Source: Bacilli bacterium (GTDB taxonomy: Bacteria > Bacillota_I > Bacilli_A > RFN20 > CAG-826). Taken from it: 64,000 nucleotides of DNA. The stretch is from positions 8,435 to 72,434 of the forward strand of contig JAFSNY010000042.1 of the NCBI GenBank assembly GCA_017447305.1, written 5' to 3'. Positions 1 through 64,000 of this stretch are shown here, piece by piece. Below the pieces are notes generated by a model. The model saw nothing but the letters and a program-made list of their open reading frames with translations, was not told where the DNA came from and did no database searches. Numbering within the stretch: position 1 is the first letter of the stretch; every line of letters begins with the position of its first letter. The position numbers and the translations under genes were made by a program.

Positions 1-59
1 GCTTAAGTTATATGCTTTTAAATTATCGTTTAATTTTATAACCTACAAACTTTAGAATT

Positions 60-506
60 TTATAAGAATATTTCCACGATTTTGGCGATTTTAGAATATA
101 GGTCTATTTCTTCTTTAAAATCATGGACAAATGGGAGGTCAACATCAAGAATCGCGACAATATTATCATCTTTATATAAAGGAAGACATATTTCTGATTT
201 AGCTTTTTCATCACAGCAAATATAGTTTTCAATCTTACTTACATCATTTACATAAATTACTTCTTTGTTAGCGAATGATGTTCCCACGACTCCTTTTCCG
301 ATTTTGATAATCTCGCATGCAGGAGTGCCTTGGAAAGATGAAAGAATTAATTTGCCTTCAACAAAACGATATATCCCAACCCAACTATCTTTCCCGAGAT
401 TTTGATGGATAAAAGACAAGATATTTCCAAGATGAGCTTCCTTAAGGAATTCGTCTTTTTCGTATCCTTTGATCGCTAATAGGATATTTTCTAAAATTTC
501 TTTCAT
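60..506 (-). CDS. GAF-domain protein, free methionine-(R)-sulfoxide reductase-like
   Basis: 148-aa ORF. The single GAF fold carries a conserved Cys-containing segment (..ACEIIKIGKGVVG..) typical of the fRMsr/YtsP-like GAF family. Confidence 0.55.
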   Translation of the reverse strand: MKEILENILLAIKGYEKDEFLKEAHLGNILSFIHQNLGKDSWVGIYRFVEGKLILSSFQGTPACEIIKIGKGVVGTSFANKEVIYVNDVSKIENYICCDEKAKSEICLPLYKDDNIVAILDVDLPFVHDFKEEIDLYSKIAKIVEIFL

Positions 507-606
507 TTTCTTTTATTTCACCATTTTTTAAGAGATTTTTTCGAAATATTCATTCAAGTTTGTCGTTTTCTCTCTCTTAAAAACACTCTTATTATTGCAC
601 TTTTTT

Positions 607-631
607 GAGTAAAAATATGTATTTTTTACTC
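607..631. promoter_or_regulatory. Perfect 9-bp inverted repeat (GAGTAAAAA-n7-TTTTTACTC) overlapping the -35 region of the eno promoter; candidate operator
   Basis: The two arms are exact reverse complements. The repeat ends about 10 nt upstream of the TATAAT at 642-647. Confidence 0.3.
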
Positions 632-649
632 TCATATCGTTTATAATGA

Positions 650-1978
<1,329 letters not shown>

Positions 1979-1995
1979 TTAATTACTATGTAATT

Positions 1996-2026
1996 AAAAC
2001 GACCCATTGTTTGGGTCGTTTTTTTG
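1996..2026. terminator. Rho-independent terminator shared by convergent eno (+) and the minus-strand lipoprotein gene
   Basis: GC-rich hairpin (GACCCA-ttgt-TTGGGTC) followed by a run of seven T, beginning 18 nt after the eno stop codon. Confidence 0.6.
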
Positions 2027-2038
2027 TTATCTTATTTA

Positions 2039-4078
2039 TTAATATAAATTAAAGCTTGTCGAGAACATTTCTAAGCTTGAATCAAAGTCACTGCTATAAA
2101 TGCTCTTTCCTTTGTTATAGCCATTATCAATCAGCCATTCTCTTAATAAAATTCGATAATTGTCAGAACATAAGAGACTAACATAATTTCCTTTATTATC
2201 TGGGAAATAATCGAAATATCTCGATGAGTTAGTGTGGAAGGCAAGATAATCTAAACAGGCGATTTTGTATGTTTTTGAAGTATCGATATTTCCGTCAAAT
2301 GATGGATGACGGCAAATGCGATTATATTGCATAATCTCGTTTTGAATTTCATATCCACTGACTTCAATAATATAAATGAGATTATCAAATGGGAACGAAT
2401 CATATAAATTCGCATAGGTCCATTGATTATATGGGAGGTACGATCTCGCGTTATTGCAGTATGAGAGAATGACATCATTCATCCCTTCTTCCACGACTTT
2501 ATCCATGATGGCTTTGCACATGACATTAACGGATTTATTATTTTTGTCAAAATAACCACTGACATTATTTGCTACAACAACATTTGCTTCATCTTCGCAG
2601 TCTTCGACTGCGTCACTAACGAGTTGATGGATTGTTGGATCGATAGAAGGTACTCTATTTTTAACTGCTGTGGAAGATAGTGATTCATATTCAGTATTAG
2701 TAACTTCGTTAGATGAAGCGTTATATGTTAAGGTGATATGACCGATTTGTTGGTTATTGCACCCGAACTGAGCAAATAACACTCCATTTTCCGTAGAATA
2801 TTCTTCTCTATGAGTATGCGCGCATAAGACTAAGTCAACATAACGACCTAATTCATTTTCTAATAAATCTTCTTCTCCGCAGTGACAAGAGGCGATAACA
2901 ACGTGACACCCATCTTCATCTCTAAGTCTTGTCGCTTCATCTTTGATGGCTTTGATATGGTTTTTAAAGCATACATCCATCGTATACATCGAAGAGATGG
3001 AAGAGATTTGATTTCCTCCGATGACTCCAACTACTCCGACTTTCACTCCGCTTTCGAGAGTGTACGACACACTCTTTTGACAGAGATCACTTCTAAATAC
3101 ATCACTTTCGATTTTTCTGTCGAAGTCATAATCATATACATTCGCTCCTAAAACAGGGATGCGATAATCATCATATTCTCTTGTTGTGTTATCTTGGATT
3201 TTTTCTATTCCCCAGTCAAAGTCATGATTTCCGAGGGTTCTTGCGTCAAGCCTAGCGTAACACATGACATCATTGATGAGATGTCCGTGGTTGATATTAG
3301 AATAAATAGATCCTTGCCAGGTATCACCCTGATCAAGGGTAAGAGTGTTATATTCTTTCCCTTTTTCTTTCATGAAGGTTCCATAATACTCTAATCCCAT
3401 AGATGAGCCATCTTCTAAAACATGACCATGGAAATCATTTGATGCATATATTTCAATCGTATGAGTGCCACTAAGTGGTTCTGACTCACTTTCTTCTATA
3501 GAAGACTCTTCAGAAACAGGAAGGCTTTCTTCTTCCGACTCCACGATTGATTCTTCTTCGGATTCAATTATTGACTCTTCTTCACTTGGAAGGAGTGATT
3601 CTTCAGATTCTTCAGGAATGGATTCTTCTTCACTTTCAATGGCACTCTCTTCTTCGCTTGGGAAAAGGCTTTCTTCTTCTGACACTGAAACAGGGTTTGA
3701 TTCTTCTTCTGATTCTATTTCAGATGGAACGATAGATCCCTCTTCAGATAAAGGTATTTCTTCTTCACTTTTGGATTCTAGAAGTGATTCTTCAATAGAA
3801 GATTCTGTGCTTTCTACACTAGACTCTATTGGTTCACTTTCTTCTTCGGAAGGTAAAACGGATTCTTCTTCGATACTTGATTCAAGTGAAAGTGATTCCT
3901 CTTCGGAAGGAATGATTGATTCTATTTCAGATTCTTCAGAGATAATTAAAGGTGTGCTTTCTTCTAAGGAAGATTCTTTATCACTATGAGAAGAGTTTGG
4001 TCGATATAAAGAGCACGATGAAAGAAGGATCAAAGATAAAACACTAAAGGAAAGGATGTTGCTAAATCTTTTTTTCAT
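2039..4078 (-). CDS. Lipoprotein of the metallophosphoesterase / 5'-nucleotidase (2',3'-cyclic phosphodiesterase) family, with an acidic SEEES-type linker
   Basis: A lipobox is present (LLSSC↓S). About 200 aa of Ser/Glu-rich low complexity follow. The catalytic region has calcineurin-like motifs (NDFHGH, GNHDFDWG) and a C-terminal 5'-nucleotidase-like region. Confidence 0.7.
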   Translation of the reverse strand: MKKRFSNILSFSVLSLILLSSCSLYRPNSSHSDKESSLEESTPLIISEESEIESIIPSEEESLSLESSIEEESVLPSEEESEPIESSVESTESSIEESLLESKSEEEIPLSEEGSIVPSEIESEEESNPVSVSEEESLFPSEEESAIESEEESIPEESEESLLPSEEESIIESEEESIVESEEESLPVSEESSIEESESEPLSGTHTIEIYASNDFHGHVLEDGSSMGLEYYGTFMKEKGKEYNTLTLDQGDTWQGSIYSNINHGHLINDVMCYARLDARTLGNHDFDWGIEKIQDNTTREYDDYRIPVLGANVYDYDFDRKIESDVFRSDLCQKSVSYTLESGVKVGVVGVIGGNQISSISSMYTMDVCFKNHIKAIKDEATRLRDEDGCHVVIASCHCGEEDLLENELGRYVDLVLCAHTHREEYSTENGVLFAQFGCNNQQIGHITLTYNASSNEVTNTEYESLSSTAVKNRVPSIDPTIHQLVSDAVEDCEDEANVVVANNVSGYFDKNNKSVNVMCKAIMDKVVEEGMNDVILSYCNNARSYLPYNQWTYANLYDSFPFDNLIYIIEVSGYEIQNEIMQYNRICRHPSFDGNIDTSKTYKIACLDYLAFHTNSSRYFDYFPDNKGNYVSLLCSDNYRILLREWLIDNGYNKGKSIYSSDFDSSLEMFSTSFNLY

Positions 4079-4080
4079 AA

Positions 4081-6288
4081 TTAGAAGGTAACGAGACTAT
4101 CCTTTCTCTTTTCATCTTCGGTAAGTTCTTCATAAGGAACGATATCGTGATGTTTTTTGCCTAAATCGTTACGGGATGATTTGTTATTAGAGCCAGAATA
4201 GATATAACCCTTACTTCTCATCCAAGCATTCCACCTCTTATGTTCTAAGAGTTCGATGACTTTCTTTTCATAGTCGCTTCTTTCTGCTTGAGGCTTATCG
4301 GTGCCAGGAATGCGACAATGAATCTTCGCACGTCTATGAATCACCGTTGCGCATGAAGATAAGTAATTATATTCGTACATATAGAACTCAAAGATAGCAG
4401 TTTCCACTTCTGCACGTGTCTTGGAGTATTCGACATGCGCACGTTTTGCTTCTTCTTCAAGTTCGGAGCCTAAGATGGATGCGACGGAATAAGCTTCTTC
4501 GTCATCACCAATGAAGGTGATGTCGTATGGTTGTTTCTTGTGGTTGATGGCGTCTAAAGTGATATCATCACTTGTATCTTGGACAATCGCATTAATGATT
4601 GGATGGAGTCCGTTTCTTTCAAATTGGACGCGGAGTTCAATCGCTGCTTCAATATTGAAGTCATCACCGCCTAAGCAAGTAAAGGCTAAAGATGCATCTT
4701 TAATTTCTGCGAGACGTTTATTGAATTCTTTCGTTTTAATTGGAACACCAGAATGGATGGTAATGTCATATTGAGCATCACCTGGAATAATCTTTTTATT
4801 ATGTTTTTCATCCATGAGTTCAGGACAGAGTCCAGAGAATTTTTCCAAAGCGAGAGGATCACTATCAAAAGCATTAATCTTTAAATAATATCCATCCATT
4901 TGGCAGTACCAGGCAAGAGCCTCTAATAACTGAGTGCCATACATACCTAAACCAACGATGACGATGGAGATAATTTTCTTTCCATCTTTGGTTTCGTATT
5001 TGATATTATCGAAAATCTTTGTTCCTTCGTTATATAGATAACGATATATGAAGAATGTATCGATAGTAACACGTCTTCTTTGAACGCGACATACTTCTTG
5101 ACTTTCATCATCATGATATGGTTTTAAGTGATTGAGGGCTAGTTCACTAGCGGGACTTGTGGAGAAGAGATATAAGGATACATCTTCCCTCTCTTTAAGC
5201 ATCTTAAATAAATCGTAATAATGACGGATATTATCATTTGGCATGGTATGCATGAAGAATAAGGATAATCTTCTTCTTGATTCAGGTGGAATATAATCCG
5301 CGGGTTGATAATCTTTTCTTGTACGATCGATGACACTTAAGAATTCATTAAGTTCTTCATCAACTTGTTTGATGGATAAAGCTCCTTCAACCGCTGCGAC
5401 GAAAGCGTCATATTTTTCTTTAGCGGTGTCTTCATGGAGTTCATGATTTTTTCTAAGATCGTTAAGGAAATTAGTTCCTTCTTCAAGAGCTTTTTTCTTT
5501 CTTGATTCAAGAAGTTCAGGGGTTTCAACGACACTATTTTCTTTCTTTTCATCTTTGATGATTTTGACATTGTTGTTTTTCTTACCAAAATTAATGGAGG
5601 TAATTTCTTTAGCAAAAAGAATGGCGTCGATTTCGTTAGCGCGATCGACTAAATCAGAGTCCTCATCTTCTTCCTTTTGATTGACTTCACAAAAGATAAT
5701 GGCGATTTTTTGTTTTTTCTTTTTTTCTTTGTTTTCTTGATAGATAGATTCTGCTAAGAGGATAGATTTACGGTTTAATTCTGAGAAACAATAAACACTG
5801 TAGTTCTTGCTTCTAATACAGCGACGGAGACGAAGTCTCACCCAGAAGCCACGAATGATGGTTGCAATGAAAGCAAATGTTAGTAATGGCGCGGATACAT
5901 AGATAAGAATGCTAACTGCATAATAAAAATATCCAAACCACGACCAGCTATCTTCTTGACGGATGATATCTTCGACGACATGTTGGACTGGTTCGAAGTC
6001 TCCATCGAGAATGAATAATCTAAAACTATTATGGAGAGAGAAACCAATCGTTTCTATGACACCCATGAAAATTCTTCCTGGACGACCTCCAACATCTTCT
6101 TTAAAGAAATCATTCCAATATATTGGAACAAACATTGTAATGGCCGCGAGGATTAAGCCGGCACCAAAAATATAAACAGCGTATGATTTATGCTTCTTGT
6201 TTCTTTTTAAAAAGCGAATAGCGAATATTCCAGCTGTTAAAAATACAAGAAGCGCGATAATTGCGGAAGAAAAAATAAACCAAATCAT
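4081..6288 (-). CDS. Multi-pass membrane protein with a Rossmann-like NAD(P)-binding-type domain and a C-terminal RyR (ryanodine-receptor) domain
   Basis: Three to four N-terminal transmembrane helices are followed by a GxGxxG-like VIVGLGMYG segment. The C-terminus (EHKRWNAWMRSKGYIYSG...IVPYEELTEDEKRKD) matches the RyR-domain pattern. The gene ends 2 nt before the start of the downstream lipoprotein gene, so it is likely operonic with it. Confidence 0.55.
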   Translation of the reverse strand: MIWFIFSSAIIALLVFLTAGIFAIRFLKRNKKHKSYAVYIFGAGLILAAITMFVPIYWNDFFKEDVGGRPGRIFMGVIETIGFSLHNSFRLFILDGDFEPVQHVVEDIIRQEDSWSWFGYFYYAVSILIYVSAPLLTFAFIATIIRGFWVRLRLRRCIRSKNYSVYCFSELNRKSILLAESIYQENKEKKKKQKIAIIFCEVNQKEEDEDSDLVDRANEIDAILFAKEITSINFGKKNNNVKIIKDEKKENSVVETPELLESRKKKALEEGTNFLNDLRKNHELHEDTAKEKYDAFVAAVEGALSIKQVDEELNEFLSVIDRTRKDYQPADYIPPESRRRLSLFFMHTMPNDNIRHYYDLFKMLKEREDVSLYLFSTSPASELALNHLKPYHDDESQEVCRVQRRRVTIDTFFIYRYLYNEGTKIFDNIKYETKDGKKIISIVIVGLGMYGTQLLEALAWYCQMDGYYLKINAFDSDPLALEKFSGLCPELMDEKHNKKIIPGDAQYDITIHSGVPIKTKEFNKRLAEIKDASLAFTCLGGDDFNIEAAIELRVQFERNGLHPIINAIVQDTSDDITLDAINHKKQPYDITFIGDDEEAYSVASILGSELEEEAKRAHVEYSKTRAEVETAIFEFYMYEYNYLSSCATVIHRRAKIHCRIPGTDKPQAERSDYEKKVIELLEHKRWNAWMRSKGYIYSGSNNKSSRNDLGKKHHDIVPYEELTEDEKRKDSLVTF

Positions 6289-6359
6289 CTTTTATTACCT
6301 CTTTGTTGATGTTTTTATTTTATAACAAAAACATAGGTGATACATACCTTTATTTGATG

Positions 6360-6393
6360 TAAAGAAAAGAGATGTCCAATTTAGAACATCTCT
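6360..6393 (-). terminator. Rho-independent terminator downstream of htpG
   Basis: 8-bp stem AGAGATGT/ACATCTCT followed by a T-rich run on the minus strand. Confidence 0.5.
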
Positions 6394-6400
6394 TCACATA

Positions 6401-8329
6401 TTATTTATTTAACGCAAGAGCGATTAGTTCATTGATATCTTGGATGAATTCCAGTTTATCAAATTTATCATATCCTTCTAAGAGGAGAGCTTCCGCATAA
6501 AGAATTGAAGCATACTTCTTAACCATTTCATCATCATTTTCAATATTTGTGAAGGCGATAAAGAGAGGGTGGCCTGGATTAAGTTCAAGAACCTTGGATG
6601 ATTTAACTTTTTCTCCATCCACTTCTTGTTCGTTAAGGGTCTTTTCCATCTCTAAGGAGAGGCCTTCTTTTGTCGAAATACATACAGGTGCGTCCACGAG
6701 CTTAGAGGAGATGATAACATCATCAACATTATCCTTCAATGCCTCTTTTAAGGTATCGATGAGACGACGGTGAGTCACTGTGACATTTTCGACTTTTTCT
6801 TTCTCTTCTTCACTCGATTCATTGACGTCATCTGAGGAGACGGATTTGAAAGCTTTCTTATCATATTCTCCAAGCATCATCACCGCGAATTCATCGATCT
6901 TTTGGTCGAGGAGAAGGACGTCGATTTCTTTCTTTTTATATTTCTCTAATTGAGGGAGAAGTCTAATTGAAGCGAGATTACTACCAGAAATATAATAGAT
7001 ATCTTTTTGGTCTTTTTTCATCGCCTCAACATATTCTTTTAAGGAGATATAAGCATCATCTTTAAGAAGTGAATGGAACACTAATACATCTTGTAATAAA
7101 TCTTTCTTTTGTCCATATGTTGAATAGATTCCGTATTTGATATGCTCTCCAAAATTCTTCCAGAACTTCTCAAATTTTTCTTTGTCGTTATCCTTCAATT
7201 CCTTGATTCTCGCGACGATTTTCTTTTCTAGGTTCTCCGCGATCACTTTTAAGATTGGGGAAGATTGTAAGATTTCACGGGAGATATTGAGATTAAAAGC
7301 GTCGGAATCCACGACTCCTTTAACGAACTTCAAATAATCAGGAATGAGCTCTGGGCATTTCTCTTTGATGAATACTTCTTTAGAGTATAATGCGAGTCCT
7401 TTTTCATAATTATCACTATAGAGGTTATATGGCTGGTGAGATGGAATAAACACTAACGCGCGGTAGTTAACTTTACCTTCGATATCGAGACGAATCGATA
7501 ATAAAGGATCTTCATAATCTTGGAATTTAGATTTATAGAAATCGTTAAGTTCCTCTTCAGTAACTTCACTCTTATTTTTCTTCCAAATTGGGACCATGGA
7601 ATTGAGGGTTTCATCTTCGATTATCTCATCATATTTACCTTCAATTTCCTTGCCATCTTTATCTAATTTAGGCTTACTTTTCTTAACCTTCATTTTGATT
7701 GGATAACGAATGTAATCTGAATACTTTTTGACAAGTTCACGAATCTTATATTCTTCTAAATAGGCATCGAAATTTTCATCTTTATCTTTCTTTAGATAGA
7801 TGATGATATCACTTCCGTGACCTTCTCTTTTGCTTTCTTCAATCGTGTAAGAATCTTTACCATCACTAGTGAATTTGTATGCTTCTTGATTGTGTTTTTT
7901 GGTGATGACTTCGACTTTAGACGCCACCATAAAAGCGCTATAGAAACCAACACCAAATTGGCCGATGATATCGATGTCCTTACTTTCTTTAGCTTCTTTA
8001 AACTTTTTGATGAAATCTTTTGATCCACTTCTAGCGATTGTGCCTAAGTTTGAGGTGATTTCATCTTTATCCATTCCTATTCCATTATCGGAGATGGTGA
8101 TTGTTCTTTTCTTTTTATCGATAGAGATTCTAATTTCACCATCATCAATTGGTAATTCTCCTTTACTATTGACGGAGAGATAACGATATTTATCAATCGC
8201 ATCAGAGGCATTAGAAATCATTTCTCTTAAAAATACTTCATGGTTTGAGTAAATGGAGTTGACCATCAAGTTTAAAAGTTCTTTACTTTCCGTTTCGAAT
8301 TGTTTTGTTTCTTTCATTTTAGATAACAC
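6401..8329 (-). CDS. htpG: Molecular chaperone HtpG (Hsp90)
   Basis: The 642-aa ORF carries the Hsp90 N-terminal ATPase signature (NHEVFLREMISNASDAIDK) and Hsp90-like sequence to the C-terminus. Confidence 0.95.
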   Translation of the reverse strand: MLSKMKETKQFETESKELLNLMVNSIYSNHEVFLREMISNASDAIDKYRYLSVNSKGELPIDDGEIRISIDKKKRTITISDNGIGMDKDEITSNLGTIARSGSKDFIKKFKEAKESKDIDIIGQFGVGFYSAFMVASKVEVITKKHNQEAYKFTSDGKDSYTIEESKREGHGSDIIIYLKKDKDENFDAYLEEYKIRELVKKYSDYIRYPIKMKVKKSKPKLDKDGKEIEGKYDEIIEDETLNSMVPIWKKNKSEVTEEELNDFYKSKFQDYEDPLLSIRLDIEGKVNYRALVFIPSHQPYNLYSDNYEKGLALYSKEVFIKEKCPELIPDYLKFVKGVVDSDAFNLNISREILQSSPILKVIAENLEKKIVARIKELKDNDKEKFEKFWKNFGEHIKYGIYSTYGQKKDLLQDVLVFHSLLKDDAYISLKEYVEAMKKDQKDIYYISGSNLASIRLLPQLEKYKKKEIDVLLLDQKIDEFAVMMLGEYDKKAFKSVSSDDVNESSEEEKEKVENVTVTHRRLIDTLKEALKDNVDDVIISSKLVDAPVCISTKEGLSLEMEKTLNEQEVDGEKVKSSKVLELNPGHPLFIAFTNIENDDEMVKKYASILYAEALLLEGYDKFDKLEFIQDINELIALALNK

Positions 8330-8375
8330 TCCTCGATACTCTATTTCGTATCAGCGACTATATTGTAAATCCTTG

Positions 8376-8402
8376 TTAGCACTCTGTCAATGAGATTGCT
8401 AA
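8376..8402. promoter_or_regulatory. CIRCE-like inverted repeat (HrcA operator) in the htpG upstream region
   Basis: TTAGCACTC-N9-GATTGCTAA matches the CIRCE consensus TTAGCACTC-N9-GAGTGCTAA at 17 of 18 positions. It lies 47 nt upstream of the htpG start. Confidence 0.6.
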
Positions 8403-8419
8403 AAATTGTGTATTTTCTT

Positions 8420-8451
8420 TTAAAGAAAAAGAGGGTCCGATTTGGACCCTC
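8420..8451 (-). terminator. Rho-independent terminator after nagB
   Basis: Hairpin GAGGGTCC-gattt-GGACCCTC followed by TTTTTCTTT on the minus strand. Confidence 0.55.
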
Positions 8452-8468
8452 AAATAGTGTTTTCTCTC

Positions 8469-9191
8469 TTATTTAACCAAGCTATAAGCATCTTCATCGA
8501 CATAGATTGTGCAATCTGGATGGTCTTGAAGAATGGAGCATGGGACATCTTCAGTTTTTGGTCCGAGGAGTAAATCACGGATGGCTTTAGCTTTGTTTTT
8601 ACCAGTGGCGATTAAGACAATCTTTTTCGCATTCATAATGCTCTTAAGACCCATGGTGACCGCTTTGGTAGGAACTTCAGAGATATCGTTGAACAAACGG
8701 GAGTTATCTCTAATTGTGCTTTCGGTAAGTTCAGCGATATGAGTTAAGGAATCAAATGGTGTGCCTGGTTCGTTAAAGGCGATATGTCCATCACTACCAA
8801 TACCTAAGATTTGTAAGTCAATTCCACCAAAGGAAGCGATTTCGTCATCATATTGATTCATATATTCGATATAGTTACCAACGCCTTTTAAGACGTGGGT
8901 TTTACTCTTATCGATGTCAATATGATCGAAGAGGTTATCGTTCATAAAGTAACGATATGATTGATTGTGAGTTCCTTCTAAGCCAACATATTCATCAAGG
9001 TTAAAAGTCGCAACATCTTTAAATGTGACTTTTCCTTCTTTGTTAGCTTTCACTAAATTGGCGTACACCTTTAAAGGTGAGGTACCAGTCGCTAAGCCTA
9101 AAACGGAATTTGGTTTAGCGTTAACTTGTTTGATAAATTCATCAGCGATTAAACGGCTGATCATGTCTTCATTTCCAACGACGAGTTTCAT
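8469..9191 (-). CDS. nagB: Glucosamine-6-phosphate deaminase
   Basis: 240 aa with the NagB/6-phosphogluconolactonase fold signature (GLATGTSP...). Confidence 0.9.
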   Translation of the reverse strand: MKLVVGNEDMISRLIADEFIKQVNAKPNSVLGLATGTSPLKVYANLVKANKEGKVTFKDVATFNLDEYVGLEGTHNQSYRYFMNDNLFDHIDIDKSKTHVLKGVGNYIEYMNQYDDEIASFGGIDLQILGIGSDGHIAFNEPGTPFDSLTHIAELTESTIRDNSRLFNDISEVPTKAVTMGLKSIMNAKKIVLIATGKNKAKAIRDLLLGPKTEDVPCSILQDHPDCTIYVDEDAYSLVK

Positions 9192-9198
9192 GAAATAA

Positions 9199-9879
9199 TT
9201 ACCTTTCTTCTTTATTTACAACAACGTTATTTTGTTTGACAATTGAATTTTCTGGGTAGCATCCTCTTAAGAATGAAAGAGGATAAACTTGAGTGTGTTT
9301 TCCAACAACGGTTCCTGGATTAAGGACGCTTCCACATCCAATATCAGCATAATCTCCTAAGATTCCACCGATTTTACGGAGTCCGGTTTCATAATCCTTA
9401 TCACCATGGATGACGATGTTTTTACCATCGCTTTTAAGATTGGAACAAATTGATCCAGCACCCATATGGGAATGACTTCCTAAGATGGAGTCACCAACAT
9501 AATTATAATGTGGGACTTGAACGTGATAGAGAAGGATGCAGTTTTTTAATTCTGAAGAATTGCCAACGACACAATTTTCTCCAATAATGACATTTCCTCT
9601 AAGGAAAGCGCCTGGTCTAAGTTCAGTTCCACTTCCGATAATCGCTGGAGCTTCGATGGTGACAGTTTTCGCCATCTTGACATTTTCTCCAACGAAGATA
9701 CCTGGTTCGATTTCCTTATATCCTTTTAAACCATTAGCGATTTCTCTTTTAATGATTTCTTTGATTTTTGGGAGAAGTTCCCATGGATATGTGGCTTTTT
9801 CGAAGTCTTCTTTCAAGAAGGAGATTGGGCATTCTTCGAATAATTCTTTAGTTAAGATATTGTACTTATTCACAGACAT
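9199..9879 (-). CDS. Left-handed beta-helix (hexapeptide-repeat) acetyltransferase, resembling the GlmU C-terminal domain; possible sugar-1-phosphate N-acetyltransferase
   Basis: Hexapeptide repeats run throughout. I trimmed the start to the internal ATG at 9879, which has an AAAGAGAGG RBS and abuts the glmM stop. The 9981 start given in the ORF track would overlap glmM by 115 nt. Confidence 0.6.
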   Translation of the reverse strand: MSVNKYNILTKELFEECPISFLKEDFEKATYPWELLPKIKEIIKREIANGLKGYKEIEPGIFVGENVKMAKTVTIEAPAIIGSGTELRPGAFLRGNVIIGENCVVGNSSELKNCILLYHVQVPHYNYVGDSILGSHSHMGAGSICSNLKSDGKNIVIHGDKDYETGLRKIGGILGDYADIGCGSVLNPGTVVGKHTQVYPLSFLRGCYPENSIVKQNNVVVNKEER

Positions 9880-11503
9880 AACCTCTCTTTTTGATAACGT
9901 TATAAATCTTTTCAATATAAGCGTCACACTCTTTGATTGTTGGGCATTCCACCATAATACGGACAACTGGTTCGGTTCCACTTTGTCTTAATAAGGCACG
10001 ACCATTATCTCCGATTTCCTTATTAACTTCTTCGAATTTAGCTTTGACAGCTTCATCATCGACTACCGCGGCTTTATTCGTAACACGGACGTTTTTAAGT
10101 CTTTGTGGTAATAAGTGAACTGGAGCGACGAGCTTAGATAATTTTTCTTTTCTTTCTAAGACTTCTTCGGTGACCATGATGGCGGTTAACACTCCATCAC
10201 CAGTTGTCGCATATTTCTTAATGATAACGTGACCAGATTGTTCTCCACCTAAGGAATAGCCTTCTTCTTGCATCTTTTCAAAGACGAAGCGGTCTCCAAC
10301 TTTAGTTTGAACATTCTTAATTCCCACTGCTTTTAAAGCTTTGGTTAAGCCAGAGTTCGACATGATGGTCGTGACAAGTGTATCTTTAGATAAGGCACCT
10401 TCGCTCTTAAGTTTAACAGCGAGGAGATACATGATTTTATCACCATCGACTTCGTGACCATTTTCATCAACGGCGATACAACGGTCACAGTCACCATCAA
10501 AGGCGAATCCTAAGTCAAGTTTGTTATCCTTAACGTATTTGCATAAGACATCAATATGGGTGCTTCCGGCATCTAAGTTGATGTTTAGGCCATTTGGTTC
10601 ATTATTAATAATGAATGTTTGAGCGCCTAAGGAATCAAAGACGCTTTTTGCAATCATCCAAGCCGCACCATTAGAGGTATCTAAACCAATCTTAAGGTTA
10701 CGCATGGAGTGTCTTGCTAAAGAGATGAGATATCCGACATAACGGTTACGTCCACTGGTAAAGTCGGTGATACTTCCAACTTCTTCTCTAGCGGCAAATG
10801 GAAGGTCATCTCCTTCAACGCCGAGCATAGCGAAGTTACCATCGATATACGCTTCAATTAAGACAGCGACGGAATCTTCGAGTTTTTCACCATCGCAGTT
10901 AATGACTTTAATACCATTATCATAAAATGGGTTATGTGAAGCGGTGATCATGACACCACAATCGAAGCAATCTTGTCTAACGATATAAGAGACGCTTGGT
11001 GTAGTTGTAACGTGAAGTAAGAAGACATCAGCACCGGAAGCGGCTAAGCCAGCAGCAACAGCGTATTCTAACATGTAGGAAGAACGTCTGGTGTCTTTGC
11101 CGATAACCACTCTTGGACGATATCCTGGTTTTTGTAAATTGAATTTTTGATTACCATAGAACCAACCTAAGAAACGACCAATTTTATAAGCGTGATCACA
11201 TGTTAAGACTTTGTTGACCTCGCCTCTAAATCCATCAGTGCCAAAATATTTAGTTTTGATATCTTCACCGATACTTTGTGGAAGTTTCTTTCCGCGGTGG
11301 ATGACGATATTATCATCAAGGAGTTCATCAGTGGTAATTTTAAAAATCTTCGATAACTCTAAAATCTTGTCAATCGTTGGGAGTGATTCATCACTTTCCC
11401 ATTTGGAAATGGATTGACGGGAGACATTAAGCATCGAAGCTAATTTTTCTTGTGAGATGTTGTTCACAATTCGAAGGTGAACGATTTTTTCCCCAATAGT
11501 CAT
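9866..11503 (-). CDS. glmM: Phosphoglucosamine mutase with an N-terminal XRE-type helix-turn-helix domain fused in frame
   Basis: Residues 1-65 have an HTH_XRE signature (ISQEKLASMLNVSRQSISKWE...). The rest is canonical GlmM (GTDGFRG, the active-site motif ASHNPFYDNGIK). A GGAGG RBS precedes the ATG. Confidence 0.85.
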   Translation of the reverse strand: MTIGEKIVHLRIVNNISQEKLASMLNVSRQSISKWESDESLPTIDKILELSKIFKITTDELLDDNIVIHRGKKLPQSIGEDIKTKYFGTDGFRGEVNKVLTCDHAYKIGRFLGWFYGNQKFNLQKPGYRPRVVIGKDTRRSSYMLEYAVAAGLAASGADVFLLHVTTTPSVSYIVRQDCFDCGVMITASHNPFYDNGIKVINCDGEKLEDSVAVLIEAYIDGNFAMLGVEGDDLPFAAREEVGSITDFTSGRNRYVGYLISLARHSMRNLKIGLDTSNGAAWMIAKSVFDSLGAQTFIINNEPNGLNINLDAGSTHIDVLCKYVKDNKLDLGFAFDGDCDRCIAVDENGHEVDGDKIMYLLAVKLKSEGALSKDTLVTTIMSNSGLTKALKAVGIKNVQTKVGDRFVFEKMQEEGYSLGGEQSGHVIIKKYATTGDGVLTAIMVTEEVLERKEKLSKLVAPVHLLPQRLKNVRVTNKAAVVDDEAVKAKFEEVNKEIGDNGRALLRQSGTEPVVRIMVECPTIKECDAYIEKIYNVIKKRGYVCE

Positions 11504-11526
11504 TTTGAACCTCCGGCAATTGTTAG

Positions 11527-11537
11527 TTGCACTGCAA
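11527..11537. promoter_or_regulatory. Palindrome TTGCA-C-TGCAA between the glmM -10 box and its RBS; candidate operator for the fused HTH domain
   Basis: An inverted repeat with 5-bp arms lies 3 nt downstream of the -10 box of the promoter below, overlapping the predicted transcription start. Confidence 0.35.
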
Positions 11538-11540
11538 ATA

Positions 11541-11568
11541 ATAATATCGACTTTTTATACGTAGTCAA
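11541..11568 (-). promoter_or_regulatory. Sigma70-type promoter for the glmM-acetyltransferase-nagB operon
   Basis: Read on the minus strand: -35 TTGACT, a 16-nt spacer, -10 TATTAT. Confidence 0.45.
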
Positions 11569-11620
11569 CATTTATTTAATATTTTTTTATCAATGTAAAG
11601 TAATGTTTACACTAGTCTTA

Positions 11621-11649
11621 ACAAAAAGAGCGAGATGCTAATCCCGCTC
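11621..11649 (-). terminator. Rho-independent terminator after the ABC-2 permease gene
   Basis: Stem GAGCG/CGCTC followed by TTTTTGTT on the minus strand. Confidence 0.45.
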
Positions 11650-11668
11650 CGAAGATGATATTGATAAT

Positions 11669-12361
11669 TTAAAAATCAACTTGTTCTAACTCTTTTGAGG
11701 CTATTTTATGCGTGATGATATGAAGAAGCACATAGATAATAAGTGCTGAACCAAGGACGATAAATTGATATCCAATCCCACTTTTACAGAGGAACTCTTC
11801 ATACCATAGGCAGCCTGGGAGATTTGGAATAATAATGGTGAAAATCGCTAGATAAATAACATATCCAATAATCATTAATAATGTCGATAGGACGATAGAT
11901 TTTCCGTTTTTATAATAGACGAGGAAATAGATTAAATCAGCGATAGCAAATCCAATTAAAGAAATGCCTAATATAGATACATATCCATCTAGCCCTAGCA
12001 TATGGAAAGTTACCGCACTTTCACTTTCGCTCGGAGGAATACTTGAGTCTATGAGTAATGCGAGAGGATATAAAGCGGTCATGATAAGTGTAAAGATGAT
12101 ATGCATGATGATAACCGTGAAGATTCTCGCAAGGACAATATCTCTTTTTCTGATCGGAAGGAGGGTTGAGAAAAGCAAATCGTTGCTTTGTTGTCCTTTA
12201 TTCGCTCCTAAGAAAAGAATTGGGTAAGTGGTTAAGACATAGATAAATCCAACCGCTGGAGGATAGGAAGGAATCAAAATCATAAGTGGGAAAACAATGA
12301 TAAAGACATAGCAAATTGGATGCATTGCTAGTTTGAATTCTTTATAAAGTAAAGCTTTCAT
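11669..12361 (-). CDS. ABC-2 family transporter permease
   Basis: 230 aa with six predicted transmembrane helices. Its start overlaps the end of the upstream ATPase gene. Confidence 0.6.
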   Translation of the reverse strand: MKALLYKEFKLAMHPICYVFIIVFPLMILIPSYPPAVGFIYVLTTYPILFLGANKGQQSNDLLFSTLLPIRKRDIVLARIFTVIIMHIIFTLIMTALYPLALLIDSSIPPSESESAVTFHMLGLDGYVSILGISLIGFAIADLIYFLVYYKNGKSIVLSTLLMIIGYVIYLAIFTIIIPNLPGCLWYEEFLCKSGIGYQFIVLGSALIIYVLLHIITHKIASKELEQVDF

Positions 12362-13211
12362 GATTCTTGCTCCTTTCTAGATAGACCATAATGTCTTCTA
12401 AATCTGGTTCTTTGATTTCAATACCTTTTTTATTAAAGATATCCTTCTTATTTATATCAATTAATCCTTCAATACGGTCATCAAGTTCCTTATAGGCGAT
12501 GTATTCGTTTAATAACTCTTTATCCTTTGTTTTGTCTTTTACAAAAAGATAAGAATTAATAAAGTCTTTCTTTGTTCCTGTATAAAGAATTGAGCCATTA
12601 TGGATATAGGTGATATTTGATGCGCATTTATCTAAATCGCTGGTGATATGCGTGGAGAAAAGTATCGCACGATCCCCGTTTCTAACGATTTCTCTAAAGA
12701 TATCTAAAACTTCATCACGAGAGACGGGATCAAGACCGGAAGTTGGTTCATCTAAGATTAATAATTCCGCTTTATGGGATAAAGCAATCGCGACGGAATA
12801 TTTAACTTTCATGCCGCTAGATAATTCTTCAATCTTTTTATCGATATCAAGATTAAAGAGTTTACATACTTCGTGGAACTTCTTCTCATCGAAGTTTTTG
12901 TAAAATCTTTTTGTAACATTCATAAGTTGTCTAATCGTGCGATTGGGGTAATAGTTAATCTCACTTAGAGCAAAGCCAATTCTTTGTTTGCTTTCAAGTT
13001 CATTAGCTTTCATTTCCTTACCAAACGCATAGATTGTTCCACTATCATAATGAATGAGATTCATAATACTTTTTAATGTTGTGGTTTTTCCTGCACCATT
13101 ACGTCCGATAAATCCCATGATTTCTCCTGGTTTAATGGCGAAAGATACATCATTTAAAGAGAATGATGGATATTTTTTGTTAACTTTATCTAATGAAAGG
13201 AATTCTTCCAT
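12342..13211 (-). CDS. ABC transporter ATP-binding protein
   Basis: Walker A (GRNGAGKTT), ABC signature (LSSGMKVK) and Walker B (LILDEPTSGLD) are all present. Confidence 0.85.
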   Translation of the reverse strand: MEEFLSLDKVNKKYPSFSLNDVSFAIKPGEIMGFIGRNGAGKTTTLKSIMNLIHYDSGTIYAFGKEMKANELESKQRIGFALSEINYYPNRTIRQLMNVTKRFYKNFDEKKFHEVCKLFNLDIDKKIEELSSGMKVKYSVAIALSHKAELLILDEPTSGLDPVSRDEVLDIFREIVRNGDRAILFSTHITSDLDKCASNITYIHNGSILYTGTKKDFINSYLFVKDKTKDKELLNEYIAYKELDDRIEGLIDINKKDIFNKKGIEIKEPDLEDIMVYLERSKNHESFTL

Positions 13212-13408
13212 TAATCATCACCTCCTACGAGATTATAAAATAAGTCCGCTTTTAAAATGGCAATTCCCCTCTTTTTATCTCCCATGACCATCAAGGTTTC
13301 ACCTTCCTTAATATCAAACATTTCTCTTGCTTCTTTAGGAATGGTGATTTGACCTTTTGGTCCAACTTTAACTGAGACGATAAAGCGGTCATCCTTTGTT
13401 TCATTCAT
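13211..13408 (-). CDS. AbrB/MazE (SpoVT_AbrB) family DNA-binding protein
   Basis: 65 aa with the swapped-hairpin motif (VKVGPKGQITIPKEAREMFDIKEGETL). It is the first gene of a three-gene operon that continues with the ABC ATPase and permease. Confidence 0.6.
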   Translation of the reverse strand: MNETKDDRFIVSVKVGPKGQITIPKEAREMFDIKEGETLMVMGDKKRGIAILKADLFYNLVGGDD

Positions 13409-13512
13409 ATTCTTACTTTTCTTACCTTTCTTACTTTGAGTATAGTAAAATATCTTCCTCTTTACAAGATGTTTATAAAATAAAGAAGCGATTTCTCGCT
13501 CCCAAATTCTTT

Positions 13513-14961
13513 TTATTTATATTCGAATGTTTCTTCGACTCGATATTTCTTATTATCATCTTGAAAGATGAATTCATCGATGATGCGTGTTTGTTTATTG
13601 ATGTCGAGCGGCACTAGATAGATCGGATTCTTTTCATCATCGTCATCGATAACAGAGCCAAAGAGAATGAGATATTTTCCATCGACACTGATGTATTCAA
13701 TTGAATAGAATTCACCATTTCCAACCACTATGGAACGGCAATCTCTTTTATCTAAATCGGGGTTAACGATTTCTTTTGTTTCATCAAAGATATATGCTTC
13801 ATCTTCGATACAAAATGATGTTGTGCGAATTGAAAGAGTTTTATCGAGTTTGGTTTTACCCATGATAAATTTTCTTAAGGTGATTTTCATTTCGCCAACA
13901 CGTCTACTAGTTGGTACTTTTTTATCCCTGACATAGTCAAAATCGAGATTAATCGATTCGTTCATCCCTAATGTGTATTCTTTGATTTCTCCTCCATAAT
14001 TAACCGAGAAAGTCACTTCTTCATTTTCTTCATCTGAATTTAAGATTTTAAAAGTATCAGGGAAATTGGGGATAAATGGAGGATCGTCATCATAAACGAG
14101 GATTGCGTATCTTCCTTCTGCGAAGCTTTCATCCGGATGATTTGGCCATCTCGCATAAAATTCCACTTCTAAAACATAATGTTCATACGCTCGATCTTCT
14201 TTTTTAATTTCCGCATTTCCTAAATCAAGATTAATAAAATCTAAAACGTTATTAACAATTATTGGCTCTCCTGGTTCTAAAATAGCTTGAATAACAACTG
14301 TGAAATACTGTGAATTATTGATAATTTGATTTTTGAGATAATATTTTCCATCTGGAGAAATAGAACATGATACCTCTTCCGCGCTGGTGAAATGTTTAAC
14401 GAGATAATCGGCATATTTAAACATCTCCGCTCCGCACGCTTCAAGTTCTTCTTTAGTAATATTTCTCCAATCATAAACAACAAAAGCGAGGTTTGGATAT
14501 TCTTCTACATAATAGACTTTAGGTTTTGTTGGAAAGGACGGAAGGATCGGATTAATTCCATATTTTTCTGAAAATGACGCTAGTTCAGCAGGGCTTCCTC
14601 CACTAATCTTTCCTTCTGTAAGATAGAGATAGAGGATATCAACTTCACCTACTTCCAAAGGAAGAGGGTTGAATTTATCATCAGTTTTAACAAGAATCAT
14701 ATCAGATGCGAGGAAATCATAGCCAGAAATACGGCACGCTAATTCGTTGTTATCTTTGTCAGATCTTTCCATGTAGCGGTCGACAAAACCAATTAAATGA
14801 ATACCTAGTTTATTGGATAAATCTTGTGTTTTGATTGTATGAATAGTCGATAAACCTTCCGCTTCTATCGCATCTTCTAGTCCGCGATAATCAGAATCGA
14901 ATTCGACTTCAAGTTTTAAAACTTCACCATTTGTTTTAATTAAAACTGCATTGAAAGACAT
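13513..14961 (-). CDS. Hypothetical cytoplasmic protein
   Basis: 482-aa ORF with no signal peptide or transmembrane helix and no motif I can recognise. Codon usage is consistent with its neighbours. Confidence 0.5.
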   Translation of the reverse strand: MSFNAVLIKTNGEVLKLEVEFDSDYRGLEDAIEAEGLSTIHTIKTQDLSNKLGIHLIGFVDRYMERSDKDNNELACRISGYDFLASDMILVKTDDKFNPLPLEVGEVDILYLYLTEGKISGGSPAELASFSEKYGINPILPSFPTKPKVYYVEEYPNLAFVVYDWRNITKEELEACGAEMFKYADYLVKHFTSAEEVSCSISPDGKYYLKNQIINNSQYFTVVIQAILEPGEPIIVNNVLDFINLDLGNAEIKKEDRAYEHYVLEVEFYARWPNHPDESFAEGRYAILVYDDDPPFIPNFPDTFKILNSDEENEEVTFSVNYGGEIKEYTLGMNESINLDFDYVRDKKVPTSRRVGEMKITLRKFIMGKTKLDKTLSIRTTSFCIEDEAYIFDETKEIVNPDLDKRDCRSIVVGNGEFYSIEYISVDGKYLILFGSVIDDDDEKNPIYLVPLDINKQTRIIDEFIFQDDNKKYRVEETFEYK

Positions 14962-15017
14962 AAATTACCCTCGCAAACGATTTGTTAAAAATATTTTATC
15001 ATAGTTCTGATCTAAGT

Positions 15018-15049
15018 TTAATAAATTAAAAGTGCCGATGAACGGCACT
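15018..15049 (-). terminator. Rho-independent terminator at the end of the tRNA Pro-Ala-Met transcription unit
   Basis: Hairpin AGTGCCG-atgaa-CGGCACT followed by TTTTAATTTATT on the minus strand. Confidence 0.5.
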
Positions 15050-15065
15050 ATTTGTTATCAACGAT

Positions 15066-15142
15066 TGGTAGCTGAGGACGGACTTGAACCGCCGACCTTA
15101 GAGGTATGAACTCTCTGCTCTAGCCAGCTGAGCTACTCAGCC
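15066..15142 (-). tRNA. tRNA with a CAU anticodon (elongator tRNA-Met or lysidine-modified tRNA-Ile2)
   Basis: A cloverleaf fits: acceptor GGCUGAG, D-arm GCUCAGCUGGCUAGAGC, anticodon loop UUCAUAC, T-arm GGUUCAAGUCC, 3' terminal CCA. Confidence 0.8.
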
Positions 15143-15149
15143 ATGATTT

Positions 15150-15225
15150 TGGTGGATCTAAAGGGACTCGAACCCTCGGCCTCCTGAATGCAAATCAGGC
15201 GCTCTCCCAGCTGAGCTATAGACCC
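15150..15225 (-). tRNA. tRNA-Ala (UGC)
   Basis: The anticodon loop is UUUGCAU. The acceptor stem has the G3:U70 alanine identity pair, and CCA is encoded. Confidence 0.85.
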
Positions 15226-15232
15226 AGTTGAA

Positions 15233-15309
15233 TGGTCGGGATGACAGGATTTGAACCTGCGGCCTTCTGCTCCCAAAGCAGACGCGATACCAAGCTACGC
15301 TACATCCCG
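15233..15309 (-). tRNA. tRNA-Pro (UGG)
   Basis: Anticodon loop UUUGGGA. The acceptor stem is CGGGAUG/CAUCCCG, with T-arm GGUUCAAAUCC and an encoded CCA. Confidence 0.85.
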
Positions 15310-15344
15310 ATTAACGAATCTCCAATTCGATTCGCGTATTATAT

Positions 15345-15372
15345 TTTATACACTTTGCATTTAATTAGTCAA
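15345..15372 (-). promoter_or_regulatory. Sigma70-type promoter for the tRNA Pro-Ala-Met cluster
   Basis: Read on the minus strand: -35 TTGACT, a 16-nt spacer, and a TG-preceded -10 TATAAA, about 40 nt upstream of the tRNA-Pro 5' end. Confidence 0.45.
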
Positions 15373-15443
15373 ATGATTCTTTATGTTTTTTTCGTTAATC
15401 GGCCTAGATTATATCTAGGTATCGCGTTGACTAACATTTTTCT

Positions 15444-15833
15444 CTAATCTTTTTTGCGTAAAGTGTGTTCAACAACGGATGGAGTGCCCCAATAACTAAA
15501 TCTAATTTCGAATAAATATGCGTGATTATAAGCGTATATACCAATCATTTCTTCTTCATCGTTGAAGATGGCTTGAGACAATAATAAATTAGACTTAGTT
15601 TTGACGATGGTTGTTTCGTATTTATCGATTCCACCTTCGGTATCGGAGATTTCGACACAGCGGTGTTCTGGTTTGCTTTCCTCTAAATAATAAAGCTTAT
15701 TCATCTCATCAACTTTTTGTTGATACCTAATTCTTGTATCTTCATCTAGCTCTATTTCATAGATAAAATATCCATTATTTACTTCGATAGAGTTTGGGTA
15801 ATCTTTAGTACATGTTTTATAGCATTTAGACAT
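15444..15833 (-). CDS. Hypothetical protein
   Basis: 129-aa ORF with no recognisable motif. Confidence 0.4.
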   Translation of the reverse strand: MSKCYKTCTKDYPNSIEVNNGYFIYEIELDEDTRIRYQQKVDEMNKLYYLEESKPEHRCVEISDTEGGIDKYETTIVKTKSNLLLSQAIFNDEEEMIGIYAYNHAYLFEIRFSYWGTPSVVEHTLRKKD

Positions 15834-15904
15834 AAGCTTTCCTCCGCTTATAAGAATATATCACACTAGGTGGGTAGATAGAAAAATATATTAACCTTTT
15901 TATA

Positions 15905-15934
15905 AAATAAAAAGCCCTGTTGTAATATCAGGGC
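15905..15934 (-). terminator. Rho-independent terminator after the lipoprotein gene at 15958-16941
   Basis: Stem GCCCTG/CAGGGC followed by TTTTTATTTTAT on the minus strand. Confidence 0.45.
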
Positions 15935-15957
15935 GATTGTTTATCATTTTTAATGAT

Positions 15958-16941
15958 TTAGAACTTGACGGTAATTAAAGGCGTAACTCCAATTCCAGTT
16001 GTGTCTACAACAAAGTTATTAACATAATCAGTTCGCCAGACTTTTTCATTCATAGGTTTTACAACTGATGGATCTCTAATCCACTCAGCGTATTCATTAT
16101 TGATTTTCTTCATTCCTCTAGCGAGAGCGTAATCTGTTGGATAAAGAGTTGCTTTTCTAAAACTACCGGAAGCTCTACAGTCTTTATCATTACCGACTTG
16201 TTTTAAATCTCCCACTTCATCCGAAGCGATATAGACTTTATCGTTTAAATAATATTCTTCCCAATTATTGAAATATGTGCTATCGCCTGTTTCATATTCC
16301 ATTTTTATATCTTTAGCTCTTTTACATTTGAGATTACTTTCAATAATGTATTTATCGTTTTTAGAAAAGGCCTTTTTATAGAAATCATTATTTAACCAGT
16401 TTCTTAATGAAGAATGACTATAATCGTTAGCGTAAATACCATTATGATTCCCGTTATAATCATCGTTAAAAATATGGATATCTAATATCCATTTAGTATA
16501 AAGGACTAATTCAGCGTGTTGAGCGTTTATATCGAGTTCTTGTCTAGTCCTATCGGTTTCACCCCAATAAATAGTTTCTACTTCAAACCAATACTTCTTT
16601 TCAAATTCAATATAATTTCCATTACTAAATTGAATTAGATTACCTGCTGGATAGGCGATTAAAGGAGCGTATTGTTTATCGTTAAAAGTATAGTAGCCAT
16701 TTTTGTCCGCGGTTTTGCTACTTTCGAGTTTATTAAGTTCTGAAATGATTTGAGAATCTTCAACGACAGTTTGAGGATATGAACCATAACCAACACTAAA
16801 AACGGTTTTTTTATTGTTAAATAATTTATCGCAGTCGACATATAGATCATCAGCATAGATGTCTATATCACTTGACTTTTTAAAACACGAACATAGAGTA
16901 AAAACTATCAAGCCTGTGAATAATACTGATTTAATCTTCAT
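15958..16941 (-). CDS. Hypothetical lipoprotein
   Basis: Signal peptide with a lipobox (FTLCS-C). 327 aa with no known catalytic motif. Confidence 0.55.
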   Translation of the reverse strand: MKIKSVLFTGLIVFTLCSCFKKSSDIDIYADDLYVDCDKLFNNKKTVFSVGYGSYPQTVVEDSQIISELNKLESSKTADKNGYYTFNDKQYAPLIAYPAGNLIQFSNGNYIEFEKKYWFEVETIYWGETDRTRQELDINAQHAELVLYTKWILDIHIFNDDYNGNHNGIYANDYSHSSLRNWLNNDFYKKAFSKNDKYIIESNLKCKRAKDIKMEYETGDSTYFNNWEEYYLNDKVYIASDEVGDLKQVGNDKDCRASGSFRKATLYPTDYALARGMKKINNEYAEWIRDPSVVKPMNEKVWRTDYVNNFVVDTTGIGVTPLITVKF

Positions 16942-17051
16942 AATATTTGTCCCTTCTTTATTTATCTTTATTTTAATGGAAAAGAGGTAGAAAATTAAAC
17001 GACGAATAATTAAAAACAGCTCCGATCAAGTCGAAACTGTTACGTACTATT

Positions 17052-17128
17052 TGGCGCGCCTTGCAAGAATCGAACTCGCAACCTCCAGATTCGTAGTCTG
17101 ACACTCTATCCAGTTGAGCTAAAGGCGC
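17052..17128 (-). tRNA. tRNA-Arg (ACG)
   Basis: Anticodon loop CUACGAA. Acceptor stem GCGCCUU/AAGGCGC, T-arm GGUUCGAUUCU, encoded CCA. Confidence 0.85.
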
Positions 17129-17151
17129 ATAACGCTATGTGATACTAAGAT

Positions 17152-17226
17152 TGGAGGTTCCTACCGGATTCGGACCGATGATCATTGAGTTGCAGTCAAT
17201 TGCCTTACCAACTTGGCTAAGGAACC
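17152..17226 (-). tRNA. tRNA-Cys (GCA)
   Basis: Anticodon loop CUGCAAC. The discriminator base is U73, as expected for tRNA-Cys. Acceptor stem GGUUCCU/AGGAACC, encoded CCA. Confidence 0.8.
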
Positions 17227-17243
17227 ACCACATAGCGTTTAAG

Positions 17244-17272
17244 ATTATACCATTGACATTCTTGCTTAACAA
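17244..17272 (-). promoter_or_regulatory. Sigma70 promoter for the tRNA Cys-Arg operon
   Basis: Read on the minus strand: -35 TTGTTA, an exact 17-nt spacer, and a consensus -10 TATAAT. It lies about 18 nt upstream of the tRNA-Cys 5' end and just downstream of the potD stop codon. Confidence 0.55.
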
Positions 17273-17281
17273 GAAAGTTTT

Positions 17282-19252
17282 CTAGGAATTTTTGGCTTCT
17301 AATTTTCTCTTTTTACGTTGGTTTTTGGAAATCTTACGTTTTGATACAAAATAGATAGCGACTCCTGCTGCAGCGAGGACTTCAGCGATGAAGAGAATAA
17401 TGGCCCAAGTTGGGAATTCACCTGATTTAAAGTCTTCCCAAAGTTCAAGGATATATTTGTTATTCTCTCCGAAGTCTTGCATGATGCAGCAACGGATGAT
17501 TGTTTCTTCGTCTGGATATTGACAATAGAAGTCTCCTCCGACCGCTAAACCATCAGGGTGTTCATCATCACAGTCGACATAATAATCTTCAGCGTAGAAA
17601 ATCATATCGCTAGCTTGATATTTATCCGTTGGGAGTGTTCCATCGAAGAAATATGATAAGTCGACTTCGAAGAGTTCACTGTCATCACTATCGACGATGG
17701 TTAAGTCAGCGTAAGTCTTATGTGTTTCATCTTCGTTTAAGACGTTATATAACTCATCATCAAACTCATACATCAATTCTTCATCATCCAAAGCGTCGTT
17801 ATGAGAATCAGTTAAGAAGTCGGAATAATCGAGTTCACGATATTCTTCACCATCTTTAACTAAGATAGTGACTTCTTCTTCAACTTCCACTTCTTTACCT
17901 TTTTCATCAGTGTCGGTGTAGACATGTGTTGTATACATTTCTGATGTACGATAATCATACCATTCTCTAATGAGACCTAGGATATCTTCACCAGCGATAA
18001 AGGATGTATATCCGATATAATCCATATTCTTTTTGGCGTTTTCTGGATCAGAGATGAAGTTTAAGAACTCTTGAGCGAGTAATTTTTGATCAGCGGTTCG
18101 GTTATTATTTTTAGGCATAACCCAACCATCAAACCAAATGTTTGCACCTTCTTCTGGGACAGAATAATAAAGGGTTGTTTCATCGTAATCATAGGCTTGG
18201 CTCATCGCGTATACTGCATCACCACTCCAGGCTAAGTTGATACCAATTTTACCAGTGACGATATCGTTTTTACCGCTATCGACTTCTAAGCCAAAGATGT
18301 TGCCTTTTAATTCGATTAATTCTTTATAGATAGCTTCTCTTGTTCCACTATCAAATTTATATTCTTTGTCCGAATCAGCAGGATTGGAATAGAGATTAAA
18401 AATCTCATTAATACGACTGTTATATTCATCTTTGTCGATTAATCCGTTGACGTAATCTTCTCTAAAGGATAGAAGTTGTTCTTCGTGATGTTTCATATCG
18501 ACAACAGCAAGGGTATCTCTGATGGAGTTTTTAATGGAGATAGTTCCATCATATTGCTTATCCCATAGCGCTGAATAATGACGTAAATCAAAGATGATTT
18601 GTTCTTCTTTAGCCGCTTCTAATTCTTCTTCACTTAATTGATCAGCGTTTTCGATTTCGATTTTGTAGTTATTAAATGTTGGGTTAAAGAGAATTCCTAG
18701 AGTTCCCCACATATATCCAACACAGTAATCTTCAAGTTTCTTCACTTCACCACTTGGAAGTGTGGCTTCGATGTTATCTAAGAAACTAGAGATAGTTGGC
18801 GAACAATAATCACGATAGTTAGGAACAAAGTCACGATCAATTTCTTCAAGCATCCCTTCTCCAAGCATCTTTTGAATCATGTAGTCACTTGGGCAGATTA
18901 AATCAATTCTGGTTTTACCTGTTTTAACTTCGTTATACATTGATTCAGGAGTGTCTGAAGTGCTATAGGAAACTGAAACATGTTTTCCATAGAATGGACT
19001 ATTTGGATTATTTTCTGCATAATCGACGAATTGATCAACTAAGTCCTCTTCTTCATATCCATTTTCAACATCTTTAATGTAGATGTAGTCCGCGCAGTTA
19101 ACGACGTTAATGGAGGTATATTCTCCAACATCAGGTGTTGAAGCAGATGCGACTTTCTTGACTTTGCTGGTGTTAGAAAGAGCGAAGGTAAATGCGCTAG
19201 CACCTAAAAGGATAGCGATTGATGATAAGACAAGGATATTATTCTTTTTCAT
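17282..19252 (-). CDS. potD: Spermidine/putrescine ABC transporter substrate-binding protein, an extended PotD-like protein with a C-terminal transmembrane anchor
   Basis: I trimmed the start to the ATG at 19252 (MKKNN...), which has a GAAAGGGGAGAG RBS and lies 1 nt from the potC stop. The protein has an N-terminal signal sequence and PotD-family similarity. The final 40 aa form a hydrophobic helix plus a Lys/Arg-rich tail. Confidence 0.75.
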   Translation of the reverse strand: MKKNNILVLSSIAILLGASAFTFALSNTSKVKKVASASTPDVGEYTSINVVNCADYIYIKDVENGYEEEDLVDQFVDYAENNPNSPFYGKHVSVSYSTSDTPESMYNEVKTGKTRIDLICPSDYMIQKMLGEGMLEEIDRDFVPNYRDYCSPTISSFLDNIEATLPSGEVKKLEDYCVGYMWGTLGILFNPTFNNYKIEIENADQLSEEELEAAKEEQIIFDLRHYSALWDKQYDGTISIKNSIRDTLAVVDMKHHEEQLLSFREDYVNGLIDKDEYNSRINEIFNLYSNPADSDKEYKFDSGTREAIYKELIELKGNIFGLEVDSGKNDIVTGKIGINLAWSGDAVYAMSQAYDYDETTLYYSVPEEGANIWFDGWVMPKNNNRTADQKLLAQEFLNFISDPENAKKNMDYIGYTSFIAGEDILGLIREWYDYRTSEMYTTHVYTDTDEKGKEVEVEEEVTILVKDGEEYRELDYSDFLTDSHNDALDDEELMYEFDDELYNVLNEDETHKTYADLTIVDSDDSELFEVDLSYFFDGTLPTDKYQASDMIFYAEDYYVDCDDEHPDGLAVGGDFYCQYPDEETIIRCCIMQDFGENNKYILELWEDFKSGEFPTWAIILFIAEVLAAAGVAIYFVSKRKISKNQRKKRKLEAKNS

Positions 19253-19253
19253 A

Positions 19254-20102
19254 TTAGTCTCTCCCCTTTCTAACTTTTGCTTGTTTAGATTTATGAATGT
19301 TTCTAATCGTGATGATAATAACAGCGACAACAACAATTAAGAAAATAATTGTCGTTAAGGCGCGTAATTCTGGAGGTACTGGTCTTTTGGCAATATGAGA
19401 TTGAACATATGTTGAGATTGTTTCAATCTGAGAATTGCCACTGAGGAGTCCGGCGCCTCTGGTGAACTGGGTGATGACAAAGTCATCAAGTGATAAGGTA
19501 ATCGCAAGTAAGAAACCAGATAAGACACCTGGCATAATTTCAGGAATAATAACTTTTCTTAAAGCTTGCATTGGAGTCGCTCCTAAATCAAGAGCAGCTT
19601 CATAAACGCTTGGATCCATTTGTTGAAGTTTTGGTTTAACGGAAATATAGACAAATGGAATCGATAAGACAACGTGACCAATTAATAAGGTCCAATAAGA
19701 AGCGATTTCATTATGGAAGACATATGTGCCGATGAAAGTGAACATGACGCAGAGAGATAAAGCCATAACGATTTCCGCGTTAACGATTGGGATTTGGGTA
19801 ACGTTATCGTAAAGGGACTGCCATTTCTTCTTGGAATAGAAAGAACCAAGAGCGCCTATAGAACCAAGGACAACACTGACGAAAGCGCTGGTGAAGGCAA
19901 TAATGAAGGTATTACCAACAGCAACCCAGATTTCTCTTGATGTTAAGAGGTTTTTATATAAACCAAAGGAGAATCCGCTCCACTGTCCAACTTGTTTTGC
20001 CGTAGTAAAGGAGAAAACAATGAGGACGAGGACTGGCAAGTACATGAGGAGAAGGACTAACCAGATATAGGTTTGGGCGAGAACTTTTTTAACTTTTACC
20101 AT
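19254..20102 (-). CDS. potC: Spermidine/putrescine ABC transporter permease PotC
   Basis: Six transmembrane helices with the ABC permease EAA-like motif (EAALDLGATP). Confidence 0.85.
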   Translation of the reverse strand: MVKVKKVLAQTYIWLVLLLMYLPVLVLIVFSFTTAKQVGQWSGFSFGLYKNLLTSREIWVAVGNTFIIAFTSAFVSVVLGSIGALGSFYSKKKWQSLYDNVTQIPIVNAEIVMALSLCVMFTFIGTYVFHNEIASYWTLLIGHVVLSIPFVYISVKPKLQQMDPSVYEAALDLGATPMQALRKVIIPEIMPGVLSGFLLAITLSLDDFVITQFTRGAGLLSGNSQIETISTYVQSHIAKRPVPPELRALTTIIFLIVVVAVIIITIRNIHKSKQAKVRKGRD

Positions 20103-20917
20103 AGTTGTGTCCTCCCACCTTCCTTATCCTTATTGAACTTGAGGTTGATGAATAAACTGATACCAACGATTAATAACATAATCATCGCCATAAATGAGGC
20201 GGTATTCCATGAACCGAGTCCAAATTCGGTATTAATGTAGTTACCAAATAAAGTAATCATGTTTTCACTTAAAACGTCGGAGATAACGTAGGAAGACATG
20301 GTCGGCATGAATGTCATAAGTGTGGCAGAGACGATGCCTGGGATAGTTTGAGGGGCTAAAGCTTTGATAAAGACTTGGAATGGGTTAGCGCCCAAATCGC
20401 TAGCGGCTTCCATTAATGATTTGTCAAGTTTAAGCATTGTGGAATATAAAGGAAGAATAACAAATGGTAAATAGTTATAAACCATACCGACTAAAGTAGC
20501 AAAGTATGGCATTCTTCCACCTTTCACTCCAATCCAAGTTAAAAGGTCTCTAGTCGCTCCCGTTCTAAGAACGAAGTTAATCCACATTGGAGCAATAAAT
20601 AAGGTAACCAACACAGTGTTTTTATTGAATTTCTTGTTGGCCAAAAAATAGGCTAATGGGTATCCAATTAAGAGACAAATAATCGTTGTTTGTAAAGCAA
20701 CAAACATGGAAATCAATAAGACTTTCCATTTCGCCCACGATGTGAAGAATGATGCTGCAGCGCTAATTGAGAATTGTCCGTTTTCTGTAAAGGCGTAATA
20801 AACGATGATTAAGATTGGGATAATAATGAAGAGAATTAGAAATACTGCATAAGGAATTCCAAACACCGAGAAGAAGCGACGAGTTTTCTTGGCTTCTTTT
20901 TTCTTATTGGACTTCAT
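20096..20917 (-). CDS. potB: Spermidine/putrescine ABC transporter permease PotB
   Basis: EAA-like motif (EAASDLGANP) and six transmembrane helices. Confidence 0.85.
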   Translation of the reverse strand: MKSNKKKEAKKTRRFFSVFGIPYAVFLILFIIIPILIIVYYAFTENGQFSISAAASFFTSWAKWKVLLISMFVALQTTIICLLIGYPLAYFLANKKFNKNTVLVTLFIAPMWINFVLRTGATRDLLTWIGVKGGRMPYFATLVGMVYNYLPFVILPLYSTMLKLDKSLMEAASDLGANPFQVFIKALAPQTIPGIVSATLMTFMPTMSSYVISDVLSENMITLFGNYINTEFGLGSWNTASFMAMIMLLIVGISLFINLKFNKDKEGGRTQLW

Positions 20918-22460
20918 ATTTAGCGATGTCTCCCTTAATAGTTAGTTTGATATCTTCTGGTTTGATTGAGATGGAAACTAAATCGTTCTCATTCCAGGAA
21001 TACATGGTGTCGACGACAAATTCCTCTTCTTCATCTGTCCTCACCATAATTTGATAGTGATCACCTTTATAGATGATACTGACAATAACACCGTTGCATT
21101 GGCCGTTATCATAACCATCGATGATTTCGATGTTGCTTAAACCAACTTCCGCGATGACATCAGCGTCATTTAAATCATATTTCTTTCCATTTGCAGCGAT
21201 AAGATATCCTTCCTCATCGAGTGTGGAATTAGGAAGCAACTGTGTGACATCGACATCGAATGGCTGTTCGGAGATTCTCACTCTGTTTTCCTTATCAATC
21301 CATGCATCAAGGAAGGTGTTGACGGTGAGGTCCACTTTCATGATGTGAATGTTATCTGGTTCAATGTCGATTTTAACGATATCACCAATTTCTCTATTTC
21401 TCGTATCTTGGACGGTGATTTCACTCTTTCCGACTTCGACGAGATATTCAAAGTGCACGCCTTTGAAGATTTTTTCAGTGATGACACCTTGGCAAATATC
21501 CTTTTGGTCTTTCTTTCCTTCAATCTTTGTTAAGATGACGTCTTCTGGACGAACAACGACATCGACTTTCTCATTGACTGGGAAGTCATCAACACAATCA
21601 AAGACATGGTTTAAGAAACGAACTTTGAGTTTCGCGGTCATTGTTCCTCCATAGATGTTTGATTCACCGATGAAGTTTGCGACGTAGGCATTTCTTGGTT
21701 CGTTATAAATATCCATAGGAGAGCCAACTTGTTCGATGTTTCCACCTTTCATTACGACGATGGTGTCAGACATCGTTAAAGCTTCTTCTTGGTCATGGGT
21801 AACATAAATAAATGTGATACCTAATTTTTTATGCATATCCTTAAGTTCGAGTTGCATCTCTTTTCTCATCTTGAGATCCAAGGCACCTAAAGGTTCATCT
21901 AAAAGTAAGATTTCTGGTTCATTAACAATCGCTCTTGCAATCGCGACTCTTTGTTGTTGACCACCACTTAACGTGGAAATATCACGATCTTCAAGTTCTT
22001 CTAAGTCTACGATACGTAAGGCTCTAGCGACTTTTTGATCGATATCTTTTGGTGATAAATGTTTCATTTTGATTACTTGTTCACCATTTTTATCTAGGAT
22101 AGGATTTCCTTTTTTATCCACTTGTGGAACTGGAATCTTTTTAAGTTTTAATCCAAAAGCGACATTATCATAAACGTCTAAGTATGGGAACAAAGCATAT
22201 CTTTGGAAGACCGTATTAATTGGTCTTTTGTATGGAGGAATCTTGGTGATATCCTCTCCGTTTAATAAAATTTTTCCTTCGCTTGGAATTTCAAAACCCG
22301 CGATCATTCTAAGTGTCATGGTTTTTCCGCATCCAGAAGGTCCAAGAATGGTAACGAATTCACCCTTGGTAATGTCAAGGCTAATATTATCGACGACAGT
22401 TTGACCATCGAAGATCTTACTCACCCCTTGAAGCGAGATAATACAGTTCTCCTTTTCCAT
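20904..22460 (-). CDS. potA: Spermidine/putrescine ABC transporter ATPase PotA, with an extended C-terminal domain
   Basis: Walker A (GPSGCGKT), signature (LSGGQQQRVAIARA) and Walker B (LLLDEPLGALD) are present. A C-terminal extension of about 150 aa follows the usual PotA regulatory region. Confidence 0.9.
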   Translation of the reverse strand: MEKENCIISLQGVSKIFDGQTVVDNISLDITKGEFVTILGPSGCGKTMTLRMIAGFEIPSEGKILLNGEDITKIPPYKRPINTVFQRYALFPYLDVYDNVAFGLKLKKIPVPQVDKKGNPILDKNGEQVIKMKHLSPKDIDQKVARALRIVDLEELEDRDISTLSGGQQQRVAIARAIVNEPEILLLDEPLGALDLKMRKEMQLELKDMHKKLGITFIYVTHDQEEALTMSDTIVVMKGGNIEQVGSPMDIYNEPRNAYVANFIGESNIYGGTMTAKLKVRFLNHVFDCVDDFPVNEKVDVVVRPEDVILTKIEGKKDQKDICQGVITEKIFKGVHFEYLVEVGKSEITVQDTRNREIGDIVKIDIEPDNIHIMKVDLTVNTFLDAWIDKENRVRISEQPFDVDVTQLLPNSTLDEEGYLIAANGKKYDLNDADVIAEVGLSNIEIIDGYDNGQCNGVIVSIIYKGDHYQIMVRTDEEEEFVVDTMYSWNENDLVSISIKPEDIKLTIKGDIAKYEVQ

Positions 22461-22629
22461 ATTACTCAGTTCATCCTTTCTTATTAAAAAAACTCTATTA
22501 GAAATAAAAAATTATTTCGCAAAAATAATATAGAAAAAATAATGTAAAAACAAACAAATTTTTTTAATTTTTTTCTAGGGGGGTAAAACTCAAATTTTTA
22601 TATTCTATGAATATAATTTTGTGAAAAAT

Positions 22630-22720
22630 ACCCTCGATTTTTTTTCGATTTTTTTCGCATATTTTTTCATCTTTTTTTCAAGCGTTTTTTTCATCGCTTT
22701 TTTTCACTAATTTTTTGACG
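22630..22720. promoter_or_regulatory. Array of about seven phased T-tracts (T6-8 followed by C) in the divergent intergenic region between potA and the lipoprotein gene
   Basis: The TTTTTTTC/TTTTTTCA blocks recur every 11-13 bp from about 22636 to 22716. This phasing predicts intrinsically curved DNA. The array ends in a TTGACG hexamer at 22715-22720. Confidence 0.4.
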
Positions 22721-22758
22721 AATATTTAAGGTGTTTTATTTCACTTTGTACTTATGAT

Positions 22759-23817
22759 ATGATTTGTAACATGAAAAACAAATTATTTGTTCTATTCCCA
22801 TTTCTTCTTGTCTCTCTTAGCGCTTGTAACTCTAATGGAAAAGATGCGAAAGTCAAACTATCCTATGGTTCAAGATACGATAAGGGTGCGATTGCTTTAA
22901 CTCTTAATGAATTTAAAACGAGAATTGATAATGAAGAATCCTTCCTTTTAGCGTTATCACCAGGAAATGAAGATGAAGTAACCTGTTCTTGCTGGAGAAC
23001 ATTTTCTTCCTTAGTTGATGAATATGTTTTAAATCATGACCAAATCGTTTATAAGATTGATGTTTATAAAGTTGAAAGTTATGGATTAAAAGCCCCAGTA
23101 AACCAAGATCCTGGTTTCGCTATCTTTGAGAATGGACAATTAAAGAAACAATATTTTTATAAAACTAAGGACACTCCAACATATTTTTTAAATAAAGATG
23201 CCTTTGCTTCTTTTGTGAAAACAATCTCAATCGCTCCTAGCATGGTTTATATCAATGATGAACAATATCTAGCAATGAAAGATGGAAGAAATGATTTTTC
23301 AATGTCTATTGTAAGAAAAGGATGTTCTGACTGTTCTTATGTTCTTCCTAATGTCTTTGATCCATTCTTCAAGAAGAACACCGCTAAACAATTATTATAT
23401 TTATTAGATATTGAAGATTTAGATCACTATCACCGAAGCACCGAGGAAGAAGAGAAAACCTATCAAGCTTATAAAGATTCTTTGCTTTTAAGTGAAAAAC
23501 ATAACTCTGCATATGGATATGGAACTGGTGTTGTTCCAACAACATTCATCTATAGAGGTGGCCAAATTATCGATGGAAACATCTTCTTTAATGATGAAGT
23601 TGGTCAAAAAGAAGATGGAACATATTACATCTCCAAATCATATTTTTCTGAAAGTAGAGTCACTAACTTAAAATACACTACCACTATTTTGGAAGGAAAA
23701 GAACTAAGGGAAGATGAAATCGCTAATTATAAAGGATACATATATCTACCTAGTTCATCCGCGAGCGTGTATCACACTCCTATCATTGAGGATTTCTTAA
23801 ATTATTACTTCAAATAA
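22759..23817 (+). CDS. Hypothetical lipoprotein
   Basis: Signal peptide plus lipobox (LVSLSAC-N). The start is more likely the second ATG at 22771 (MKNKLF...). There is no clear Shine-Dalgarno sequence. Confidence 0.55.
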   Translation: MICNMKNKLFVLFPFLLVSLSACNSNGKDAKVKLSYGSRYDKGAIALTLNEFKTRIDNEESFLLALSPGNEDEVTCSCWRTFSSLVDEYVLNHDQIVYKIDVYKVESYGLKAPVNQDPGFAIFENGQLKKQYFYKTKDTPTYFLNKDAFASFVKTISIAPSMVYINDEQYLAMKDGRNDFSMSIVRKGCSDCSYVLPNVFDPFFKKNTAKQLLYLLDIEDLDHYHRSTEEEEKTYQAYKDSLLLSEKHNSAYGYGTGVVPTTFIYRGGQIIDGNIFFNDEVGQKEDGTYYISKSYFSESRVTNLKYTTTILEGKELREDEIANYKGYIYLPSSSASVYHTPIIEDFLNYYFK

Positions 23818-23842
23818 AATGGGATAATATCCCATTTTTTAT
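23817..23842 (+). terminator. Rho-independent terminator after the lipoprotein gene
   Basis: Hairpin TGGGATA/TATCCCA followed by TTTTTTATTT. Confidence 0.6.
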
Positions 23843-23959
23843 TTACTTTGTAAATAAGAATAATAAAGTTAAAAAAGTTCAGATTTTTTAGCGAAAAATC
23901 GCATTTTTACACATATATATAATTAGAGGGACATTTATGTTCCGAAGGGAGGATGGTCC

Positions 23960-24109
23960 ATGTATCATCTAAAACTTCGCGTCCCCTGCTTAATGTTACA
24001 TTCCAACCTGAAAAATGAAGATATTCACGGAAGGGAGAACAAATCGATGGAATATGTAGTGATCGTTTTGGTCCTCTTATTCTTAATCGCCTTGATTCTT
24101 AAGGAATAA
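23960..24109 (+). CDS. Small ORF of 49 aa, or 20 aa from the internal start at 24047, ending in the hydrophobic helix MEYVVIVLVLLFLIALILKE; candidate type I toxin-like peptide (copy A)
   Basis: Both in-frame ATGs (23960 and 24047) are preceded by GAAGGGAG(GA) Shine-Dalgarno sequences. A TATAAT box lies at 23918-23923. An 11-codon upstream ORF (23937-23972, MFRREDGPCII) overlaps the first Shine-Dalgarno sequence. Confidence 0.35.
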   Translation: MYHLKLRVPCLMLHSNLKNEDIHGRENKSMEYVVIVLVLLFLIALILKE

Positions 24110-24114
24110 TAGGG

Positions 24115-24149
24115 TTTAAAAAAGCATCTTTCCGATGAAAGGAAGATGC
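24115..24149 (-). terminator. Hairpin after peptide A that is bidirectional, with a T6 run on the minus strand
   Basis: GCATCTT(T)CC-gatgaaa-GGAAGATGC. On the minus strand it is followed immediately by TTTTTTAAA. On the plus strand the following T-run is weaker. Confidence 0.5.
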
Positions 24150-24166
24150 CAAAAGCTATTTTTAGT

Positions 24167-24218
24167 GTAACATAAGTCTTCTTCGTAGGCAACACCCGTA
24201 AAGTTTGTCTATGGGGGA
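24167..24218. ncRNA. Conserved ~52-65-nt element downstream of peptide A; candidate antisense/sRNA or 3'-UTR element (copy A)
   Basis: It is nearly identical to 24383-24431 (TAACATAAGTCTTCTTCGTAGGCAACACCCGTAAAGTTTGTCTATGGGGGA). Confidence 0.3.
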
Positions 24219-24263
24219 TGCTCTTATTTGAATGGAACAACACTGAAGTTAGAGAGCACAGTT

Positions 24264-24326
24264 ATGGAAGACATAGCGATTATATTGGTCCTATTATTCC
24301 TAATTGTCTTGACTCTTAGGGACTAG
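24264..24326 (+). CDS. Small 20-aa hydrophobic peptide MEDIAIILVLLFLIVLTLRD; candidate type I toxin-like peptide (copy B)
   Basis: A paralogue of peptide A, about 75% identical at the nucleotide level, with an AGAGAG Shine-Dalgarno-like sequence 6 nt upstream. Confidence 0.3.
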   Translation: MEDIAIILVLLFLIVLTLRD

Positions 24327-24331
24327 GGTTT

Positions 24332-24363
24332 AAAAAAGCATCTTTCCGATGAAAGAAAGATGC
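24332..24363 (-). terminator. Hairpin after peptide B, paralogous to 24115-24149, with a T6 run on the minus strand
   Basis: Perfect 9-bp stem GCATCTTTC/GAAAGATGC. On the minus strand it is preceded by TTTTTTAAACC, so it could also terminate the add transcript. Confidence 0.5.
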
Positions 24364-24382
24364 AAACCACTATCTTTAGTAT

Positions 24383-24431
24383 AACATAAGTCTTCTTCGT
24401 AGGCAACACCCGTAAAGTTTGTCTATGGGGG
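24383..24431. ncRNA. Conserved downstream element, copy B
   Basis: Paralogous to 24167-24218. It abuts the add stop codon at 24450. Confidence 0.3.
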
Positions 24432-24449
24432 ACGCTTTTATACATCAAT

Positions 24450-25457
24450 CTAATGATGTGATTTGATTATTCTTTCGTAGAAATCGTCAATCCTTTCATT
24501 TAATAGATATCTCATTTTGTATTTATCAACACCGCTGATAAATGAGGCTTCGATGGAATTATTGAGATAATAATAGATATCATCTTTGCTAAGATTGAAG
24601 GTTAAGTATAAATTTCTAAATTCTTTAACAACATCCGTATGTGAGACTGTCATATTATCCGAATTTATTGTTACAGGAATATCATGTTCTCTAAATTCTT
24701 TTAATGGAACTGATTCGTAATCTGGAAGCGAAGTTGTTTGTAAATTGCTTGTCGGACAGAACTCAAAATAGATGTTATTGTCTTTAACTTTCTTAATTGA
24801 CGCTTGATCAAAGGATAGATGGACTCCATGGCCAATACGTTTCGCGCCGATATCAATCGCCCCCATAATGCTATCATTTCCGCACGCCTCTCCTGCGTGA
24901 ATAATGACATTTTGTTTGTTATCTAAAGCGTACTTAAATAAAGCTTTGTAGTATAAAGATGGACGATATGCTTCTGGACCTGCCAAGTCGATTGCGACAA
25001 TTTTTGGATCATTGATTTCGATGACCGCTTTAATCGTTTCTTTGTTGATTTCATCATCAGCTTGTCTCATACAACATAAGATCAGATTAGCGTCAAAATC
25101 TTTTTTACCAATTAAACCTTCTTTTAAGCCCTCTAAGACCGCTTCTATGACTTCCTTTTGAGACAATCCCTTTTTCGTGTGTAATTGGCTCGCAAAGCGT
25201 ATTTCTGCGTAAATATACCCTAAGGCGTGAAGACGATTGATAAGACTACGGATAACAAATCTTAGATTTTCTTTGCTTTGCATTAATGAACAAGGCAAAT
25301 CAAATCTCTCTAAATACTCCTCTAATGAGGTACAGCCCTTAGGGACACGGATACATGATGGGAAATCATCAGGAATTGACATTCCTTCCTTATTTAGTAA
25401 GTAGATGAAATCTTCTTTGGATAAAGAGCCATCTAAATGTAAATGTAAGTCAATCAT
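24450..25457 (-). CDS. add: Adenosine deaminase
   Basis: 335 aa with the adenosine-deaminase metal-binding HxH signature (IDLHLHLDGS) and a GGAGTG RBS. Confidence 0.9.
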   Translation of the reverse strand: MIDLHLHLDGSLSKEDFIYLLNKEGMSIPDDFPSCIRVPKGCTSLEEYLERFDLPCSLMQSKENLRFVIRSLINRLHALGYIYAEIRFASQLHTKKGLSQKEVIEAVLEGLKEGLIGKKDFDANLILCCMRQADDEINKETIKAVIEINDPKIVAIDLAGPEAYRPSLYYKALFKYALDNKQNVIIHAGEACGNDSIMGAIDIGAKRIGHGVHLSFDQASIKKVKDNNIYFEFCPTSNLQTTSLPDYESVPLKEFREHDIPVTINSDNMTVSHTDVVKEFRNLYLTFNLSKDDIYYYLNNSIEASFISGVDKYKMRYLLNERIDDFYERIIKSHH

Positions 25458-25527
25458 CTTTCACTCCAAATATTATGGGTATTATAAATTTCTTTTTCTA
25501 ATTACATATTATCATATGAAGCATAAA

Positions 25528-25559
25528 TATAAAAGAAAAGCCAAGGCATTGCCTTGGCT
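25528..25559 (-). terminator. Rho-independent terminator after the large lipoprotein gene
   Basis: Stem AGCCAAGGC/GCCTTGGCT followed by TTTTCTTTT on the minus strand. Confidence 0.5.
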
Positions 25560-25600
25560 AATCTTTGGTTTCTAAATGAAACCTTATTTTCTTTGACTAA

Positions 25601-28600
25601 TTAGAATAAGCAAATGTCATCGAAAACTAAGGCATTGGCGGAACCATTCCAGTTTGAGATATTGAAGTTATAGATTGCTCCATAATTGAATCCCATACAG
25701 CAATATGTCCAACCACCGGCTTTGGCAGTTAAGTTACCAATTTCTTGTGCACCACTTAAACCAGTGCTGTTGTAAACCCAAGTTCTTAAAGTGATGTCAT
25801 TTTCTGAAGAGTTATAAACCCAGAATCCGATGTTTTTATAAGCGGTTGCGGTTTCAAGATCATTAAGCATTGATAAGCCAACAACATTATTTGTTCCACC
25901 GTAAGGTCTAACACTCATAGCACCTGTTCCACCAACAAAGTTGGTTTCATCTCTCATGATTCTATCAGTATGATCTTCATTATTATCAACTGTCCAACCA
26001 GTAGAAGTTGTTCTGTAACGACGTTGGAATTGTTCTCTTAATTCATCGGTTGTTCCATCACAGTTGAAATAAACTGGGGCAGCACCAAGAGTTAAGGCAC
26101 CATTGTTTTCAAGGACAGCAGCGGCCGGGCCATCAACACCAACATTGACTAAAGCATTGGCATCTGGATCATAGGTAGCAGTTAAGTTACCATATCTAAC
26201 ATCTTCTAAATCGATGGTAACAAGACCAGTGGCTTTAGCGTAGGTATAAGTTGTTGTGAGTTTAACGGCATCGCCAATTCTGACGTATGCTTTTTCGTTT
26301 GCTAAAGCTAAGACAACGAAAGTATCTGCGCTTTCAATGTTAACGTGACCAGAGAAGTTTCCAACTGGGAGTGGGAGTTCTTCGACTGGTGGTTCTTCTC
26401 CGCCTTCAGCGGCTTTATAAACGATAGTAACGCTATAAACGGCTAAGTTGGAGCCATCACAGGCAAGGGTTGCGCTGGCTTTATCTCCTGCAATAGTCAT
26501 ATTCCCATCAGCAGGTTCTCCCCACCAGCTGCCAGTATAAACGGCATAATTTATAGTCGCGGAAACGATTTCGTATCCTTCTGCTAATGTAGCAGTAAGG
26601 GAAGCTGTACCAGAATTATAAAGTCTGATTTGGAATCCATAGTCATTGGATTTATAAATTTTTCCGGAGTTGCCATCTGTTGCAGAAACAGCAAGAGTAA
26701 CAACTTCATCAAGAGCTTTTGATGTGAATTTGACTGATCCGCCAGTGTAAGAAGCATCTGGATCAGCAATCATATCGACAGCAGCAAATGTAGCGGTAAC
26801 GTTTTCGCTTTCTCCACCGCCACTACCTTGTGGGATGATTGCGGTGATAACGCCTTTACCTTGGACGGTGCCATTATAGTCAGCACGGATTAATTTCATG
26901 GTGACGGAATCACCAATAGCAAGAGCGTTGGTTGCTTCAGTTGTAAGGAAGTCTTGTGGGTTTGTGAAGGCATAAGCACTTGCATTATCCCAAGCAAGAG
27001 CTGAAGCGGTCATGGTTGAACCATAGATGACTAAATCATTTTCGCCATCGGTTAAGACCATGTTACCATATTTATCTTTTGTTTCACCGTCTTTGAAGGA
27101 CTTAATTTCTGCAGTGACATTATAGGCTTTTGCAGCACTGTTTTCTAAAGCGATGAATTCAGCTAAGGTCTTGGTTGTAACGGCTGGTTCTGGGACTTTC
27201 CAAGCTTCACCAGCTTCAACGACTGTGACATCATCAGCGGTAAGAGCAAGTAAGTTTTCAGCTTGACCATGATAATTCTTAACAATGGTTGTAACTTCGA
27301 CTAAAGCGCCTTCTAATAATATGGCGAGTAAGTCTGCATCTTTAACATTGTAAAGTTCAAAGGCGTTGCTGTAATATTTCTTGCTTGAACCACCATGGGC
27401 ATCATCAGCAGAGGCTTGAACTAATTCTTCACCCTTAGTAGCGGTTAAGAAGAAGTTTGAGCCAGATTTAGCAGTGACGTAACCTTGGAATTTGTAGTAA
27501 TCGTAGGTATCGGCGCCATCAGCTAAAGCGGCGTTAACATCTAATACTTCAGCAAATGTTGCATCGATAGTTTGTCTAGCTTCTGGTTTGTTTCCTTCAC
27601 AAGAAACTAAAACGGCAGATTTGGTTTCATATTGGTTTGAACCATCATAGTAGGTGAATGCGCCATAAGCGACAACAGTACCACCAACCCAAATGTCATC
27701 ATCGGTTAATGGGGTATTGCTTGTATCTTTGAAGCATAAGTAGACTTCAAATTTTGCTCCACCTTCAGTGGCTGGTTGTAAATAGAATGAGACAGCACCA
27801 TCAGGTCTTGCGCCAGGTGCGTGATAGAATGATGAAACGACACCAGTGACATAGAATTTTTCAGTGGTGAATCCACCATTATCCTTTAGCCATGCGCCTG
27901 CTTTAAGAGCATCTTCGTTGGTGAATGGATCATCAGCGGTACCTTCATGATCAGTACCAAATTTTTCTTTGTTTGTTACTTTTGCGGTAATTTCAACATC
28001 GACAAAGTCGGTGGCATCATGGTAAGAAACAGTGATTGTCGCTGTACCAGCACCAACGGCGTGGACGTTTTTACCTATAATGGTAGCGACATCTTCATCA
28101 CTTGATTCGAAGGTGATTTCGCCATCATTAATAAGTTTTGTAATGTTTCCGGCTGGTTCGATTTCGAGAGATAAAGCACGGTCAGCATCGCCAACCACCC
28201 ATTCAGCTCTCATATCATCTTTATTCTTAATGGTGATGGAATAATCGATAGCTGGTTCAGATTCTTCTTCGGAGCCTGGTAATTCGGACTCTTCTTCGGA
28301 AACTGGTAATTCAGAGCCTGGTTCACTTTCAGGTGGTAAAACTTCACTACCTTCGGAGACTGGTAATTCTTCACTACCTGGTCCAAGTTCAGATTCAGGT
28401 GGTAATTCTTCACTACCCTGTTCTGAGACTGGTAATTCAGAGCCTGGTTCACTAACTGGTTCTTCAGATGGAACGAGAGATTCTTCTTCAGATTCTGCTT
28501 CAGATGGAACGAGAGATTCTTCTTCGGACTCTGCTTCAGATGGAACGAGAGATTCTTCTTCGCTTTCTTCTTCAGAAACTGGAGCAGGAATGCTTTCTTC

Positions 28601-28732
28601 TTCTGAAGGTTCAACGATTGATGAATCTTGTTCGGATGTCTGACTTTCTGATGGTGTCACTTTTTTCTTACCACAGCCGACAAGTGTTAGTAAGCACACC
28701 AATGAAAGAGGCAATAATAATCCTTTTTTCAT
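25601..28732 (-). CDS. Large surface lipoprotein (1043 aa) with an acidic repeat linker and Ig-like/beta-rich domains; adhesin-like, function unknown
   Basis: Lipobox LVGC↓G. An (EEESLVPSEAES)n linker is followed by a Big_2-like segment. The protein is Thr/Gly/Ala-rich and has no catalytic motifs. Confidence 0.6.
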   Translation of the reverse strand: MKKGLLLPLSLVCLLTLVGCGKKKVTPSESQTSEQDSSIVEPSEEESIPAPVSEEESEEESLVPSEAESEEESLVPSEAESEEESLVPSEEPVSEPGSELPVSEQGSEELPPESELGPGSEELPVSEGSEVLPPESEPGSELPVSEEESELPGSEEESEPAIDYSITIKNKDDMRAEWVVGDADRALSLEIEPAGNITKLINDGEITFESSDEDVATIIGKNVHAVGAGTATITVSYHDATDFVDVEITAKVTNKEKFGTDHEGTADDPFTNEDALKAGAWLKDNGGFTTEKFYVTGVVSSFYHAPGARPDGAVSFYLQPATEGGAKFEVYLCFKDTSNTPLTDDDIWVGGTVVAYGAFTYYDGSNQYETKSAVLVSCEGNKPEARQTIDATFAEVLDVNAALADGADTYDYYKFQGYVTAKSGSNFFLTATKGEELVQASADDAHGGSSKKYYSNAFELYNVKDADLLAILLEGALVEVTTIVKNYHGQAENLLALTADDVTVVEAGEAWKVPEPAVTTKTLAEFIALENSAAKAYNVTAEIKSFKDGETKDKYGNMVLTDGENDLVIYGSTMTASALAWDNASAYAFTNPQDFLTTEATNALAIGDSVTMKLIRADYNGTVQGKGVITAIIPQGSGGGESENVTATFAAVDMIADPDASYTGGSVKFTSKALDEVVTLAVSATDGNSGKIYKSNDYGFQIRLYNSGTASLTATLAEGYEIVSATINYAVYTGSWWGEPADGNMTIAGDKASATLACDGSNLAVYSVTIVYKAAEGGEEPPVEELPLPVGNFSGHVNIESADTFVVLALANEKAYVRIGDAVKLTTTYTYAKATGLVTIDLEDVRYGNLTATYDPDANALVNVGVDGPAAAVLENNGALTLGAAPVYFNCDGTTDELREQFQRRYRTTSTGWTVDNNEDHTDRIMRDETNFVGGTGAMSVRPYGGTNNVVGLSMLNDLETATAYKNIGFWVYNSSENDITLRTWVYNSTGLSGAQEIGNLTAKAGGWTYCCMGFNYGAIYNFNISNWNGSANALVFDDICLF
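28463..28565. repeat. 36-bp tandem repeat of about 2.8 copies within the lipoprotein linker; the same ~45-nt block recurs in the lipoprotein gene at 30650-30700
   Basis: The unit TTCAGATGGAACGAGAGATTCTTCTTC(A/G)GA(T/C)TCTGC is repeated head to tail and encodes VPSEAESEEESL. Confidence 0.6.
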
Positions 28733-28789
28733 AACTTCCTCCTTTTTTTAAAGATTATTTAAATGGATTATTTAACGATCTTGCATTCA

Positions 28790-29275
28790 TTACTGAACGA
28801 AAGTGTCGTTATTTATATCTTTTAGTAAATTGGTGTATTCAATCTTTCTTTTCGCCCCGAGAATGACGTGAATAGTGCCAAATACTAATAGGATAACAGA
28901 GATAGATGTTAGGATCACAAAGACCCAAAATTCTGGGGAGGTAAAGCTAATTGCTCTACCACCACCGGATTCTTTAAGTTTGTTTGATAAGGTAAGGAAG
29001 ATAATAGCGATTGTTAAAAGAATGAGAGCAATGGAGAGAAAACTCATTCCCATCGCAGTATGATTTCTTCCTCTTTGTAATTCAGCGTGGCACGCTCTAG
29101 AAAGGGACTTTTTATCTTCAACTGTGCTTCCATGACGAATTAAATATCCACATCTAGGACAAATGTATTCGACTGTAGTGTCGCAGTTGACATCTTCTAA
29201 ATAATCTCTTTTAGAAGGTTTTTTGTTTTCTAGTTTCTTTTCATTAAGCTTATAGCCACAGTGATAACAAAACAT
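28790..29275 (-). CDS. Zinc-ribbon membrane protein
   Basis: Two CxxC pairs (CYHC...CPRC) at the N-terminus, followed by two transmembrane helices. Confidence 0.5.
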   Translation of the reverse strand: MFCYHCGYKLNEKKLENKKPSKRDYLEDVNCDTTVEYICPRCGYLIRHGSTVEDKKSLSRACHAELQRGRNHTAMGMSFLSIALILLTIAIIFLTLSNKLKESGGGRAISFTSPEFWVFVILTSISVILLVFGTIHVILGAKRKIEYTNLLKDINNDTFVQ

Positions 29276-29292
29276 AATTATTTCTCCATTTA

Positions 29293-31110
29293 TTATTCGT
29301 TAACCCATACTAAGTCACTAACTGAGTTAAAGACGATTTGATATGAGGTTTTACCTGAAGTGCCGGTGTAATATGTGTAAACACCTTGTAACAAGAATTG
29401 TTTATTCAAGAAGTCTTCTTCAGTTTTCCAATAATATTGTGGACGGTCAGGATCTCCAGCATAGTTAAAGGTAATGTATGCTTGGAATGAACAATTCTTA
29501 AAGGAAAGGGTAATTTCCTTGTTGTCAGTACTGATATAGAATCTTGAGACAGTAACTGGTTCAGTAACCCTAACTGCACAGTTAAGACATTCAAATGTCA
29601 ATTCATTGGTTACAGTTGTTAATTCTTGAGGAGTGTATTCAAGATAACGAAGTTGATGATCATCGATATTCTCAGCAGCTTTTAATAAGATAATCGCATC
29701 ATCATCTTCTCTTAAAGATGTAACAGATGGGAAGTGACCTTCAGCACCGGTAATTTGGAAGCCAAATTCTTCGGAGTGGACCGCGGTGGCGAAGATGCAA
29801 AGGTAAGTATTAATCGCGGTGTATTTGGATGGAACTGAGGACATGCCACAGAATACGTTAATTGATGCGCATTCATATCCACCAGGAACATTACCGCCAC
29901 TTTCTTCATCATAGAAGTCTTCGAGGTACATCGTTCCGTTAGAATATCCAGCGACAGTACCAGTGATACAAACTTTCTTAAAGTCGTAATCGGAATGGTA
30001 TGTTGGATCTTCTAATGTTTTAATTGTTTCTCTCTTAAGATCGAGAATGGTCACAACTTCAAAGTCACCTTTTGGGAAAGTTGGATCATCTTCACCGGAG
30101 AAAAGATTTAATTTAAACGCTTTAGCTTGAGATTCAGCGGCGTAGAAGACACTTTTATATTCGGGGATGTCTTCAACGTTCTTAACCCAGCTAAATCCTT
30201 CTTGGACAATATATAAATTAAGGAGAATTAAAGAGTCGTATGATGCGTTTTGTTCTGTCTCGTTAATCCAAATTAATGAGACATATCTTTCTCCTGTGGA
30301 ATCTGGAATTGGGGTTCCATATCCATCTCTCGCTGTTGAAACGACGATCGTTCCATTTTCAGCGGCATTTTGAAGATGTTGTTTGGTGAAATTAGAGGCT
30401 GGTTTTCCATATGGTTGGATACGTCCGGTAGATTCTGGAGTATCAATACCATAGAAACGAGACTTAATTGCTTGTCTTGAAGTTGTTTGAACAACTGGAT
30501 AGAAGTGAGCAGTATCTCCGTCAATACATGATTTAAGAGTTACCTCGCCAATACCATCAGTGTAGAAATCATGATCTTTATAATCATATTTAAGTTTTAC
30601 TTCACCATCGTGAGCGTAATCGATGAATTCTGCTTCTTCTTCGCTTGGGAGAACGCTTTCTTCTTCAGATTCTGCTTCAGATGGAACGAGAGATTCTTCT
30701 TCACTCTCTTCAGCAGGAGCACTCTCTTCTTCGGAAGGCAAAACTGATTCTTCTTCGGAAGGAAGGACGCTTTCTTCTTCGCTTGAAAGAACTGGCTCTT
30801 CTTCACTAACAGGAGCTTCTTCGGATTGATCTCCTGGGATTGTTCCTGTTTCTTCTTCGGACAAAGATTCTTCTGCTGGAATGCTTTCTTCTTCGGATTC
30901 CAATGGAAGTGATTCTTCTTCGCTAGGAATTAAAGATTCTTCTTCAGATTCAGCTGGAAGAGATTCTTCAGGAAGACTTTCATCGCTTGAGATGATGGTT
31001 GAGGAATCTTCTTTTGATTCAGTAGATGCAGAGTCTCCTCCCTTAGTGCACGCACTAAGGAGTAATAGAGGCAAAATCAATAAAGGTAAAATTCTTTTCT
31101 TCATGTTCAT
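29293..31110 (-). CDS. Surface lipoprotein with a staphylococcal-nuclease (SNase/thermonuclease)-like domain
   Basis: Lipobox LLSAC↓T and an acidic linker. The catalytic region has the SNase motif DGDTAHF...RFYGIDTPE. Confidence 0.7.
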   Translation of the reverse strand: MNMKKRILPLLILPLLLLSACTKGGDSASTESKEDSSTIISSDESLPEESLPAESEEESLIPSEEESLPLESEEESIPAEESLSEEETGTIPGDQSEEAPVSEEEPVLSSEEESVLPSEEESVLPSEEESAPAEESEEESLVPSEAESEEESVLPSEEEAEFIDYAHDGEVKLKYDYKDHDFYTDGIGEVTLKSCIDGDTAHFYPVVQTTSRQAIKSRFYGIDTPESTGRIQPYGKPASNFTKQHLQNAAENGTIVVSTARDGYGTPIPDSTGERYVSLIWINETEQNASYDSLILLNLYIVQEGFSWVKNVEDIPEYKSVFYAAESQAKAFKLNLFSGEDDPTFPKGDFEVVTILDLKRETIKTLEDPTYHSDYDFKKVCITGTVAGYSNGTMYLEDFYDEESGGNVPGGYECASINVFCGMSSVPSKYTAINTYLCIFATAVHSEEFGFQITGAEGHFPSVTSLREDDDAIILLKAAENIDDHQLRYLEYTPQELTTVTNELTFECLNCAVRVTEPVTVSRFYISTDNKEITLSFKNCSFQAYITFNYAGDPDRPQYYWKTEEDFLNKQFLLQGVYTYYTGTSGKTSYQIVFNSVSDLVWVNE

Positions 31111-31116
31111 CCTCCT

Positions 31117-32886
31117 TTATTTGATTTCCAGTTTTGTCGTGTTAATTGCGTTAGCAAATGCTTGATCGATAGAGGCCTTATTAGTAAGAACTGAGGAGAT
31201 GATGGCACCAACATTGGTTCTTAAGGCAGCGCTACCTTTGAAACATTTAGTGGTAAGGTAGTTACCATCGATGTCATTTAATAAGACGCTAGCGGTTTCG
31301 GCGTATAATTCACCTTCTTCGCTGAATTCAGCGTAAACTTCGGTTTCATAACAAGATTCTCTAACAGGGACATAACCTTGGGAACCTGTAATGCACATTT
31401 CAACGTTAACTTGAGTTGAAGTGAGGTATTTAAGAAGTTTGAATCCGTAGAGAGTTGCTAAATCATTTTCTGCTTTAGTAAGCTCTGGACGGTTAAGAAG
31501 GGTTAAGGATGGTCCTTGAGAGACATAGAGTGGGTTGTCGTTTGATGCAGGAACAGCGCAGATGGCGGTTTCGAATTCACCAAATGCTGGGAAGGTGTAA
31601 CCTGCACCACCACTTGAACCGATAGTGAATAAACATTTGCCGGATTGGAAGGCATTGGAGGCATATTCACCTTCAGTACCTTTAGTGGTTAAGACACCAT
31701 AATCATGAGCGTCTTTTAAGGATTGAACGAAATCTTTAGCTTCGGATAAATCTGGATCATTTTCAAATCCGATATATCCTTTTCCGTTACTATCGATTCC
31801 AGAATAACTGATTTCATTTTGTAAAAGTTTAGAGATGAATAAGTTACTATCTGAATCGTAATAAATTGGATATTCAAGAGTGTTAGAAACTTCAGCTTTG
31901 TTATCGACCGCCGCTTTACCTAATTCGATTAATTCATCCCAGGTCATATTGGCGATGGTTTCTTTAACTTTTCCATCAGGGACTTCTGGGCGATAGAATT
32001 TCATCGCTCTTTTTGCAGCATCAAGGTTATAAATCATAACTTCGGATGATTTCATGAATGGCATTAAATACATACCTTCACGGCTGAATTCAAAACCTTC
32101 TTGATAGAATGCTTCGATAAAGTCTGAGGCAGAACCATCACCAAGATAAGCTTCTTTACCAAATCCATAAGTATTACTCTCAATGTATTTGTTCATGTTG
32201 ACAACATATTTTCCTGGAGTGTCTTCAAGATAAAGGTATTCGGCAACGTGATCTGGATAAGCGACAGCGATGGTTGGTGAATCACCACCAGAGAAGCCTA
32301 ATGTCACCTTGTTGACCATATCAGTGTATGCACCTTGGTATGAAAGTTCAACATTGACATCAACGCCTTCGTTGTCTTTGACTAATTTTTCGAATTTTTC
32401 AACTCTCTTTTCAAGAGCGGTTTCTACTTTATCACCAAAAGTGTGCCAGAAACGAACAGTAACTGCTCCGCTTGGCGCAGGTGTATCTTCACTAGATTCT
32501 TCTGCTGGAACTGATTCTTCCTTAGATTCTTCAGCTGGTTCAGATTCTTCTGCAGGAACACTCTCCTCTTTAGATTCTTCAGTAGGAACGCTTTCTTCTT
32601 CTGATTCTTCAGCTGGGATGGATTCTTCTTCACTAACTGGAGCTTCTTCAGAAGATTCTTCAACTGGAAGAGATTCTTCTACGCTTTCTTCGACTGATTC
32701 TTCAGCTGGGATACTTTCTTCTGGCTCGCTACTTTCTTCGACAGGAATGCTCTCTTCAGATACTGGAGTAGGAACGCTTTCTTCTGAAGCAGGTGTGGAT
32801 GAAGATTCGCTTGGTTTCTTTCCACCACCACAAGCAGCAAGAGTTAGAGATAAAGCAAGAAGTGTGGTTAATCTTAATAATTTCAT
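31117..32886 (-). CDS. ABC transporter substrate-binding lipoprotein (carbohydrate/family-1 substrate-binding type) with an acidic linker
   Basis: Lipobox LAAC↓G. A PSESSSTPASEES... linker is followed by a substrate-binding domain of about 400 aa. Confidence 0.75.
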   Translation of the reverse strand: MKLLRLTTLLALSLTLAACGGGKKPSESSSTPASEESVPTPVSEESIPVEESSEPEESIPAEESVEESVEESLPVEESSEEAPVSEEESIPAEESEEESVPTEESKEESVPAEESEPAEESKEESVPAEESSEDTPAPSGAVTVRFWHTFGDKVETALEKRVEKFEKLVKDNEGVDVNVELSYQGAYTDMVNKVTLGFSGGDSPTIAVAYPDHVAEYLYLEDTPGKYVVNMNKYIESNTYGFGKEAYLGDGSASDFIEAFYQEGFEFSREGMYLMPFMKSSEVMIYNLDAAKRAMKFYRPEVPDGKVKETIANMTWDELIELGKAAVDNKAEVSNTLEYPIYYDSDSNLFISKLLQNEISYSGIDSNGKGYIGFENDPDLSEAKDFVQSLKDAHDYGVLTTKGTEGEYASNAFQSGKCLFTIGSSGGAGYTFPAFGEFETAICAVPASNDNPLYVSQGPSLTLLNRPELTKAENDLATLYGFKLLKYLTSTQVNVEMCITGSQGYVPVRESCYETEVYAEFSEEGELYAETASVLLNDIDGNYLTTKCFKGSAALRTNVGAIISSVLTNKASIDQAFANAINTTKLEIK

Positions 32887-32938
32887 AGGATTACCTCCTT
32901 ATTTTTGTAAATAGATAATGTTGCTAAGTTTTATTTCA

Positions 32939-34789
32939 CTATGAATCCATGACTAATCTGACATTGTTATAGGCAAGGGCAAATGTGTCTTCAATGAATT
33001 TATCAGTGATGTTCTTTTCAAGTAAGCAGTTAGTTAAGAGAGCACCACATTGTGAACGGCTGGTGGATGATCCTTTGAATGCTGGGTTGATGTATAAACC
33101 ATCAAGAATGTCTAATGAATATAAAGCATTTCTTGCAGTTAATGTTTCTAAATCTAATGGTCCAGCTTCTTCAGTGTATTCAGCATAAGCTTCGGTTTCG
33201 AAGGCTGATTCTCTAACTGGAGTGTATCCGGTACCAACGGCCCATTTAATCGCATTATCGGTATTGGTCATATATTTGTAGAATAACCAAGAAGCGAGTT
33301 TACGGAGTTGACCAGCTTCATCTTTACCATGATCAAGAACACAGATGCCAGGACCTTGGGAGATGATTTGATCATCGTGATCCTCGGCTTGAGGAATCTT
33401 GGCAACACCAACTTCCCAGTTGTTGGATTCATCATATTGATATTTAATACCACCGGTGGAACCGACAGAGAATAAGACGTTTTGTTGTGTGAATAAGGTA
33501 TTAACATAACTATTGTCGTTGGTGGATTTGGTTAATAAGTAACCTTTTTGATAGGCATCATTGAATACCTTCATGAGGTCTTTCATATCATCATTGTTCC
33601 AGAGAAGTTCGCCTTCACCGGTGATTTGGTTGACATCGGTGTAACCATATTCATATTGCATAGCAAGAGTGATGAATAAATTATCATCGGCGTCATAACC
33701 AAAGACTGCGTGGTGAGCTTGGTCAGTTTTAACGAGTTTTTCACCTTCTGGTAAATCTTTATCATGTTCAACGATAGCTGGGGCTAATTTTCCAAATAAT
33801 TCTTCCCAGGTAAGGTTATTGAGATAAGTTTCAGTAAGGGCTCTACCATTATTGATGGTTGGATCGATACTTGATAAGTCAAGTCCGACTAAGACGGTCT
33901 TATTGTAGTACATACCTTCCGCGGATTTAGCGAATGGTAAGGAATATGTACCTTCCATTGGATAGGCTTGGCCTTCTTCTAAGAATGCATCGACGATGTC
34001 ATCCTTTTCAGCTTTGGTCCATCCATAATCTTTATTATCCATATAGGAATCGAGTTGAACGACTTTATTGTAGTCCATATAATCGACAACATGGTCTGGA
34101 TAACAAATGGTTAAATCTGGATATTCTCCAGTGGAGAAGTCACTGATGTTTTGCTGTCTAATTCCATCGTAACCGCCGCCTGGATTATAAAGTTCAACGG
34201 TGACGTGTGGTTCAAGTTTCTTGAATCCACTGATGAATGATTCAAGTAATGGAACGTAAGAGAAGGTGTGACCAAATTTGATGGTGACATCCTTTTTGAT
34301 GATGGAACCACTATCATCATAAGATTCTTCCTCTTCTTCGCTTGATTCTTCAGCAGGAACGCTTTCTTCTTCACTTGGAAGGGCTGGTTCTTCTTCGCTT
34401 TCTTCAGCAGGAACGCTTTCTTCTTCAGAGACTGGAGCTTCTTCGGAAGCATGTTCTTCTTCTGATGCATCTCCTGGGACCTTCTCTTCGGAAGATTCTT
34501 CAGCAGGGATACTTTCTTCTGCTGGAACTGATTCTTCTTCAGATTCTTCAGCAGGGATACTTTCTTCTTCGGACTCAACTGGTTCTTCGGAAGATTCTTC
34601 GACTGGGGTACTTTCTTCTGGTTCGCTGCTTTCTTCTACAGGAACGCTTTCTTCAGATACTGGAGCAGGAATGCTCTCTTCTGAAGCAGGTGTTGATGAG
34701 GATTCGCTTGGTTTACTTCCACCCCCACAGGAAGAAAGAGCAAGCATACTCATCACTGATAAGATTGTGAGTAATTTGACTTTTTTCAT
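32939..34789 (-). CDS. Second paralogous ABC substrate-binding lipoprotein
   Basis: Lipobox LSSC↓G. Its linker is nearly identical to that of the upstream substrate-binding gene. It lies directly upstream of the permease genes. Confidence 0.75.
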   Translation of the reverse strand: MKKVKLLTILSVMSMLALSSCGGGSKPSESSSTPASEESIPAPVSEESVPVEESSEPEESTPVEESSEEPVESEEESIPAEESEEESVPAEESIPAEESSEEKVPGDASEEEHASEEAPVSEEESVPAEESEEEPALPSEEESVPAEESSEEEEESYDDSGSIIKKDVTIKFGHTFSYVPLLESFISGFKKLEPHVTVELYNPGGGYDGIRQQNISDFSTGEYPDLTICYPDHVVDYMDYNKVVQLDSYMDNKDYGWTKAEKDDIVDAFLEEGQAYPMEGTYSLPFAKSAEGMYYNKTVLVGLDLSSIDPTINNGRALTETYLNNLTWEELFGKLAPAIVEHDKDLPEGEKLVKTDQAHHAVFGYDADDNLFITLAMQYEYGYTDVNQITGEGELLWNNDDMKDLMKVFNDAYQKGYLLTKSTNDNSYVNTLFTQQNVLFSVGSTGGIKYQYDESNNWEVGVAKIPQAEDHDDQIISQGPGICVLDHGKDEAGQLRKLASWLFYKYMTNTDNAIKWAVGTGYTPVRESAFETEAYAEYTEEAGPLDLETLTARNALYSLDILDGLYINPAFKGSSTSRSQCGALLTNCLLEKNITDKFIEDTFALAYNNVRLVMDS

Positions 34790-34846
34790 AAAACTCTCCT
34801 TTTGATTTTATATTTAAACGTTTCAATAAACGATTAAATCGATTGT

Positions 34847-35842
34847 TTAGCCCTTAATACCAGCTCTTCCAACACCTTTCATGATGTATTTACGGAAGAA
34901 GATGAATAAGAGGAATAATGGGACGGTAACACAAACGGATGCGGCCATTTGGAAACCATATTCGACTTGTCCTGTATCGATGTCTTGGAAGGCACTACCA
35001 CGTAATCCGTTTGAGATGAGTCTGAAGTCATCGTTCTTGGTAACGAGTTGTGGCCAGACATAGGAGTTCCAAGTTCCCATGAATTTTAAGATGGTGACAG
35101 AGATAAGTGTAGGTGCGGCAAGTGGGACCATGACTTTCCAGAGGAAGGCCCAGTCACTCTTACCATCCACTTTCGCGGCAAGATATAGTTCATTAGGAAT
35201 TTGTTTGAAGTTTTGTCTTAATAAATAAATATGGAAGACAGAAACGACAAATGGAACAATCATACAGAGATATGCTTCAAGTCTTGTTTGATCAGAGATC
35301 CAACCAAAGGCTGAAACAGTTAAGTAGTTAGAGATAACCATCATTTCACCAGGAATCATCATGGTCATGAGGAAGATCGCAAAGACGGCATCTCTTCCTT
35401 TGAACTGTAATCTTGCAAATGCAAACGCTGCAAAGATTGTGGTTAATAATGTTCCAGCAGTTGAGAAGATGGCAACGATAATGGTGTTGAACATATATCC
35501 AGTGAAATCAAAGACACTGAAGACATATGAATAGTTCGACCACATAACGATATTCGGGAAGAATGTTTGATTTGTGGCAATGATTTCTGTTCTTTGTTTT
35601 AAGGAAGTAATAATCATCCAATAGAACGGGAATAAGACGGTTAAAGCAAGAACGAGAATGAATAAATATGTGAGGATAGTTGTGACGATTTTCGCCACTT
35701 TTTCTGTCGACTTAATAGCATCGACGGTTTTACCTGCTTCTTCGATGCTTAAGACGATGTTAGGATTGACGCGAACCTTTTTAAAGTTGATATATTTTTT
35801 AGGTTCTAGGGTTTCAGTTAAGACTTCTTCGGCCATACTCAA
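34847..35842 (-). CDS. Carbohydrate ABC transporter permease (MalG-like)
   Basis: Six transmembrane helices and an EAA-like loop (LYLAAKVDGKS). Confidence 0.85.
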   Translation of the reverse strand: MSMAEEVLTETLEPKKYINFKKVRVNPNIVLSIEEAGKTVDAIKSTEKVAKIVTTILTYLFILVLALTVLFPFYWMIITSLKQRTEIIATNQTFFPNIVMWSNYSYVFSVFDFTGYMFNTIIVAIFSTAGTLLTTIFAAFAFARLQFKGRDAVFAIFLMTMMIPGEMMVISNYLTVSAFGWISDQTRLEAYLCMIVPFVVSVFHIYLLRQNFKQIPNELYLAAKVDGKSDWAFLWKVMVPLAAPTLISVTILKFMGTWNSYVWPQLVTKNDDFRLISNGLRGSAFQDIDTGQVEYGFQMAASVCVTVPLFLLFIFFRKYIMKGVGRAGIKG

Positions 35843-35847
35843 TCCTC

Positions 35848-37275
35848 CTAATAATGCACTCTCTTACTCGAGACTCTGAATTGGACAAAGGTGAATAAGA
35901 GAATGATGATGAATAAGAATACCGCAGCCGCAGCAGCCCATGATGTCTGGTTCGAAGATGTATTCGAATAGACGTAGTATACGATGGTCTCCATATCAGG
36001 AATAACGGAGTTTTGACCTAAAGTACCAGGACCATTGAAGATCGCGACAACGGACGTATATTCCTTAAAGGCGGCGATAAATGATGTAATCATGATGTAA
36101 AGAATTTGTGGGGAAAGTAATGGGACGGTAATCTTCGCTAATACTTTCCATTTTGGACAGCTGTCGATTTGGGCAGCTTGATAATATTGTTTATCAATTC
36201 CTTGAAGTCCACTTAAGAGAATTAAAATCTTGAATGGTAAGGAATGCCATACGATGTAAATACAAAGAGGAATCATCGCGATTTCTCTCTTCGCTCCGTA
36301 AACCCAAGCGAGATCACTATGGAAAATGAAGTTGATAACACCAGATTTATTAAAGATAACGGAGAAGACTAAACCGATGGCAACGGCGTTAGTGACATAA
36401 GGAAGGAAGAAGACGGTTTGTAAGAATTTTTGGAACCACTTCAAGGAGTTAAGAGCCACCGAGATGATAAGGGCTAAGAAGATAGCGATTGGGACGGTGA
36501 CGAATGTTAAAAGAATAGTATTTGGGACAGCGTATTTGACAAAGTTTTGTTCCAATGCATCATTAATTTTGGTAACGCCAAAGATGACTCCGAAGTTCTC
36601 TAATGTTAAACCATCAAATTTACCTGTCGCATATTTGTAGTTCTTCGCAAACGAGATAAATATTGTATTAATTAAAGGATATAAGAGGAAGACAGCGATT
36701 AAGACGATGACTGGGAAGAGGTATAACCAGCCTTTCCAGTTATTCTTAGAAGCGGTGTCTTCAATGCCGGTGACACGATATGGCTTTTGATTTTTCTTTC
36801 TTGGAGAAACTAAGCGGACAACGACATTTCTTTCTTTATCGTATCCCGCATCAATTTCTGGGAAAGTCTCTGGTTCAGCGGTCTTTAATGATTCTTTTTC
36901 ATCCACTACTTCTTCAACATTTTCCTTATTGGCTCTCATCTTTAAGGCGATAAGAGCGAGAGGAATGTCAATGATAGTAATGAAGGCAAGAACGACATAT
37001 AAATAGAATCTAAATCCACTTTGATCCTTATTTGACATCTCGGCTTTGAGTTTATTCAAAACAAAGATAACTAAAGCGGCATAAACACCAACTGAGAATC
37101 CAGCAACTAAAAGCGTCTTTCTGAGAGTCATGATATCGTCTCTGACCAAGAAAGTAGAATCGCTTGCTTTTCCAATAATGACGAACGCTAAGATAATGGA
37201 AATCAAAGCGGCGGCAAAAAGGACTGATGCAATAATGAAACAGACTTTATGTATTTGCTTATAAGTCTTATTCAC
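35848..37275 (-). CDS. Carbohydrate ABC transporter permease (MalF-like) with an N-terminal extension
   Basis: Transmembrane helices and an EAA-like loop (YYQAAQIDSCPKW). Confidence 0.8.
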   Translation of the reverse strand: MNKTYKQIHKVCFIIASVLFAAALISIILAFVIIGKASDSTFLVRDDIMTLRKTLLVAGFSVGVYAALVIFVLNKLKAEMSNKDQSGFRFYLYVVLAFITIIDIPLALIALKMRANKENVEEVVDEKESLKTAEPETFPEIDAGYDKERNVVVRLVSPRKKNQKPYRVTGIEDTASKNNWKGWLYLFPVIVLIAVFLLYPLINTIFISFAKNYKYATGKFDGLTLENFGVIFGVTKINDALEQNFVKYAVPNTILLTFVTVPIAIFLALIISVALNSLKWFQKFLQTVFFLPYVTNAVAIGLVFSVIFNKSGVINFIFHSDLAWVYGAKREIAMIPLCIYIVWHSLPFKILILLSGLQGIDKQYYQAAQIDSCPKWKVLAKITVPLLSPQILYIMITSFIAAFKEYTSVVAIFNGPGTLGQNSVIPDMETIVYYVYSNTSSNQTSWAAAAAVFLFIIILLFTFVQFRVSSKRVHY

Positions 37276-37278
37276 AGA

Positions 37279-39204
37279 TTATTTTCCTCCTTCTTGATCG
37301 ATATAGATTCGACGTTCAGTTTCACCATCAAAGACGAACATCTTGCTTGGTTTAACTTTAAGAGCAAGTTTCACATCAGCGGATTGTTCTTCTTGAGCAA
37401 TGATAACTTTGAATGATTCTTTTGTGCACTGTGGATTATGAGCAATAATCGAGATGTCACGGCCTAAGATTTGAATCATTTCACTTTCGGCGTGTAAGAC
37501 ATTCTTATCACTTGCTTTGCCAAGGACGAATCCTTCTGGTCTAATAGCGACATAAACGTCTTTTTGACCAAGTTCATCTTTAGCTTCGTAAACGACATCG
37601 TCACCAATCATGACTTTATGTCCATCTACTCTTCCTTTGAAGACGTTGATTGGAGGGGTTCCTAAGAATTGGGCAACGAAGAGGTTAGCTGGGTTATTGT
37701 AAACTTCTTGTGGAGAATCCATTTGTTGCATTTCACCAAGTTTCATAACAACGATCTTATCAGAGATAGACATCGCTTCTTCTTGGTCGTGGGTAACGAA
37801 GACAGTGGTAATTCCTGTCTCTTTTTGAATTCTTCTAATTTCTTCACGTGTTTGTAAACGTAAACGAGCGTCTAAGTTGGATAATGGTTCATCGAGAAGA
37901 AGCACTCTTGGTTTCTTAACTAAGGCACGAGCGATCGCGACACGTTGTTGTTGACCACCAGAGAGTTGACTTGGTTTTCTTTCGAGATATTCATCAACTT
38001 GGACGAGTTTGGCGGTTTCGTGAACGATATCTCTTCTTTCTTCTTTAGTTAATTTACGGTGAGCGATAGCTTGAACGATATCGGTTTCGACATCGACGAG
38101 TTCTAATAAGGAATTGAGTTCTTCCAAAGAAGCATCGACGGATTGTTTATCGACACGGTTGAGTTTGAAATAGATTTTGGTGTTTGGACGATCGAAGTAA
38201 ATCTTTAAGTCAGAGACTTTGATTTTTCTTCCACTGAAGAAGCCTTTAACAATCTTTGTCGCTTCTTTATTGATGACTTCGTTGACGAAATATTGTGGTT
38301 CATCAAAAGCATAAATCGCTTCTAAAGCATGGACGCATTCTTCTAAGGCAAGGTGTTTAACACCAAAGACGAGGCCCATGAGTTCATATCCATTTTGAGA
38401 ACGTGAAATAACGACTTCTCCTGGACGTCCATAGGTTCTTGCGGCTTGTTTGAAATGATTAATCGTTTCATCAAGCATATTTAATTGGAAAGCTTTGCCA
38501 AGTTTACCTTTGAAGGTCATATTAACAAGTTCACTCTCCATAATCTTATTGACTGTCGCTCTAACGACGGTATCATATAAAGCTTCGCTAGTTTGAACTT
38601 CACTTTCTTCCACTAGTTTCGCTTTGATAATTAATGGGAAGTTTTCTACGAGCATCTTCTTGACGCTTGGAGCGACATTCTTCAAGAGAATATTAATCGT
38701 GAGTTTTTTCTCAACGAGTTCATTTGATAATGTAAATTGTTTCTTATTTAATCCGATTTTTCTAAGTAAGGAAGTCACGGATTTCATAATGCCATCAACG
38801 ATGTCTCTTGGACCCATTTCATATTCATATTTGAGGTTGAAATCAAAGAAGGTGACAAGAGGCACTTCAACTTTTAAGTTGGTTAATGGGAATTCAATGT
38901 TTTTATAAATCGTCATGTGTGGATATAAGGCGTAGTTTTGGAAGACTAAACCAATCCCTCTTTTTTCAGGGGAGAGGTTCGTAACTTCTTGATCGCCAAA
39001 CCACACTTCACCAGATGTTGGTACTTGAAGACCACTAATCATGTAGAGGGTGGTAGATTTTCCACATCCAGAAGGACCTAATAAACCAACAAGTTGACCA
39101 TCAGGAACTACGAAGTTCATGTCCTTAACCGCGATGGTGTCGCGAATGTTTTTCTTAGGATCACCTGGGAAAATTTTAGTTAAATCTTTAATTCTAATTT
39201 CCAT
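37279..39204 (-). CDS. Sugar ABC transporter ATPase (MalK/MsmK-like) with a ~270-aa insertion
   Basis: Walker A (GPSGCGKST), Q-loop, then a long insertion before the signature LSGGQQQRVAIARAL and Walker B LLLDEPLSNLD, followed by a C-terminal regulatory (TOBE-like) domain. Confidence 0.85.
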   Translation of the reverse strand: MEIRIKDLTKIFPGDPKKNIRDTIAVKDMNFVVPDGQLVGLLGPSGCGKSTTLYMISGLQVPTSGEVWFGDQEVTNLSPEKRGIGLVFQNYALYPHMTIYKNIEFPLTNLKVEVPLVTFFDFNLKYEYEMGPRDIVDGIMKSVTSLLRKIGLNKKQFTLSNELVEKKLTINILLKNVAPSVKKMLVENFPLIIKAKLVEESEVQTSEALYDTVVRATVNKIMESELVNMTFKGKLGKAFQLNMLDETINHFKQAARTYGRPGEVVISRSQNGYELMGLVFGVKHLALEECVHALEAIYAFDEPQYFVNEVINKEATKIVKGFFSGRKIKVSDLKIYFDRPNTKIYFKLNRVDKQSVDASLEELNSLLELVDVETDIVQAIAHRKLTKEERRDIVHETAKLVQVDEYLERKPSQLSGGQQQRVAIARALVKKPRVLLLDEPLSNLDARLRLQTREEIRRIQKETGITTVFVTHDQEEAMSISDKIVVMKLGEMQQMDSPQEVYNNPANLFVAQFLGTPPINVFKGRVDGHKVMIGDDVVYEAKDELGQKDVYVAIRPEGFVLGKASDKNVLHAESEMIQILGRDISIIAHNPQCTKESFKVIIAQEEQSADVKLALKVKPSKMFVFDGETERRIYIDQEGGK

Positions 39205-39227
39205 ATGTTTTGCTCCTTGATATGAAA

Positions 39228-41399
39228 TTAATTAGTACCGTCATCTAAGACGTCTTCGTCAAGTTTAAGTTTGATACTTCTTCTTCTTTCGTTACTAGCC
39301 TTAATGGAGACATAGACATAACGAGCAAAGTATCCGAGGATGAGAATAGAAGCAATACCAAGCACGATGATAAAGACATCGGTTGGGTTAAAGACAACAA
39401 TCGAATCAGTGAAGATTGTTGTTCTTAAAACAATGAATGTTGCTTCTAATAAAACGACTAAGGAACCAAGAAGAGCGAGAATAGATTTCTTAATGTAAGA
39501 TTTATTGTTCATTCTTCTAAATTCATCGTTTTTATATTTATTTTTCCAATAGAAATAGAGGATGATGGTAACCGCGGCAAAGATAGCAATATAGCCGAGA
39601 GATTCTAAGATTAATAATAAGTTAATGTCGAAACACATTAATCCGTTTTGGGTAAATGGTTTGACAATAACGTTATTGAATCTCGATGTGGCATTACTTC
39701 TGGCGATTGGTTTACCTTCATCGGAAAGAATATCGATGGTAACATTAAGTGACTTAAAGGCGAATGATTGAAGTTCATTTGTCATGAAGTCTGGTCCAAA
39801 GGCATCATTTCTAATCAAGAAGGAAATAAGGTTTCCGCTTGGTTTAGAAAGGATGGTTTGGCTGACAGGAGAAACGACATTAACCACGACTTCTTTATTC
39901 TTGTAGACAGCATAGAAATCAACGTTCGCTAAGTTGGTGATACGATATCTGATGGAATATTTCTTTGTAGTTAATTCTTCTTCGTATTGTTTATAGAATG
40001 ATGGCTTGAGAGCGCTGTAGATATCGTAGTTAGTAATATCGACAGTCATGCGGATATTGGTGAATCCAGCAAATGTTGAAGCGCCAACATACTTTAAGTC
40101 TACGAAATCGTCAATTCTTGTTGGGTTACCGTAGGCTTTAGAAGCCAAGGTGCAATATTCTTTAGAGAAGTCTGGGATGAGGATGGTTTTAGAAACCTCT
40201 TTTTCTTCGCTTGTTTCTGGATCAGTAACCGTTTCAGTGATGGTTTCTTCCTTGGCGCTATAAATACCAGAAAGCTCGAGGGAATCTGGATCAACCTCTT
40301 CTCCTTCTTCGATTGGGATATTACCAGAAAGGACAGTGGTATAGGCGATAAGGCCTTCACCAACGACGTCATTTTCGGATGATTGATTGTTCTTTTCGAA
40401 AGTATATTCTTTGACTTCGTCAGAGCCTAATAATTTATATTTGGCCTTGAGTGGATGTTGTTCTCCTTCTTCTGGATAGCATCCGATGTAGAAGTTAACA
40501 TCTGGATTACCGAAGTCGACTTGGAACTGTGGTAAGATAGCGTTTTGATAGGCGAGACTCTTGACTTCTTCGTCATATCCAAATTCTTCTTCATAGTTGT
40601 ATCCGTATTCGACTTGAGCGTCATGATACCATCCTTCAGCGAAGTCCACTGGGATTTCATCTTCTGGATATTCAACATAAATTTTGACTGTATCTGGGAT
40701 ACCTTCGAAGGCGTTTTCGGAGATAGTTGTAATTGTTGAAGGAATGTAAATGTTTTTAACTTTGGATTTATTCCATGTCGTAGCAACGGGGTTATTAATA
40801 GATGTTGGTGTCAAACAGAACCAACCATTTTTCCATTTTCCATAGTTAGGATTTTCGATAGTTTCAGTTGTTTCCTCACTAGTTTCTGGATCAACATTGG
40901 TTACAGTAATTGTTTTATTTGTATCGAATTCACCACCACGCCAGAGTTGTTTTGGAATAACAATGTCGGATTTGGTGATGTAGATGCTATAAAGATAAGC
41001 ATCGAACATTCTTGGTTCGAATCCCTCTTCTTCAAGCATCGCATTTTTCTCTTCTTCTGTTTTGCGGTTGAATTCGTTGTAGTATTCTTCGAACTCAGGA
41101 TCTTCAGAAGAAACGAGAACCGTCTTTTTCAAACCGTTATACCAACCAACACCACCAGTTGAGAAGGAGATGTTGAAGGTTTGGGAGGTTTTAGAAATAG
41201 ACGATGAAAGGAGTTTGACCTTTAACGTCGAGCTGTCAAGAGGTGTTGGTTCCTCTCCATCAGCGACGTACCTTTCCATGGTCTTGTTAATGACAGTGTT
41301 CTCGCTGATACTATGTTTCGGGGTGGCAAACGAAAAAGATACCACTCCTACCAATAAAGAAAACGGCAGTATGGCGTGAACGGCTTTTCTAATTGACAT
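39228..41399 (-). CDS. Large surface-exposed membrane protein (signal peptide, BspA-like leucine-rich segment, three C-terminal transmembrane helices), hypothetical
   Basis: N-terminal signal, an extracytoplasmic region of about 560 aa, then hydrophobic helices. There is an ACGGAGG RBS. Confidence 0.45.
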   Translation of the reverse strand: MSIRKAVHAILPFSLLVGVVSFSFATPKHSISENTVINKTMERYVADGEEPTPLDSSTLKVKLLSSSISKTSQTFNISFSTGGVGWYNGLKKTVLVSSEDPEFEEYYNEFNRKTEEEKNAMLEEEGFEPRMFDAYLYSIYITKSDIVIPKQLWRGGEFDTNKTITVTNVDPETSEETTETIENPNYGKWKNGWFCLTPTSINNPVATTWNKSKVKNIYIPSTITTISENAFEGIPDTVKIYVEYPEDEIPVDFAEGWYHDAQVEYGYNYEEEFGYDEEVKSLAYQNAILPQFQVDFGNPDVNFYIGCYPEEGEQHPLKAKYKLLGSDEVKEYTFEKNNQSSENDVVGEGLIAYTTVLSGNIPIEEGEEVDPDSLELSGIYSAKEETITETVTDPETSEEKEVSKTILIPDFSKEYCTLASKAYGNPTRIDDFVDLKYVGASTFAGFTNIRMTVDITNYDIYSALKPSFYKQYEEELTTKKYSIRYRITNLANVDFYAVYKNKEVVVNVVSPVSQTILSKPSGNLISFLIRNDAFGPDFMTNELQSFAFKSLNVTIDILSDEGKPIARSNATSRFNNVIVKPFTQNGLMCFDINLLLILESLGYIAIFAAVTIILYFYWKNKYKNDEFRRMNNKSYIKKSILALLGSLVVLLEATFIVLRTTIFTDSIVVFNPTDVFIIVLGIASILILGYFARYVYVSIKASNERRRSIKLKLDEDVLDDGTN

Positions 41400-41505
41400 G
41401 GGATTGTAAGCCTCCGTTATTTAACATATCTTGAACTTATTATAATAGACATGAGTGTGCGCTTCAAAGTAAATTTTTATAATTTACAAGATGGATAAGA
41501 TGGCT

Positions 41506-42573
41506 CTAATCGAAGTTTCGAGTTTTGAAATTAACCCCTTTTTTCGTCGTGTCAGCCTTGTCCAAATCTATCTCAATTACGCTTTTGTAAATCTTTGTTC
41601 TTGACCCATCAACTTCATTGTTTTTGAGCATGAAATCAGGAAATCCGGTCTTGCTTTTGGAAAACGCCATCATCGTAAAGGAAATTATGTAGGGTATGCC
41701 AAATGTGGCGAGCGATAAAAGAAGTTCAGCAAAATAGAGAATGCTAAATCTGGCAAGATTTCTTAAAAATGATGGGGAGAGGAGATTTTGATCGACAGTG
41801 CCAATCTGGTAAAGTGCTTTCCCAAGTGTTTTCCTTCCTCTAGAAAAAATGAGGGTTGGGACAAAATAAACGAGGATACCACTAACTGCATAACTGACTA
41901 GCACTTCACCGAAGACTAGGACATTAAACATATATTTGGTTAAATCATAATAATGCGGAATGGATGTCACTAAATATCCTTGTAAGTGGTCATCAATGAA
42001 TTTAGCGTACGCCAGTTTATAGTATTGTTGGAAGATAGGGCTTAAGTTTGATGCCCCTTCCACTAGTTCAGGGTTTTCAATGATTTCATCGCTCTCATCC
42101 TTAACAAATAATGGTTTGTTATCATAGGTTAATTTCTCATCGAGCCTAAAATCATCGTAATCCTTTAAGACAATCTGGTAGTCTTCACTTGTCATTTTAG
42201 TCTCGGAATAGGTAAAGAAGGTCTCGATTGCCCTTTTGGCTTTTTTAACCCTCGAACCTGCAGTGTTACTGTTGTCATTATTGATATAAGAAACGATATC
42301 TTTTAATTCATTTTTGTCATTTCGAACGTATAGTCCACTTTCGATTCTTATTGTTTCAAGCTCATTTACTCTGGCTTGATATTCAGGGACATTAGAGGCA
42401 ATTAGTCTTGAAAGAGAGAATAATCCAATGAAAATGATTGCAAAGATGAAGATGTCGATAAAGTTAGCGAAAACACGATGATAAAACTTCGGTCTAAAAT
42501 AGCGTATCTCTCTTTGTTTGGAAGATATCTCTTTATCGGTATATATCTCGTTTCTTACATCTTCTTCAAGCAT
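41506..42573 (-). CDS. RDD-family membrane protein with a large extracytoplasmic insert
   Basis: RDD-like N-terminus (RVFANFIDIFIFAII), about 200 aa of soluble insert, then three transmembrane helices. Confidence 0.5.
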   Translation of the reverse strand: MLEEDVRNEIYTDKEISSKQREIRYFRPKFYHRVFANFIDIFIFAIIFIGLFSLSRLIASNVPEYQARVNELETIRIESGLYVRNDKNELKDIVSYINNDNSNTAGSRVKKAKRAIETFFTYSETKMTSEDYQIVLKDYDDFRLDEKLTYDNKPLFVKDESDEIIENPELVEGASNLSPIFQQYYKLAYAKFIDDHLQGYLVTSIPHYYDLTKYMFNVLVFGEVLVSYAVSGILVYFVPTLIFSRGRKTLGKALYQIGTVDQNLLSPSFLRNLARFSILYFAELLLSLATFGIPYIISFTMMAFSKSKTGFPDFMLKNNEVDGSRTKIYKSVIEIDLDKADTTKKGVNFKTRNFD

Positions 42574-43730
42574 TAGATAACATAACCTCTCGCTTTATAA
42601 ATTTTATCAAGTTCTGCATTATCTATTAGGACTGAATTAGTGAATAAATCAGAGATTGAACGATTGTAATTGTTTACTAACAATGTGATGAAGGACGCTA
42701 AAGCGAAAGCGATAGAAGCAACGGCCACGACAAGAAGAGTTGGCATGGAGAATAGATAATTTATCGTCACATATGATAATGGGACAAAGAAGGTGATATA
42801 CATTCCACTAGCGAAGCCATATATCGCATTAAAGATGACTTCTTTCTTTTGGACAATATATAGTCGATCAACGTTAATTCTTTCCACTCTCATGAGAAGC
42901 ATCGCGACAGTGCGGTGATGTTTATTAAATATTGGGAAGATGATAAAGACAATAACCGAAGATAATAGGTAGCTGATAATCGCTGAGATTGATAAAAGAT
43001 TGCCATGGTAGATATCAATTTGATCAACGATGCCTTTTGCTTCATTATATGACTTCCCCTCAAAGAGGAGATCGTTGGTTTCGATATCTTTCATCATCTC
43101 TCCATACATCTTGGAGAAGAAGTTATTTTTGAGGTTCTCATAGATTTCTTTGCCGTCTTTGCTCGCCTCATCTCGGGGGTCAAAAATAGCTTGGACTTGT
43201 TCTTTGATTTCTGCCTTTAATTCATATGTATCCTCATTGCTTTTGACAAAATAGCCGTTTTTCGCGTTATATTTCTCAAAGAAAGATAGATAGCTCGTTT
43301 TATCATTCCTGATGCCAACAAAGTAGGTATAAAGGACGTTGTTTTTCTCTTTATGACCAAAGTCAGGATAGTTAGCGTCAATACTTTCCACATCATCAAA
43401 AGCGTAATAGGTAAGATAACAATCGCATGTGTATTCTAACGCGGCTTGATAATCGAGTTCTGAGGTTTCTGGTTTTTGGAATAAAACTTCGTTTCCATAT
43501 AAGACTTCCACGACAATTGTCGAGTTAATTGAATATTGTTCATCCTTTTCGTTATATTTGGTCATCACTTTGCCAAGTGGGACAATCGCGAGGTTATATA
43601 AAAGAAAGGTCAACATCGAGTTGATCATTAAATCCGCGAAATATAAGAGAATCCTTTTCCATTTGGAAATAGGGACGATATTTATCTCTTCTACTTCCTC
43701 TTCTTCTTTGATTATCTCATCGCTGTACAT
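42573..43730 (-). CDS. RDD-family membrane protein, paralogue of the downstream gene
   Basis: RILLYFADLMINSML motif with the same topology. Its stop overlaps the start of the downstream paralogue. Confidence 0.5.
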   Translation of the reverse strand: MYSDEIIKEEEEVEEINIVPISKWKRILLYFADLMINSMLTFLLYNLAIVPLGKVMTKYNEKDEQYSINSTIVVEVLYGNEVLFQKPETSELDYQAALEYTCDCYLTYYAFDDVESIDANYPDFGHKEKNNVLYTYFVGIRNDKTSYLSFFEKYNAKNGYFVKSNEDTYELKAEIKEQVQAIFDPRDEASKDGKEIYENLKNNFFSKMYGEMMKDIETNDLLFEGKSYNEAKGIVDQIDIYHGNLLSISAIISYLLSSVIVFIIFPIFNKHHRTVAMLLMRVERINVDRLYIVQKKEVIFNAIYGFASGMYITFFVPLSYVTINYLFSMPTLLVVAVASIAFALASFITLLVNNYNRSISDLFTNSVLIDNAELDKIYKARGYVI

Positions 43731-43774
43731 AGTTATAACTATTTTACCTTGTGATTGATGAATATTAAATAACT

Positions 43775-43805
43775 TTATTTAAAAAAGCGCGACTCGTCAG
43801 TCACG
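43775..43805 (-). terminator. Rho-independent terminator after the GGDEF/EAL gene
   Basis: 8-bp stem with one G·U pair (AGCGTGAC/GTCGCGCT) followed by TTTTTTAAAT on the minus strand. Confidence 0.5.
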
Positions 43806-43810
43806 CTTAA

Positions 43811-46090
43811 TTAGTTATGTTTCTTGGAAACGATGATTTCACCATTATCAATCTTTTCGGTGAGAACTTCATGAGGGAATGGTTTTCCGAAGAGATATCC
43901 TTGGAGTCTTTCACAGTTGACTTTGTTAAGGAATTCCATCTCTTCTTTGGTTTCCACACCTTCGGTGAGTGTTCTCATGCCAAGTTTTTCCGACATCTGG
44001 ATGATGGATTCAATTAAGAGTTTGGTTCTTGGGTTAGTTGAGAAACCAGTTAAAAACTTCATATCAATCTTTAAGACATCAAATTCAAAGTCTTTTAAGA
44101 CATTGAGAGAAGAATAGCCACTACCGAAATCATCAAGCCATAAGGCATATCCTTTTTCTTTTAATTGATGGACAGCGTTAAAGAGATTTGTATCCTTATC
44201 CGTAAGAGCGCTTTCTGTAATCTCAACATGGATTAATTCTTTTGGAATATCATATTTCATCATGATATCATCAAGCACTTTCACTGCGTCCATTAGTTCA
44301 AAATCAAGTCTAGAGAAGTTAATGGAAACAGGAACGATTGTTTTATTATCTCTAGTGTCTAAAGCTTCTCTGATGTTTTGACAAACTCTTTCGATGATGC
44401 AGGCATCAAGTTTATGAATCAACTTGGTATTTTCTAGGGTTGGAACGAAACTTGCAGGAGATAGCATTCCTCGTTTTGGATCATTCCATCTCGCAAGCGC
44501 TTCAAGTCCACATAGTTTTCCATCTTTAGACCAAACGACTGGTTGATAATATGGGACAACCCATCCTTTTTCGATAGCTTGATCGACATTATGAATAATG
44601 TATTGCATTAAGTGATATTCGTTATGCATTTTTCTGTCGTATTCGACATGGACTTTCGTATGGTCATTTTTAATTGTTTGACAGGCATATCTCGCTTTAT
44701 CTGTCGCACGTCTAATATCTTCGGTATTAAGTGGGTGGTATGATCCAACTTTTATTCCAAGCGAAATCTCATTATCCATCGCCATGATTTTGGAGTTAAG
44801 AGTGTTAACACTATTTTCCAGATCTCCATCACTAACAAAAGCTACATAATGGTCGTCGTTTTGACGGCAAACATATTGATCTTGGAAATGGTCACGAATG
44901 ATCGCACCAGCGTTTCTCAAGAAGTTATTTCCAGCAGGGAATCCTCTCTGGTCATTGAATGTTTTGAAATTATCAAGATTAATGAAAAGTACACGCATCC
45001 CTTCACGGTTTTTGATTTCTTGCACATTTCTATAGAAATATGAATAGTTATGAAGTCCAGTCAATTCATCATAGTTCGCGAGGAATTCAAGTTCCTCATC
45101 CTTCATCGCATCTCTTCTTCTTTGGTGATAAAGAGAAATACAAACCATCGTGAAGGAGATGAAGAATGTGATGTAATTGACTAAGTCGCCATCTTTAAAG
45201 AGAATTAAATAATTAGTCCAATCAGCGAGAGAGAATTCCTCCCCTACCGCAAATCCTGTATATGAATCCGCTGCCTTTTTAAAGAAGGTGATGGTTGAAG
45301 GATCAGTTCCAGTAATCGATTGGAAGAGCGAATTAGCGGAAGATAAATTCGCATTGATTAATAAATAATAGAACCCAATAAATAAAACCGCGTTGACTAC
45401 GATTGAGATGTATGGTCTCCAAATAAGGAGACACGCTCCATAGATAATCATCGTTAAGAAGCAGATGATTTCTTTTGGGTTTTTCGATAAATAATCACCA
45501 TATGAGACTTTGACACCAAAGACGATGCACATCCCAGCGAAAAGAATCATTACAACGTTTAATAAGGCTGGTAATTCAAGTTTTTTATAGTGTTTGAAGA
45601 ATGAATAAATAAGGATTGTAAAGGCGGTAAGAAAGGCAAATAAATACATGATGATCAATAAGACATTCGCCATCGCACTTGAGAAAGCATTCCATTTTCC
45701 AAAAGCAAGCTTTGCTTCAAGGAAGATGAAAAAGGAATATCCCATTGTTAAAACGCAGAAGATGCATTTCGAAATAATCTTTGCTTTGTCGCTGATTCTT
45801 TTAGAACCATATGTAAGACAGAAGGTAAAGACTGTTAATCCGACAAGAAGGAATAAGATAAAGTTTGACGTATATGAAAAGACAAACTCAAACTTGTTTC
45901 CAGCATCGCTCCAAAGAGGAACGAGATACTTGGTTGTTTGTCTGATGAGAAGCCATATTTCAAGCACAACGATAACAAGCGCCATAAAAACGCCACTTCT
46001 TACGTTGGACTCTCTTAGATACTTATTGACATAAGCACTATTGCGATTAAAACCTAAAAAGGTTGCAATATTAGCAAGAAAAGTTCTCAT
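43811..46090 (-). CDS. Membrane sensor protein with a degenerate GGDEF domain and an intact EAL domain (predicted c-di-GMP phosphodiesterase)
   Basis: Roughly eight N-terminal transmembrane helices. The GGDEF domain has RQNDD in place of the GG(D/E)EF motif. The EAL domain retains the key motifs (EALARW, DDFGSGYSSL). Confidence 0.8.
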   Translation of the reverse strand: MRTFLANIATFLGFNRNSAYVNKYLRESNVRSGVFMALVIVVLEIWLLIRQTTKYLVPLWSDAGNKFEFVFSYTSNFILFLLVGLTVFTFCLTYGSKRISDKAKIISKCIFCVLTMGYSFFIFLEAKLAFGKWNAFSSAMANVLLIIMYLFAFLTAFTILIYSFFKHYKKLELPALLNVVMILFAGMCIVFGVKVSYGDYLSKNPKEIICFLTMIIYGACLLIWRPYISIVVNAVLFIGFYYLLINANLSSANSLFQSITGTDPSTITFFKKAADSYTGFAVGEEFSLADWTNYLILFKDGDLVNYITFFISFTMVCISLYHQRRRDAMKDEELEFLANYDELTGLHNYSYFYRNVQEIKNREGMRVLFINLDNFKTFNDQRGFPAGNNFLRNAGAIIRDHFQDQYVCRQNDDHYVAFVSDGDLENSVNTLNSKIMAMDNEISLGIKVGSYHPLNTEDIRRATDKARYACQTIKNDHTKVHVEYDRKMHNEYHLMQYIIHNVDQAIEKGWVVPYYQPVVWSKDGKLCGLEALARWNDPKRGMLSPASFVPTLENTKLIHKLDACIIERVCQNIREALDTRDNKTIVPVSINFSRLDFELMDAVKVLDDIMMKYDIPKELIHVEITESALTDKDTNLFNAVHQLKEKGYALWLDDFGSGYSSLNVLKDFEFDVLKIDMKFLTGFSTNPRTKLLIESIIQMSEKLGMRTLTEGVETKEEMEFLNKVNCERLQGYLFGKPFPHEVLTEKIDNGEIIVSKKHN

Positions 46091-46169
46091 ATGTGTAACA
46101 ATTCTCTTCTATTCTATCACTTAACTTTATATTAATAAAAAAATTTTTAATTGCAGGGGCGACCATAGA

Positions 46170-46199
46170 ACAAAAAGAATGGACAAGAAGCCCATTCTT
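46170..46199 (-). terminator. Rho-independent terminator after mscL
   Basis: Stem AAGAATGG/CCATTCTT followed by TTTTTGTTC on the minus strand. Confidence 0.5.
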
Positions 46200-46215
46200 T
46201 TATGTTAATTCTTGA

Positions 46216-46857
46216 TTATTTTCCTTTTGCAGCAAGAAGATCTCTGATTTCTTTTAAGTAATCAAGTTCAGTTGGAACTGGTTCGCCTGGTTCTGGTTCA
46301 ACTGGTCTTTCTTCAGGATGTTTCTTGTAGTATTCTTCTTGAGCTTTTGCTTTGATTTCCGCATTCTTTCTTGCGATGTTGTTGGAAATCTTAACAATGA
46401 TGAAGAGAACTAAAGCAACGATGAGGAAGGAAATGATTGCATTAATTAATGCACCCCAGTTAACGATAGCAGAACCGTTGAAGTAGAAATTGGTTCCATA
46501 CTTTGTATAGTTAGCATTAATGATTGTTGCACCATATAAAGCAGGGTCGCTTGCACCAGCAGCGGTACCAATTTGAGTGGCAATAGTGTTGTAATCAGCA
46601 GCAGCAAATGATTGTCCGACACCTGATAAACCTTTTTGTCCATCAGTTAATGCTGGTAAAACGGTAACTAATCCAGCAAGTCCTCCTGGAACTGGCCATG
46701 TTGCAAAGTTAAGTAAGATGTTAACAAATGCATTAACAATTGCGGAGAAAGCACCACCAATGACAACACCAACAGCGAGCATGAAGGCATTACCACGGTT
46801 AATGAATTCTTTAAACTCAGTCCATAAACCTAGTCCTTTTTTAGCTTTTTTAGCCAT
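46216..46857 (-). CDS. mscL: Large-conductance mechanosensitive channel MscL, with a long C-terminal extension
   Basis: The N-terminus (EFKEFINRGNAFMLAVGVVIGGAF) is canonical MscL. The protein is 213 aa against the usual ~140. An AAGGAG RBS is present. Confidence 0.85.
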   Translation of the reverse strand: MAKKAKKGLGLWTEFKEFINRGNAFMLAVGVVIGGAFSAIVNAFVNILLNFATWPVPGGLAGLVTVLPALTDGQKGLSGVGQSFAAADYNTIATQIGTAAGASDPALYGATIINANYTKYGTNFYFNGSAIVNWGALINAIISFLIVALVLFIIVKISNNIARKNAEIKAKAQEEYYKKHPEERPVEPEPGEPVPTELDYLKEIRDLLAAKGK

Positions 46858-47201
46858 AAGTTTTCTCCTTTTTTAAAAACTAACTTTATTTTATTATAAA
46901 TGCGCGAAATATAAATCATATTTTTTAAAAAGTTTCATCCACGACTTTTGTTGCCTAAATCTAAGTATTCTCTTGTTTTTATCCTTCAAGATATACCGAT
47001 TTCCTAGGTATCTTATCCCACATTAAAAAAGTTAAAAAAATGCTTGATTTTTAGTAGTTTGGACAGTGTCTAAATTATGTAAAAAATGTCTTGGTAATCG
47101 GTGTTAATTATATATATTATTATTGCACACACTTCGTGGAGGGTTGGGGGACCCGTGCGAAGTTGAAATCCATAATAATTTACATATCGGGGGTAGAACA
47201 A

Positions 47202-49565
47202 ATGTTAAACGTTCGAAAGAGAGATAATTCGCTCGTTGAGTTTGATTTAAGTAAAATTGAGAAAGCTATCAAGAGAGCTTTCATAGCTGAACATAAACCA
47301 TTTACAGATGCAATGATTACAACGATTGCCTTAAAGGTAACCGCTGATTTTGCTAAGAAAGTGGTCAATGATGTCATCAGTGTTGAAGACATTCAAGATT
47401 CCGTTGAAAATGTCTTAATTGAGATTGGATATATCGATGTCGCTAAATCTTACATGATTTATCGTAAGCAACATGAAAATCTCAGAGATATGAAATCAAC
47501 AGAACTTGATTATAAGAAGACTGTTGATAACTATCTTAAAGTTAACGACTGGAGAGTTAAGGAAAATTCCACAGTTACATATTCCGTCGGTGGTTTAATC
47601 CTTTCTAACTCTGGTGCCGTTACCGCAAACTATTGGTTAAGTGAAGTTTATGATAAGGAAATCGCTGATGCGCATAGAAACGCTGATATCCATATCCATG
47701 ATTTAAGCATGTTAACCGGTTATTGCGCGGGATGGTCCTTAAAACAATTAATTAAAGAAGGTTTAGGCGGCGTTGTTGGAAAGATCACTTCTTCCCCTGC
47801 TCGTCACTTATCAACCCTTTGTAATCAAATGGTCAACTTCTTGGGTATCATGCAAAACGAATGGGCTGGCGCGCAAGCCTTCTCATCCTTTGATACCTAT
47901 TTAGCCCCATTTGTCAAAGTTGACAACCTCTCCTATAAAGAAGTTAAACAATGCATTCAATCCTTCATCTATGGTGTTAACACCCCATCAAGATGGGGAA
48001 CCCAAGCCCCATTCACCAATATCACCCTCGACTGGACTGTTCCAAATGATATGGCTGAATTAAACGCTCTCATCGGCGGAGAAGAGATGGATTTCAAATA
48101 TAAAGATTGCGTTAAAGAAATGGCAATGATCAACAAAGCCTTCATTGAAGTAATGATTGAAGGCGATGCCAATGGCCGTGGCTTCCAATACCCAATCCCA
48201 ACTTATTCCATCACTCGTGACTTTGACTGGTCTGAAACCGAGAATAATAAATTATTATTCGAAATGACCGCGAAATACGGCACTCCATATTTCTCTAACT
48301 ACATCAACTCCGATATGGAACCAAGCGATGTTAGAAGTATGTGCTGCAGACTTAGACTTGATTTACGTGAACTTCGTAAGAAATCCGGTGGTTTCTTTGG
48401 AAGTGGTGAATCTACTGGTAGCGTTGGTGTTGTCACCATCAATATGCCACGTCTTGCATATTTAGCCGTTGATGAAGCTGATTTCTACGCTCGTTTAGCC
48501 AAATTAATGGATATCTCTGCAAGAAGCTTAAAAGTCAAACGTCACTTCATTACTAAATTACTTGATGCCGGACTTTACCCATACACTAAGAGATATTTAG
48601 GAACATTCAATAACCACTTCTCCACCATCGGTCTTGTCGGTATGAATGAAGCTGCGTTAAACGCTCGTTGGTTAAAGAAAGACTTAACCACCGTTGAAGG
48701 ACAAAAATTTGCCGAAAATGTTCTTAACTTCATGAGAAATAAACTCTCTGATTATCAAGAACTCTATGGAGACTTATATAATTTAGAAGCCACTCCTGCT
48801 GAATCTACCGCTTATCGTCTTGCTAAACACGATAAAGAAAGATATCCAGATATCATCACCGCTTCAGATAATGATGAAACTCCATATTACACCAACTCAT
48901 CTCACCTTCCAGTTGGCTATACCGAAGATATCTTTGCCGCTTTAGATGTTCAAGATAACTTACAAACCCTTTATACATCCGGCACTGTCTTCCATGCATT
49001 CCTTGGACAAAAACTTCCAAGCTGGCAGTCCTGTATGGCATTAGTGAGAAAGATTGCAGAAAATTATCGTTTACCATATTACACGATGTCCCCAACTTAT
49101 TCCGTTTGTAGACATCACGGATATATCACTGGTGAGCAATATGTCTGTCCAATTTGTGGTGAAACCACAGAAGTCTATTCTCGTATTACTGGTTACTACC
49201 GTCCTGTTCAAAACTGGAACGCTGGTAAGACTGCAGAATTTAGAGACAGAAAGACATATGATATCGAACATTCCGTCATGGCTAGCTCTCACGCGATTAA
49301 TAGAGCGGTTGAAGAAAACGTTGAACCAGAAATTCGTAAATTAATGCTCTTCACCACCAAAACTTGTCCGAACTGCAAGATGGCGAAGATGATGCTTGAT
49401 AAAGCTGGCATCGAATACACCGCGATTGATGCTGAAGAAAATGTTGAATTAACCGTCTCCATGGGCGTTAAGAAAGCACCAACTCTCTTTGTCCCAAGTG
49501 AAGATGGATACGAAGTATATTCCAACGCTTCTGAAATCAAAGGTTGGATTGAAAATAGAAAATAA
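47202..49565 (+). CDS. nrdD: Anaerobic ribonucleoside-triphosphate reductase (class III) with a C-terminal glutaredoxin-like CPNC domain
   Basis: I trimmed the start to the ATG at 47202. The protein has an ATP cone, the glycine-radical region (RITGYYRPVQNWNAGK) and a Zn-ribbon Cys cluster. Its last ~75 aa (TKTCPNCKMAKMML...) have a thioredoxin-fold signature. Confidence 0.9.
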   Translation: MLNVRKRDNSLVEFDLSKIEKAIKRAFIAEHKPFTDAMITTIALKVTADFAKKVVNDVISVEDIQDSVENVLIEIGYIDVAKSYMIYRKQHENLRDMKSTELDYKKTVDNYLKVNDWRVKENSTVTYSVGGLILSNSGAVTANYWLSEVYDKEIADAHRNADIHIHDLSMLTGYCAGWSLKQLIKEGLGGVVGKITSSPARHLSTLCNQMVNFLGIMQNEWAGAQAFSSFDTYLAPFVKVDNLSYKEVKQCIQSFIYGVNTPSRWGTQAPFTNITLDWTVPNDMAELNALIGGEEMDFKYKDCVKEMAMINKAFIEVMIEGDANGRGFQYPIPTYSITRDFDWSETENNKLLFEMTAKYGTPYFSNYINSDMEPSDVRSMCCRLRLDLRELRKKSGGFFGSGESTGSVGVVTINMPRLAYLAVDEADFYARLAKLMDISARSLKVKRHFITKLLDAGLYPYTKRYLGTFNNHFSTIGLVGMNEAALNARWLKKDLTTVEGQKFAENVLNFMRNKLSDYQELYGDLYNLEATPAESTAYRLAKHDKERYPDIITASDNDETPYYTNSSHLPVGYTEDIFAALDVQDNLQTLYTSGTVFHAFLGQKLPSWQSCMALVRKIAENYRLPYYTMSPTYSVCRHHGYITGEQYVCPICGETTEVYSRITGYYRPVQNWNAGKTAEFRDRKTYDIEHSVMASSHAINRAVEENVEPEIRKLMLFTTKTCPNCKMAKMMLDKAGIEYTAIDAEENVELTVSMGVKKAPTLFVPSEDGYEVYSNASEIKGWIENRK

Positions 49566-49570
49566 GAATT

Positions 49571-50476
49571 ATGAGAAACTATGATGTCGTAGTTATCGGT
49601 GGAGGGCCAGCAGGAATGTCTGCGGCCCTTAACCTTAAAAGAATGGGAAAATCCGTCATTATCCTCGAAAAGGAAGCATTTGGAGGGCAAATTGCCACTT
49701 CTCCACGTGTGGAGAATATTCCGGGCTTTAAGGAAATTAGCGGTTTAGATTATTCCAATCTTTTCTTTGAACAACTCATGGATTTAGAAGTCGAATTCGA
49801 ACTAGAGGAAGTTTTGGAAGTTAAAAAAGATGGAGATTTATTCCATATCAAAACCAACTATAGTGAATACGAATCTAAAGCTGTAGTGATCGCTGCCGGT
49901 GTTACCCATCGTCATATGGGTGTCGCTAGAGAAGAAGAATTAGTTGGAAAAGGTGTCTCCTATTGTGCAGTTTGTGATGGAGCGTTCTTCAAAGATAAAG
50001 ATGTCGCGGTCATTGGAGACGCTAATTCAGCGCTTCAATACGCCCTCAACTTGACCAATTATTGTAATAAAGTTTATCTCTGCATGCTCTTTGATCGCTT
50101 CTTTGCAGATAACATTCTTGTCAATAGAGTGCTTAAGAACGAGAAAATCATCATCACCAAAGAAATCGCTCTTCAAGAATTCTTAGGAGAAGATGAATTA
50201 ACCGGATTAAGATTTGAAAACACCAAAACCCATGAAGAAGTCATCTTTAATGTCTCAGGAGTATTTATCGCAATTGGACAAGTTCCACATAACGACTTAT
50301 ATAAAAACCTCGTTGATTTAGATAAAGGTTACATCGTCGTTAACGAATTCATGAAAACGAAAACCAAAGGATTATACGCTGTTGGAGATTGCACAAAAAA
50401 AGCATACCGACAAGTATGCACTGCAGTGAATGATGGGTTAATTGCTGCCATATCAATAAGCAACGAAATTGAATAA
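49571..50476 (+). CDS. Thioredoxin-reductase-like FAD/NAD(P) flavoprotein disulfide reductase
   Basis: FAD motif VVVIGGGPAG and the TrxR-type redox-active CAVCDGAFF motif. It starts 5 nt after the nrdD stop. Confidence 0.8.
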   Translation: MRNYDVVVIGGGPAGMSAALNLKRMGKSVIILEKEAFGGQIATSPRVENIPGFKEISGLDYSNLFFEQLMDLEVEFELEEVLEVKKDGDLFHIKTNYSEYESKAVVIAAGVTHRHMGVAREEELVGKGVSYCAVCDGAFFKDKDVAVIGDANSALQYALNLTNYCNKVYLCMLFDRFFADNILVNRVLKNEKIIITKEIALQEFLGEDELTGLRFENTKTHEEVIFNVSGVFIAIGQVPHNDLYKNLVDLDKGYIVVNEFMKTKTKGLYAVGDCTKKAYRQVCTAVNDGLIAAISISNEIE

Positions 50477-50503
50477 AACCGCTCGCCCGAGCGGTTTTTT
50501 ATT
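50476..50503. terminator. Bidirectional rho-independent terminator between trxB-like (+) and nrdG (-)
   Basis: AACCGCTCG-ccc-GAGCGGTT followed by TTTTTTATTT. Confidence 0.65.
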
Positions 50504-51194
50504 TATCGTATCCTCTTAAACCTACATTTTCGATATATGGCTTTAGTATTTCTATGAACCTATTAGCCTTTTCTATGCTTACTTCGTGAAGTCCGTCAAC
50601 CAAGCATGTTCCTTGATCAACAAACTTCTGGAGTCGATATTTTTTGCATCCTTTAAGCATTTCCGCAATCTTTTTTATATCTTCTTCATCATGTAATTCA
50701 TCGACGATTGTCGTCCTAAATTCATAGTTGATTCCGCATTTTTCGATGTAGTTGATGCTATCTTTTAGTTTTTCAACATTCGCTTTAACCCCACAAGTTT
50801 TCTCATATGAGTCAAAAGAATTCTTGATATCCATCGCAATAAAATCAACAAGCCCTTCTTCCACGACTTCTTTGATTATTTGAGGATTAAGTCCATTGGA
50901 ATCAAGCTTGATAACATATCCTAATTCTTTAACCTTCCTTAACATAGGTTTAAGATTCTTATCTAGTGTAGGTTCGCCACCAGTAAATGTCACCGCATCA
51001 AGGATGTTCTTTCTTTTCTCTAAATAGGATAAAATTTCATCGAAGGAAATATCGTCACATTTTTCTGGCATCATCACTAAATCGAAGTTATGGCAAAACG
51101 GGCAACGCATATTGCAACCACCAAAAAAGATGACCGCGGTGACCTTGTTATCAAAATCTAATAATGATAGTTTTTCAAATCCTTTGATTGGCAT
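50499..51194 (-). CDS. nrdG: Anaerobic ribonucleotide reductase activating protein (radical SAM)
   Basis: GGCNMRCPFCHN, a CxxxCxxC radical-SAM motif. 231 aa. Confidence 0.9.
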   Translation of the reverse strand: MPIKGFEKLSLLDFDNKVTAVIFFGGCNMRCPFCHNFDLVMMPEKCDDISFDEILSYLEKRKNILDAVTFTGGEPTLDKNLKPMLRKVKELGYVIKLDSNGLNPQIIKEVVEEGLVDFIAMDIKNSFDSYEKTCGVKANVEKLKDSINYIEKCGINYEFRTTIVDELHDEEDIKKIAEMLKGCKKYRLQKFVDQGTCLVDGLHEVSIEKANRFIEILKPYIENVGLRGYDK

Positions 51195-51284
51195 ATTTTT
51201 ACCTGTATAAATAATATAATTTAAATGCTTCTTTTTATAAAGAAAAAACGAGGAGACCTCGTTTTAACTTTATTTATTGAATGA

Positions 51285-52265
51285 TTAGATCTTGTCGTTA
51301 GAGCCTAAGACATCCATGATTTTATGTTTGACGATGTCTTTGACGTATTTTCTTCCATCACCAAGATATTGTCTAGGATCGAAGTGTTCTGGATGTTCAT
51401 CGAAGTGTTCACGAATTCCTGCGGTGAGGGCTAAACGGAGGTCACTATCGATATTAATCTTACAAACAGCAAGTCTAGCAGCTTGTCTTAATTGTTCTTC
51501 TGGGACACCAACAGCGTCAACGAGTTTTCCACCATGTTCATTGATGATCTTGACGTATTCTTGGTTAACTGAAGAGGAACCATGTAAGACAATTGGGAAT
51601 CCTGGGAGTCTCTTACTAACTTCTTCTAAGATGTCGAATCTTAATGGAGGTGGGAGTAAGACTCCGGTTTTTGGATCTCTGGTGCATTGTTCTGGTTTGA
51701 ATTTGAAGGCACCATGGGATGTTCCGATTGCGATGGCTAAGCTATCACAACCTGTACGTTTGACGAATTCTTCAACGTCTTCTGGTCTTGTATAGGATTC
51801 ATTACCATGTTCAACTTTGACGTCATCTTCGATACCAGCAAGAGTACCAAGTTCAGCTTCAACGGTGACATATGGGTGTTTGCTTGTATCGTGAGCATAT
51901 TCGACAACCTTACGGGTAAGAGCGATATTTTCTTCAAACGATTTTGAAGAAGCATCAATCATAACTGAGGTGAATCCATTATCGATACAATCTTTACAAA
52001 TTTCGAAATCAGCACCGTGATCTAAGTGGAGGACAATTGGTAAACCGGTGTCTTCGACAGCGGCTTCAACCATCTTTCTGAGATAGACTGGTTTGGCATA
52101 TTTTCTTGCTCCAGCGGAGACTTGGAGAATAACTGGGGAATTGCATTCTTTAGCAGCTTCAGTAATAGCTTGAACGATTTCCATGTTATTGCAGTTGAAA
52201 GCACCAATGGCATAACCACCATCATAGGCTTTCTTAAACATTTCAATAGTGTTAACTAATGGCAT
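51285..52265 (-). CDS. fba: Fructose-bisphosphate aldolase, class II
   Basis: Class II FBA motifs (the metal-binding LHLDHG and the GTSHGAFKF region). Confidence 0.9.
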   Translation of the reverse strand: MPLVNTIEMFKKAYDGGYAIGAFNCNNMEIVQAITEAAKECNSPVILQVSAGARKYAKPVYLRKMVEAAVEDTGLPIVLHLDHGADFEICKDCIDNGFTSVMIDASSKSFEENIALTRKVVEYAHDTSKHPYVTVEAELGTLAGIEDDVKVEHGNESYTRPEDVEEFVKRTGCDSLAIAIGTSHGAFKFKPEQCTRDPKTGVLLPPPLRFDILEEVSKRLPGFPIVLHGSSSVNQEYVKIINEHGGKLVDAVGVPEEQLRQAARLAVCKINIDSDLRLALTAGIREHFDEHPEHFDPRQYLGDGRKYVKDIVKHKIMDVLGSNDKI

Positions 52266-52344
52266 AATGTGTTACCTTTCTTTTGTTTTCGTAAATATTA
52301 TAAACTTTGTAATTGTTGAAATAAACAATTATGCATAAATTACT

Positions 52345-54771
52345 TTACAATTTGGCTTTTAAGCCACGCATTTTCTTACGGCCTCTAAATGGATGACCAT
52401 TAGCGATATCGAGCATTCCTTCGGCTTCGTTTAGAGTTAATGCGCCCGAAGAACTATAGCAAAGGAATCTTAAACAGCAATGGACCACGGTTAATGAAGC
52501 CATATATCCATTCATCTTTTTTCTTCTTTTAACAAGAGGATCAGTTTCATTATCCGCTTCTTTCATTGCTTTGATTCCTTGGGAACGAATTAAGTTTTGA
52601 AGAACTCTTCCAAATAATGAATTCATTTCACTTATTGGGGTGTACATCGTATATGGTTTTTTCGCTGGGACATAATCTGGAATCTCTTTTCCATATAAGT
52701 CTTCAAATTCTTTCTTAGTTAAGTTATCTATCCTATTAATATCGAAATATGGAAGACATTTTTCTTTAGGAAGTCCAACTGGGATTTCGCCTTTAATATT
52801 TACTTCTTCTTTATATTCGATATCACGAACGTTCTTACCAATTAAGACTTCGTATTTACCATCTTCTAACACCCATCTATTATGACCCACATCATATATC
52901 ATTAAATCAGCGTGATGGATAGAGATTTTGACCTCTTTTTCTTCATGAGGTTTAAGCAATACTTTCGCAAATCCTTTCAGTTCTTTATTAGGTCTAAACA
53001 CGACATCTGAATCTTTATGAATGTAGACTTGAACAATCTCTTTTCCTGCTACTTCACCATTGTTTTTGATTTTTAAGGTAACATTGATGTTATTTTTATC
53101 ATCACTAACTTTGAAGTCAGAATAGGTATACGTAACATAAGATAAACCATATCCAAATGGATAACGAACTTTCATACCTTTTGTGTCGTAATATCTATAA
53201 CCTACATAAATTGATTCTTTGTAAAGTTCTTTAGGGCATGATGAGAAGTCTTTACTCGATGGATTATCTTCATATTTCATCGTCCATGTTTCACTAACTT
53301 TTCCAGATGGATTATTAAGCCCAAAGAGAGTTTCATAGATTGGCACTCCACTACATTCACCAGGAAGACCAACAAAGAGAATAGAGTCAACATCATCTTC
53401 ATATGGTACTTCAGTGGATGATCCGCCAAATAATAAGACAACGATTGGTTTATTTAATTCTTTGACACGACTAATTAAAGAAAGTTGATTTTGTGGTAAC
53501 CTCATTGATTCGCGGTCATAACTTTCGCATTCTTCATAATCGCTTTGACCGACGAAAAGAAGAACAATATCTGCATCCTTCGCACTTTCGATAGCGAGAT
53601 CTTCTAATTCCTTATTAGGATAATCTTCATTATCGTGGAATCCCGCGGAATATGTATAAGAAATACCTTCTTTATTAAAAGTATCTAATGGGCGGATATA
53701 GTGTGAGTTATTAATTAGTGAAGAACCACCACCTTGGAATCTTGGTCTTTCAAAATATTCTCCGATAATCGCGTATTTTTTATCTTTAGATAAAGGAAGG
53801 AGTTTGTTCTTATTTTTAAGTAACACCATCGATTCGTTCGCGGCTTCTATCGCTAATTGTTGATGCTTTTCAAAAACGCTTTTATCAACTTTTGGATTAT
53901 CTCTCGTATCAGAAATGGCTTTTAAAATACGATAAACGGAAGTATCGATTTCTTCCATGGTGATAACACCATTATGATAAGCATCAATTACTCGTTGGAC
54001 ATTTGATGGAGTGCATCCTGGCATTTCTAAGTCTTGTCCTACTTTTAATCCAATTTCTCTTTCATCAATTCCGCCCCAATCGGTCATGGCAAAACCATCA
54101 AAACCCCATTCATCTCTTAAAGCTTTGAATAGGAGTTCATTTTGAGCAGCATATGTCCCATTAATGCGGTTATATGAGGTCATAATCGACTTCGCATGAC
54201 CTTCCCTAACTGCGATTTCAAATGGTTTGAGATAAATCTCACGTAACGCTCTTTCATCAACGATTGAATCACCAACTGTTCTCCACTTCTCATTGTTATT
54301 ACAAGCGAAATGTTTTGGACAGGCGATGACGTTTTGTGACTGAACACCTTGAATATATGAACAAGCGAGTTTTCCTGCTAAAAGAGGATCTTCGCTTAAA
54401 TATTCAAAATTACGGCCGCATAATTGATTTCTCTTAATGTTAATGGCAGGACCTAATAAAACATCAACTCTATACGCTAAACACTCTTTAGCGATCGCTT
54501 CGCCAATTCGACGATATAAATCTAAATCCCAGGAGCAAGAAACAAGCGAACCTAAAGGAAACGATGTCGCTGGTAAAGCTTCATTTAAATCGAATCCTGG
54601 TTCGTTATTATCATTAATTTTTCTAACCCCGTTAGGACCATCGGTCATTCTTAAAGGAGGAATTCCTTTTTCGGGAAATTCCTTTGTTTCCATCGTTTTA
54701 GCGCCTGATAAAAATAACGCTTTTTCTTCAAGAGTTAAACTTTTCAGAAGTTTCTTTAAATCTTTTTCCAT
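52345..54771 (-). CDS. Glycoside hydrolase family 3 beta-glucosidase (BglX-like)
   Basis: GH3 N-terminal motifs (the MTDGPNGVR and GFDGFAMTDWGG regions) plus the C-terminal beta-sandwich domains. Confidence 0.85.
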   Translation of the reverse strand: MEKDLKKLLKSLTLEEKALFLSGAKTMETKEFPEKGIPPLRMTDGPNGVRKINDNNEPGFDLNEALPATSFPLGSLVSCSWDLDLYRRIGEAIAKECLAYRVDVLLGPAINIKRNQLCGRNFEYLSEDPLLAGKLACSYIQGVQSQNVIACPKHFACNNNEKWRTVGDSIVDERALREIYLKPFEIAVREGHAKSIMTSYNRINGTYAAQNELLFKALRDEWGFDGFAMTDWGGIDEREIGLKVGQDLEMPGCTPSNVQRVIDAYHNGVITMEEIDTSVYRILKAISDTRDNPKVDKSVFEKHQQLAIEAANESMVLLKNKNKLLPLSKDKKYAIIGEYFERPRFQGGGSSLINNSHYIRPLDTFNKEGISYTYSAGFHDNEDYPNKELEDLAIESAKDADIVLLFVGQSDYEECESYDRESMRLPQNQLSLISRVKELNKPIVVLLFGGSSTEVPYEDDVDSILFVGLPGECSGVPIYETLFGLNNPSGKVSETWTMKYEDNPSSKDFSSCPKELYKESIYVGYRYYDTKGMKVRYPFGYGLSYVTYTYSDFKVSDDKNNINVTLKIKNNGEVAGKEIVQVYIHKDSDVVFRPNKELKGFAKVLLKPHEEKEVKISIHHADLMIYDVGHNRWVLEDGKYEVLIGKNVRDIEYKEEVNIKGEIPVGLPKEKCLPYFDINRIDNLTKKEFEDLYGKEIPDYVPAKKPYTMYTPISEMNSLFGRVLQNLIRSQGIKAMKEADNETDPLVKRRKKMNGYMASLTVVHCCLRFLCYSSSGALTLNEAEGMLDIANGHPFRGRKKMRGLKAKL

Positions 54772-54773
54772 AT

Positions 54774-56270
54774 TTATATGAGTGTAATAACCGTATTAAG
54801 AGCGAAGGCTACAACAAATAAAGCGGTGATAATATAAACAGGTAATTTGATTTCTTTTCCTCTTCCAGCAATGAGCATGGATAAGGTGTAAACGATAAGT
54901 CCAACACCAATGCCATTACTGATGGAATAAGTGAGGACCGCAAACATAAAGGCAATAACTGCGGTAAAGCAGGCAATTAAATCACTCTTATTGATACCGA
55001 TAACACCATTAACGGTGATAATAACTCCAACACTAACGAGCGCTGCTGCGGTAACGCTACCAGCAGTAAAGATGGAGAATACTGGATAAATGAATGCACT
55101 GAGAAGGAATAATAATGCAGCAACAACAGCAGCTAAACCTGTCTTTGCGCCTAAAGAGACACCGACATTAGATTCCGCAAATGATGTGACTGTACTTGTT
55201 CCTAAAGGAGCACAGATTAATGCACCTGCTGCGTCCGCCAAAACGGCTTTCTTGTAGTTTTGCATTTTTCCATTTTCATCGATGACTCCCGTCTTTTCGC
55301 CTACGGCGATTAAGGTTGCGGTTGTATCAAATAAGTTAACAAACATTAATGAGAAAATAGCGACATATGTGGTTGGATTTTTAAAGACACTAGCAAGGTC
55401 ACTTCCAAACTGTGAACCAGTGTATGGGTTAGCTTGATCAAAGAATCCATATAAGAATACTTTATCCACTCCACTCATTCCCCAAGCTGGTTTACTAATC
55501 CAAGGGGCAATTGGAAGATTAACCGCACAAGAATCGATAACATCAACTCCGGTTGAATAAGTAAAGACACCGGCGTTTTCTGAGATGCTTCCATTACTAA
55601 TCATGATTGTGGAAATAATCACTCCGCATACTGCGGCGATTAAAATAGCGATTGGAATAGCAAGAGAAGATAGCATCTTCTTTTTGGTGAAGGTCAGGAC
55701 TAAGGCTAAGATAACGGCGATAAATCCTAATAACATTCCTGGATCAGCGAAGTTTCCAAATGTCACTAAAGTGCTAGCTTCTGCGACAATGATTCCACTT
55801 CCCTTAAGTCCAACAAAGAGGATAAACCCGCCTAAACAAGCGGAAATGATACATCTTAAATCTTTTGGAATTGATTCGATGATAATTTTTCTTATTGGTG
55901 TAAGAGAAAAGATGAAGAATAAAAGTCCGGCGACAGTGAGGAGAATCATGCATTGTTGCCAAGAATATCCTTGTTGGCCGGCAATGGTGAAGGCTAAGAA
56001 AGCATTAAGCCCCATTCCCGCTGATAACATGATTGGGTAATTAGCAACAATACCCATAATCATCGTAACAATAAAGGAGACAATCGCTGTGATGGCGAAG
56101 ACTCCAGCTTTATCCATGCCCATCGCACTTAATATTCCAGCGTTGACTGGAAGGATATAGCACATGGCAATAAAGGTCACAAGACCGCCGATGATTTCAT
56201 TCTTTAAAGAGGCACCTCTCGTGTCCAGATGAAATATTTTGTTTAAAAATTTCATATCATCAATCCTCAA
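54774..56270 (-). CDS. NCS2-family nucleobase permease (AzgA-like adenine/guanine/hypoxanthine permease)
   Basis: 498 aa with about 13 transmembrane helices and an AzgA-like N-terminus. It starts 37 nt after the nuclease gene, so the two are likely operonic. Confidence 0.8.
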   Translation of the reverse strand: MRIDDMKFLNKIFHLDTRGASLKNEIIGGLVTFIAMCYILPVNAGILSAMGMDKAGVFAITAIVSFIVTMIMGIVANYPIMLSAGMGLNAFLAFTIAGQQGYSWQQCMILLTVAGLLFFIFSLTPIRKIIIESIPKDLRCIISACLGGFILFVGLKGSGIIVAEASTLVTFGNFADPGMLLGFIAVILALVLTFTKKKMLSSLAIPIAILIAAVCGVIISTIMISNGSISENAGVFTYSTGVDVIDSCAVNLPIAPWISKPAWGMSGVDKVFLYGFFDQANPYTGSQFGSDLASVFKNPTTYVAIFSLMFVNLFDTTATLIAVGEKTGVIDENGKMQNYKKAVLADAAGALICAPLGTSTVTSFAESNVGVSLGAKTGLAAVVAALLFLLSAFIYPVFSIFTAGSVTAAALVSVGVIITVNGVIGINKSDLIACFTAVIAFMFAVLTYSISNGIGVGLIVYTLSMLIAGRGKEIKLPVYIITALFVVAFALNTVITLI

Positions 56271-56307
56271 CTTTTATAAATATTTTACAACGTTAAACGT
56301 TGATTTT

Positions 56308-59220
56308 CTATTTGTTGTTCAAATGTTTTTTGTTGATATAGAAGTATAAAGAGATACTCGCAATCGAAATAAGTGATACAACAATGATAATCGTATAACT
56401 AGTGTCGGTTTCCGTAATTTTACTAATAAGATTGGAGTATGAGCGATTTCTTACAATGTAGTCGCCATTAGATAGGACAACTTCTTTTCCTTGATTTAGA
56501 GCCCACGCTTCAAATCTTAATCTCGCATTTTCAATGACATAATTATTTGAGGTCATAAACGCTAAGCGAGAAGAACTACTCATATTGTTAAAAAGAATAA
56601 TCGCTGGATTAAGTTTGCTTGTGCATTGATTATTCGTATCTTCAAACATGATGTAGTTAGCAAGATTACTTTCGCTTACTTCACCATGCAAAGAGAAGGA
56701 AATGCTCATGATGTTTGAATAGTAACTTGATGATGTGGTATACGCTATCTTGAAGTAACGATATCCACCTTTTTCACATTCACTAGAAGAATAAGGTGTA
56801 TCAAAATCCTCTCCATCCTTACTGATGAATAATTGAGCGTCACTTCTTCCGCCCGCTTTTTGAGCGATTTCTAACCCAACGATATCGTGATCAAAAGCGT
56901 TAGAATTATAGATATATCCCGCACTCTTTCCAAAAGAAAGATACGCACTACTATAGATGTATGCATTTGTCGAAACAGTGAAATCAATATCATCAATTTT
57001 TACACTTGTGGAGCTAGGTGTTCCACTACTCTTAGAGATAGTTGAAGAAGCAAATTCAGCAGAAGAGAAAGAAAGGGATTCTGGCTCTATTTCACTGAAA
57101 GCTTCTCTCATGACGGAGACTTCGAGGGTTGTTTCTAATTCGCTATATCTGATAGTAAATTCTTTTGATGTTGCTTCTCCTCCACTAGCAGCGTCACTAT
57201 AAGTGAATTGATATCCATTGTTTGTGAAAGTGAAGTCATTAATATCATTACCGAAGTTATCAATGACAGTAATATCACTCTTACTGATGGTCTCTCCTAC
57301 CACATATGTCTTTTCAACGGATGCGGTAATCGATGTAGGAACCTTTGGTAATGTCGAATGATATGTAACAGAAATACTTGTAAATTTTACTTGTCCATTG
57401 GTCGCAGATGTTGTATTACCGACATGGAAAGTCACACTTGAACCACTGATAGATTGAGATGATCCACTTGCAACTGTTTCATTACTAGAATCAAGAAGGA
57501 TTCCATCATTTGCTGTAGTGTAGTTAAATGTAACACTATCGAGTTCATAGTTTGTCGCTGCGCTAATCACAATACTTGCTGATTCTGATTGATAGAATCT
57601 CCAGTCATTACCGTTCGTATAGTATTTTCCCGTATTGCTTCCACCATTTCCTACGGAAGCTGTAATAATTGAATCAAGCGATACACTCGTATATTTTTGT
57701 GCATTTGTCCAACTATTATCGCTTGCATATGAGGAGATAGATTTGGTAACAGCGATGGTATCTCCTTCGATAACAGTGACATCACAAGTATCGGTAAAAC
57801 TTCCATCATGAGTCGTAACGGTAATTGTTGCTTCACCAGTAGCAACACCAGTGACCGTGCCATTACTTACTGTTGCCACAGAAGTGTTACTTGATGACCA
57901 AGTCACCGCTTGATCAGAAGCATTAGCAGGAGAAATGGAAACTGCTAATGTTTTATTTTGTCCAACTTCCACGGTCAATGTTGATTTATCTAAAGATACA
58001 CTAGTAACGTTTACACCTGCATCGGAAGAATATCCGTTGATGGTGTCGGTTGATGGAGTGGCGTATCCCGTTGGGGTGCTACTATATGAAACAAAAGTAT
58101 TTCCACTATAAGTGGCGGTGCCCCAAATATAATCAACCCATTCTGGGAAATCGATGAATGGATTTCTATTATTGGTGAAGTTTTTATATAAAAGATTGTT
58201 ACGATGGATTTCAAATTCATCAACCGGGTCAGCGTGATGCCAGGCTAATAAATCGGTGAGAATACCAATCTTTCCTGTTGTTGAAGTTGTTGATTGATAT
58301 CCTGAACTTGCCCATGAAGTAACATTATTAACAATTTCAAGGTTTGGGTTATTGGAGTCAATTCCATCACTATCACTGCCTGAATAATAATTATATCTCG
58401 CGGCCATATAGAAGATGGAACGAGCGATATCACCTTTATCGGAATCTTGAGGTTCAAAGACAGTTTTACCGCCTTTAGTTTTTGATAATCCTGAAAGATT
58501 TCCACTTAAATTCGTATAAGTATTGCCCATATCTGTATAGTTAGGGTCGTTTACTGTATCGACATAGCCATAGTAATAATTACTATGCTGGTTATTGACT
58601 TTGCCGTTTCCAGCCATGAGGTGCATTGGATCGCCTCTCGCGCCTCCGCTGCCACTATCTTCAAAACCTAACGCTTTAGGCCAAACGTGTTCTCTGTTTA
58701 TGCCCCATTGACTTTGATTATGGTCATCCCATGCGGTTGTTTGATTATCGACATTTCTATTAACGTATAAAGCGTGGATATAGGGATTATTCTTTGAATT
58801 AGATGAACTTGATCCATATGTATATCCAGTTATAGTGTTTGTTTTGACATTATATGTTCCATATGTCGTTCCACTAGCAGGAGATTTTTCCCAGTCACGA
58901 TCTGTGATTTCATATATTCTCCAAACGTTCGTGCCGTTTTCATAAGAATAATATTTTTGTCCATTTTTTAAGATGGTTTTAAGATTCTTTAAAAGATTAG
59001 TGCCTTGCCTTTCTGATGTTGATAAGCTAGACAACGATGAATAATAACTTCTAATGTCAGAAGAACTAGTATCGTTTAAGTCTATTGTGGTGGGAAGAGA
59101 AGATGCATCGTAAGCATCAACTTTTACCTTCCCGGTGTTTTTTGAATTAATGGCTAACGCGATAGATAAAAAAGGAAGCGTTAGCAACGCTGGTGTTAAT
59201 TTTATTATTTTTGTTCTCAT
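56308..59220 (-). CDS. Surface-anchored extracellular nuclease: an endonuclease I (EndA/Vvn-like) domain plus Big_2 Ig-like domains and a C-terminal transmembrane anchor
   Basis: Catalytic motifs NREHVWPKA and DPMHLMAGNGKVNNQHSN match the EndA/Vvn active site. A Big_2 repeat and a C-terminal hydrophobic helix follow. I prefer the ATG at 59220 (MRTKIIKL..., a good signal peptide). The ORF-track start at 59256 is a TTG. Confidence 0.65.
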   Translation of the reverse strand: MRTKIIKLTPALLTLPFLSIALAINSKNTGKVKVDAYDASSLPTTIDLNDTSSSDIRSYYSSLSSLSTSERQGTNLLKNLKTILKNGQKYYSYENGTNVWRIYEITDRDWEKSPASGTTYGTYNVKTNTITGYTYGSSSSNSKNNPYIHALYVNRNVDNQTTAWDDHNQSQWGINREHVWPKALGFEDSGSGGARGDPMHLMAGNGKVNNQHSNYYYGYVDTVNDPNYTDMGNTYTNLSGNLSGLSKTKGGKTVFEPQDSDKGDIARSIFYMAARYNYYSGSDSDGIDSNNPNLEIVNNVTSWASSGYQSTTSTTGKIGILTDLLAWHHADPVDEFEIHRNNLLYKNFTNNRNPFIDFPEWVDYIWGTATYSGNTFVSYSSTPTGYATPSTDTINGYSSDAGVNVTSVSLDKSTLTVEVGQNKTLAVSISPANASDQAVTWSSSNTSVATVSNGTVTGVATGEATITVTTHDGSFTDTCDVTVIEGDTIAVTKSISSYASDNSWTNAQKYTSVSLDSIITASVGNGGSNTGKYYTNGNDWRFYQSESASIVISAATNYELDSVTFNYTTANDGILLDSSNETVASGSSQSISGSSVTFHVGNTTSATNGQVKFTSISVTYHSTLPKVPTSITASVEKTYVVGETISKSDITVIDNFGNDINDFTFTNNGYQFTYSDAASGGEATSKEFTIRYSELETTLEVSVMREAFSEIEPESLSFSSAEFASSTISKSSGTPSSTSVKIDDIDFTVSTNAYIYSSAYLSFGKSAGYIYNSNAFDHDIVGLEIAQKAGGRSDAQLFISKDGEDFDTPYSSSECEKGGYRYFKIAYTTSSSYYSNIMSISFSLHGEVSESNLANYIMFEDTNNQCTSKLNPAIILFNNMSSSSRLAFMTSNNYVIENARLRFEAWALNQGKEVVLSNGDYIVRNRSYSNLISKITETDTSYTIIIVVSLISIASISLYFYINKKHLNNK

Positions 59221-59324
59221 ACCTTGTATTATATTTATAATACGTTTGATATGCAAAAAGATTTATGGATTCTCATCCAAGATTTCATACATAAAAAGGA
59301 AATTAAGTAAGATTTAATGAGAAA

Positions 59325-60473
59325 TTATGATTTTGGATTAAGTCGATAATACTTCTCAAAGAATAATTTTTGATATTGACTAGCATTAAGTTTTAAAGAA
59401 CCTGGATTAATAGAAGATGATGTTCCACCACTATAGGATTCCGTTCCTTCTTTGACTCCATTAAGTTTGATATATAAGTCATTAAACCAATCACCAATTT
59501 TCGATAAGAGGTCATGTTTTTTCCAATAATCGATTGAATGATTAACCGCGATAGCGTACCGATTATCATATTTAATAACCTTCGCTCTATCTTCATCTTT
59601 CATATATCCTTTAGAGGTTAATCTACTAATTTGATAAAAATACATTGAATAAGCGGAGAATCTTAGATAGATATTATCACTATTTAGACAAACATAAAAA
59701 GCGACTTGATTAGCTTCATCTTCCCTGATGACACCTTTGGTGTGCGCTAACTCATGGGCGATAACAAATGGTATTTCTACGTTGGTGGCTAGATAGTTGA
59801 TGTTTGCTTCATTTAGTGATGAAAAAGTCACTCCGGTAATTTGAAGTTCACGATAGACAAAAGAGGTTAACATCGGTTTCGCTCTGACAGCGACTCTATG
59901 AAAATATTTATCCTTAATTTTAGTGTATTCTTTTTCCACTAGTTTGGAGATCTGAGGAATAGTGAGATTTGTTTTAACATCTCCGTTACTTATGAACTCT
60001 AGTTGATCAACGCAGTTATTTAAATCGGTTACGAAATAATTGTGAATGTCAATAAATTCATCATTTTCAACTTGCGTCTCATAAAATGGAAGTGCGACAG
60101 GTTTACGATTGTAAGCAAAGCCACAAGCAAAGAAATAATTCGTGACGATGCTCATGACAATTAAAGGGATAGCAATCACTCTTGAGATAGCTTTGTTATA
60201 TTTCTTTTTCCTTAGATCCTTAACAATAAGAACGATTAATAAAATGATGAACGCTCCGGTGCTGATGAAGAATAATTCCGTTAAAGAAAAGGGAATCACT
60301 CTTGTTAAAGAACCCATCGCTTCCATATACCATCTTGCGGGATATAAACTCCACCATTCCGAAATATCCTGATTTAATCTTAAAAGACAAAATAAGACTA
60401 AAAGGAAGATGAGACTTAGTAAGGCCACACATTCCCAAAAGATAAGCATATGATTTTTGAAAAACTTAATCAT
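59325..60473 (-). CDS. Membrane protein with an HExxH motif (putative Zn-metallopeptidase, DUF3810-like)
   Basis: N-terminal transmembrane helices and a VIAHELAHTKG zincin-like motif. Confidence 0.45.
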   Translation of the reverse strand: MIKFFKNHMLIFWECVALLSLIFLLVLFCLLRLNQDISEWWSLYPARWYMEAMGSLTRVIPFSLTELFFISTGAFIILLIVLIVKDLRKKKYNKAISRVIAIPLIVMSIVTNYFFACGFAYNRKPVALPFYETQVENDEFIDIHNYFVTDLNNCVDQLEFISNGDVKTNLTIPQISKLVEKEYTKIKDKYFHRVAVRAKPMLTSFVYRELQITGVTFSSLNEANINYLATNVEIPFVIAHELAHTKGVIREDEANQVAFYVCLNSDNIYLRFSAYSMYFYQISRLTSKGYMKDEDRAKVIKYDNRYAIAVNHSIDYWKKHDLLSKIGDWFNDLYIKLNGVKEGTESYSGGTSSSINPGSLKLNASQYQKLFFEKYYRLNPKS

Positions 60474-60529
60474 GTCGTCATTATATCTTTTTTTAACAAA
60501 AACTCACACCTCAAGATGCGAGTTGATTG

Positions 60530-61165
60530 TTAAATATTTTTGAATGCAATGTTTTGGACGTATCGACACACTTCTCTGCAGCGGTCTGATACTTCTTCCA
60601 AGAGGGAATATATCGTTTCCCATTTCTTAATCTTTAATGCATCCTTTTCATTTTTATAAAGAGTATGTACATATTCTATATACATTGTATCTGATTGTTC
60701 TTCTAAATGGACGACTTCACGGATATATGAGCTGATGACATCCTTTTCTAAATAATCAGGAAATTTTTTCAAACATTCTTCGGTTTTTCTCATACATTCA
60801 AGGGTAAGTTCGGTGAATTCCACAGTATGAGGGGGCAACTCTTGATAATCATATAAGAAGAGTTTTAATGATATTTCTTCAATCGCATCGGTGACATCAT
60901 CGATTAATCTTAATAATTCAAAGATATCTTCTCGATCAATTGGAGTCATGAATTCCGTGAAAAGTTTTTGTGTCACTTGATGTTTCAAGTCATCAGCTTG
61001 GTGTTCCACTTGGTGGACACTGGTTTTGATATATTCTAACTTACTTGGATCAAAATTCTTCATGAAATCTAAAATCATCTCTCCACATATAACGGAAAAA
61101 TGAGATAGCTGCGGGAATGAATCAAAATAGTAATTTGATTTGTTTGCTTTTTTCTTTTTAAACAT
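60530..61165 (-). CDS. DUF47/PhoU-like protein (Pit accessory protein)
   Basis: 211-aa helical protein directly downstream of the PiT transporter gene, the conserved pairing for DUF47 proteins. Confidence 0.6.
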   Translation of the reverse strand: MFKKKKANKSNYYFDSFPQLSHFSVICGEMILDFMKNFDPSKLEYIKTSVHQVEHQADDLKHQVTQKLFTEFMTPIDREDIFELLRLIDDVTDAIEEISLKLFLYDYQELPPHTVEFTELTLECMRKTEECLKKFPDYLEKDVISSYIREVVHLEEQSDTMYIEYVHTLYKNEKDALKIKKWETIYSLLEEVSDRCREVCRYVQNIAFKNI

Positions 61166-61177
61166 CTTCGTATCCTC

Positions 61178-62281
61178 CTAATGACACGTCCAGACAAATA
61201 TCATCACTAATAAGAAACCAACGAGCGCGGAAAACGGGAAGGAAATAAATCCCCACATAATCATCTTGCCAGCAACTTTCCATTTTACTCTTCTAAAAGA
61301 CCTAGCCGCTCCACCACCTAAAATGGCTGTGCTTTTCACTGTTCCTGTTGAAACAGGAAGACCAAAGATGGTCGCTGCTAATAAACCAAGGGAAGCGGCA
61401 ATGTCGGTAGCAAAGCCTTGGTATTTCTTTAATACTGCCATTCCTCTACCCATTGTTTTGATAATACCATATCCACCCATCAATGTTCCGACAAACATCA
61501 TGATGGTAACAGGAACATAAATCCACCACACTCCATCTAAGGAGATTAATAATTCTGTATAATTACCACCAGTTGACGCGCCAAGAGTGGCTGCGATGAT
61601 GATAAAAACGCCAATGAATTTCGCGCCATCTTGAATTCCGTGCATAAATGACATAAGCGCACTGGTAACAATTTGACCACGAGTGAAGAATCTTGTGGTT
61701 CTACCTTTATTCATCTTTCTACATATTACTTGTATTAATAAGGTTATAAGGTAACCGAGAATAAATCCTAAGACTAAAGATCCGACGAAACCGATGATAA
61801 CTTTAATCCACGGAGTGATTCCTAATTGACTTCCACATCCAATAGCGATTAACGCTAATCCCGCACCACTGATACCTCCAATCAAGCAGTTTGATTGAGA
61901 TGATGGGAATTTGAAATACGTGCAAACGAGCGAGACTACGACAATAGCGAGCAATCCACACGTGATAGCGCATAATATTTGATCGGTAGAAGCATTACCC
62001 CAGGAGATTAAGTCCGCGATTGTTTGAGAGACATCTCCTCCCACTAACTTGGAGATAAATGAAGCAAAGATACCAATAACGATAACACCAAGAAGATTGC
62101 CAATAGCGCACATTATTACCGCGGCTTTAGGTCTAATTGCTCTTGTTGTTACTGCGGTTGCGATAGCGTTAGGCCCATCCGTCCAGCCATTAACAAAAAC
62201 AACTCCGAGATTTGCGATAAAAGCAATATACCCCCAAGGATGAGAATTACACGCTCTAAAGAAATCGAGAATTGTTTCCAT
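61178..62281 (-). CDS. Inorganic phosphate transporter, PiT family
   Basis: PiT signatures NGWTDGPNAIATAVTTRAI and GTLMGGYGIIKTMG, with about 10 transmembrane helices. Confidence 0.85.
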   Translation of the reverse strand: METILDFFRACNSHPWGYIAFIANLGVVFVNGWTDGPNAIATAVTTRAIRPKAAVIMCAIGNLLGVIVIGIFASFISKLVGGDVSQTIADLISWGNASTDQILCAITCGLLAIVVVSLVCTYFKFPSSQSNCLIGGISGAGLALIAIGCGSQLGITPWIKVIIGFVGSLVLGFILGYLITLLIQVICRKMNKGRTTRFFTRGQIVTSALMSFMHGIQDGAKFIGVFIIIAATLGASTGGNYTELLISLDGVWWIYVPVTIMMFVGTLMGGYGIIKTMGRGMAVLKKYQGFATDIAASLGLLAATIFGLPVSTGTVKSTAILGGGAARSFRRVKWKVAGKMIMWGFISFPFSALVGFLLVMIFVWTCH

Positions 62282-62596
62282 ACCTACAACTAATTATAAT
62301 AACAAAGATTATTTTATAAAAAAATAAACAATATTTGCATATCATTCAAAAAAAGAGATAAAAATAGGTTATGTAGAAAAGATAAGCGATTATTTAGAAA
62401 ACGAAAATAACGGGGGATGTATGCATAAAAAATATGAAGGGATGTATATCAAATTTTGAAAAACAAATACATCTAATATGTCGATTTTTAGCCTTTTTTT
62501 CGTAAAAAGAAGGGGGATATATATCATTTTTTTTAAAAAACAATTTAATTGTTTGAGAAATGTTCTATAATAAGCATAACTAAGGAGGATTTTTTT

Positions 62597-63778
62597 ATGA
62601 AAAATCGCAGCGAAAGAAAGGCCGCAGTTAAGTTAACTATTTTTGGTTGTATTTTTGCTTTCCTTTGTGTTTTACTTACTGGATTCATCGGAATTAGTAA
62701 CAGATCACAAGGTTTCAGAAACGCCATGGCCGATTATTGGAACATTTGGATGCCATCAAAGATCCATTCACCACTATCATATTTCTGCTTAGTGCTTTTA
62801 CTATTTGACATCTGCTTATTAATCGCATTAATCGTTATGTCAATTGCCAAGAGAAAAGGACATTTAGTCGTTGCAGCATTTGGTTTATTCCTTGCTGTCG
62901 CCTTCATTCCTTTCTTACTCTTATTCATCGTTCCACAAGCTGAACAAGGAAATATGGGAAGACTTGCACTTTACACATTAAGTGGTGCATCAATTATGTT
63001 AGCGTTTGCTATCGTCTTATTCTTCATTGCTCTTAAACCATTATTCAACGCTGGTGTTGGTGTCATCACTAGCATGGGTGGTAAGGTTGACGAAGAAGCT
63101 GCTGCTGGTAATGGATTAACCGAAGGTGAAGTCCGTGCTATCGTCAGTGAATACTTGCAAGCTCACAAAGAAGAACTCCATAAGGGTGGCGCTGTTGTTG
63201 CAGCTGAAGAAGAACCTAAAGAAGAGGCCGTCGAAGAAGTCAAAGAAGAAGAACCAGTTGAAGAAGCTGAGGAAGTCGAAGAGGCTGAAGAAGCCGAAGT
63301 TGATGAAGACGGCGACGAAGTCGAAGAAGTCGAAGAAGTCCAAGCTGATGGTACTGTTCTCAAGATTAAGAGAAAGAAGAGAGTTCCATTTGAAACTCGT
63401 TTAAAGAAGAGTGTCTTCGATCTCAGGCACAAATATTATGATCTCCGTGATTATATTAAATGGTATGGAATTAAGAATAGAATCTCCATCCCAGGCGATA
63501 CCTTCTCATTAAAGAGAAAGAAATATGCCTTTATCACCATCGTTGGTAAACACATCAAATTATACGCCGCGATTGATCCAGCTAAATATGAAGATTCACC
63601 AATCCCAGTCGAAAAAGCCACTGCTAAACGTTATGAAGAGACACCATGTGTCTTAAGAGTTAAATCCGACTTATCATATCGTAGAGCGAAAATGATCATC
63701 GATGATGTCATGGCAGCTGCTGGTATTGAAAAGCCAGAAGGACCAGAGCCAAAAGAGACTCAACATCCAGAAGCATAA
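62597..63778 (+). CDS. Hypothetical membrane protein with an acidic EEE/EEV repeat region and a conserved C-terminal domain
   Basis: I trimmed the start to the ATG at 62597, which has a TAAGGAGG RBS 8 nt upstream. Four transmembrane helices are followed by a Glu-rich low-complexity segment and a ~140-aa C-terminal domain. Confidence 0.5.
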   Translation: MKNRSERKAAVKLTIFGCIFAFLCVLLTGFIGISNRSQGFRNAMADYWNIWMPSKIHSPLSYFCLVLLLFDICLLIALIVMSIAKRKGHLVVAAFGLFLAVAFIPFLLLFIVPQAEQGNMGRLALYTLSGASIMLAFAIVLFFIALKPLFNAGVGVITSMGGKVDEEAAAGNGLTEGEVRAIVSEYLQAHKEELHKGGAVVAAEEEPKEEAVEEVKEEEPVEEAEEVEEAEEAEVDEDGDEVEEVEEVQADGTVLKIKRKKRVPFETRLKKSVFDLRHKYYDLRDYIKWYGIKNRISIPGDTFSLKRKKYAFITIVGKHIKLYAAIDPAKYEDSPIPVEKATAKRYEETPCVLRVKSDLSYRRAKMIIDDVMAAAGIEKPEGPEPKETQHPEA

Positions 63779-64000
63779 TAACTTCAGTTATTAATTAAAT
63801 GTGGGGCTGTTGAAAAACCCAAACGGTGAATACCGGCTCCTTTTGTTTTGCTTAATTAACCTTCATAATGCTTAATGTTTTTATCCAACAATGGAACATT
63901 GTTGAAAAACCTACTTCTTTTCATATTGAGCATTATTTATTTTAATACCCTTTTTAGTTAAGCGCCTCCAACTTGGCTTTTTAAATTCTTCTCTTTCTAA

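Follow-up and report, generated by a model that had tools for sequence, protein, structure and literature searches.

The HTH-glmM gene is located on the minus strand of the window (the whole 64-kb stretch of DNA that was analyzed), at positions 9866..11503. It is a single uninterrupted open reading frame in the ORF listing, starting with ATG and ending with the stop codon at 9866-9868, and it encodes a protein of 545 amino acids (to be referred to as HTH-GlmM). An XRE/Cro-C1 helix-turn-helix (HTH) domain (residues 1-65) is joined by a linker of 19 residues to a complete GlmM. These assignments are based on Pfam, NCBIfam, and an alignment with B. subtilis GlmM (7OJR), and they bear out the preliminary description of this DNA, in which the frame ran unbroken from an XRE-type HTH into a complete GlmM.

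HTH-glmM is the first gene of a conserved operon. The second gene (9199..9879, minus strand) encodes a stand-alone left-handed β-helix (LbH) acetyltransferase, similar to the C-terminal part of GlmU and to archaeal ST0452, and its start overlaps the 3′ end of glmM by 14 nt. The last gene is nagB (8469..9191, minus strand), for glucosamine-6-phosphate deaminase, with a TIGR00502 score of 269 bits against a cutoff of 236.9. Two terminator-like hairpins were located in the sequence. One (8431..8451, minus strand) lies at the end of the operon, and the other (11627..11650, minus strand) belongs to the upstream ABC-transporter genes and marks the 5′ boundary of the unit.

The HTH domain (11309..11503, minus strand) is recognized by two Pfam families, HTH_3 (PF01381; residues 14-61, E 9e-13, 48.4 bits against a cutoff of 23) and HTH_19 (42 bits against a cutoff of 30.2). 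It contains five helices in the AF2 model (residues 3-13, 18-25, 29-36, 44-54, and 58-62), with mean pLDDT values of 83-95 over blocks of 10 residues. The recognition helix is S28-R-Q-S-I-S-K-W-E36, and the residues Arg29, Gln30, Ser33, Lys34, Trp35, and Glu36 are invariant in 60 sequences from two clades. The domain is under purifying selection, with a dN/dS of ~0.15 as compared to 0.07 for domain I of GlmM. Its nearest entries in the PDB are the Xre-family regulator of ICEBs1 (7T8I) and P22 c2. The linker (residues 66-84; 11252..11308, minus strand) is a predicted coil that carries a clade-conserved (I/V)VIHRG motif. No secondary structure is present in the AF2 model for residues 63-84, and the block means of pLDDT are 74 for residues 61-70 and 46 for residues 71-80, with residues 76-81 below 50.

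The GlmM core (residues 85-545; 9869..11251, minus strand) is complete. Pfam finds all four domains, PGM_PMM_I to PGM_PMM_IV, in residues 85-534 (E 2e-15 to 3e-37), and the NCBIfam glmM equivalog TIGR01455 matches residues 87-538 with 498.4 bits, above its cutoff of 447.55, covering positions 1-441 of the 442 in the model. The sequence contains the phosphoserine loop TASHNPFYDNGIK, and the codon of the catalytic Ser189 is at 10937-10939. The catalytic loops were all found, for the phosphoserine (T-A-S-H-N-P), the metal (FDGDCDR), the sugar (GGEQSGH), and the phosphate (RQSGTEP), and the residues S189, D336, D338, D340, R341, E421, Q422, R506, S508, and G509 are invariant in the 60 fusion proteins. 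The sequence identity to solved GlmMs is 42-47% (Foldseek), and the AF2 model superimposes on the structures 6GYZ, 3PDK, and 7OJR with TM-scores (target) of 0.91-0.96 and rmsd values of 2.0-3.0 Å. In the alignment with B. subtilis GlmM (E 4e-120), residue 3 of 7OJR is equivalent to residue 85 of the query, and thus HTH-GlmM has about 82 extra residues at its N terminus. From these features, the GlmM part is predicted to be a catalytically competent phosphoglucosamine mutase.

The two domains belong to one polypeptide. Among the first 200 residues, Met is found only at positions 1, 24, 144, and 185. The preliminary description had noted that no in-frame ATG separates the HTH from the mutase core, and the result is even stronger, as codons 41-100 contain no ATG, GTG, or TTG. 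Moreover, no internal start with a Shine-Dalgarno (SD) sequence is conserved across 49 loci. An internal translation start that would give a stand-alone GlmM is thereby ruled out, and the HTH is part of all GlmM produced from this gene.

In 45/45 full-length related loci, which are species-level rumen MAG loci (clade 1), the fused frame begins at the same ATG and is uninterrupted. The same architecture is present, at 81-90% identity, in all 120 of the matches listed, from a total of at least 120. A second clade (clade 2) consists of fusions of 538-540 residues, ~60% identical to those of clade 1, and both parts are found in nearly all of the clade-2 matches listed. As independent assemblies of 45 species-level genomes and of clade 2 keep the fusion, a frameshift or assembly artefact between the HTH and glmM is ruled out. 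The frame check and the search of orthologues for the N-terminal extension, both proposed earlier, thus come out in favor of the fusion. HTH-GlmM is a genuine single polypeptide, maintained in evolution, in which a flexible linker connects a DNA-binding and a catalytic domain, and no alternative stand-alone product is made.

The LbH gene follows glmM in 45/45 clade-1 loci and in all the clade-2 loci fetched (L054-L060). Its protein matches positions 211-390 of the NCBIfam model Arch_glmU and the C-terminal domain of PDB entries 2GGO and 5Z09 (E 4e-22), and is predicted to be a GlcN-1-P N-acetyltransferase that uses the product of GlmM. The nagB gene is linked to the fusion in 38/45 clade-1 loci, in 31 downstream and in 7 divergently upstream, and in one lineage (L055) glmS is added to the operon, 83 nt after nagB. 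These genes fit together metabolically. GlmM is the entry point of UDP-GlcNAc synthesis; its substrate is produced or consumed by NagB and GlmS, and its product is the predicted substrate of the LbH protein. The cdaA-cdaR-glmM arrangement, usual in Firmicutes, is not seen around HTH-glmM. In the related loci no other regulator gene is conserved near HTH-glmM, as the flanking genes differ between loci.

The predicted promoter of the operon consists of a -35 hexamer TTGACT (11563..11568, minus strand) and a -10 hexamer TATTAT (11541..11546, minus strand), which together match the consensus at 10/12 positions with a 16-nt spacer and place the transcription start near 11534. The SD sequence GGAGG is at 11510..11514 (minus strand). 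Promoters and transcription starts are consensus predictions throughout, and a promoter could not be called in 13/50 loci.

The promoter region contains palindromes of 17-18 bp, with the general form TGYAA-N7/8-TTRCA and an A-rich central spacer. The 200 nt upstream of the gene contain exact copies of this generalized site at a density of 2.70 per kb, as compared to 0.009 per kb for the flanks (644 kb), an enrichment of ~300-fold, and a site with at most one mismatch is present in 49/50 loci. The loci are phylogenetically related, so such counts are of non-independent events, although conservation of the intergenic DNA is confined to the motifs. An unbiased enumeration of palindromes is topped by GTAAA-N6-TTTAC (21 loci) and GCAAC-N5-GTTGC (11 loci), against a maximum of 5 in shuffled sequences.

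There are two candidate operators in the window, neither assigned to a strand. The distal one (11594..11611) is a perfect 18-bp palindrome, TGTAAA-N6-TTTACA, with its center at about -68 from the predicted transcription start. It is the single copy of this motif in the 64 kb, and the motif is found with at most one mismatch in 40/46 clade-1 loci versus 0.4% of shuffles. The proximal one (11515..11531), TGCAAC-N5-ATTGCC when read on the minus strand, is 17 bp long, is centered at about +11.5, and abuts the SD sequence. No more than roughly a third to a half of the loci have a detectable proximal site, and hybrid A/B sites are located at the proximal position in L031, L018/19, L003, and L016. 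The spacing is N8 in one motif type and N7 in the other, and each half-site differs in one base, so that binding of both by one protein is an assumption.

An extra half-site, TTGCA (11533-11537), lies beside the proximal site, and together they contain TTGCACTGCAA (11527-11537). This palindrome had been singled out in the preliminary description, and its position is correct. Its TGCAA half (11527-11531) is part of the 17-bp proximal site. On the other hand, TTGCA-C-TGCAA as a whole is not a conserved unit, and the best-conserved site (11594-11611) is 80 bp further upstream.

The sites are helically phased relative to the predicted promoters, with centers at -52, -62, or -68 to -71 and, for the proximal site, +11 to +12.5. 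In the subclade with a divergent nagB, one half of the distal site coincides with the nagB -35 box in 7/7 loci. In clade 2, GCAAC-N5-GTTGC is located upstream of the promoter, ~21-22 nt from the predicted -35 box, and there it is thus an element of DNA rather than of RNA. In a relative without the HTH (L061, a single case), the promoter core and the LbH gene are retained and the palindrome is absent. A wider regulon was considered and rejected, with one exact distal motif in the window and six exact generalized sites off the promoter in the 644 kb of flanks. Three of these six are at a homologous position ~5.3 kb upstream in related loci, and the one that was inspected is intragenic.

Taken together, these observations make it likely that HTH-GlmM is a bifunctional enzyme and autoregulator of its own amino-sugar operon, probably acting as a repressor. 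The first reading of the sequence had suggested an enzyme that is also an autoregulator, and this suggestion gains support from the purifying selection on the HTH, the invariant recognition helix, the promoter-specific palindromes, and the lineage that has lost both HTH and palindrome. The candidate operators, found by computation, are at the promoter of the protein's own pathway operon, and L061 serves as a natural loss control. We infer from this evidence that the HTH binds the palindromes, as well as the sign of regulation and any control by ligands.

In the proposed mechanism, HTH-GlmM would dimerize, as is known for solved GlmMs, and the dimer would thereby present two HTH domains. The paired HTHs would bind the 17-18-bp palindromes flanking the promoter of the operon, which comprises HTH-glmM, the LbH gene for a protein resembling a GlcN-1-P acetyltransferase, and nagB, with glmS as a further member in some lineages. 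Binding in the window would take place at both the distal (~-68) and the proximal (~+11.5) site, and would most likely repress transcription. If so, expression of the hexosamine branch-point genes would be set by the very enzyme that channels GlcN-6-P into UDP-GlcNAc synthesis. Distal centers at -52 and -62 are also compatible with an activator, which makes the sign of regulation uncertain. DNA binding may in addition respond to the ligand or phosphorylation state of the mutase, making HTH-GlmM a 'trigger enzyme'. A further-reaching version, which we offer tentatively and consider rather doubtful, is that HTH-GlmM is a metabolite-gated one-component regulator. Occupancy or phosphorylation of the mutase would then set transcription at the hexosamine branch point (nagB versus glmM and the acetyltransferase, with glmS in some lineages), in place of the glmS ribozyme, NagR, or NagC in these rumen Firmicutes. 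Such a protein would be the first DNA-binding phosphohexomutase.

A comparison with canonical GlmM (B. subtilis 7OJR, S. aureus 6GYZ, and B. anthracis 3PDK) shows that the four-domain phosphohexomutase fold is shared with HTH-GlmM. The solved enzymes begin at the equivalent of residue 83-85 and none of them has a DNA-binding domain, and the canonical cdaA-cdaR-glmM context is replaced here by glmM, the LbH acetyltransferase gene, and nagB. Solved GlmM is an M-shaped dimer in which domain 4 is mobile upon ligand binding, and GlmM has a known regulatory partner, the c-di-AMP cyclase CdaA, which it inhibits (PMC8573169).

Enzyme-repressor fusions are known from other pathways. They include BirA (biotin ligase and a winged HTH), PutA (a ribbon-helix-helix domain and proline dehydrogenase), and NadR (HTH and NMN adenylyltransferase), and archaeal RbkR combines riboflavin kinase with a DNA-binding domain (PMC5397151). 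They share with HTH-GlmM the combination of a pathway enzyme with an N-terminal DNA-binding domain and operators at their own operon, the latter being predicted for HTH-GlmM. In this class, sensing and oligomerization can be additional tasks of the enzyme domain. In comparison, HTH-GlmM has an HTH of the Cro/C1 XRE class, belongs to another enzyme family, and acts in the hexosamine/cell-wall pathway, and ligand-coupled DNA binding, which is proven for BirA, PutA, NadR, and RbkR, is a proposal for HTH-GlmM. The earlier comparison with BirA and PutA holds as a functional analogy and not as homology, as there is no BirA, PutA, NadR, or RbkR family among the Pfam and NCBIfam matches of HTH-GlmM.

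The nearest solved relatives of the HTH are Cro/C1 repressors (P22 c2, lambda cI, 434 repressor, and ImmR of ICEBs1). These repressors bind palindromic operators whose length is close to the 17-18 bp found here (18 bp for P22 c2), with multiple operators around a promoter. In these phage-type repressors the C-terminal domain is for dimerization and cleavage, whereas HTH-GlmM has a metabolic enzyme in its place. They are immunity systems of mobile elements, whereas HTH-GlmM is chromosomal and metabolic. The target logic proposed here, control of nagB and hexosamine phosphates, is that of NagR/YvoA (GntR/HutC), a dedicated amino-sugar regulator (PMC2853113), of NagC/Mlc (ROK), and of the glmS ribozyme. 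Unlike NagR/YvoA and NagC/Mlc, HTH-GlmM has no GntR or ROK domain in Pfam, and the proposed sensor is the pathway enzyme itself, which is not the case for NagR, NagC, or the glmS ribozyme.

No description of an HTH-GlmM fusion was found in a literature search, and a DNA-binding domain on GlmM is a design not described for phosphoglucosamine mutase. If HTH-GlmM does bind DNA, it would add a new case to the enzymes that serve as their own transcription factors, and would represent a new wiring of cell-wall precursor supply to gene expression. The case is experimentally tractable, with one protein, a three-gene operon, and two candidate operators that are short and well defined. Nature also provides variants, namely the HTH-less form, the divergent nagB arrangement, and the glmS-containing operon. 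In public databases the full-length fusion proteins are annotated simply as 'phosphoglucosamine mutase', which hides a probable regulator in many abundant, uncultured lineages of the ruminant gut.

Other readings of the same data are less probable. The palindromes could be the target of an unlinked regulator other than HTH-GlmM, such as a Crp/Fnr-like protein or another amino-sugar regulator, with the fused HTH having other targets or making protein contacts. The positions at -52 and -62 resemble activator sites, the 5-N6-5 layout of GTAAA-N6-TTTAC is the same as that of Crp/Fnr-type sites, and the link between HTH and site is correlative only. However, a ~300-fold enrichment at one promoter, with a single copy in the window, does not fit a global regulator, and the only off-target site examined is inside a coding region. 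Moreover, the sites accompany the fusion in both clades, whose flanking genes are different, HTH and palindrome are lost together in L061, and a length of 17-18 bp fits an HTH of the P22 c2 type, the nearest solved relative. We consider an unlinked regulator unlikely.

The GlmM module could also serve mainly as the sensor or dimerization domain of a dedicated amino-sugar transcription factor, with an ordinary GlmM elsewhere carrying out the catalysis. HTH-GlmM would then be comparable to the enzyme-derived ROK (NagC), SorC (CggR), and RpiR regulators. The amino-sugar-specific operon with its catabolic nagB and the lack of the usual cdaA-cdaR-glmM arrangement are consistent with such a role, and a truncated lineage (L052) and the HTH-less one (L061) point to an evolutionarily plastic module. 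Enzyme-derived sensors usually lose their catalytic residues, however, whereas all those in the catalytic loops are invariant in the 60 sequences here. The score exceeds the TIGR01455 equivalog cutoff, the constraint on GlmM domain I is stronger than that on the HTH, and glmM is translationally coupled to an enzyme predicted to use its product. A second glmM was not found within the 64-kb window. A role mainly as sensor or dimerization domain is improbable on this evidence, and an active mutase that also regulates is preferred.

A third alternative concerns the proximal inverted repeat, which could be a hairpin in the 5′ end of the mRNA that affects stability or access to the SD sequence, rather than an operator for a protein. 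In clade 1 the repeat is within the predicted 5′ UTR and adjoins the SD sequence, and its arms co-vary (TGCAA/TTGCA, CCGCA/TGCGG, and TGTAA/TTACA); G-T pairings also occur now and then, for example in L016. On the other hand, the hairpin in the window is weak, with a folding energy of only -3.3 kcal/mol, and 185/200 shuffled sequences fold at least as well (z = +1.35), so that a stable RNA hairpin was rejected here. The clade-2 motif is upstream of the predicted -35 box and therefore should not be transcribed, and some of the proximal sites (L031 and L018/19) are identical to the distal DNA motif. No Rfam element (glmS ribozyme or riboswitch) was matched in 8300-11800 at E values up to 1, and none was found near the operon in L055, L057, and L059 at the gathering threshold; the L055 locus, with its glmS downstream of nagB, gave no ribozyme. 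There is only a small chance that the repeat functions as RNA.

Finally, a neutral or decaying accident with a functionless relic HTH, or an assembly or sequencing artefact, to which a frameshift within the gene on one contig (L054) and one lineage with a truncated copy might point, is effectively refuted already by the 45/45 intact frames from independent assemblies, the presence of both parts in all 120 clade-1 matches listed and in nearly all of clade 2, the HTH dN/dS of 0.15, and the invariance of its DNA-contact residues. Matches of 140-290 residues with the HTH and PGM_I only had resembled a new truncated family, and those examined proved to be partial proteins at contig ends, the frameshifted contig L054, and L052/L053, which are one near-identical lineage with a single disruption. 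A search with residues 1-140 against 50% representatives returned mostly multi-HTH repeat proteins, and also revealed divergent fragments that span the junction.

The HTH-glmM open reading frame (9866–11503, minus strand) is uninterrupted from its ATG start and encodes 545 amino acids, as stated in the preliminary description, which had read it as a single frame running from a helix-turn-helix (HTH) into a full GlmM. An XRE/Cro-C1 HTH is found with Pfam (HTH_3 at residues 14–61, E 9e-13; HTH_19 at residues 4–63), and all four phosphohexomutase domains are located C-terminal to it (residues 85–534). The NCBIfam glmM equivalog TIGR01455 matches residues 87–538 end to end, with 498 bits (cutoff 447.55 bits). 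The sequence contains the four catalytic loops, for phosphoserine (TASHNP, Ser189 codon at 10937–10939), metal (FDGDCDR), sugar (GGEQSGH) and phosphate (RQSGTEP), and by each of the membership tests applied here the protein qualifies as a GlmM enzyme. Residue 3 of B. subtilis GlmM (PDB 7OJR) pairs with residue 85 of the query (E 4e-120), where the alignment begins, and the ~82 residues before it are therefore a genuine N-terminal extension. The earlier observation that an internal ATG is missing holds in a stronger form, as ATG, GTG and TTG are all absent from codons 41–100; moreover, no internal start with a Shine-Dalgarno sequence is conserved among 49 loci. Each GlmM molecule produced from this gene therefore bears the HTH.

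The N-terminal extension, which was to be sought in orthologues, is found in all of the at least 120 database matches listed, which share the HTH and PGM architecture (81–90% identity, nearly all 545 residues). A scan of species-representative genomes finds 47 loci with 76–86% identity, every one an uncultured MAG labeled Bacilli, Bacillales or Erysipelotrichaceae; the isolate names of many of them indicate the rumen or other ruminant gut compartments. In the clade of the window protein (clade 1), the fused ORF is undisrupted from the same ATG in all 45 loci that span the gene, which excludes a frameshift artefact. Query residues 1–140 brought up more divergent fragments spanning the HTH/GlmM junction, through which a second, well-sampled clade of full-length fusions (clade 2) was reached; its members have 538–540 residues, are ~60% identical to the window protein and are labeled 'Clostridia bacterium' or 'Lachnospiraceae bacterium', with the NCBI name 'phosphoglucosamine mutase'. 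The fusion is common in public data, where the full-length proteins are annotated as the enzyme only, and no account of it turned up in a full-text literature search. It is virtually certain that the fusion is real and conserved. Judged from its sequence, it would be an enzyme-fused transcription factor that is present in the public databases but unrecognised there.

Within clade 1, pairwise identity is 68% for the HTH as compared to 83% for GlmM, and the median dN/dS is 0.15 as compared to 0.07 for GlmM domain I, a value that indicates clear purifying selection on the HTH. Among 60 sequences from both clades, the HTH residues M1, K6, I7, L10, R11, Q18, R29, Q30, S33, K34, W35, E36, P42, D59 and L61 are invariant, with the recognition helix included, as is every catalytic residue of GlmM. 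In the AlphaFold2 model of the fusion (mean pLDDT 85.4), the HTH has five helices (residues 3–62, 10-residue block means of 83–95), and residues 63–84 have no secondary structure (block means of 74 and 46 across residues 61–80). The mutase core is confidently modelled, with TM-scores (target) of 0.94–0.96 against solved GlmMs; none of the solved GlmM chains superposed on the model has an HTH. For the HTH taken by itself, the closest relatives of solved structure are 7T8I, the Xre-family regulator of ICEBs1, and the N-terminal domain of the P22 c2 repressor. The DNA-binding module is a standard XRE domain of a Firmicute subfamily. The same subtype (MTIGEKI...SQE.LAE.L.VSRQSVSKWE) is also fused to multi-pass membrane domains in the proteins P0168, P0227 and P0231, so the HTH of the GlmM fusion belongs to a widely reused Firmicute N-terminal module. 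In combining an enzyme with DNA binding, the fusion would work like BirA, PutA, NadR and RbkR, but it is homologous to none of the four.

A stand-alone left-handed beta-helix (LbH) acetyltransferase gene (9199–9879, minus strand) overlaps the end of glmM by 14 nt and is followed by nagB (8469–9191, minus strand). Terminator-like hairpins mark the upstream (11650–11627) and downstream (8451–8431) edges of this three-gene unit, and a sigma-70-like promoter is predicted ahead of HTH-glmM (11568–11541). The LbH protein matches archaeal-type GlmU in the C-terminal acetyltransferase half only, its top solved match being the C-terminal domain of S. tokodaii ST0452 (2GGO/5Z09), and acetylation of GlcN-1-P, which GlmM produces, is the function predicted from homology. 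It has no nucleotidyltransferase half, and its gene invariably accompanies the fusion. A split GlmU appears to serve UDP-GlcNAc synthesis in these organisms; the uridylyltransferase partner was not found within the 64-kb window.

The LbH gene comes after glmM in 45 of 45 clade-1 loci, and nagB is downstream in 31 of these, divergent and immediately upstream in 7 (L028–L030 and L032–L035), and absent from the sampled flank in the other 7; genes further out vary. Clade 2 carries the same module, and in two of the loci (L055 and L056) glmS comes after nagB. This glmS gene (9177–11006 in both loci, 609 residues with GATase and SIS domains) has the same orientation and starts 83 nt past nagB. Its expression may be controlled together with that of the fusion operon in this lineage; no glmS ribozyme was found at the Rfam gathering threshold in L055, the locus scanned. 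The neighbourhood is a mobile but coherent hexosamine module, and differs from the cdaA-cdaR-glmM arrangement of other Firmicutes.

Alignment of the 170 nt upstream of the ATG reveals little conservation besides two palindromes. Motif A, TGTAAA-N6-TT(T/A)ACA, is the distal candidate operator (11594–11611), a perfect 18-mer with a single copy in 64 kb. With at most one mismatch it is present in 40 of 46 loci, as compared to 0.4% of shuffled sequences; its spacer is A-rich and the columns on either side are unconserved. Motif B, YGYAAC-N5-RTTRCR, is the proximal candidate operator (11515–11531); it abuts the Shine-Dalgarno sequence, has an extra TTGCA half-site at 11533–11537, and is detected in part of the loci only. 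The palindrome named in the preliminary description, TTGCACTGCAA (11527–11537), does occur at this position, but it combines one true half-site with an adjacent one and is not the conserved unit.

Unbiased enumeration of all 5-mer inverted repeats in 50 upstream regions yields just the motif A and B families: GTAAA-N6-TTTAC (21 loci), TGTAA-N8-TTACA (13), GCAAC-N5-GTTGC (11), TGTAA-N7-TTACA (7) and CCGCA-N9-TGCGG (7), with a shuffle maximum of 5. Hybrids of A and B are found at the proximal position (TGTAAAccaaaaTTTACA in L031, TGTAACtcattaTTTACA in L018 and L019, TGTAACtaaacGTTACA in L003, and TGTAACtacaaGTTGCA in L016), and the two motifs thus form one family, TGYAA-N7/8-TTRCA. Exact matches to this pattern number 2.70 per kb within the 200 nt ahead of the fusion gene, as compared to 0.009 per kb over 644 kb of flanking DNA; the single off-target site inspected is intragenic. 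With one mismatch allowed, a site is present in 49 of the 50 loci, which are phylogenetically related to one another, and two or more in 24. A further exact site, TGTAAA-N5-(T)TTACA, lies ~80–90 bp upstream of the usual distal position in some clade-1 loci (-161 from the ATG in L015, -174 in L036, -179 in L039 and -183 in L040), suggesting a third operator in these lineages.

Operator positions are given relative to the best predicted promoter of each locus, with none callable in 13 of 50. The distal site is centered at about -52 in 15 loci (7–10 nt from the -35 box), about -62 in 8 loci (18–19 nt), and -68 to -71 in the window, L001 and L002, and these 10-bp steps indicate helical phasing. 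Of the 14 loci with both a proximal site and a promoter called, 11 have the proximal center at +11 to +12.5; the remaining three are probably promoter miscalls. The distal and proximal centers are ~63.5, 73.5 or 80–84 bp apart. In the seven divergent-nagB loci, the best predicted nagB promoter (17-nt spacer, perfect TATAAT) has a motif A half, TTTACA, as its -35 box, which a bound protein would therefore occlude. In clade 2, GCAAC-N5-GTTGC is located ~21–22 nt upstream of the predicted -35 box, and another GTTGC half-site abuts this box; in L055, a perfect motif A is present farther upstream as well. Being upstream of the predicted promoter, the clade-2 palindrome is a DNA element there, outside the transcript.

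GlmMs of known structure form M-shaped dimers in which domain 4 is mobile (PMC8573169). A dimer of the fusion would carry two HTH domains on ~20-residue linkers, suited to a 17–18-bp palindrome, and would bind the distal site and, where present, the proximal site to regulate its own operon. In P22 c2 and related Cro/C1 repressors, the C-terminal domain dimerises and the operators are palindromes of 17–18-bp size; the GlmM part would take over this dimerising role. We consider autoregulation through the candidate palindromes fairly probable. The earlier reading of the protein as enzyme and autoregulator is supported to that degree, and is sharpened as to operon, candidate operators and geometry. 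Repression is the likelier mode, as one site is centered at +11.5 and motif A overlaps the -35 box of the divergent nagB; where no proximal site is present, distal sites at -52 and -62 would suit activation as well. DNA binding might also respond to GlcN-6-P, GlcN-1-P or the phosphoenzyme state, an attractive if speculative possibility by which nagB and the anabolic genes would be released when substrate is plentiful.

The proximal repeat could alternatively act as an RNA hairpin. The window leader has no Rfam match, and the repeat folds with -3.3 kcal/mol, equalled or bettered by 185 of 200 shuffles. This weak fold, together with the position of the palindrome in clade 2, favors an operator, and any role of the repeat in mRNA stability would be minor. 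The operator reading can also be set beside L061, a locus with a close clade-2 relative (P0476) in which the N-terminus of GlmM consists of a different 24 residues and the HTH is absent. L061 keeps the LbH gene and shares with L054, a clade-2 locus, the promoter core (caacagacgcggt, a variable stretch, then ttgatataat), and has a lone GTTGCG with no full palindrome. This single case has the pattern expected if HTH and palindrome function together. Another perfect inverted repeat, TGACGtgataCGTCA (L061 4860–4900), replaces the GCAAC-N5-GTTGC palindrome upstream of the promoter and may be a site for another regulator.

A truncated derivative of 186–192 residues is encoded in two loci, L052 (8001–8561) and L053 (616–1176). 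Behind the HTH, GlmM domain I breaks off after its first ~60 residues and gives way to an unrelated hydrophobic tail; motif-A-like and motif-B palindromes are kept upstream, and the rest of glmM is not present downstream. As its sequences from several samples are 98–99% identical, it looks like a single disruption event in a SpoIIID-encoding Clostridia lineage. The derivative may be a pseudogene or else serve as a stand-alone regulator. In L054, a one-base frameshift on a single contig (8600–8620) divides a full-length clade-2 fusion into ORFs of 223 and 310 residues; the operon there has a phage integrase as its neighbor along with several small HTH genes, a hint of mobile-element surroundings.

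Several large ORFs of the window, all on the minus strand, have no match at E up to 1e-5: 25601–28732 (1043 residues), 39228–41399 (723) and 42573–43730 (385) in Pfam, 4081–6288 (735) in NCBIfam, and 13513–14961 (482) in both. The region 47091–51194 encodes an anaerobic ribonucleotide reductase, NrdD (824 residues), which bears an ATP-cone and ends in a glutaredoxin domain; next come a thioredoxin-reductase-like flavoprotein (49571–50476) and, on the opposite strand, an NrdG-like radical-SAM activase (50499–51194). This suggests a thiol-dependent class III ribonucleotide reductase system. Three SBP_bac_8 solute-binding proteins (17282–19336, 31117–32886 and 32939–34789, minus strand) are unusually long (589–684 residues) and belong to two ABC sugar-transporter clusters, the ATPases of which are long too (518 residues with a TOBE domain, and 641 residues). 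Finally, a 'skipping-rope' RNA (RF02924) is found in the clade-2 locus L057 (693–773, plus strand; 66 bits, E 6e-14), ~5 kb ahead of its fusion gene and near PBECR-domain and barnase/barstar-like genes.

What the first reader, a model, noticed from the sequence alone, without database searches (positions are those of the whole stretch)
23918..24440. Tandem pair of tiny hydrophobic-peptide modules, each with a hairpin and a conserved 3' element: candidate type I toxin-antitoxin-like loci
Directly seen in the sequence:
- Two ~215-bp tandem units sit in the convergent gap between a lipoprotein gene and add.
- Each unit encodes a 20-aa peptide that is almost entirely one transmembrane helix flanked by charged ends: MEYVVIVLVLLFLIALILKE (24047-24109) and MEDIAIILVLLFLIVLTLRD (24264-24326).
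- Each peptide ORF is followed within 15 nt by a strong hairpin, GCATCTTTC-gatgaaa-GAAAGATGC. On the minus strand that hairpin runs straight into TTTTTT; on the plus strand the T-run is weak.
- After each hairpin comes a ~50-nt element that is nearly identical between the two copies (TAACATAAGTCTTCTTCGTAGGCAACACCCGTAAAGTTTGTCTATGGGGGA).
- Copy A also has an in-frame upstream ATG at 23960. That gives a 49-aa form with a hydrophilic N-terminus. Both ATGs are preceded by GAAGGGAG Shine-Dalgarno sequences.
- An 11-codon upstream ORF (MFRREDGPCII) overlaps the first Shine-Dalgarno sequence, and a TATAAT box lies at 23918.

Inference:
- The architecture resembles type I toxin-antitoxin loci: a short membrane peptide, then a convergent terminator with a conserved antisense-capable 3' region. 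Known examples are Ibs/Sib, and TxpA/RatA and BsrG/SR4, where the antitoxin RNA overlaps the toxin 3' end.
- The peptides do not resemble the Fst/Ldr families in sequence. This may be a new family of peptide/sRNA modules.
Basis: partly seen in the sequence, partly recalled or inferred. Interest (0 to 1): 0.72.

Follow-up and report, generated by a model that had tools for sequence, protein, structure and literature searches.

The report
Candidate new type I toxin-antitoxin cassette
Two tandem copies of a small cassette from an uncultured low-GC bacterium, apparently of the rumen, each encode a 20-residue membrane peptide on a tightly folded mRNA, with a predicted ~40-nt antisense RNA gene nested in its 3' UTR; this looks like a new family of type I toxin-antitoxin modules, but toxicity and RNA expression are untested.

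Summary
Two 214-217-bp tandem units each carry a 20-aa hydrophobic ORF, a hairpin and a near-identical 3' element.

Eleven related units or unit remnants from other metagenome contigs show what the conserved parts are:
- The 3' element holds a minus-strand promoter (TTGnnn, exactly 17 nt, TAnnnT; TGn-extended in 10 of 11). It lies 13-18 nt before hairpin 1, which is a minus-strand-only terminator. The predicted antisense RNA is ~30-45 nt and sits just 3' of the peptide stop codon.
- The rest of the element is a plus-strand hairpin 2 with a U-rich tail. Its two flanks pair with a 5' leader segment, closing the mRNA. Covariation supports this pairing, and cognate pairings are stronger than cross-lineage ones.
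- The peptide ORF is kept as a TM-like peptide of 20-25 aa with conservative substitutions. The 49-aa fusion is not conserved.

The cassette occurs in three genomic contexts (add/lipoprotein, ffh, tmRNA). It is absent from five add loci of more distant relatives, and one locus keeps only the antisense unit. It is therefore not simply the add 3' UTR.

No Pfam, NCBIfam or Rfam family matches. Best reading (about 0.6): a new type I TA-like family with an unusually small, 3'-UTR-nested antitoxin.

The parts
23886..23929 (+). Conserved upstream block (TTTTTT-AGCGAAAAATCGC-ATTTTT ... TATAAT at 23918-23923). This is the presumed promoter region of the peptide mRNA, but the exact promoter and start site are unresolved.
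   Evidence: The block is conserved at the left edge of the cassette in the window, L007, L108, L133 and L008. The simple sigma-70 scan found no consensus promoter here.
23928..23978 (+). 5' leader with two hairpins. Hairpin a (23928-23943) holds the AUG of the 11-codon uORF (23937-23972). Hairpin b (23944-23978) presents the ORF2 start codon (23960) in its loop, preceded by GGAGG.
   Evidence: MFE folds of all homologues give the same two hairpins. Pairs with two-sided changes are counted in helices 2 and 3. The strong SD plus ATG of ORF2 is conserved in every leader, but its reading frame relative to the peptide is not.
23979..24002 (+). 5' strand of the long-distance helix: P1a GCGUCCCC (23979-23986) and P1b GCUUA-A-UGUUACAUU (23988-24002).
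   Evidence: Cognate pairing is -17.5 to -20 kcal/mol, against -2.7 to -14 across lineages. In the mini-alignment 92.7% of cells are paired, against 37-54% when the partners are slid.
24047..24109 (+). Peptide A ORF, MEYVVIVLVLLFLIALILKE, with SD GAAGGGAG at 24030-24037. A hairpin at 24049-24083 starts at the G of the AUG.
   Evidence: Helix 5 has 5 pairs with two-sided changes. Substitutions are conservative and mostly avoid codon position 2.
24118..24157 (-). Predicted antisense RNA A, about 40 nt. Start at about 24157, hairpin 1 at 24149-24124, U-tail at 24123-24118.
   Evidence: Promoter TTGCCT (24192-24187), 17 nt, TACACT (24169-24164), then 14 nt to the hairpin and T6. The same geometry is found in all 11 related units.
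24164..24229 (+). 3' element A. It comprises the P1b 3' strand (24164-24177), a CU tract (24178-24184), hairpin 2 (full form 24176-24221), the P1a 3' strand (24214-24221) and a U-rich tail (24222-24229). On the minus strand the same DNA is the antisense promoter.
   Evidence: Hairpin 2 folds at -17.3 kcal/mol on the plus strand and -8.2 on the minus strand; plus is more stable than minus in all 8 units tested. Compensatory changes separate the window from L133A. For the long-distance helix.
24264..24326 (+). Peptide B ORF, MEDIAIILVLLFLIVLTLRD. It has only a short leader (TTAGAGAGCACAGTTATG) that resembles the uORF start region of unit A, and no long leader of its own.
   Evidence: B-type units always follow a complete unit (window, L133, L108).
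24332..24371 (-). Predicted antisense RNA B, about 40 nt. Start at about 24371, hairpin 1 at 24363-24338, U-tail at 24337-24332. In this context the hairpin also serves as the terminator of add.
   Evidence: Promoter TTGCCT (24406-24401), 17 nt, TG-extended TATACT (24383-24378), found by the scan. Terminator-like site on the minus strand. Table.
24378..24443 (+). 3' element B: -10 complement and P1b-like strand, CU tract, hairpin 2 (24390-24435) and U-rich tail (24436-24443).
   Evidence: plus -17.5, minus -6.8 kcal/mol.

Best explanation
Each unit is a type I toxin-antitoxin-like cassette of a previously undescribed family.

Shown by sequence comparison:
- The plus strand gives a roughly 310-nt mRNA, or about 520 nt if units A and B are read as one transcript. 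It encodes a 20-25-aa single-helix membrane peptide.
- The mRNA is locked into a closed fold. There are two leader hairpins and a hairpin that starts at the peptide start codon. A long-distance helix pairs a leader segment (23979-24002) with both flanks of the 3' hairpin 2.
- Nested in the 3' UTR, on the minus strand, is a conserved promoter (TTGnnn-17-TAnnnT, with a TGn extension in 10 of 11 units). Its -35 box lies in the 5' arm of hairpin 2, and its -10 box lies in the 3' strand of the long-distance helix.
- This promoter sits 13-18 nt upstream of hairpin 1, which has a T-run on the minus strand only.

Inferred:
- The promoter makes a ~30-45-nt antisense RNA, fully complementary to the mRNA stretch from just after the stop codon to just before the long-distance helix.
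- Pairing starts between the complementary hairpin-1 loops and forms a duplex of about 40 bp. This duplex is cut by RNase III. Cutting separates the ORF from its protective 3' structure and triggers decay, as in the 3'-overlapping Bacillus systems.
- Translation is also held down by the mRNA fold. It may need ribosomes starting at the conserved leader ORF2 site to open the fold, as mok does for hok.
- When the antisense RNA runs out, the peptide is made and damages the membrane.
For: - Antisense unit: all 11 units (5-6 sequence-divergent lineages) have TTGnnn, exactly 17 nt, TAnnnT, then 13-18 nt, a hairpin of -7.7 to -12 kcal/mol and T4-T6. None has a T-run after the hairpin on the plus strand.
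- Hairpin 1 has seven different stem sequences at the same position.
- The promoter survives where the plus-strand structure is gone (L013, L108_2) and where the flanking sequence has diverged (L137).
- The motif read on the other strand matches an abundant TTGAC-17-TATACT element in unrelated marine contigs, which has the form of a sigma-70 promoter.
- mRNA fold: independent MFE folds of 7 constructs from five loci, three sequence lineages, give the same 5'-3' closure. RNAalifold recovers it.
- Covariation: in the full alignment 89.3% of cells are paired against 45-54% when slid. Nineteen pairs have two-sided changes, against 3-6 when slid. The long-distance helix alone gives 92.7% against 37-54%.
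- Cognate 5'/3' pairs are -17.5 to -20 kcal/mol, against -2.7 to -14 across lineages.
- Hairpin 2 is plus-strand specific.
- Coding: a hydrophobic ORF of 20-25 aa ends 1-6 nt before the A-run in every complete unit. Of 15 substitutions between close pairs, 1 is at codon position 2 (binomial p about 0.02) and all are synonymous or conservative.
- Selfish-cassette behaviour: three genomic contexts, tandem copies, a different allele at the same site between strains with 97% identical add, absence in more distant relatives, and one orphan antisense unit.
- These features match published hallmarks of type I systems: a short structured mRNA, SD sequestration, 5'-3' long-distance interaction, and in Gram-positive families an antisense RNA on the 3' side (PMC8594479, PMC6562991).
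Against: - There is no expression, toxicity or rescue data.
- The predicted antisense RNA would be smaller than any characterised type I antitoxin I know of (own knowledge). It does not overlap the ORF or its ribosome-binding site. No consistent pairing of it with the 5' leader was found.
- The peptide mRNA promoter and start site are not identified.
- The peptide SD is weak or far from the ATG in unit B and in L008.
- L013 keeps the antisense unit without any peptide gene, so that unit may have a role of its own, for example as the add terminator.
- Covariation rests on 6 sequences from 3 lineages, and the tested structure was derived from those sequences.
- The family was found in few contigs, and the organism is uncultured and unclassified.
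Confidence: 0.6

Rival explanations
1. A non-toxic small membrane protein gene, for example a regulator or subunit of a membrane complex, whose expression is tuned by a short cis-antisense RNA and by mRNA structure. The anatomy is the same but there is no toxin-antitoxin behaviour.
For: All the structural evidence fits this equally well. Nothing here tests toxicity. Many bacterial small hydrophobic proteins are not toxins (own knowledge).
Against: Housekeeping small proteins usually have a fixed position and conserved sequence. This cassette behaves differently:
- tandem duplication;
- three unrelated genomic contexts;
- replacement of the peptide type at one site between near-identical strains;
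- presence/absence between relatives;
- a decayed copy (L137);
- an orphan antisense unit (L013).
These are typical of selfish toxin-antitoxin cassettes. The several layers of translational repression also suggest a dangerous product.
Confidence: 0.2
2. The plus-strand transcript is a structured non-coding RNA or a repeat element, and the hydrophobic ORF is incidental.
For: RNA structure and covariation extend into the ORF (helix 5). Part of the ORF's pairing could come from purine-rich acidic codons facing pyrimidine-rich Leu/Phe codons. The peptides match no protein family.
Against: - An ORF encoding a TM-like peptide is kept in four lineages despite strong sequence divergence; a fifth (L137) keeps the hydrophobic frame without an in-frame ATG. 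In each it ends just before the A-run.
- Substitutions avoid codon position 2 and are conservative.
- SD-like sequences precede most starts.
- The complementary segments are internal, not terminal, so it does not look like a MITE. Copy number is 1-2 per contig.
Confidence: 0.08
3. Hairpin 1 plus the element is simply the add 3' UTR and terminator, duplicated by chance.
For: In the window hairpin 1 of unit B is the first minus-strand terminator after add. In L013 the same promoter-hairpin unit directly follows add with no peptide gene.
Against: - The same cassette lies downstream of ffh in L108.
- In L133 it lies beside the tmRNA gene with no convergent gene at all.
- Unit A and the first units of L108 and L133 have the hairpin with no gene reading into it.
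- Five add loci of relatives have no such element (L009, L010, L012, L136, L138).
Confidence: 0.03
4. The promoter-like motif on the minus strand is only a by-product of sequence kept for plus-strand RNA pairing. Hairpin 1 is just a structural or stabilising element of the mRNA, and no antisense RNA is made.
For: The -10 box and TG lie inside the 3' strand of the long-distance helix, and the -35 box lies inside hairpin 2. Plus-strand constraints therefore overlap them.
Against: - TTG and TA...T stay invariant at exactly 17-nt spacing even where hairpin 2 and the helix are absent (L013, L108_2) or have a different sequence (L008, L137).
- The A-run before hairpin 1 has no role on the plus strand, but gives a T-run on the minus strand in all 11 units.
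Confidence: 0.07

Closest known systems
Bacillus subtilis 3'-overlapping type I systems (txpA/RatA, bsrG/SR4, bsrE/SR5, yonT/SR6)
   Same: A small hydrophobic toxin and a convergent antisense RNA on the 3' side of the toxin mRNA. The likely action is through duplex formation and RNase III-dependent decay (PMC6562991, PMC3834814, PMC3531473). The host is low-GC.
   Different: Those antitoxins are 100-220 nt, share 100-140 bp with the mRNA and overlap the ORF 3' end (PMC6562991, PMC8594479). Here the predicted RNA is ~30-45 nt, lies wholly inside the 3' UTR and does not reach the ORF. There is no sequence or profile similarity.
Enterococcus par (Fst/RNAII) and Staphylococcus SprA1/SprA1as
   Same: The antisense RNA lies on the 3' side and overlaps only the 3' UTR/terminator, not the ORF (PMC8594479). 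The antisense RNA is short, about 60-65 nt in those systems (own knowledge). A hairpin is shared between the two RNAs.
   Different: In those families control works through a non-overlapping 5' domain that pairs with the toxin translation start region (PMC8594479). Here the RNA has almost no non-overlapping part, and no consistent 5' pairing was found. Hairpin 1 terminates only the minus strand. The peptides are not Fst-like.
hok/mok/sok of plasmid R1
   Same: The mRNA is closed by pairing between its 5' and 3' regions (the tac/fbi principle). A leader ORF with its own strong start site overlaps or precedes the toxin ORF (PMC6562991, PMC8594479).
   Different: Sok pairs with the 5' leader, whereas here the antisense gene is in the 3' UTR. 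Coupling of ORF2 to the peptide is only conjecture, because the frame relation varies. There is no Hok homology, and the host is of Gram-positive type and low-GC.
Ibs/Sib of E. coli
   Same: Very short (18-19 aa), almost purely hydrophobic peptides, with loci in tandem copies (own knowledge; PMC8594479).
   Different: Sib spans the entire ibs ORF, and the antisense RNA here does not touch the ORF. There is no Pfam or Rfam match.

Membership tests
Type I toxin-antitoxin system (generic definition) | A small (<60 aa) hydrophobic peptide ORF under coding constraint | tested here: met
   TM-like ORFs of 20-25 aa are kept in four lineages (hydrophobic frame only in L137). GRAVY is 1.4-2.4 and substitutions are conservative.
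Type I toxin-antitoxin system (generic definition) | A gene for an antisense RNA complementary to the toxin mRNA | tested here: met
   A conserved minus-strand promoter plus terminator lies inside the 3' UTR in 11 of 11 units. This rests on sequence signals only.
Type I toxin-antitoxin system (generic definition) | Structured toxin mRNA with sequestered start region and/or 5'-3' long-distance interaction | tested here: met
   The hallmark is described in PMC8594479.
Type I toxin-antitoxin system (generic definition) | The peptide is toxic when over-produced, and the antisense RNA neutralises it | not testable with these tools
   Requires expression experiments.
TxpA/RatA and BsrG/SR4-type (Bacillus) | Convergent antisense RNA with 100-140 bp of overlap that includes the ORF 3' end | tested here: not met
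   The predicted overlap is about 30-45 nt and starts 1-6 nt after the stop codon. Compare PMC6562991 and PMC8594479.
TxpA/RatA and BsrG/SR4-type (Bacillus) | Sequence or profile similarity of the toxin or antitoxin | tested here: not met
   No Pfam or NCBIfam hit at E<=10 apart from noise. No Rfam hit, even at E<=10, to any antitoxin family.
Fst/RNAII and SprA1/SprA1as | The antisense RNA overlaps only the 3' UTR/terminator of the toxin mRNA | tested here: met
   organisation as described in PMC8594479.
Fst/RNAII and SprA1/SprA1as | A non-overlapping 5' domain of the antisense RNA pairs with the toxin translation start region | tested here: not met
   The predicted RNA has a 5' tail of only ~7-8 nt (up to ~11 in L108_1). 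RNAduplex against the leaders gave z-scores between -3.6 and +1.6, with no common site.
Fst/RNAII and SprA1/SprA1as | Fst/Ldr-type toxin sequence | tested here: not met
   No Pfam match.
Hok/Sok | 5'-3' fold-back closing the mRNA | tested here: met
   This is analogous, not homologous.
Hok/Sok | An overlapping leader ORF (mok) whose translation is coupled to the toxin and is the antisense target | tested here: inconclusive
   ORF2 has a conserved strong SD plus ATG. Its frame relative to the peptide varies: fused in the window, L133 and L008; overlapping out of frame in L007 and L108; truncated in L011. The antisense RNA is not at the leader.
Ibs/Sib | The antisense RNA spans the whole toxin ORF, with Ibs/Sib sequence families | tested here: not met

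The most novel reading that the evidence does not exclude
This is a new architectural class of type I module. The antitoxin is a minimal RNA of ~30-45 nt: a ~7-11-nt tail plus a terminator hairpin. It is nested entirely in the toxin 3' UTR. Its promoter is built into the toxin mRNA's own terminator hairpin and 5'-3' clamp, so one ~60-bp DNA segment serves three functions. The cassette recombines between sites and alleles in an uncultured lineage, probably of the rumen. The antisense unit can outlive the toxin, as in L013, where it serves as a gene terminator.
Probability: 0.35. Interest if true: 0.65.

Novelty: new variant of a known kind. Interest (0 to 1): 0.55.

Why it matters
If confirmed, this would add a type I toxin-antitoxin family from an uncultured low-GC bacterium, probably from the rumen. 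Nothing comparable turned up in Pfam, NCBIfam or Rfam, or in the literature searches run here.

It would also extend the known design space in two ways. The antitoxin would be only about 40 nt and confined to the 3' UTR. One short DNA segment would encode an antisense promoter on one strand and a terminator plus long-distance clamp on the other.

The set of natural variants is a ready-made mutational series for testing how such compact sense/antisense switches work. It includes complete units, leaderless second units, a truncated unit, an orphan antisense unit and a decayed ORF. Such small modules are also attractive as portable RNA regulators (compare PMC12721322).

Tried and rejected
- Rfam, region at E<=10 and whole window or loci at gathering score: only weak L10_leader hits on the minus strand (20.9 and 17.1 bits against 44 needed). 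These are driven by the terminator and were rejected.
- Protein search with the 49-aa ORF: only itself.
- Pfam and NCBIfam with all peptide forms: noise only.
- Genome-contig scan with the 20-mer GGCAACACCCGTAAAGTTTG: one chance hit in a Nomurabacteria MAG with no flanking similarity.
Almost all hits were an unrelated marine promoter-like element. Only L108 and L133 are genuine.
- Viral scans: two chance hits, and an unspecific 15-mer scan.
- Pairing of the antisense RNA with the 5' leader, as in Fst or SprA1: not consistent between lineages.
- Sequestration of start regions by the CU tract of the 3' element: significant only in L008 (z -3.9) and L007 (z -2.6), so not adopted as a general feature.
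- Minus-strand ORFs of 41 and 72 aa across the element: not conserved (an early stop in L008, read from the sequence), and they contain the terminator. Rejected.
- MITE reading: the complementary segments are internal, not terminal.
- Taxonomy: cluster look-up gave no names. The organism remains unclassified (37% GC, standard code).
- Other copies in the window: none. One look-alike at 56924 (-) lies inside a 982-aa ORF.
- Promoter for unit B and an exact promoter for the unit A mRNA: not found (plus inspection).
Full report
**Observation**

The finding is accurate. Two direct repeats tile 24035-24441:
- The ORF part is 74% identical between copies.
- The 118-nt non-coding part is 92% identical, and 57 nt of it are identical.
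- A 38-mer of the element occurs exactly twice in the window, with 0 expected by chance.

The two 20-codon ORFs, the in-frame ATG at 23960, the 11-codon uORF and the GAAGGGAG sites are all present. Hairpin 1 (24124-24149 and 24338-24363) is present too. It is followed by T6 only on the minus strand. Contigs from several samples are identical over the region.

**Related loci**

The 49-aa ORF has no relatives among called proteins. I therefore fetched the add loci of relatives and scanned metagenomes with a degenerate motif. This gave eleven related units or unit remnants:

| Unit(s) | Source | Peptide or state |
|---|---|---|
| Window A, B | this window | 20 aa each |
| L133 A, B | beside the tmRNA gene | 20 aa each |
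| L108 1, 2 | downstream of ffh | 25 aa and 20 aa |
| L007 | add 97% identical, one unit | different 25-aa peptide, MEEVLIFMVILLLMVITLSSLKNPK |
| L008 / L011 | add 80% identical | MDKIINLLRLFIILALAIALLLG |
| L137 | add 73% identical | divergent; the hydrophobic frame lacks an in-frame ATG |
| L013 | add 71% identical | no peptide gene at all |

Five other add loci have no module: L009, L010, L012, L136 and L138. The three genomic contexts exclude the idea that this is just the add 3' UTR. In the window, however, hairpin 1 of unit B must also terminate add.

**The minus-strand unit**

All eleven units read, on the minus strand:
- TTGnnn;
- exactly 17 nt;
- TAnnnT (a TGn extension in 10 of 11, absent in L137);
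- 13-18 nt (14 in most);
- a hairpin of -7.7 to -12 kcal/mol;
- T5-6 (T4 in L013).

None has a T-run after the hairpin on the plus strand.

Three observations show that the promoter itself is conserved:
- Hairpin 1 has seven unrelated stem sequences: GCATCTTTC, GGCATC, GTCTCC, GTTCCCA, GTCCCC, TCCCC and GATCCC.
- The key promoter positions stay fixed where the plus-strand structure is missing (L013, L108_2).
- They also stay fixed where the surrounding sequence has changed (L137: TTGAAG-17-TATAAT).

The motif also matched an abundant TTGACT...TATACT element in unrelated marine contigs, which has the form of a sigma-70 promoter.

The transcription unit would give an RNA of ~30-45 nt. In the window this is about 24157 to 24118 and about 24371 to 24332. 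It is complementary to the mRNA from just after the stop codon to just before the 3' strand of the clamp.

**The plus-strand RNA**

MFE folds of seven constructs from five loci (three sequence lineages) give the same architecture:
- two leader hairpins;
- a hairpin beginning at the G of the peptide AUG;
- hairpin 1;
- a long-distance helix in which a leader segment (23979-24002) pairs with both flanks of hairpin 2.

RNAalifold recovers the helix.

Counts on the full alignment:

| Measure | Observed | Partners slid 1-3 columns |
|---|---|---|
| Cells paired | 89.3% | 45-54% |
| Pairs with two-sided changes | 19 | 3-6 |
| Covariation score | 0.43 | 0.11-0.15 |

For the long-distance helix alone, 92.7% of cells are paired, against 37-54% when slid. 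Five pairs have two-sided changes.

Cognate 5'/3' combinations bind at -17.5 to -20 kcal/mol. Cross-lineage combinations bind at -2.7 to -14.

Hairpin 2 is 2-10 kcal/mol more stable on the plus strand in all eight cases, because of G-U pairs. It is followed by a U-rich tail, so it is the likely mRNA terminator.

Caveat: the covariation rests on six sequences from three lineages, and the structure was derived from them.

**Coding**

An ORF for a TM-like peptide ends 1-6 nt before the A-run in every complete unit. Of 15 substitutions between close pairs, only one falls on codon position 2. All are synonymous or conservative.

The long fusion forms are not conserved:
- ORF2 is out of frame in L007 and L108.
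- It is cut short by a 1-nt indel in L011.
- Its strong SD plus ATG is nevertheless conserved in every leader.

Second, B-type units lack the long leader. Their start region resembles the uORF start of unit A. They are probably read through from the first unit.

**Interpretation**

The anatomy matches published hallmarks of type I toxin-antitoxin loci (PMC8594479, PMC6562991):
- a short structured mRNA;
- sequestered start sites;
- 5'-3' closure;
- an antisense RNA on the 3' side, as in Gram-positive families.

The population behaviour fits a selfish cassette. There are tandem copies and several genomic sites. The allele is replaced between near-identical strains, and copies are lost, decayed or orphaned.

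I propose that duplex formation over about 40 bp leads to RNase III cleavage and decay, on top of intrinsic translational repression. This mechanism is inferred, not shown.

Differences from known families:
- The antisense RNA is very small.
- It is wholly inside the 3' UTR.
- It has no detectable second pairing site.
- Neither the peptide nor the RNA matches any Pfam, NCBIfam or Rfam family.

**Verdict**

This is a real, conserved, independently located cassette. The best reading is a new type I TA-like family with an unusual antitoxin layout (confidence about 0.6). The main rival is a non-toxic small membrane protein with the same antisense control (about 0.2). Expression and toxicity tests are needed.

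Noticed in passing
L013:4012-4148 (same in L014, L015): Right after the add stop there is only the antisense promoter (TTGCTA-17-TATACT), 14 nt, the hairpin TCCCCtctcaGGGGA and a T-run, with no peptide gene. This is an orphan antisense unit that here acts as the add terminator.
   Followed up: partly
L137:2512-2762: A divergent cassette whose hydrophobic frame (..FVIWLTVLMIVALLLLLLR*) has no in-frame ATG. An ATGAAAGAAAAGAGAAAC start lies in another frame. It is either a decayed toxin gene or a homopolymer error in the Logan assembly.
   Followed up: partly
window 23880-23979 versus L007:4249-4350 (minus strand): Two strains with 97% identical add share an almost identical leader up to CTTCGC. 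After that they carry different peptide types and different numbers of units (two versus one). This indicates allelic replacement by recombination at this site.
   Followed up: partly
window 23891-23902 (GCGAAAAATCGC) and the same position in L007, L008, L108, L133: A conserved short palindrome, CGAAAAATCG, flanked by T-runs, lies at the left edge of every leader-bearing cassette. It could be an operator, part of the unidentified mRNA promoter, or a weak hairpin.
   Followed up: no
L008:1738-1750 versus L011 (C-run in TTCCCCTACC / TTCCCCCTACC): A 1-nt indel in a C-run switches ORF2 between a 54-aa fusion with the peptide and a 16-aa leader ORF. It is unclear whether this is real variation or an assembly error.
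   Followed up: no
L017, L022-L024 and many others up to L135 (for example L017:1262-1291): The scan motif hit a very abundant, nearly invariant 30-mer, TTGACTTATGTGAAGACTTATGTTATACTA, in contigs that look marine by their names. It has the form of a strong sigma-70 promoter upstream of a conserved sequence and is unrelated to this cassette.
   Followed up: no
L133:2141-2530 (-): A tmRNA gene (Rfam 114 bits) lies about 90 nt from the left edge of the cassette, in divergent orientation.
   Followed up: partly
window 25601-28732 (-): A 1043-aa lipoprotein-like ORF (signal peptide ending LVGC) has acidic tandem repeats (SEEESLVPSEAE...) near its N-terminus. It has no Pfam hit on record. Relatives carry Big_2 domains at the same position.
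   Followed up: no
L108 minus strand, about 663-790 in L108 coordinates: The second unit of L108 is truncated right after the -35 box. Hairpin 2 and the P1a strand are missing, replaced by a different hairpin (TTACCAttGGTAA), yet the antisense promoter and hairpin 1 are intact.
   Followed up: partly
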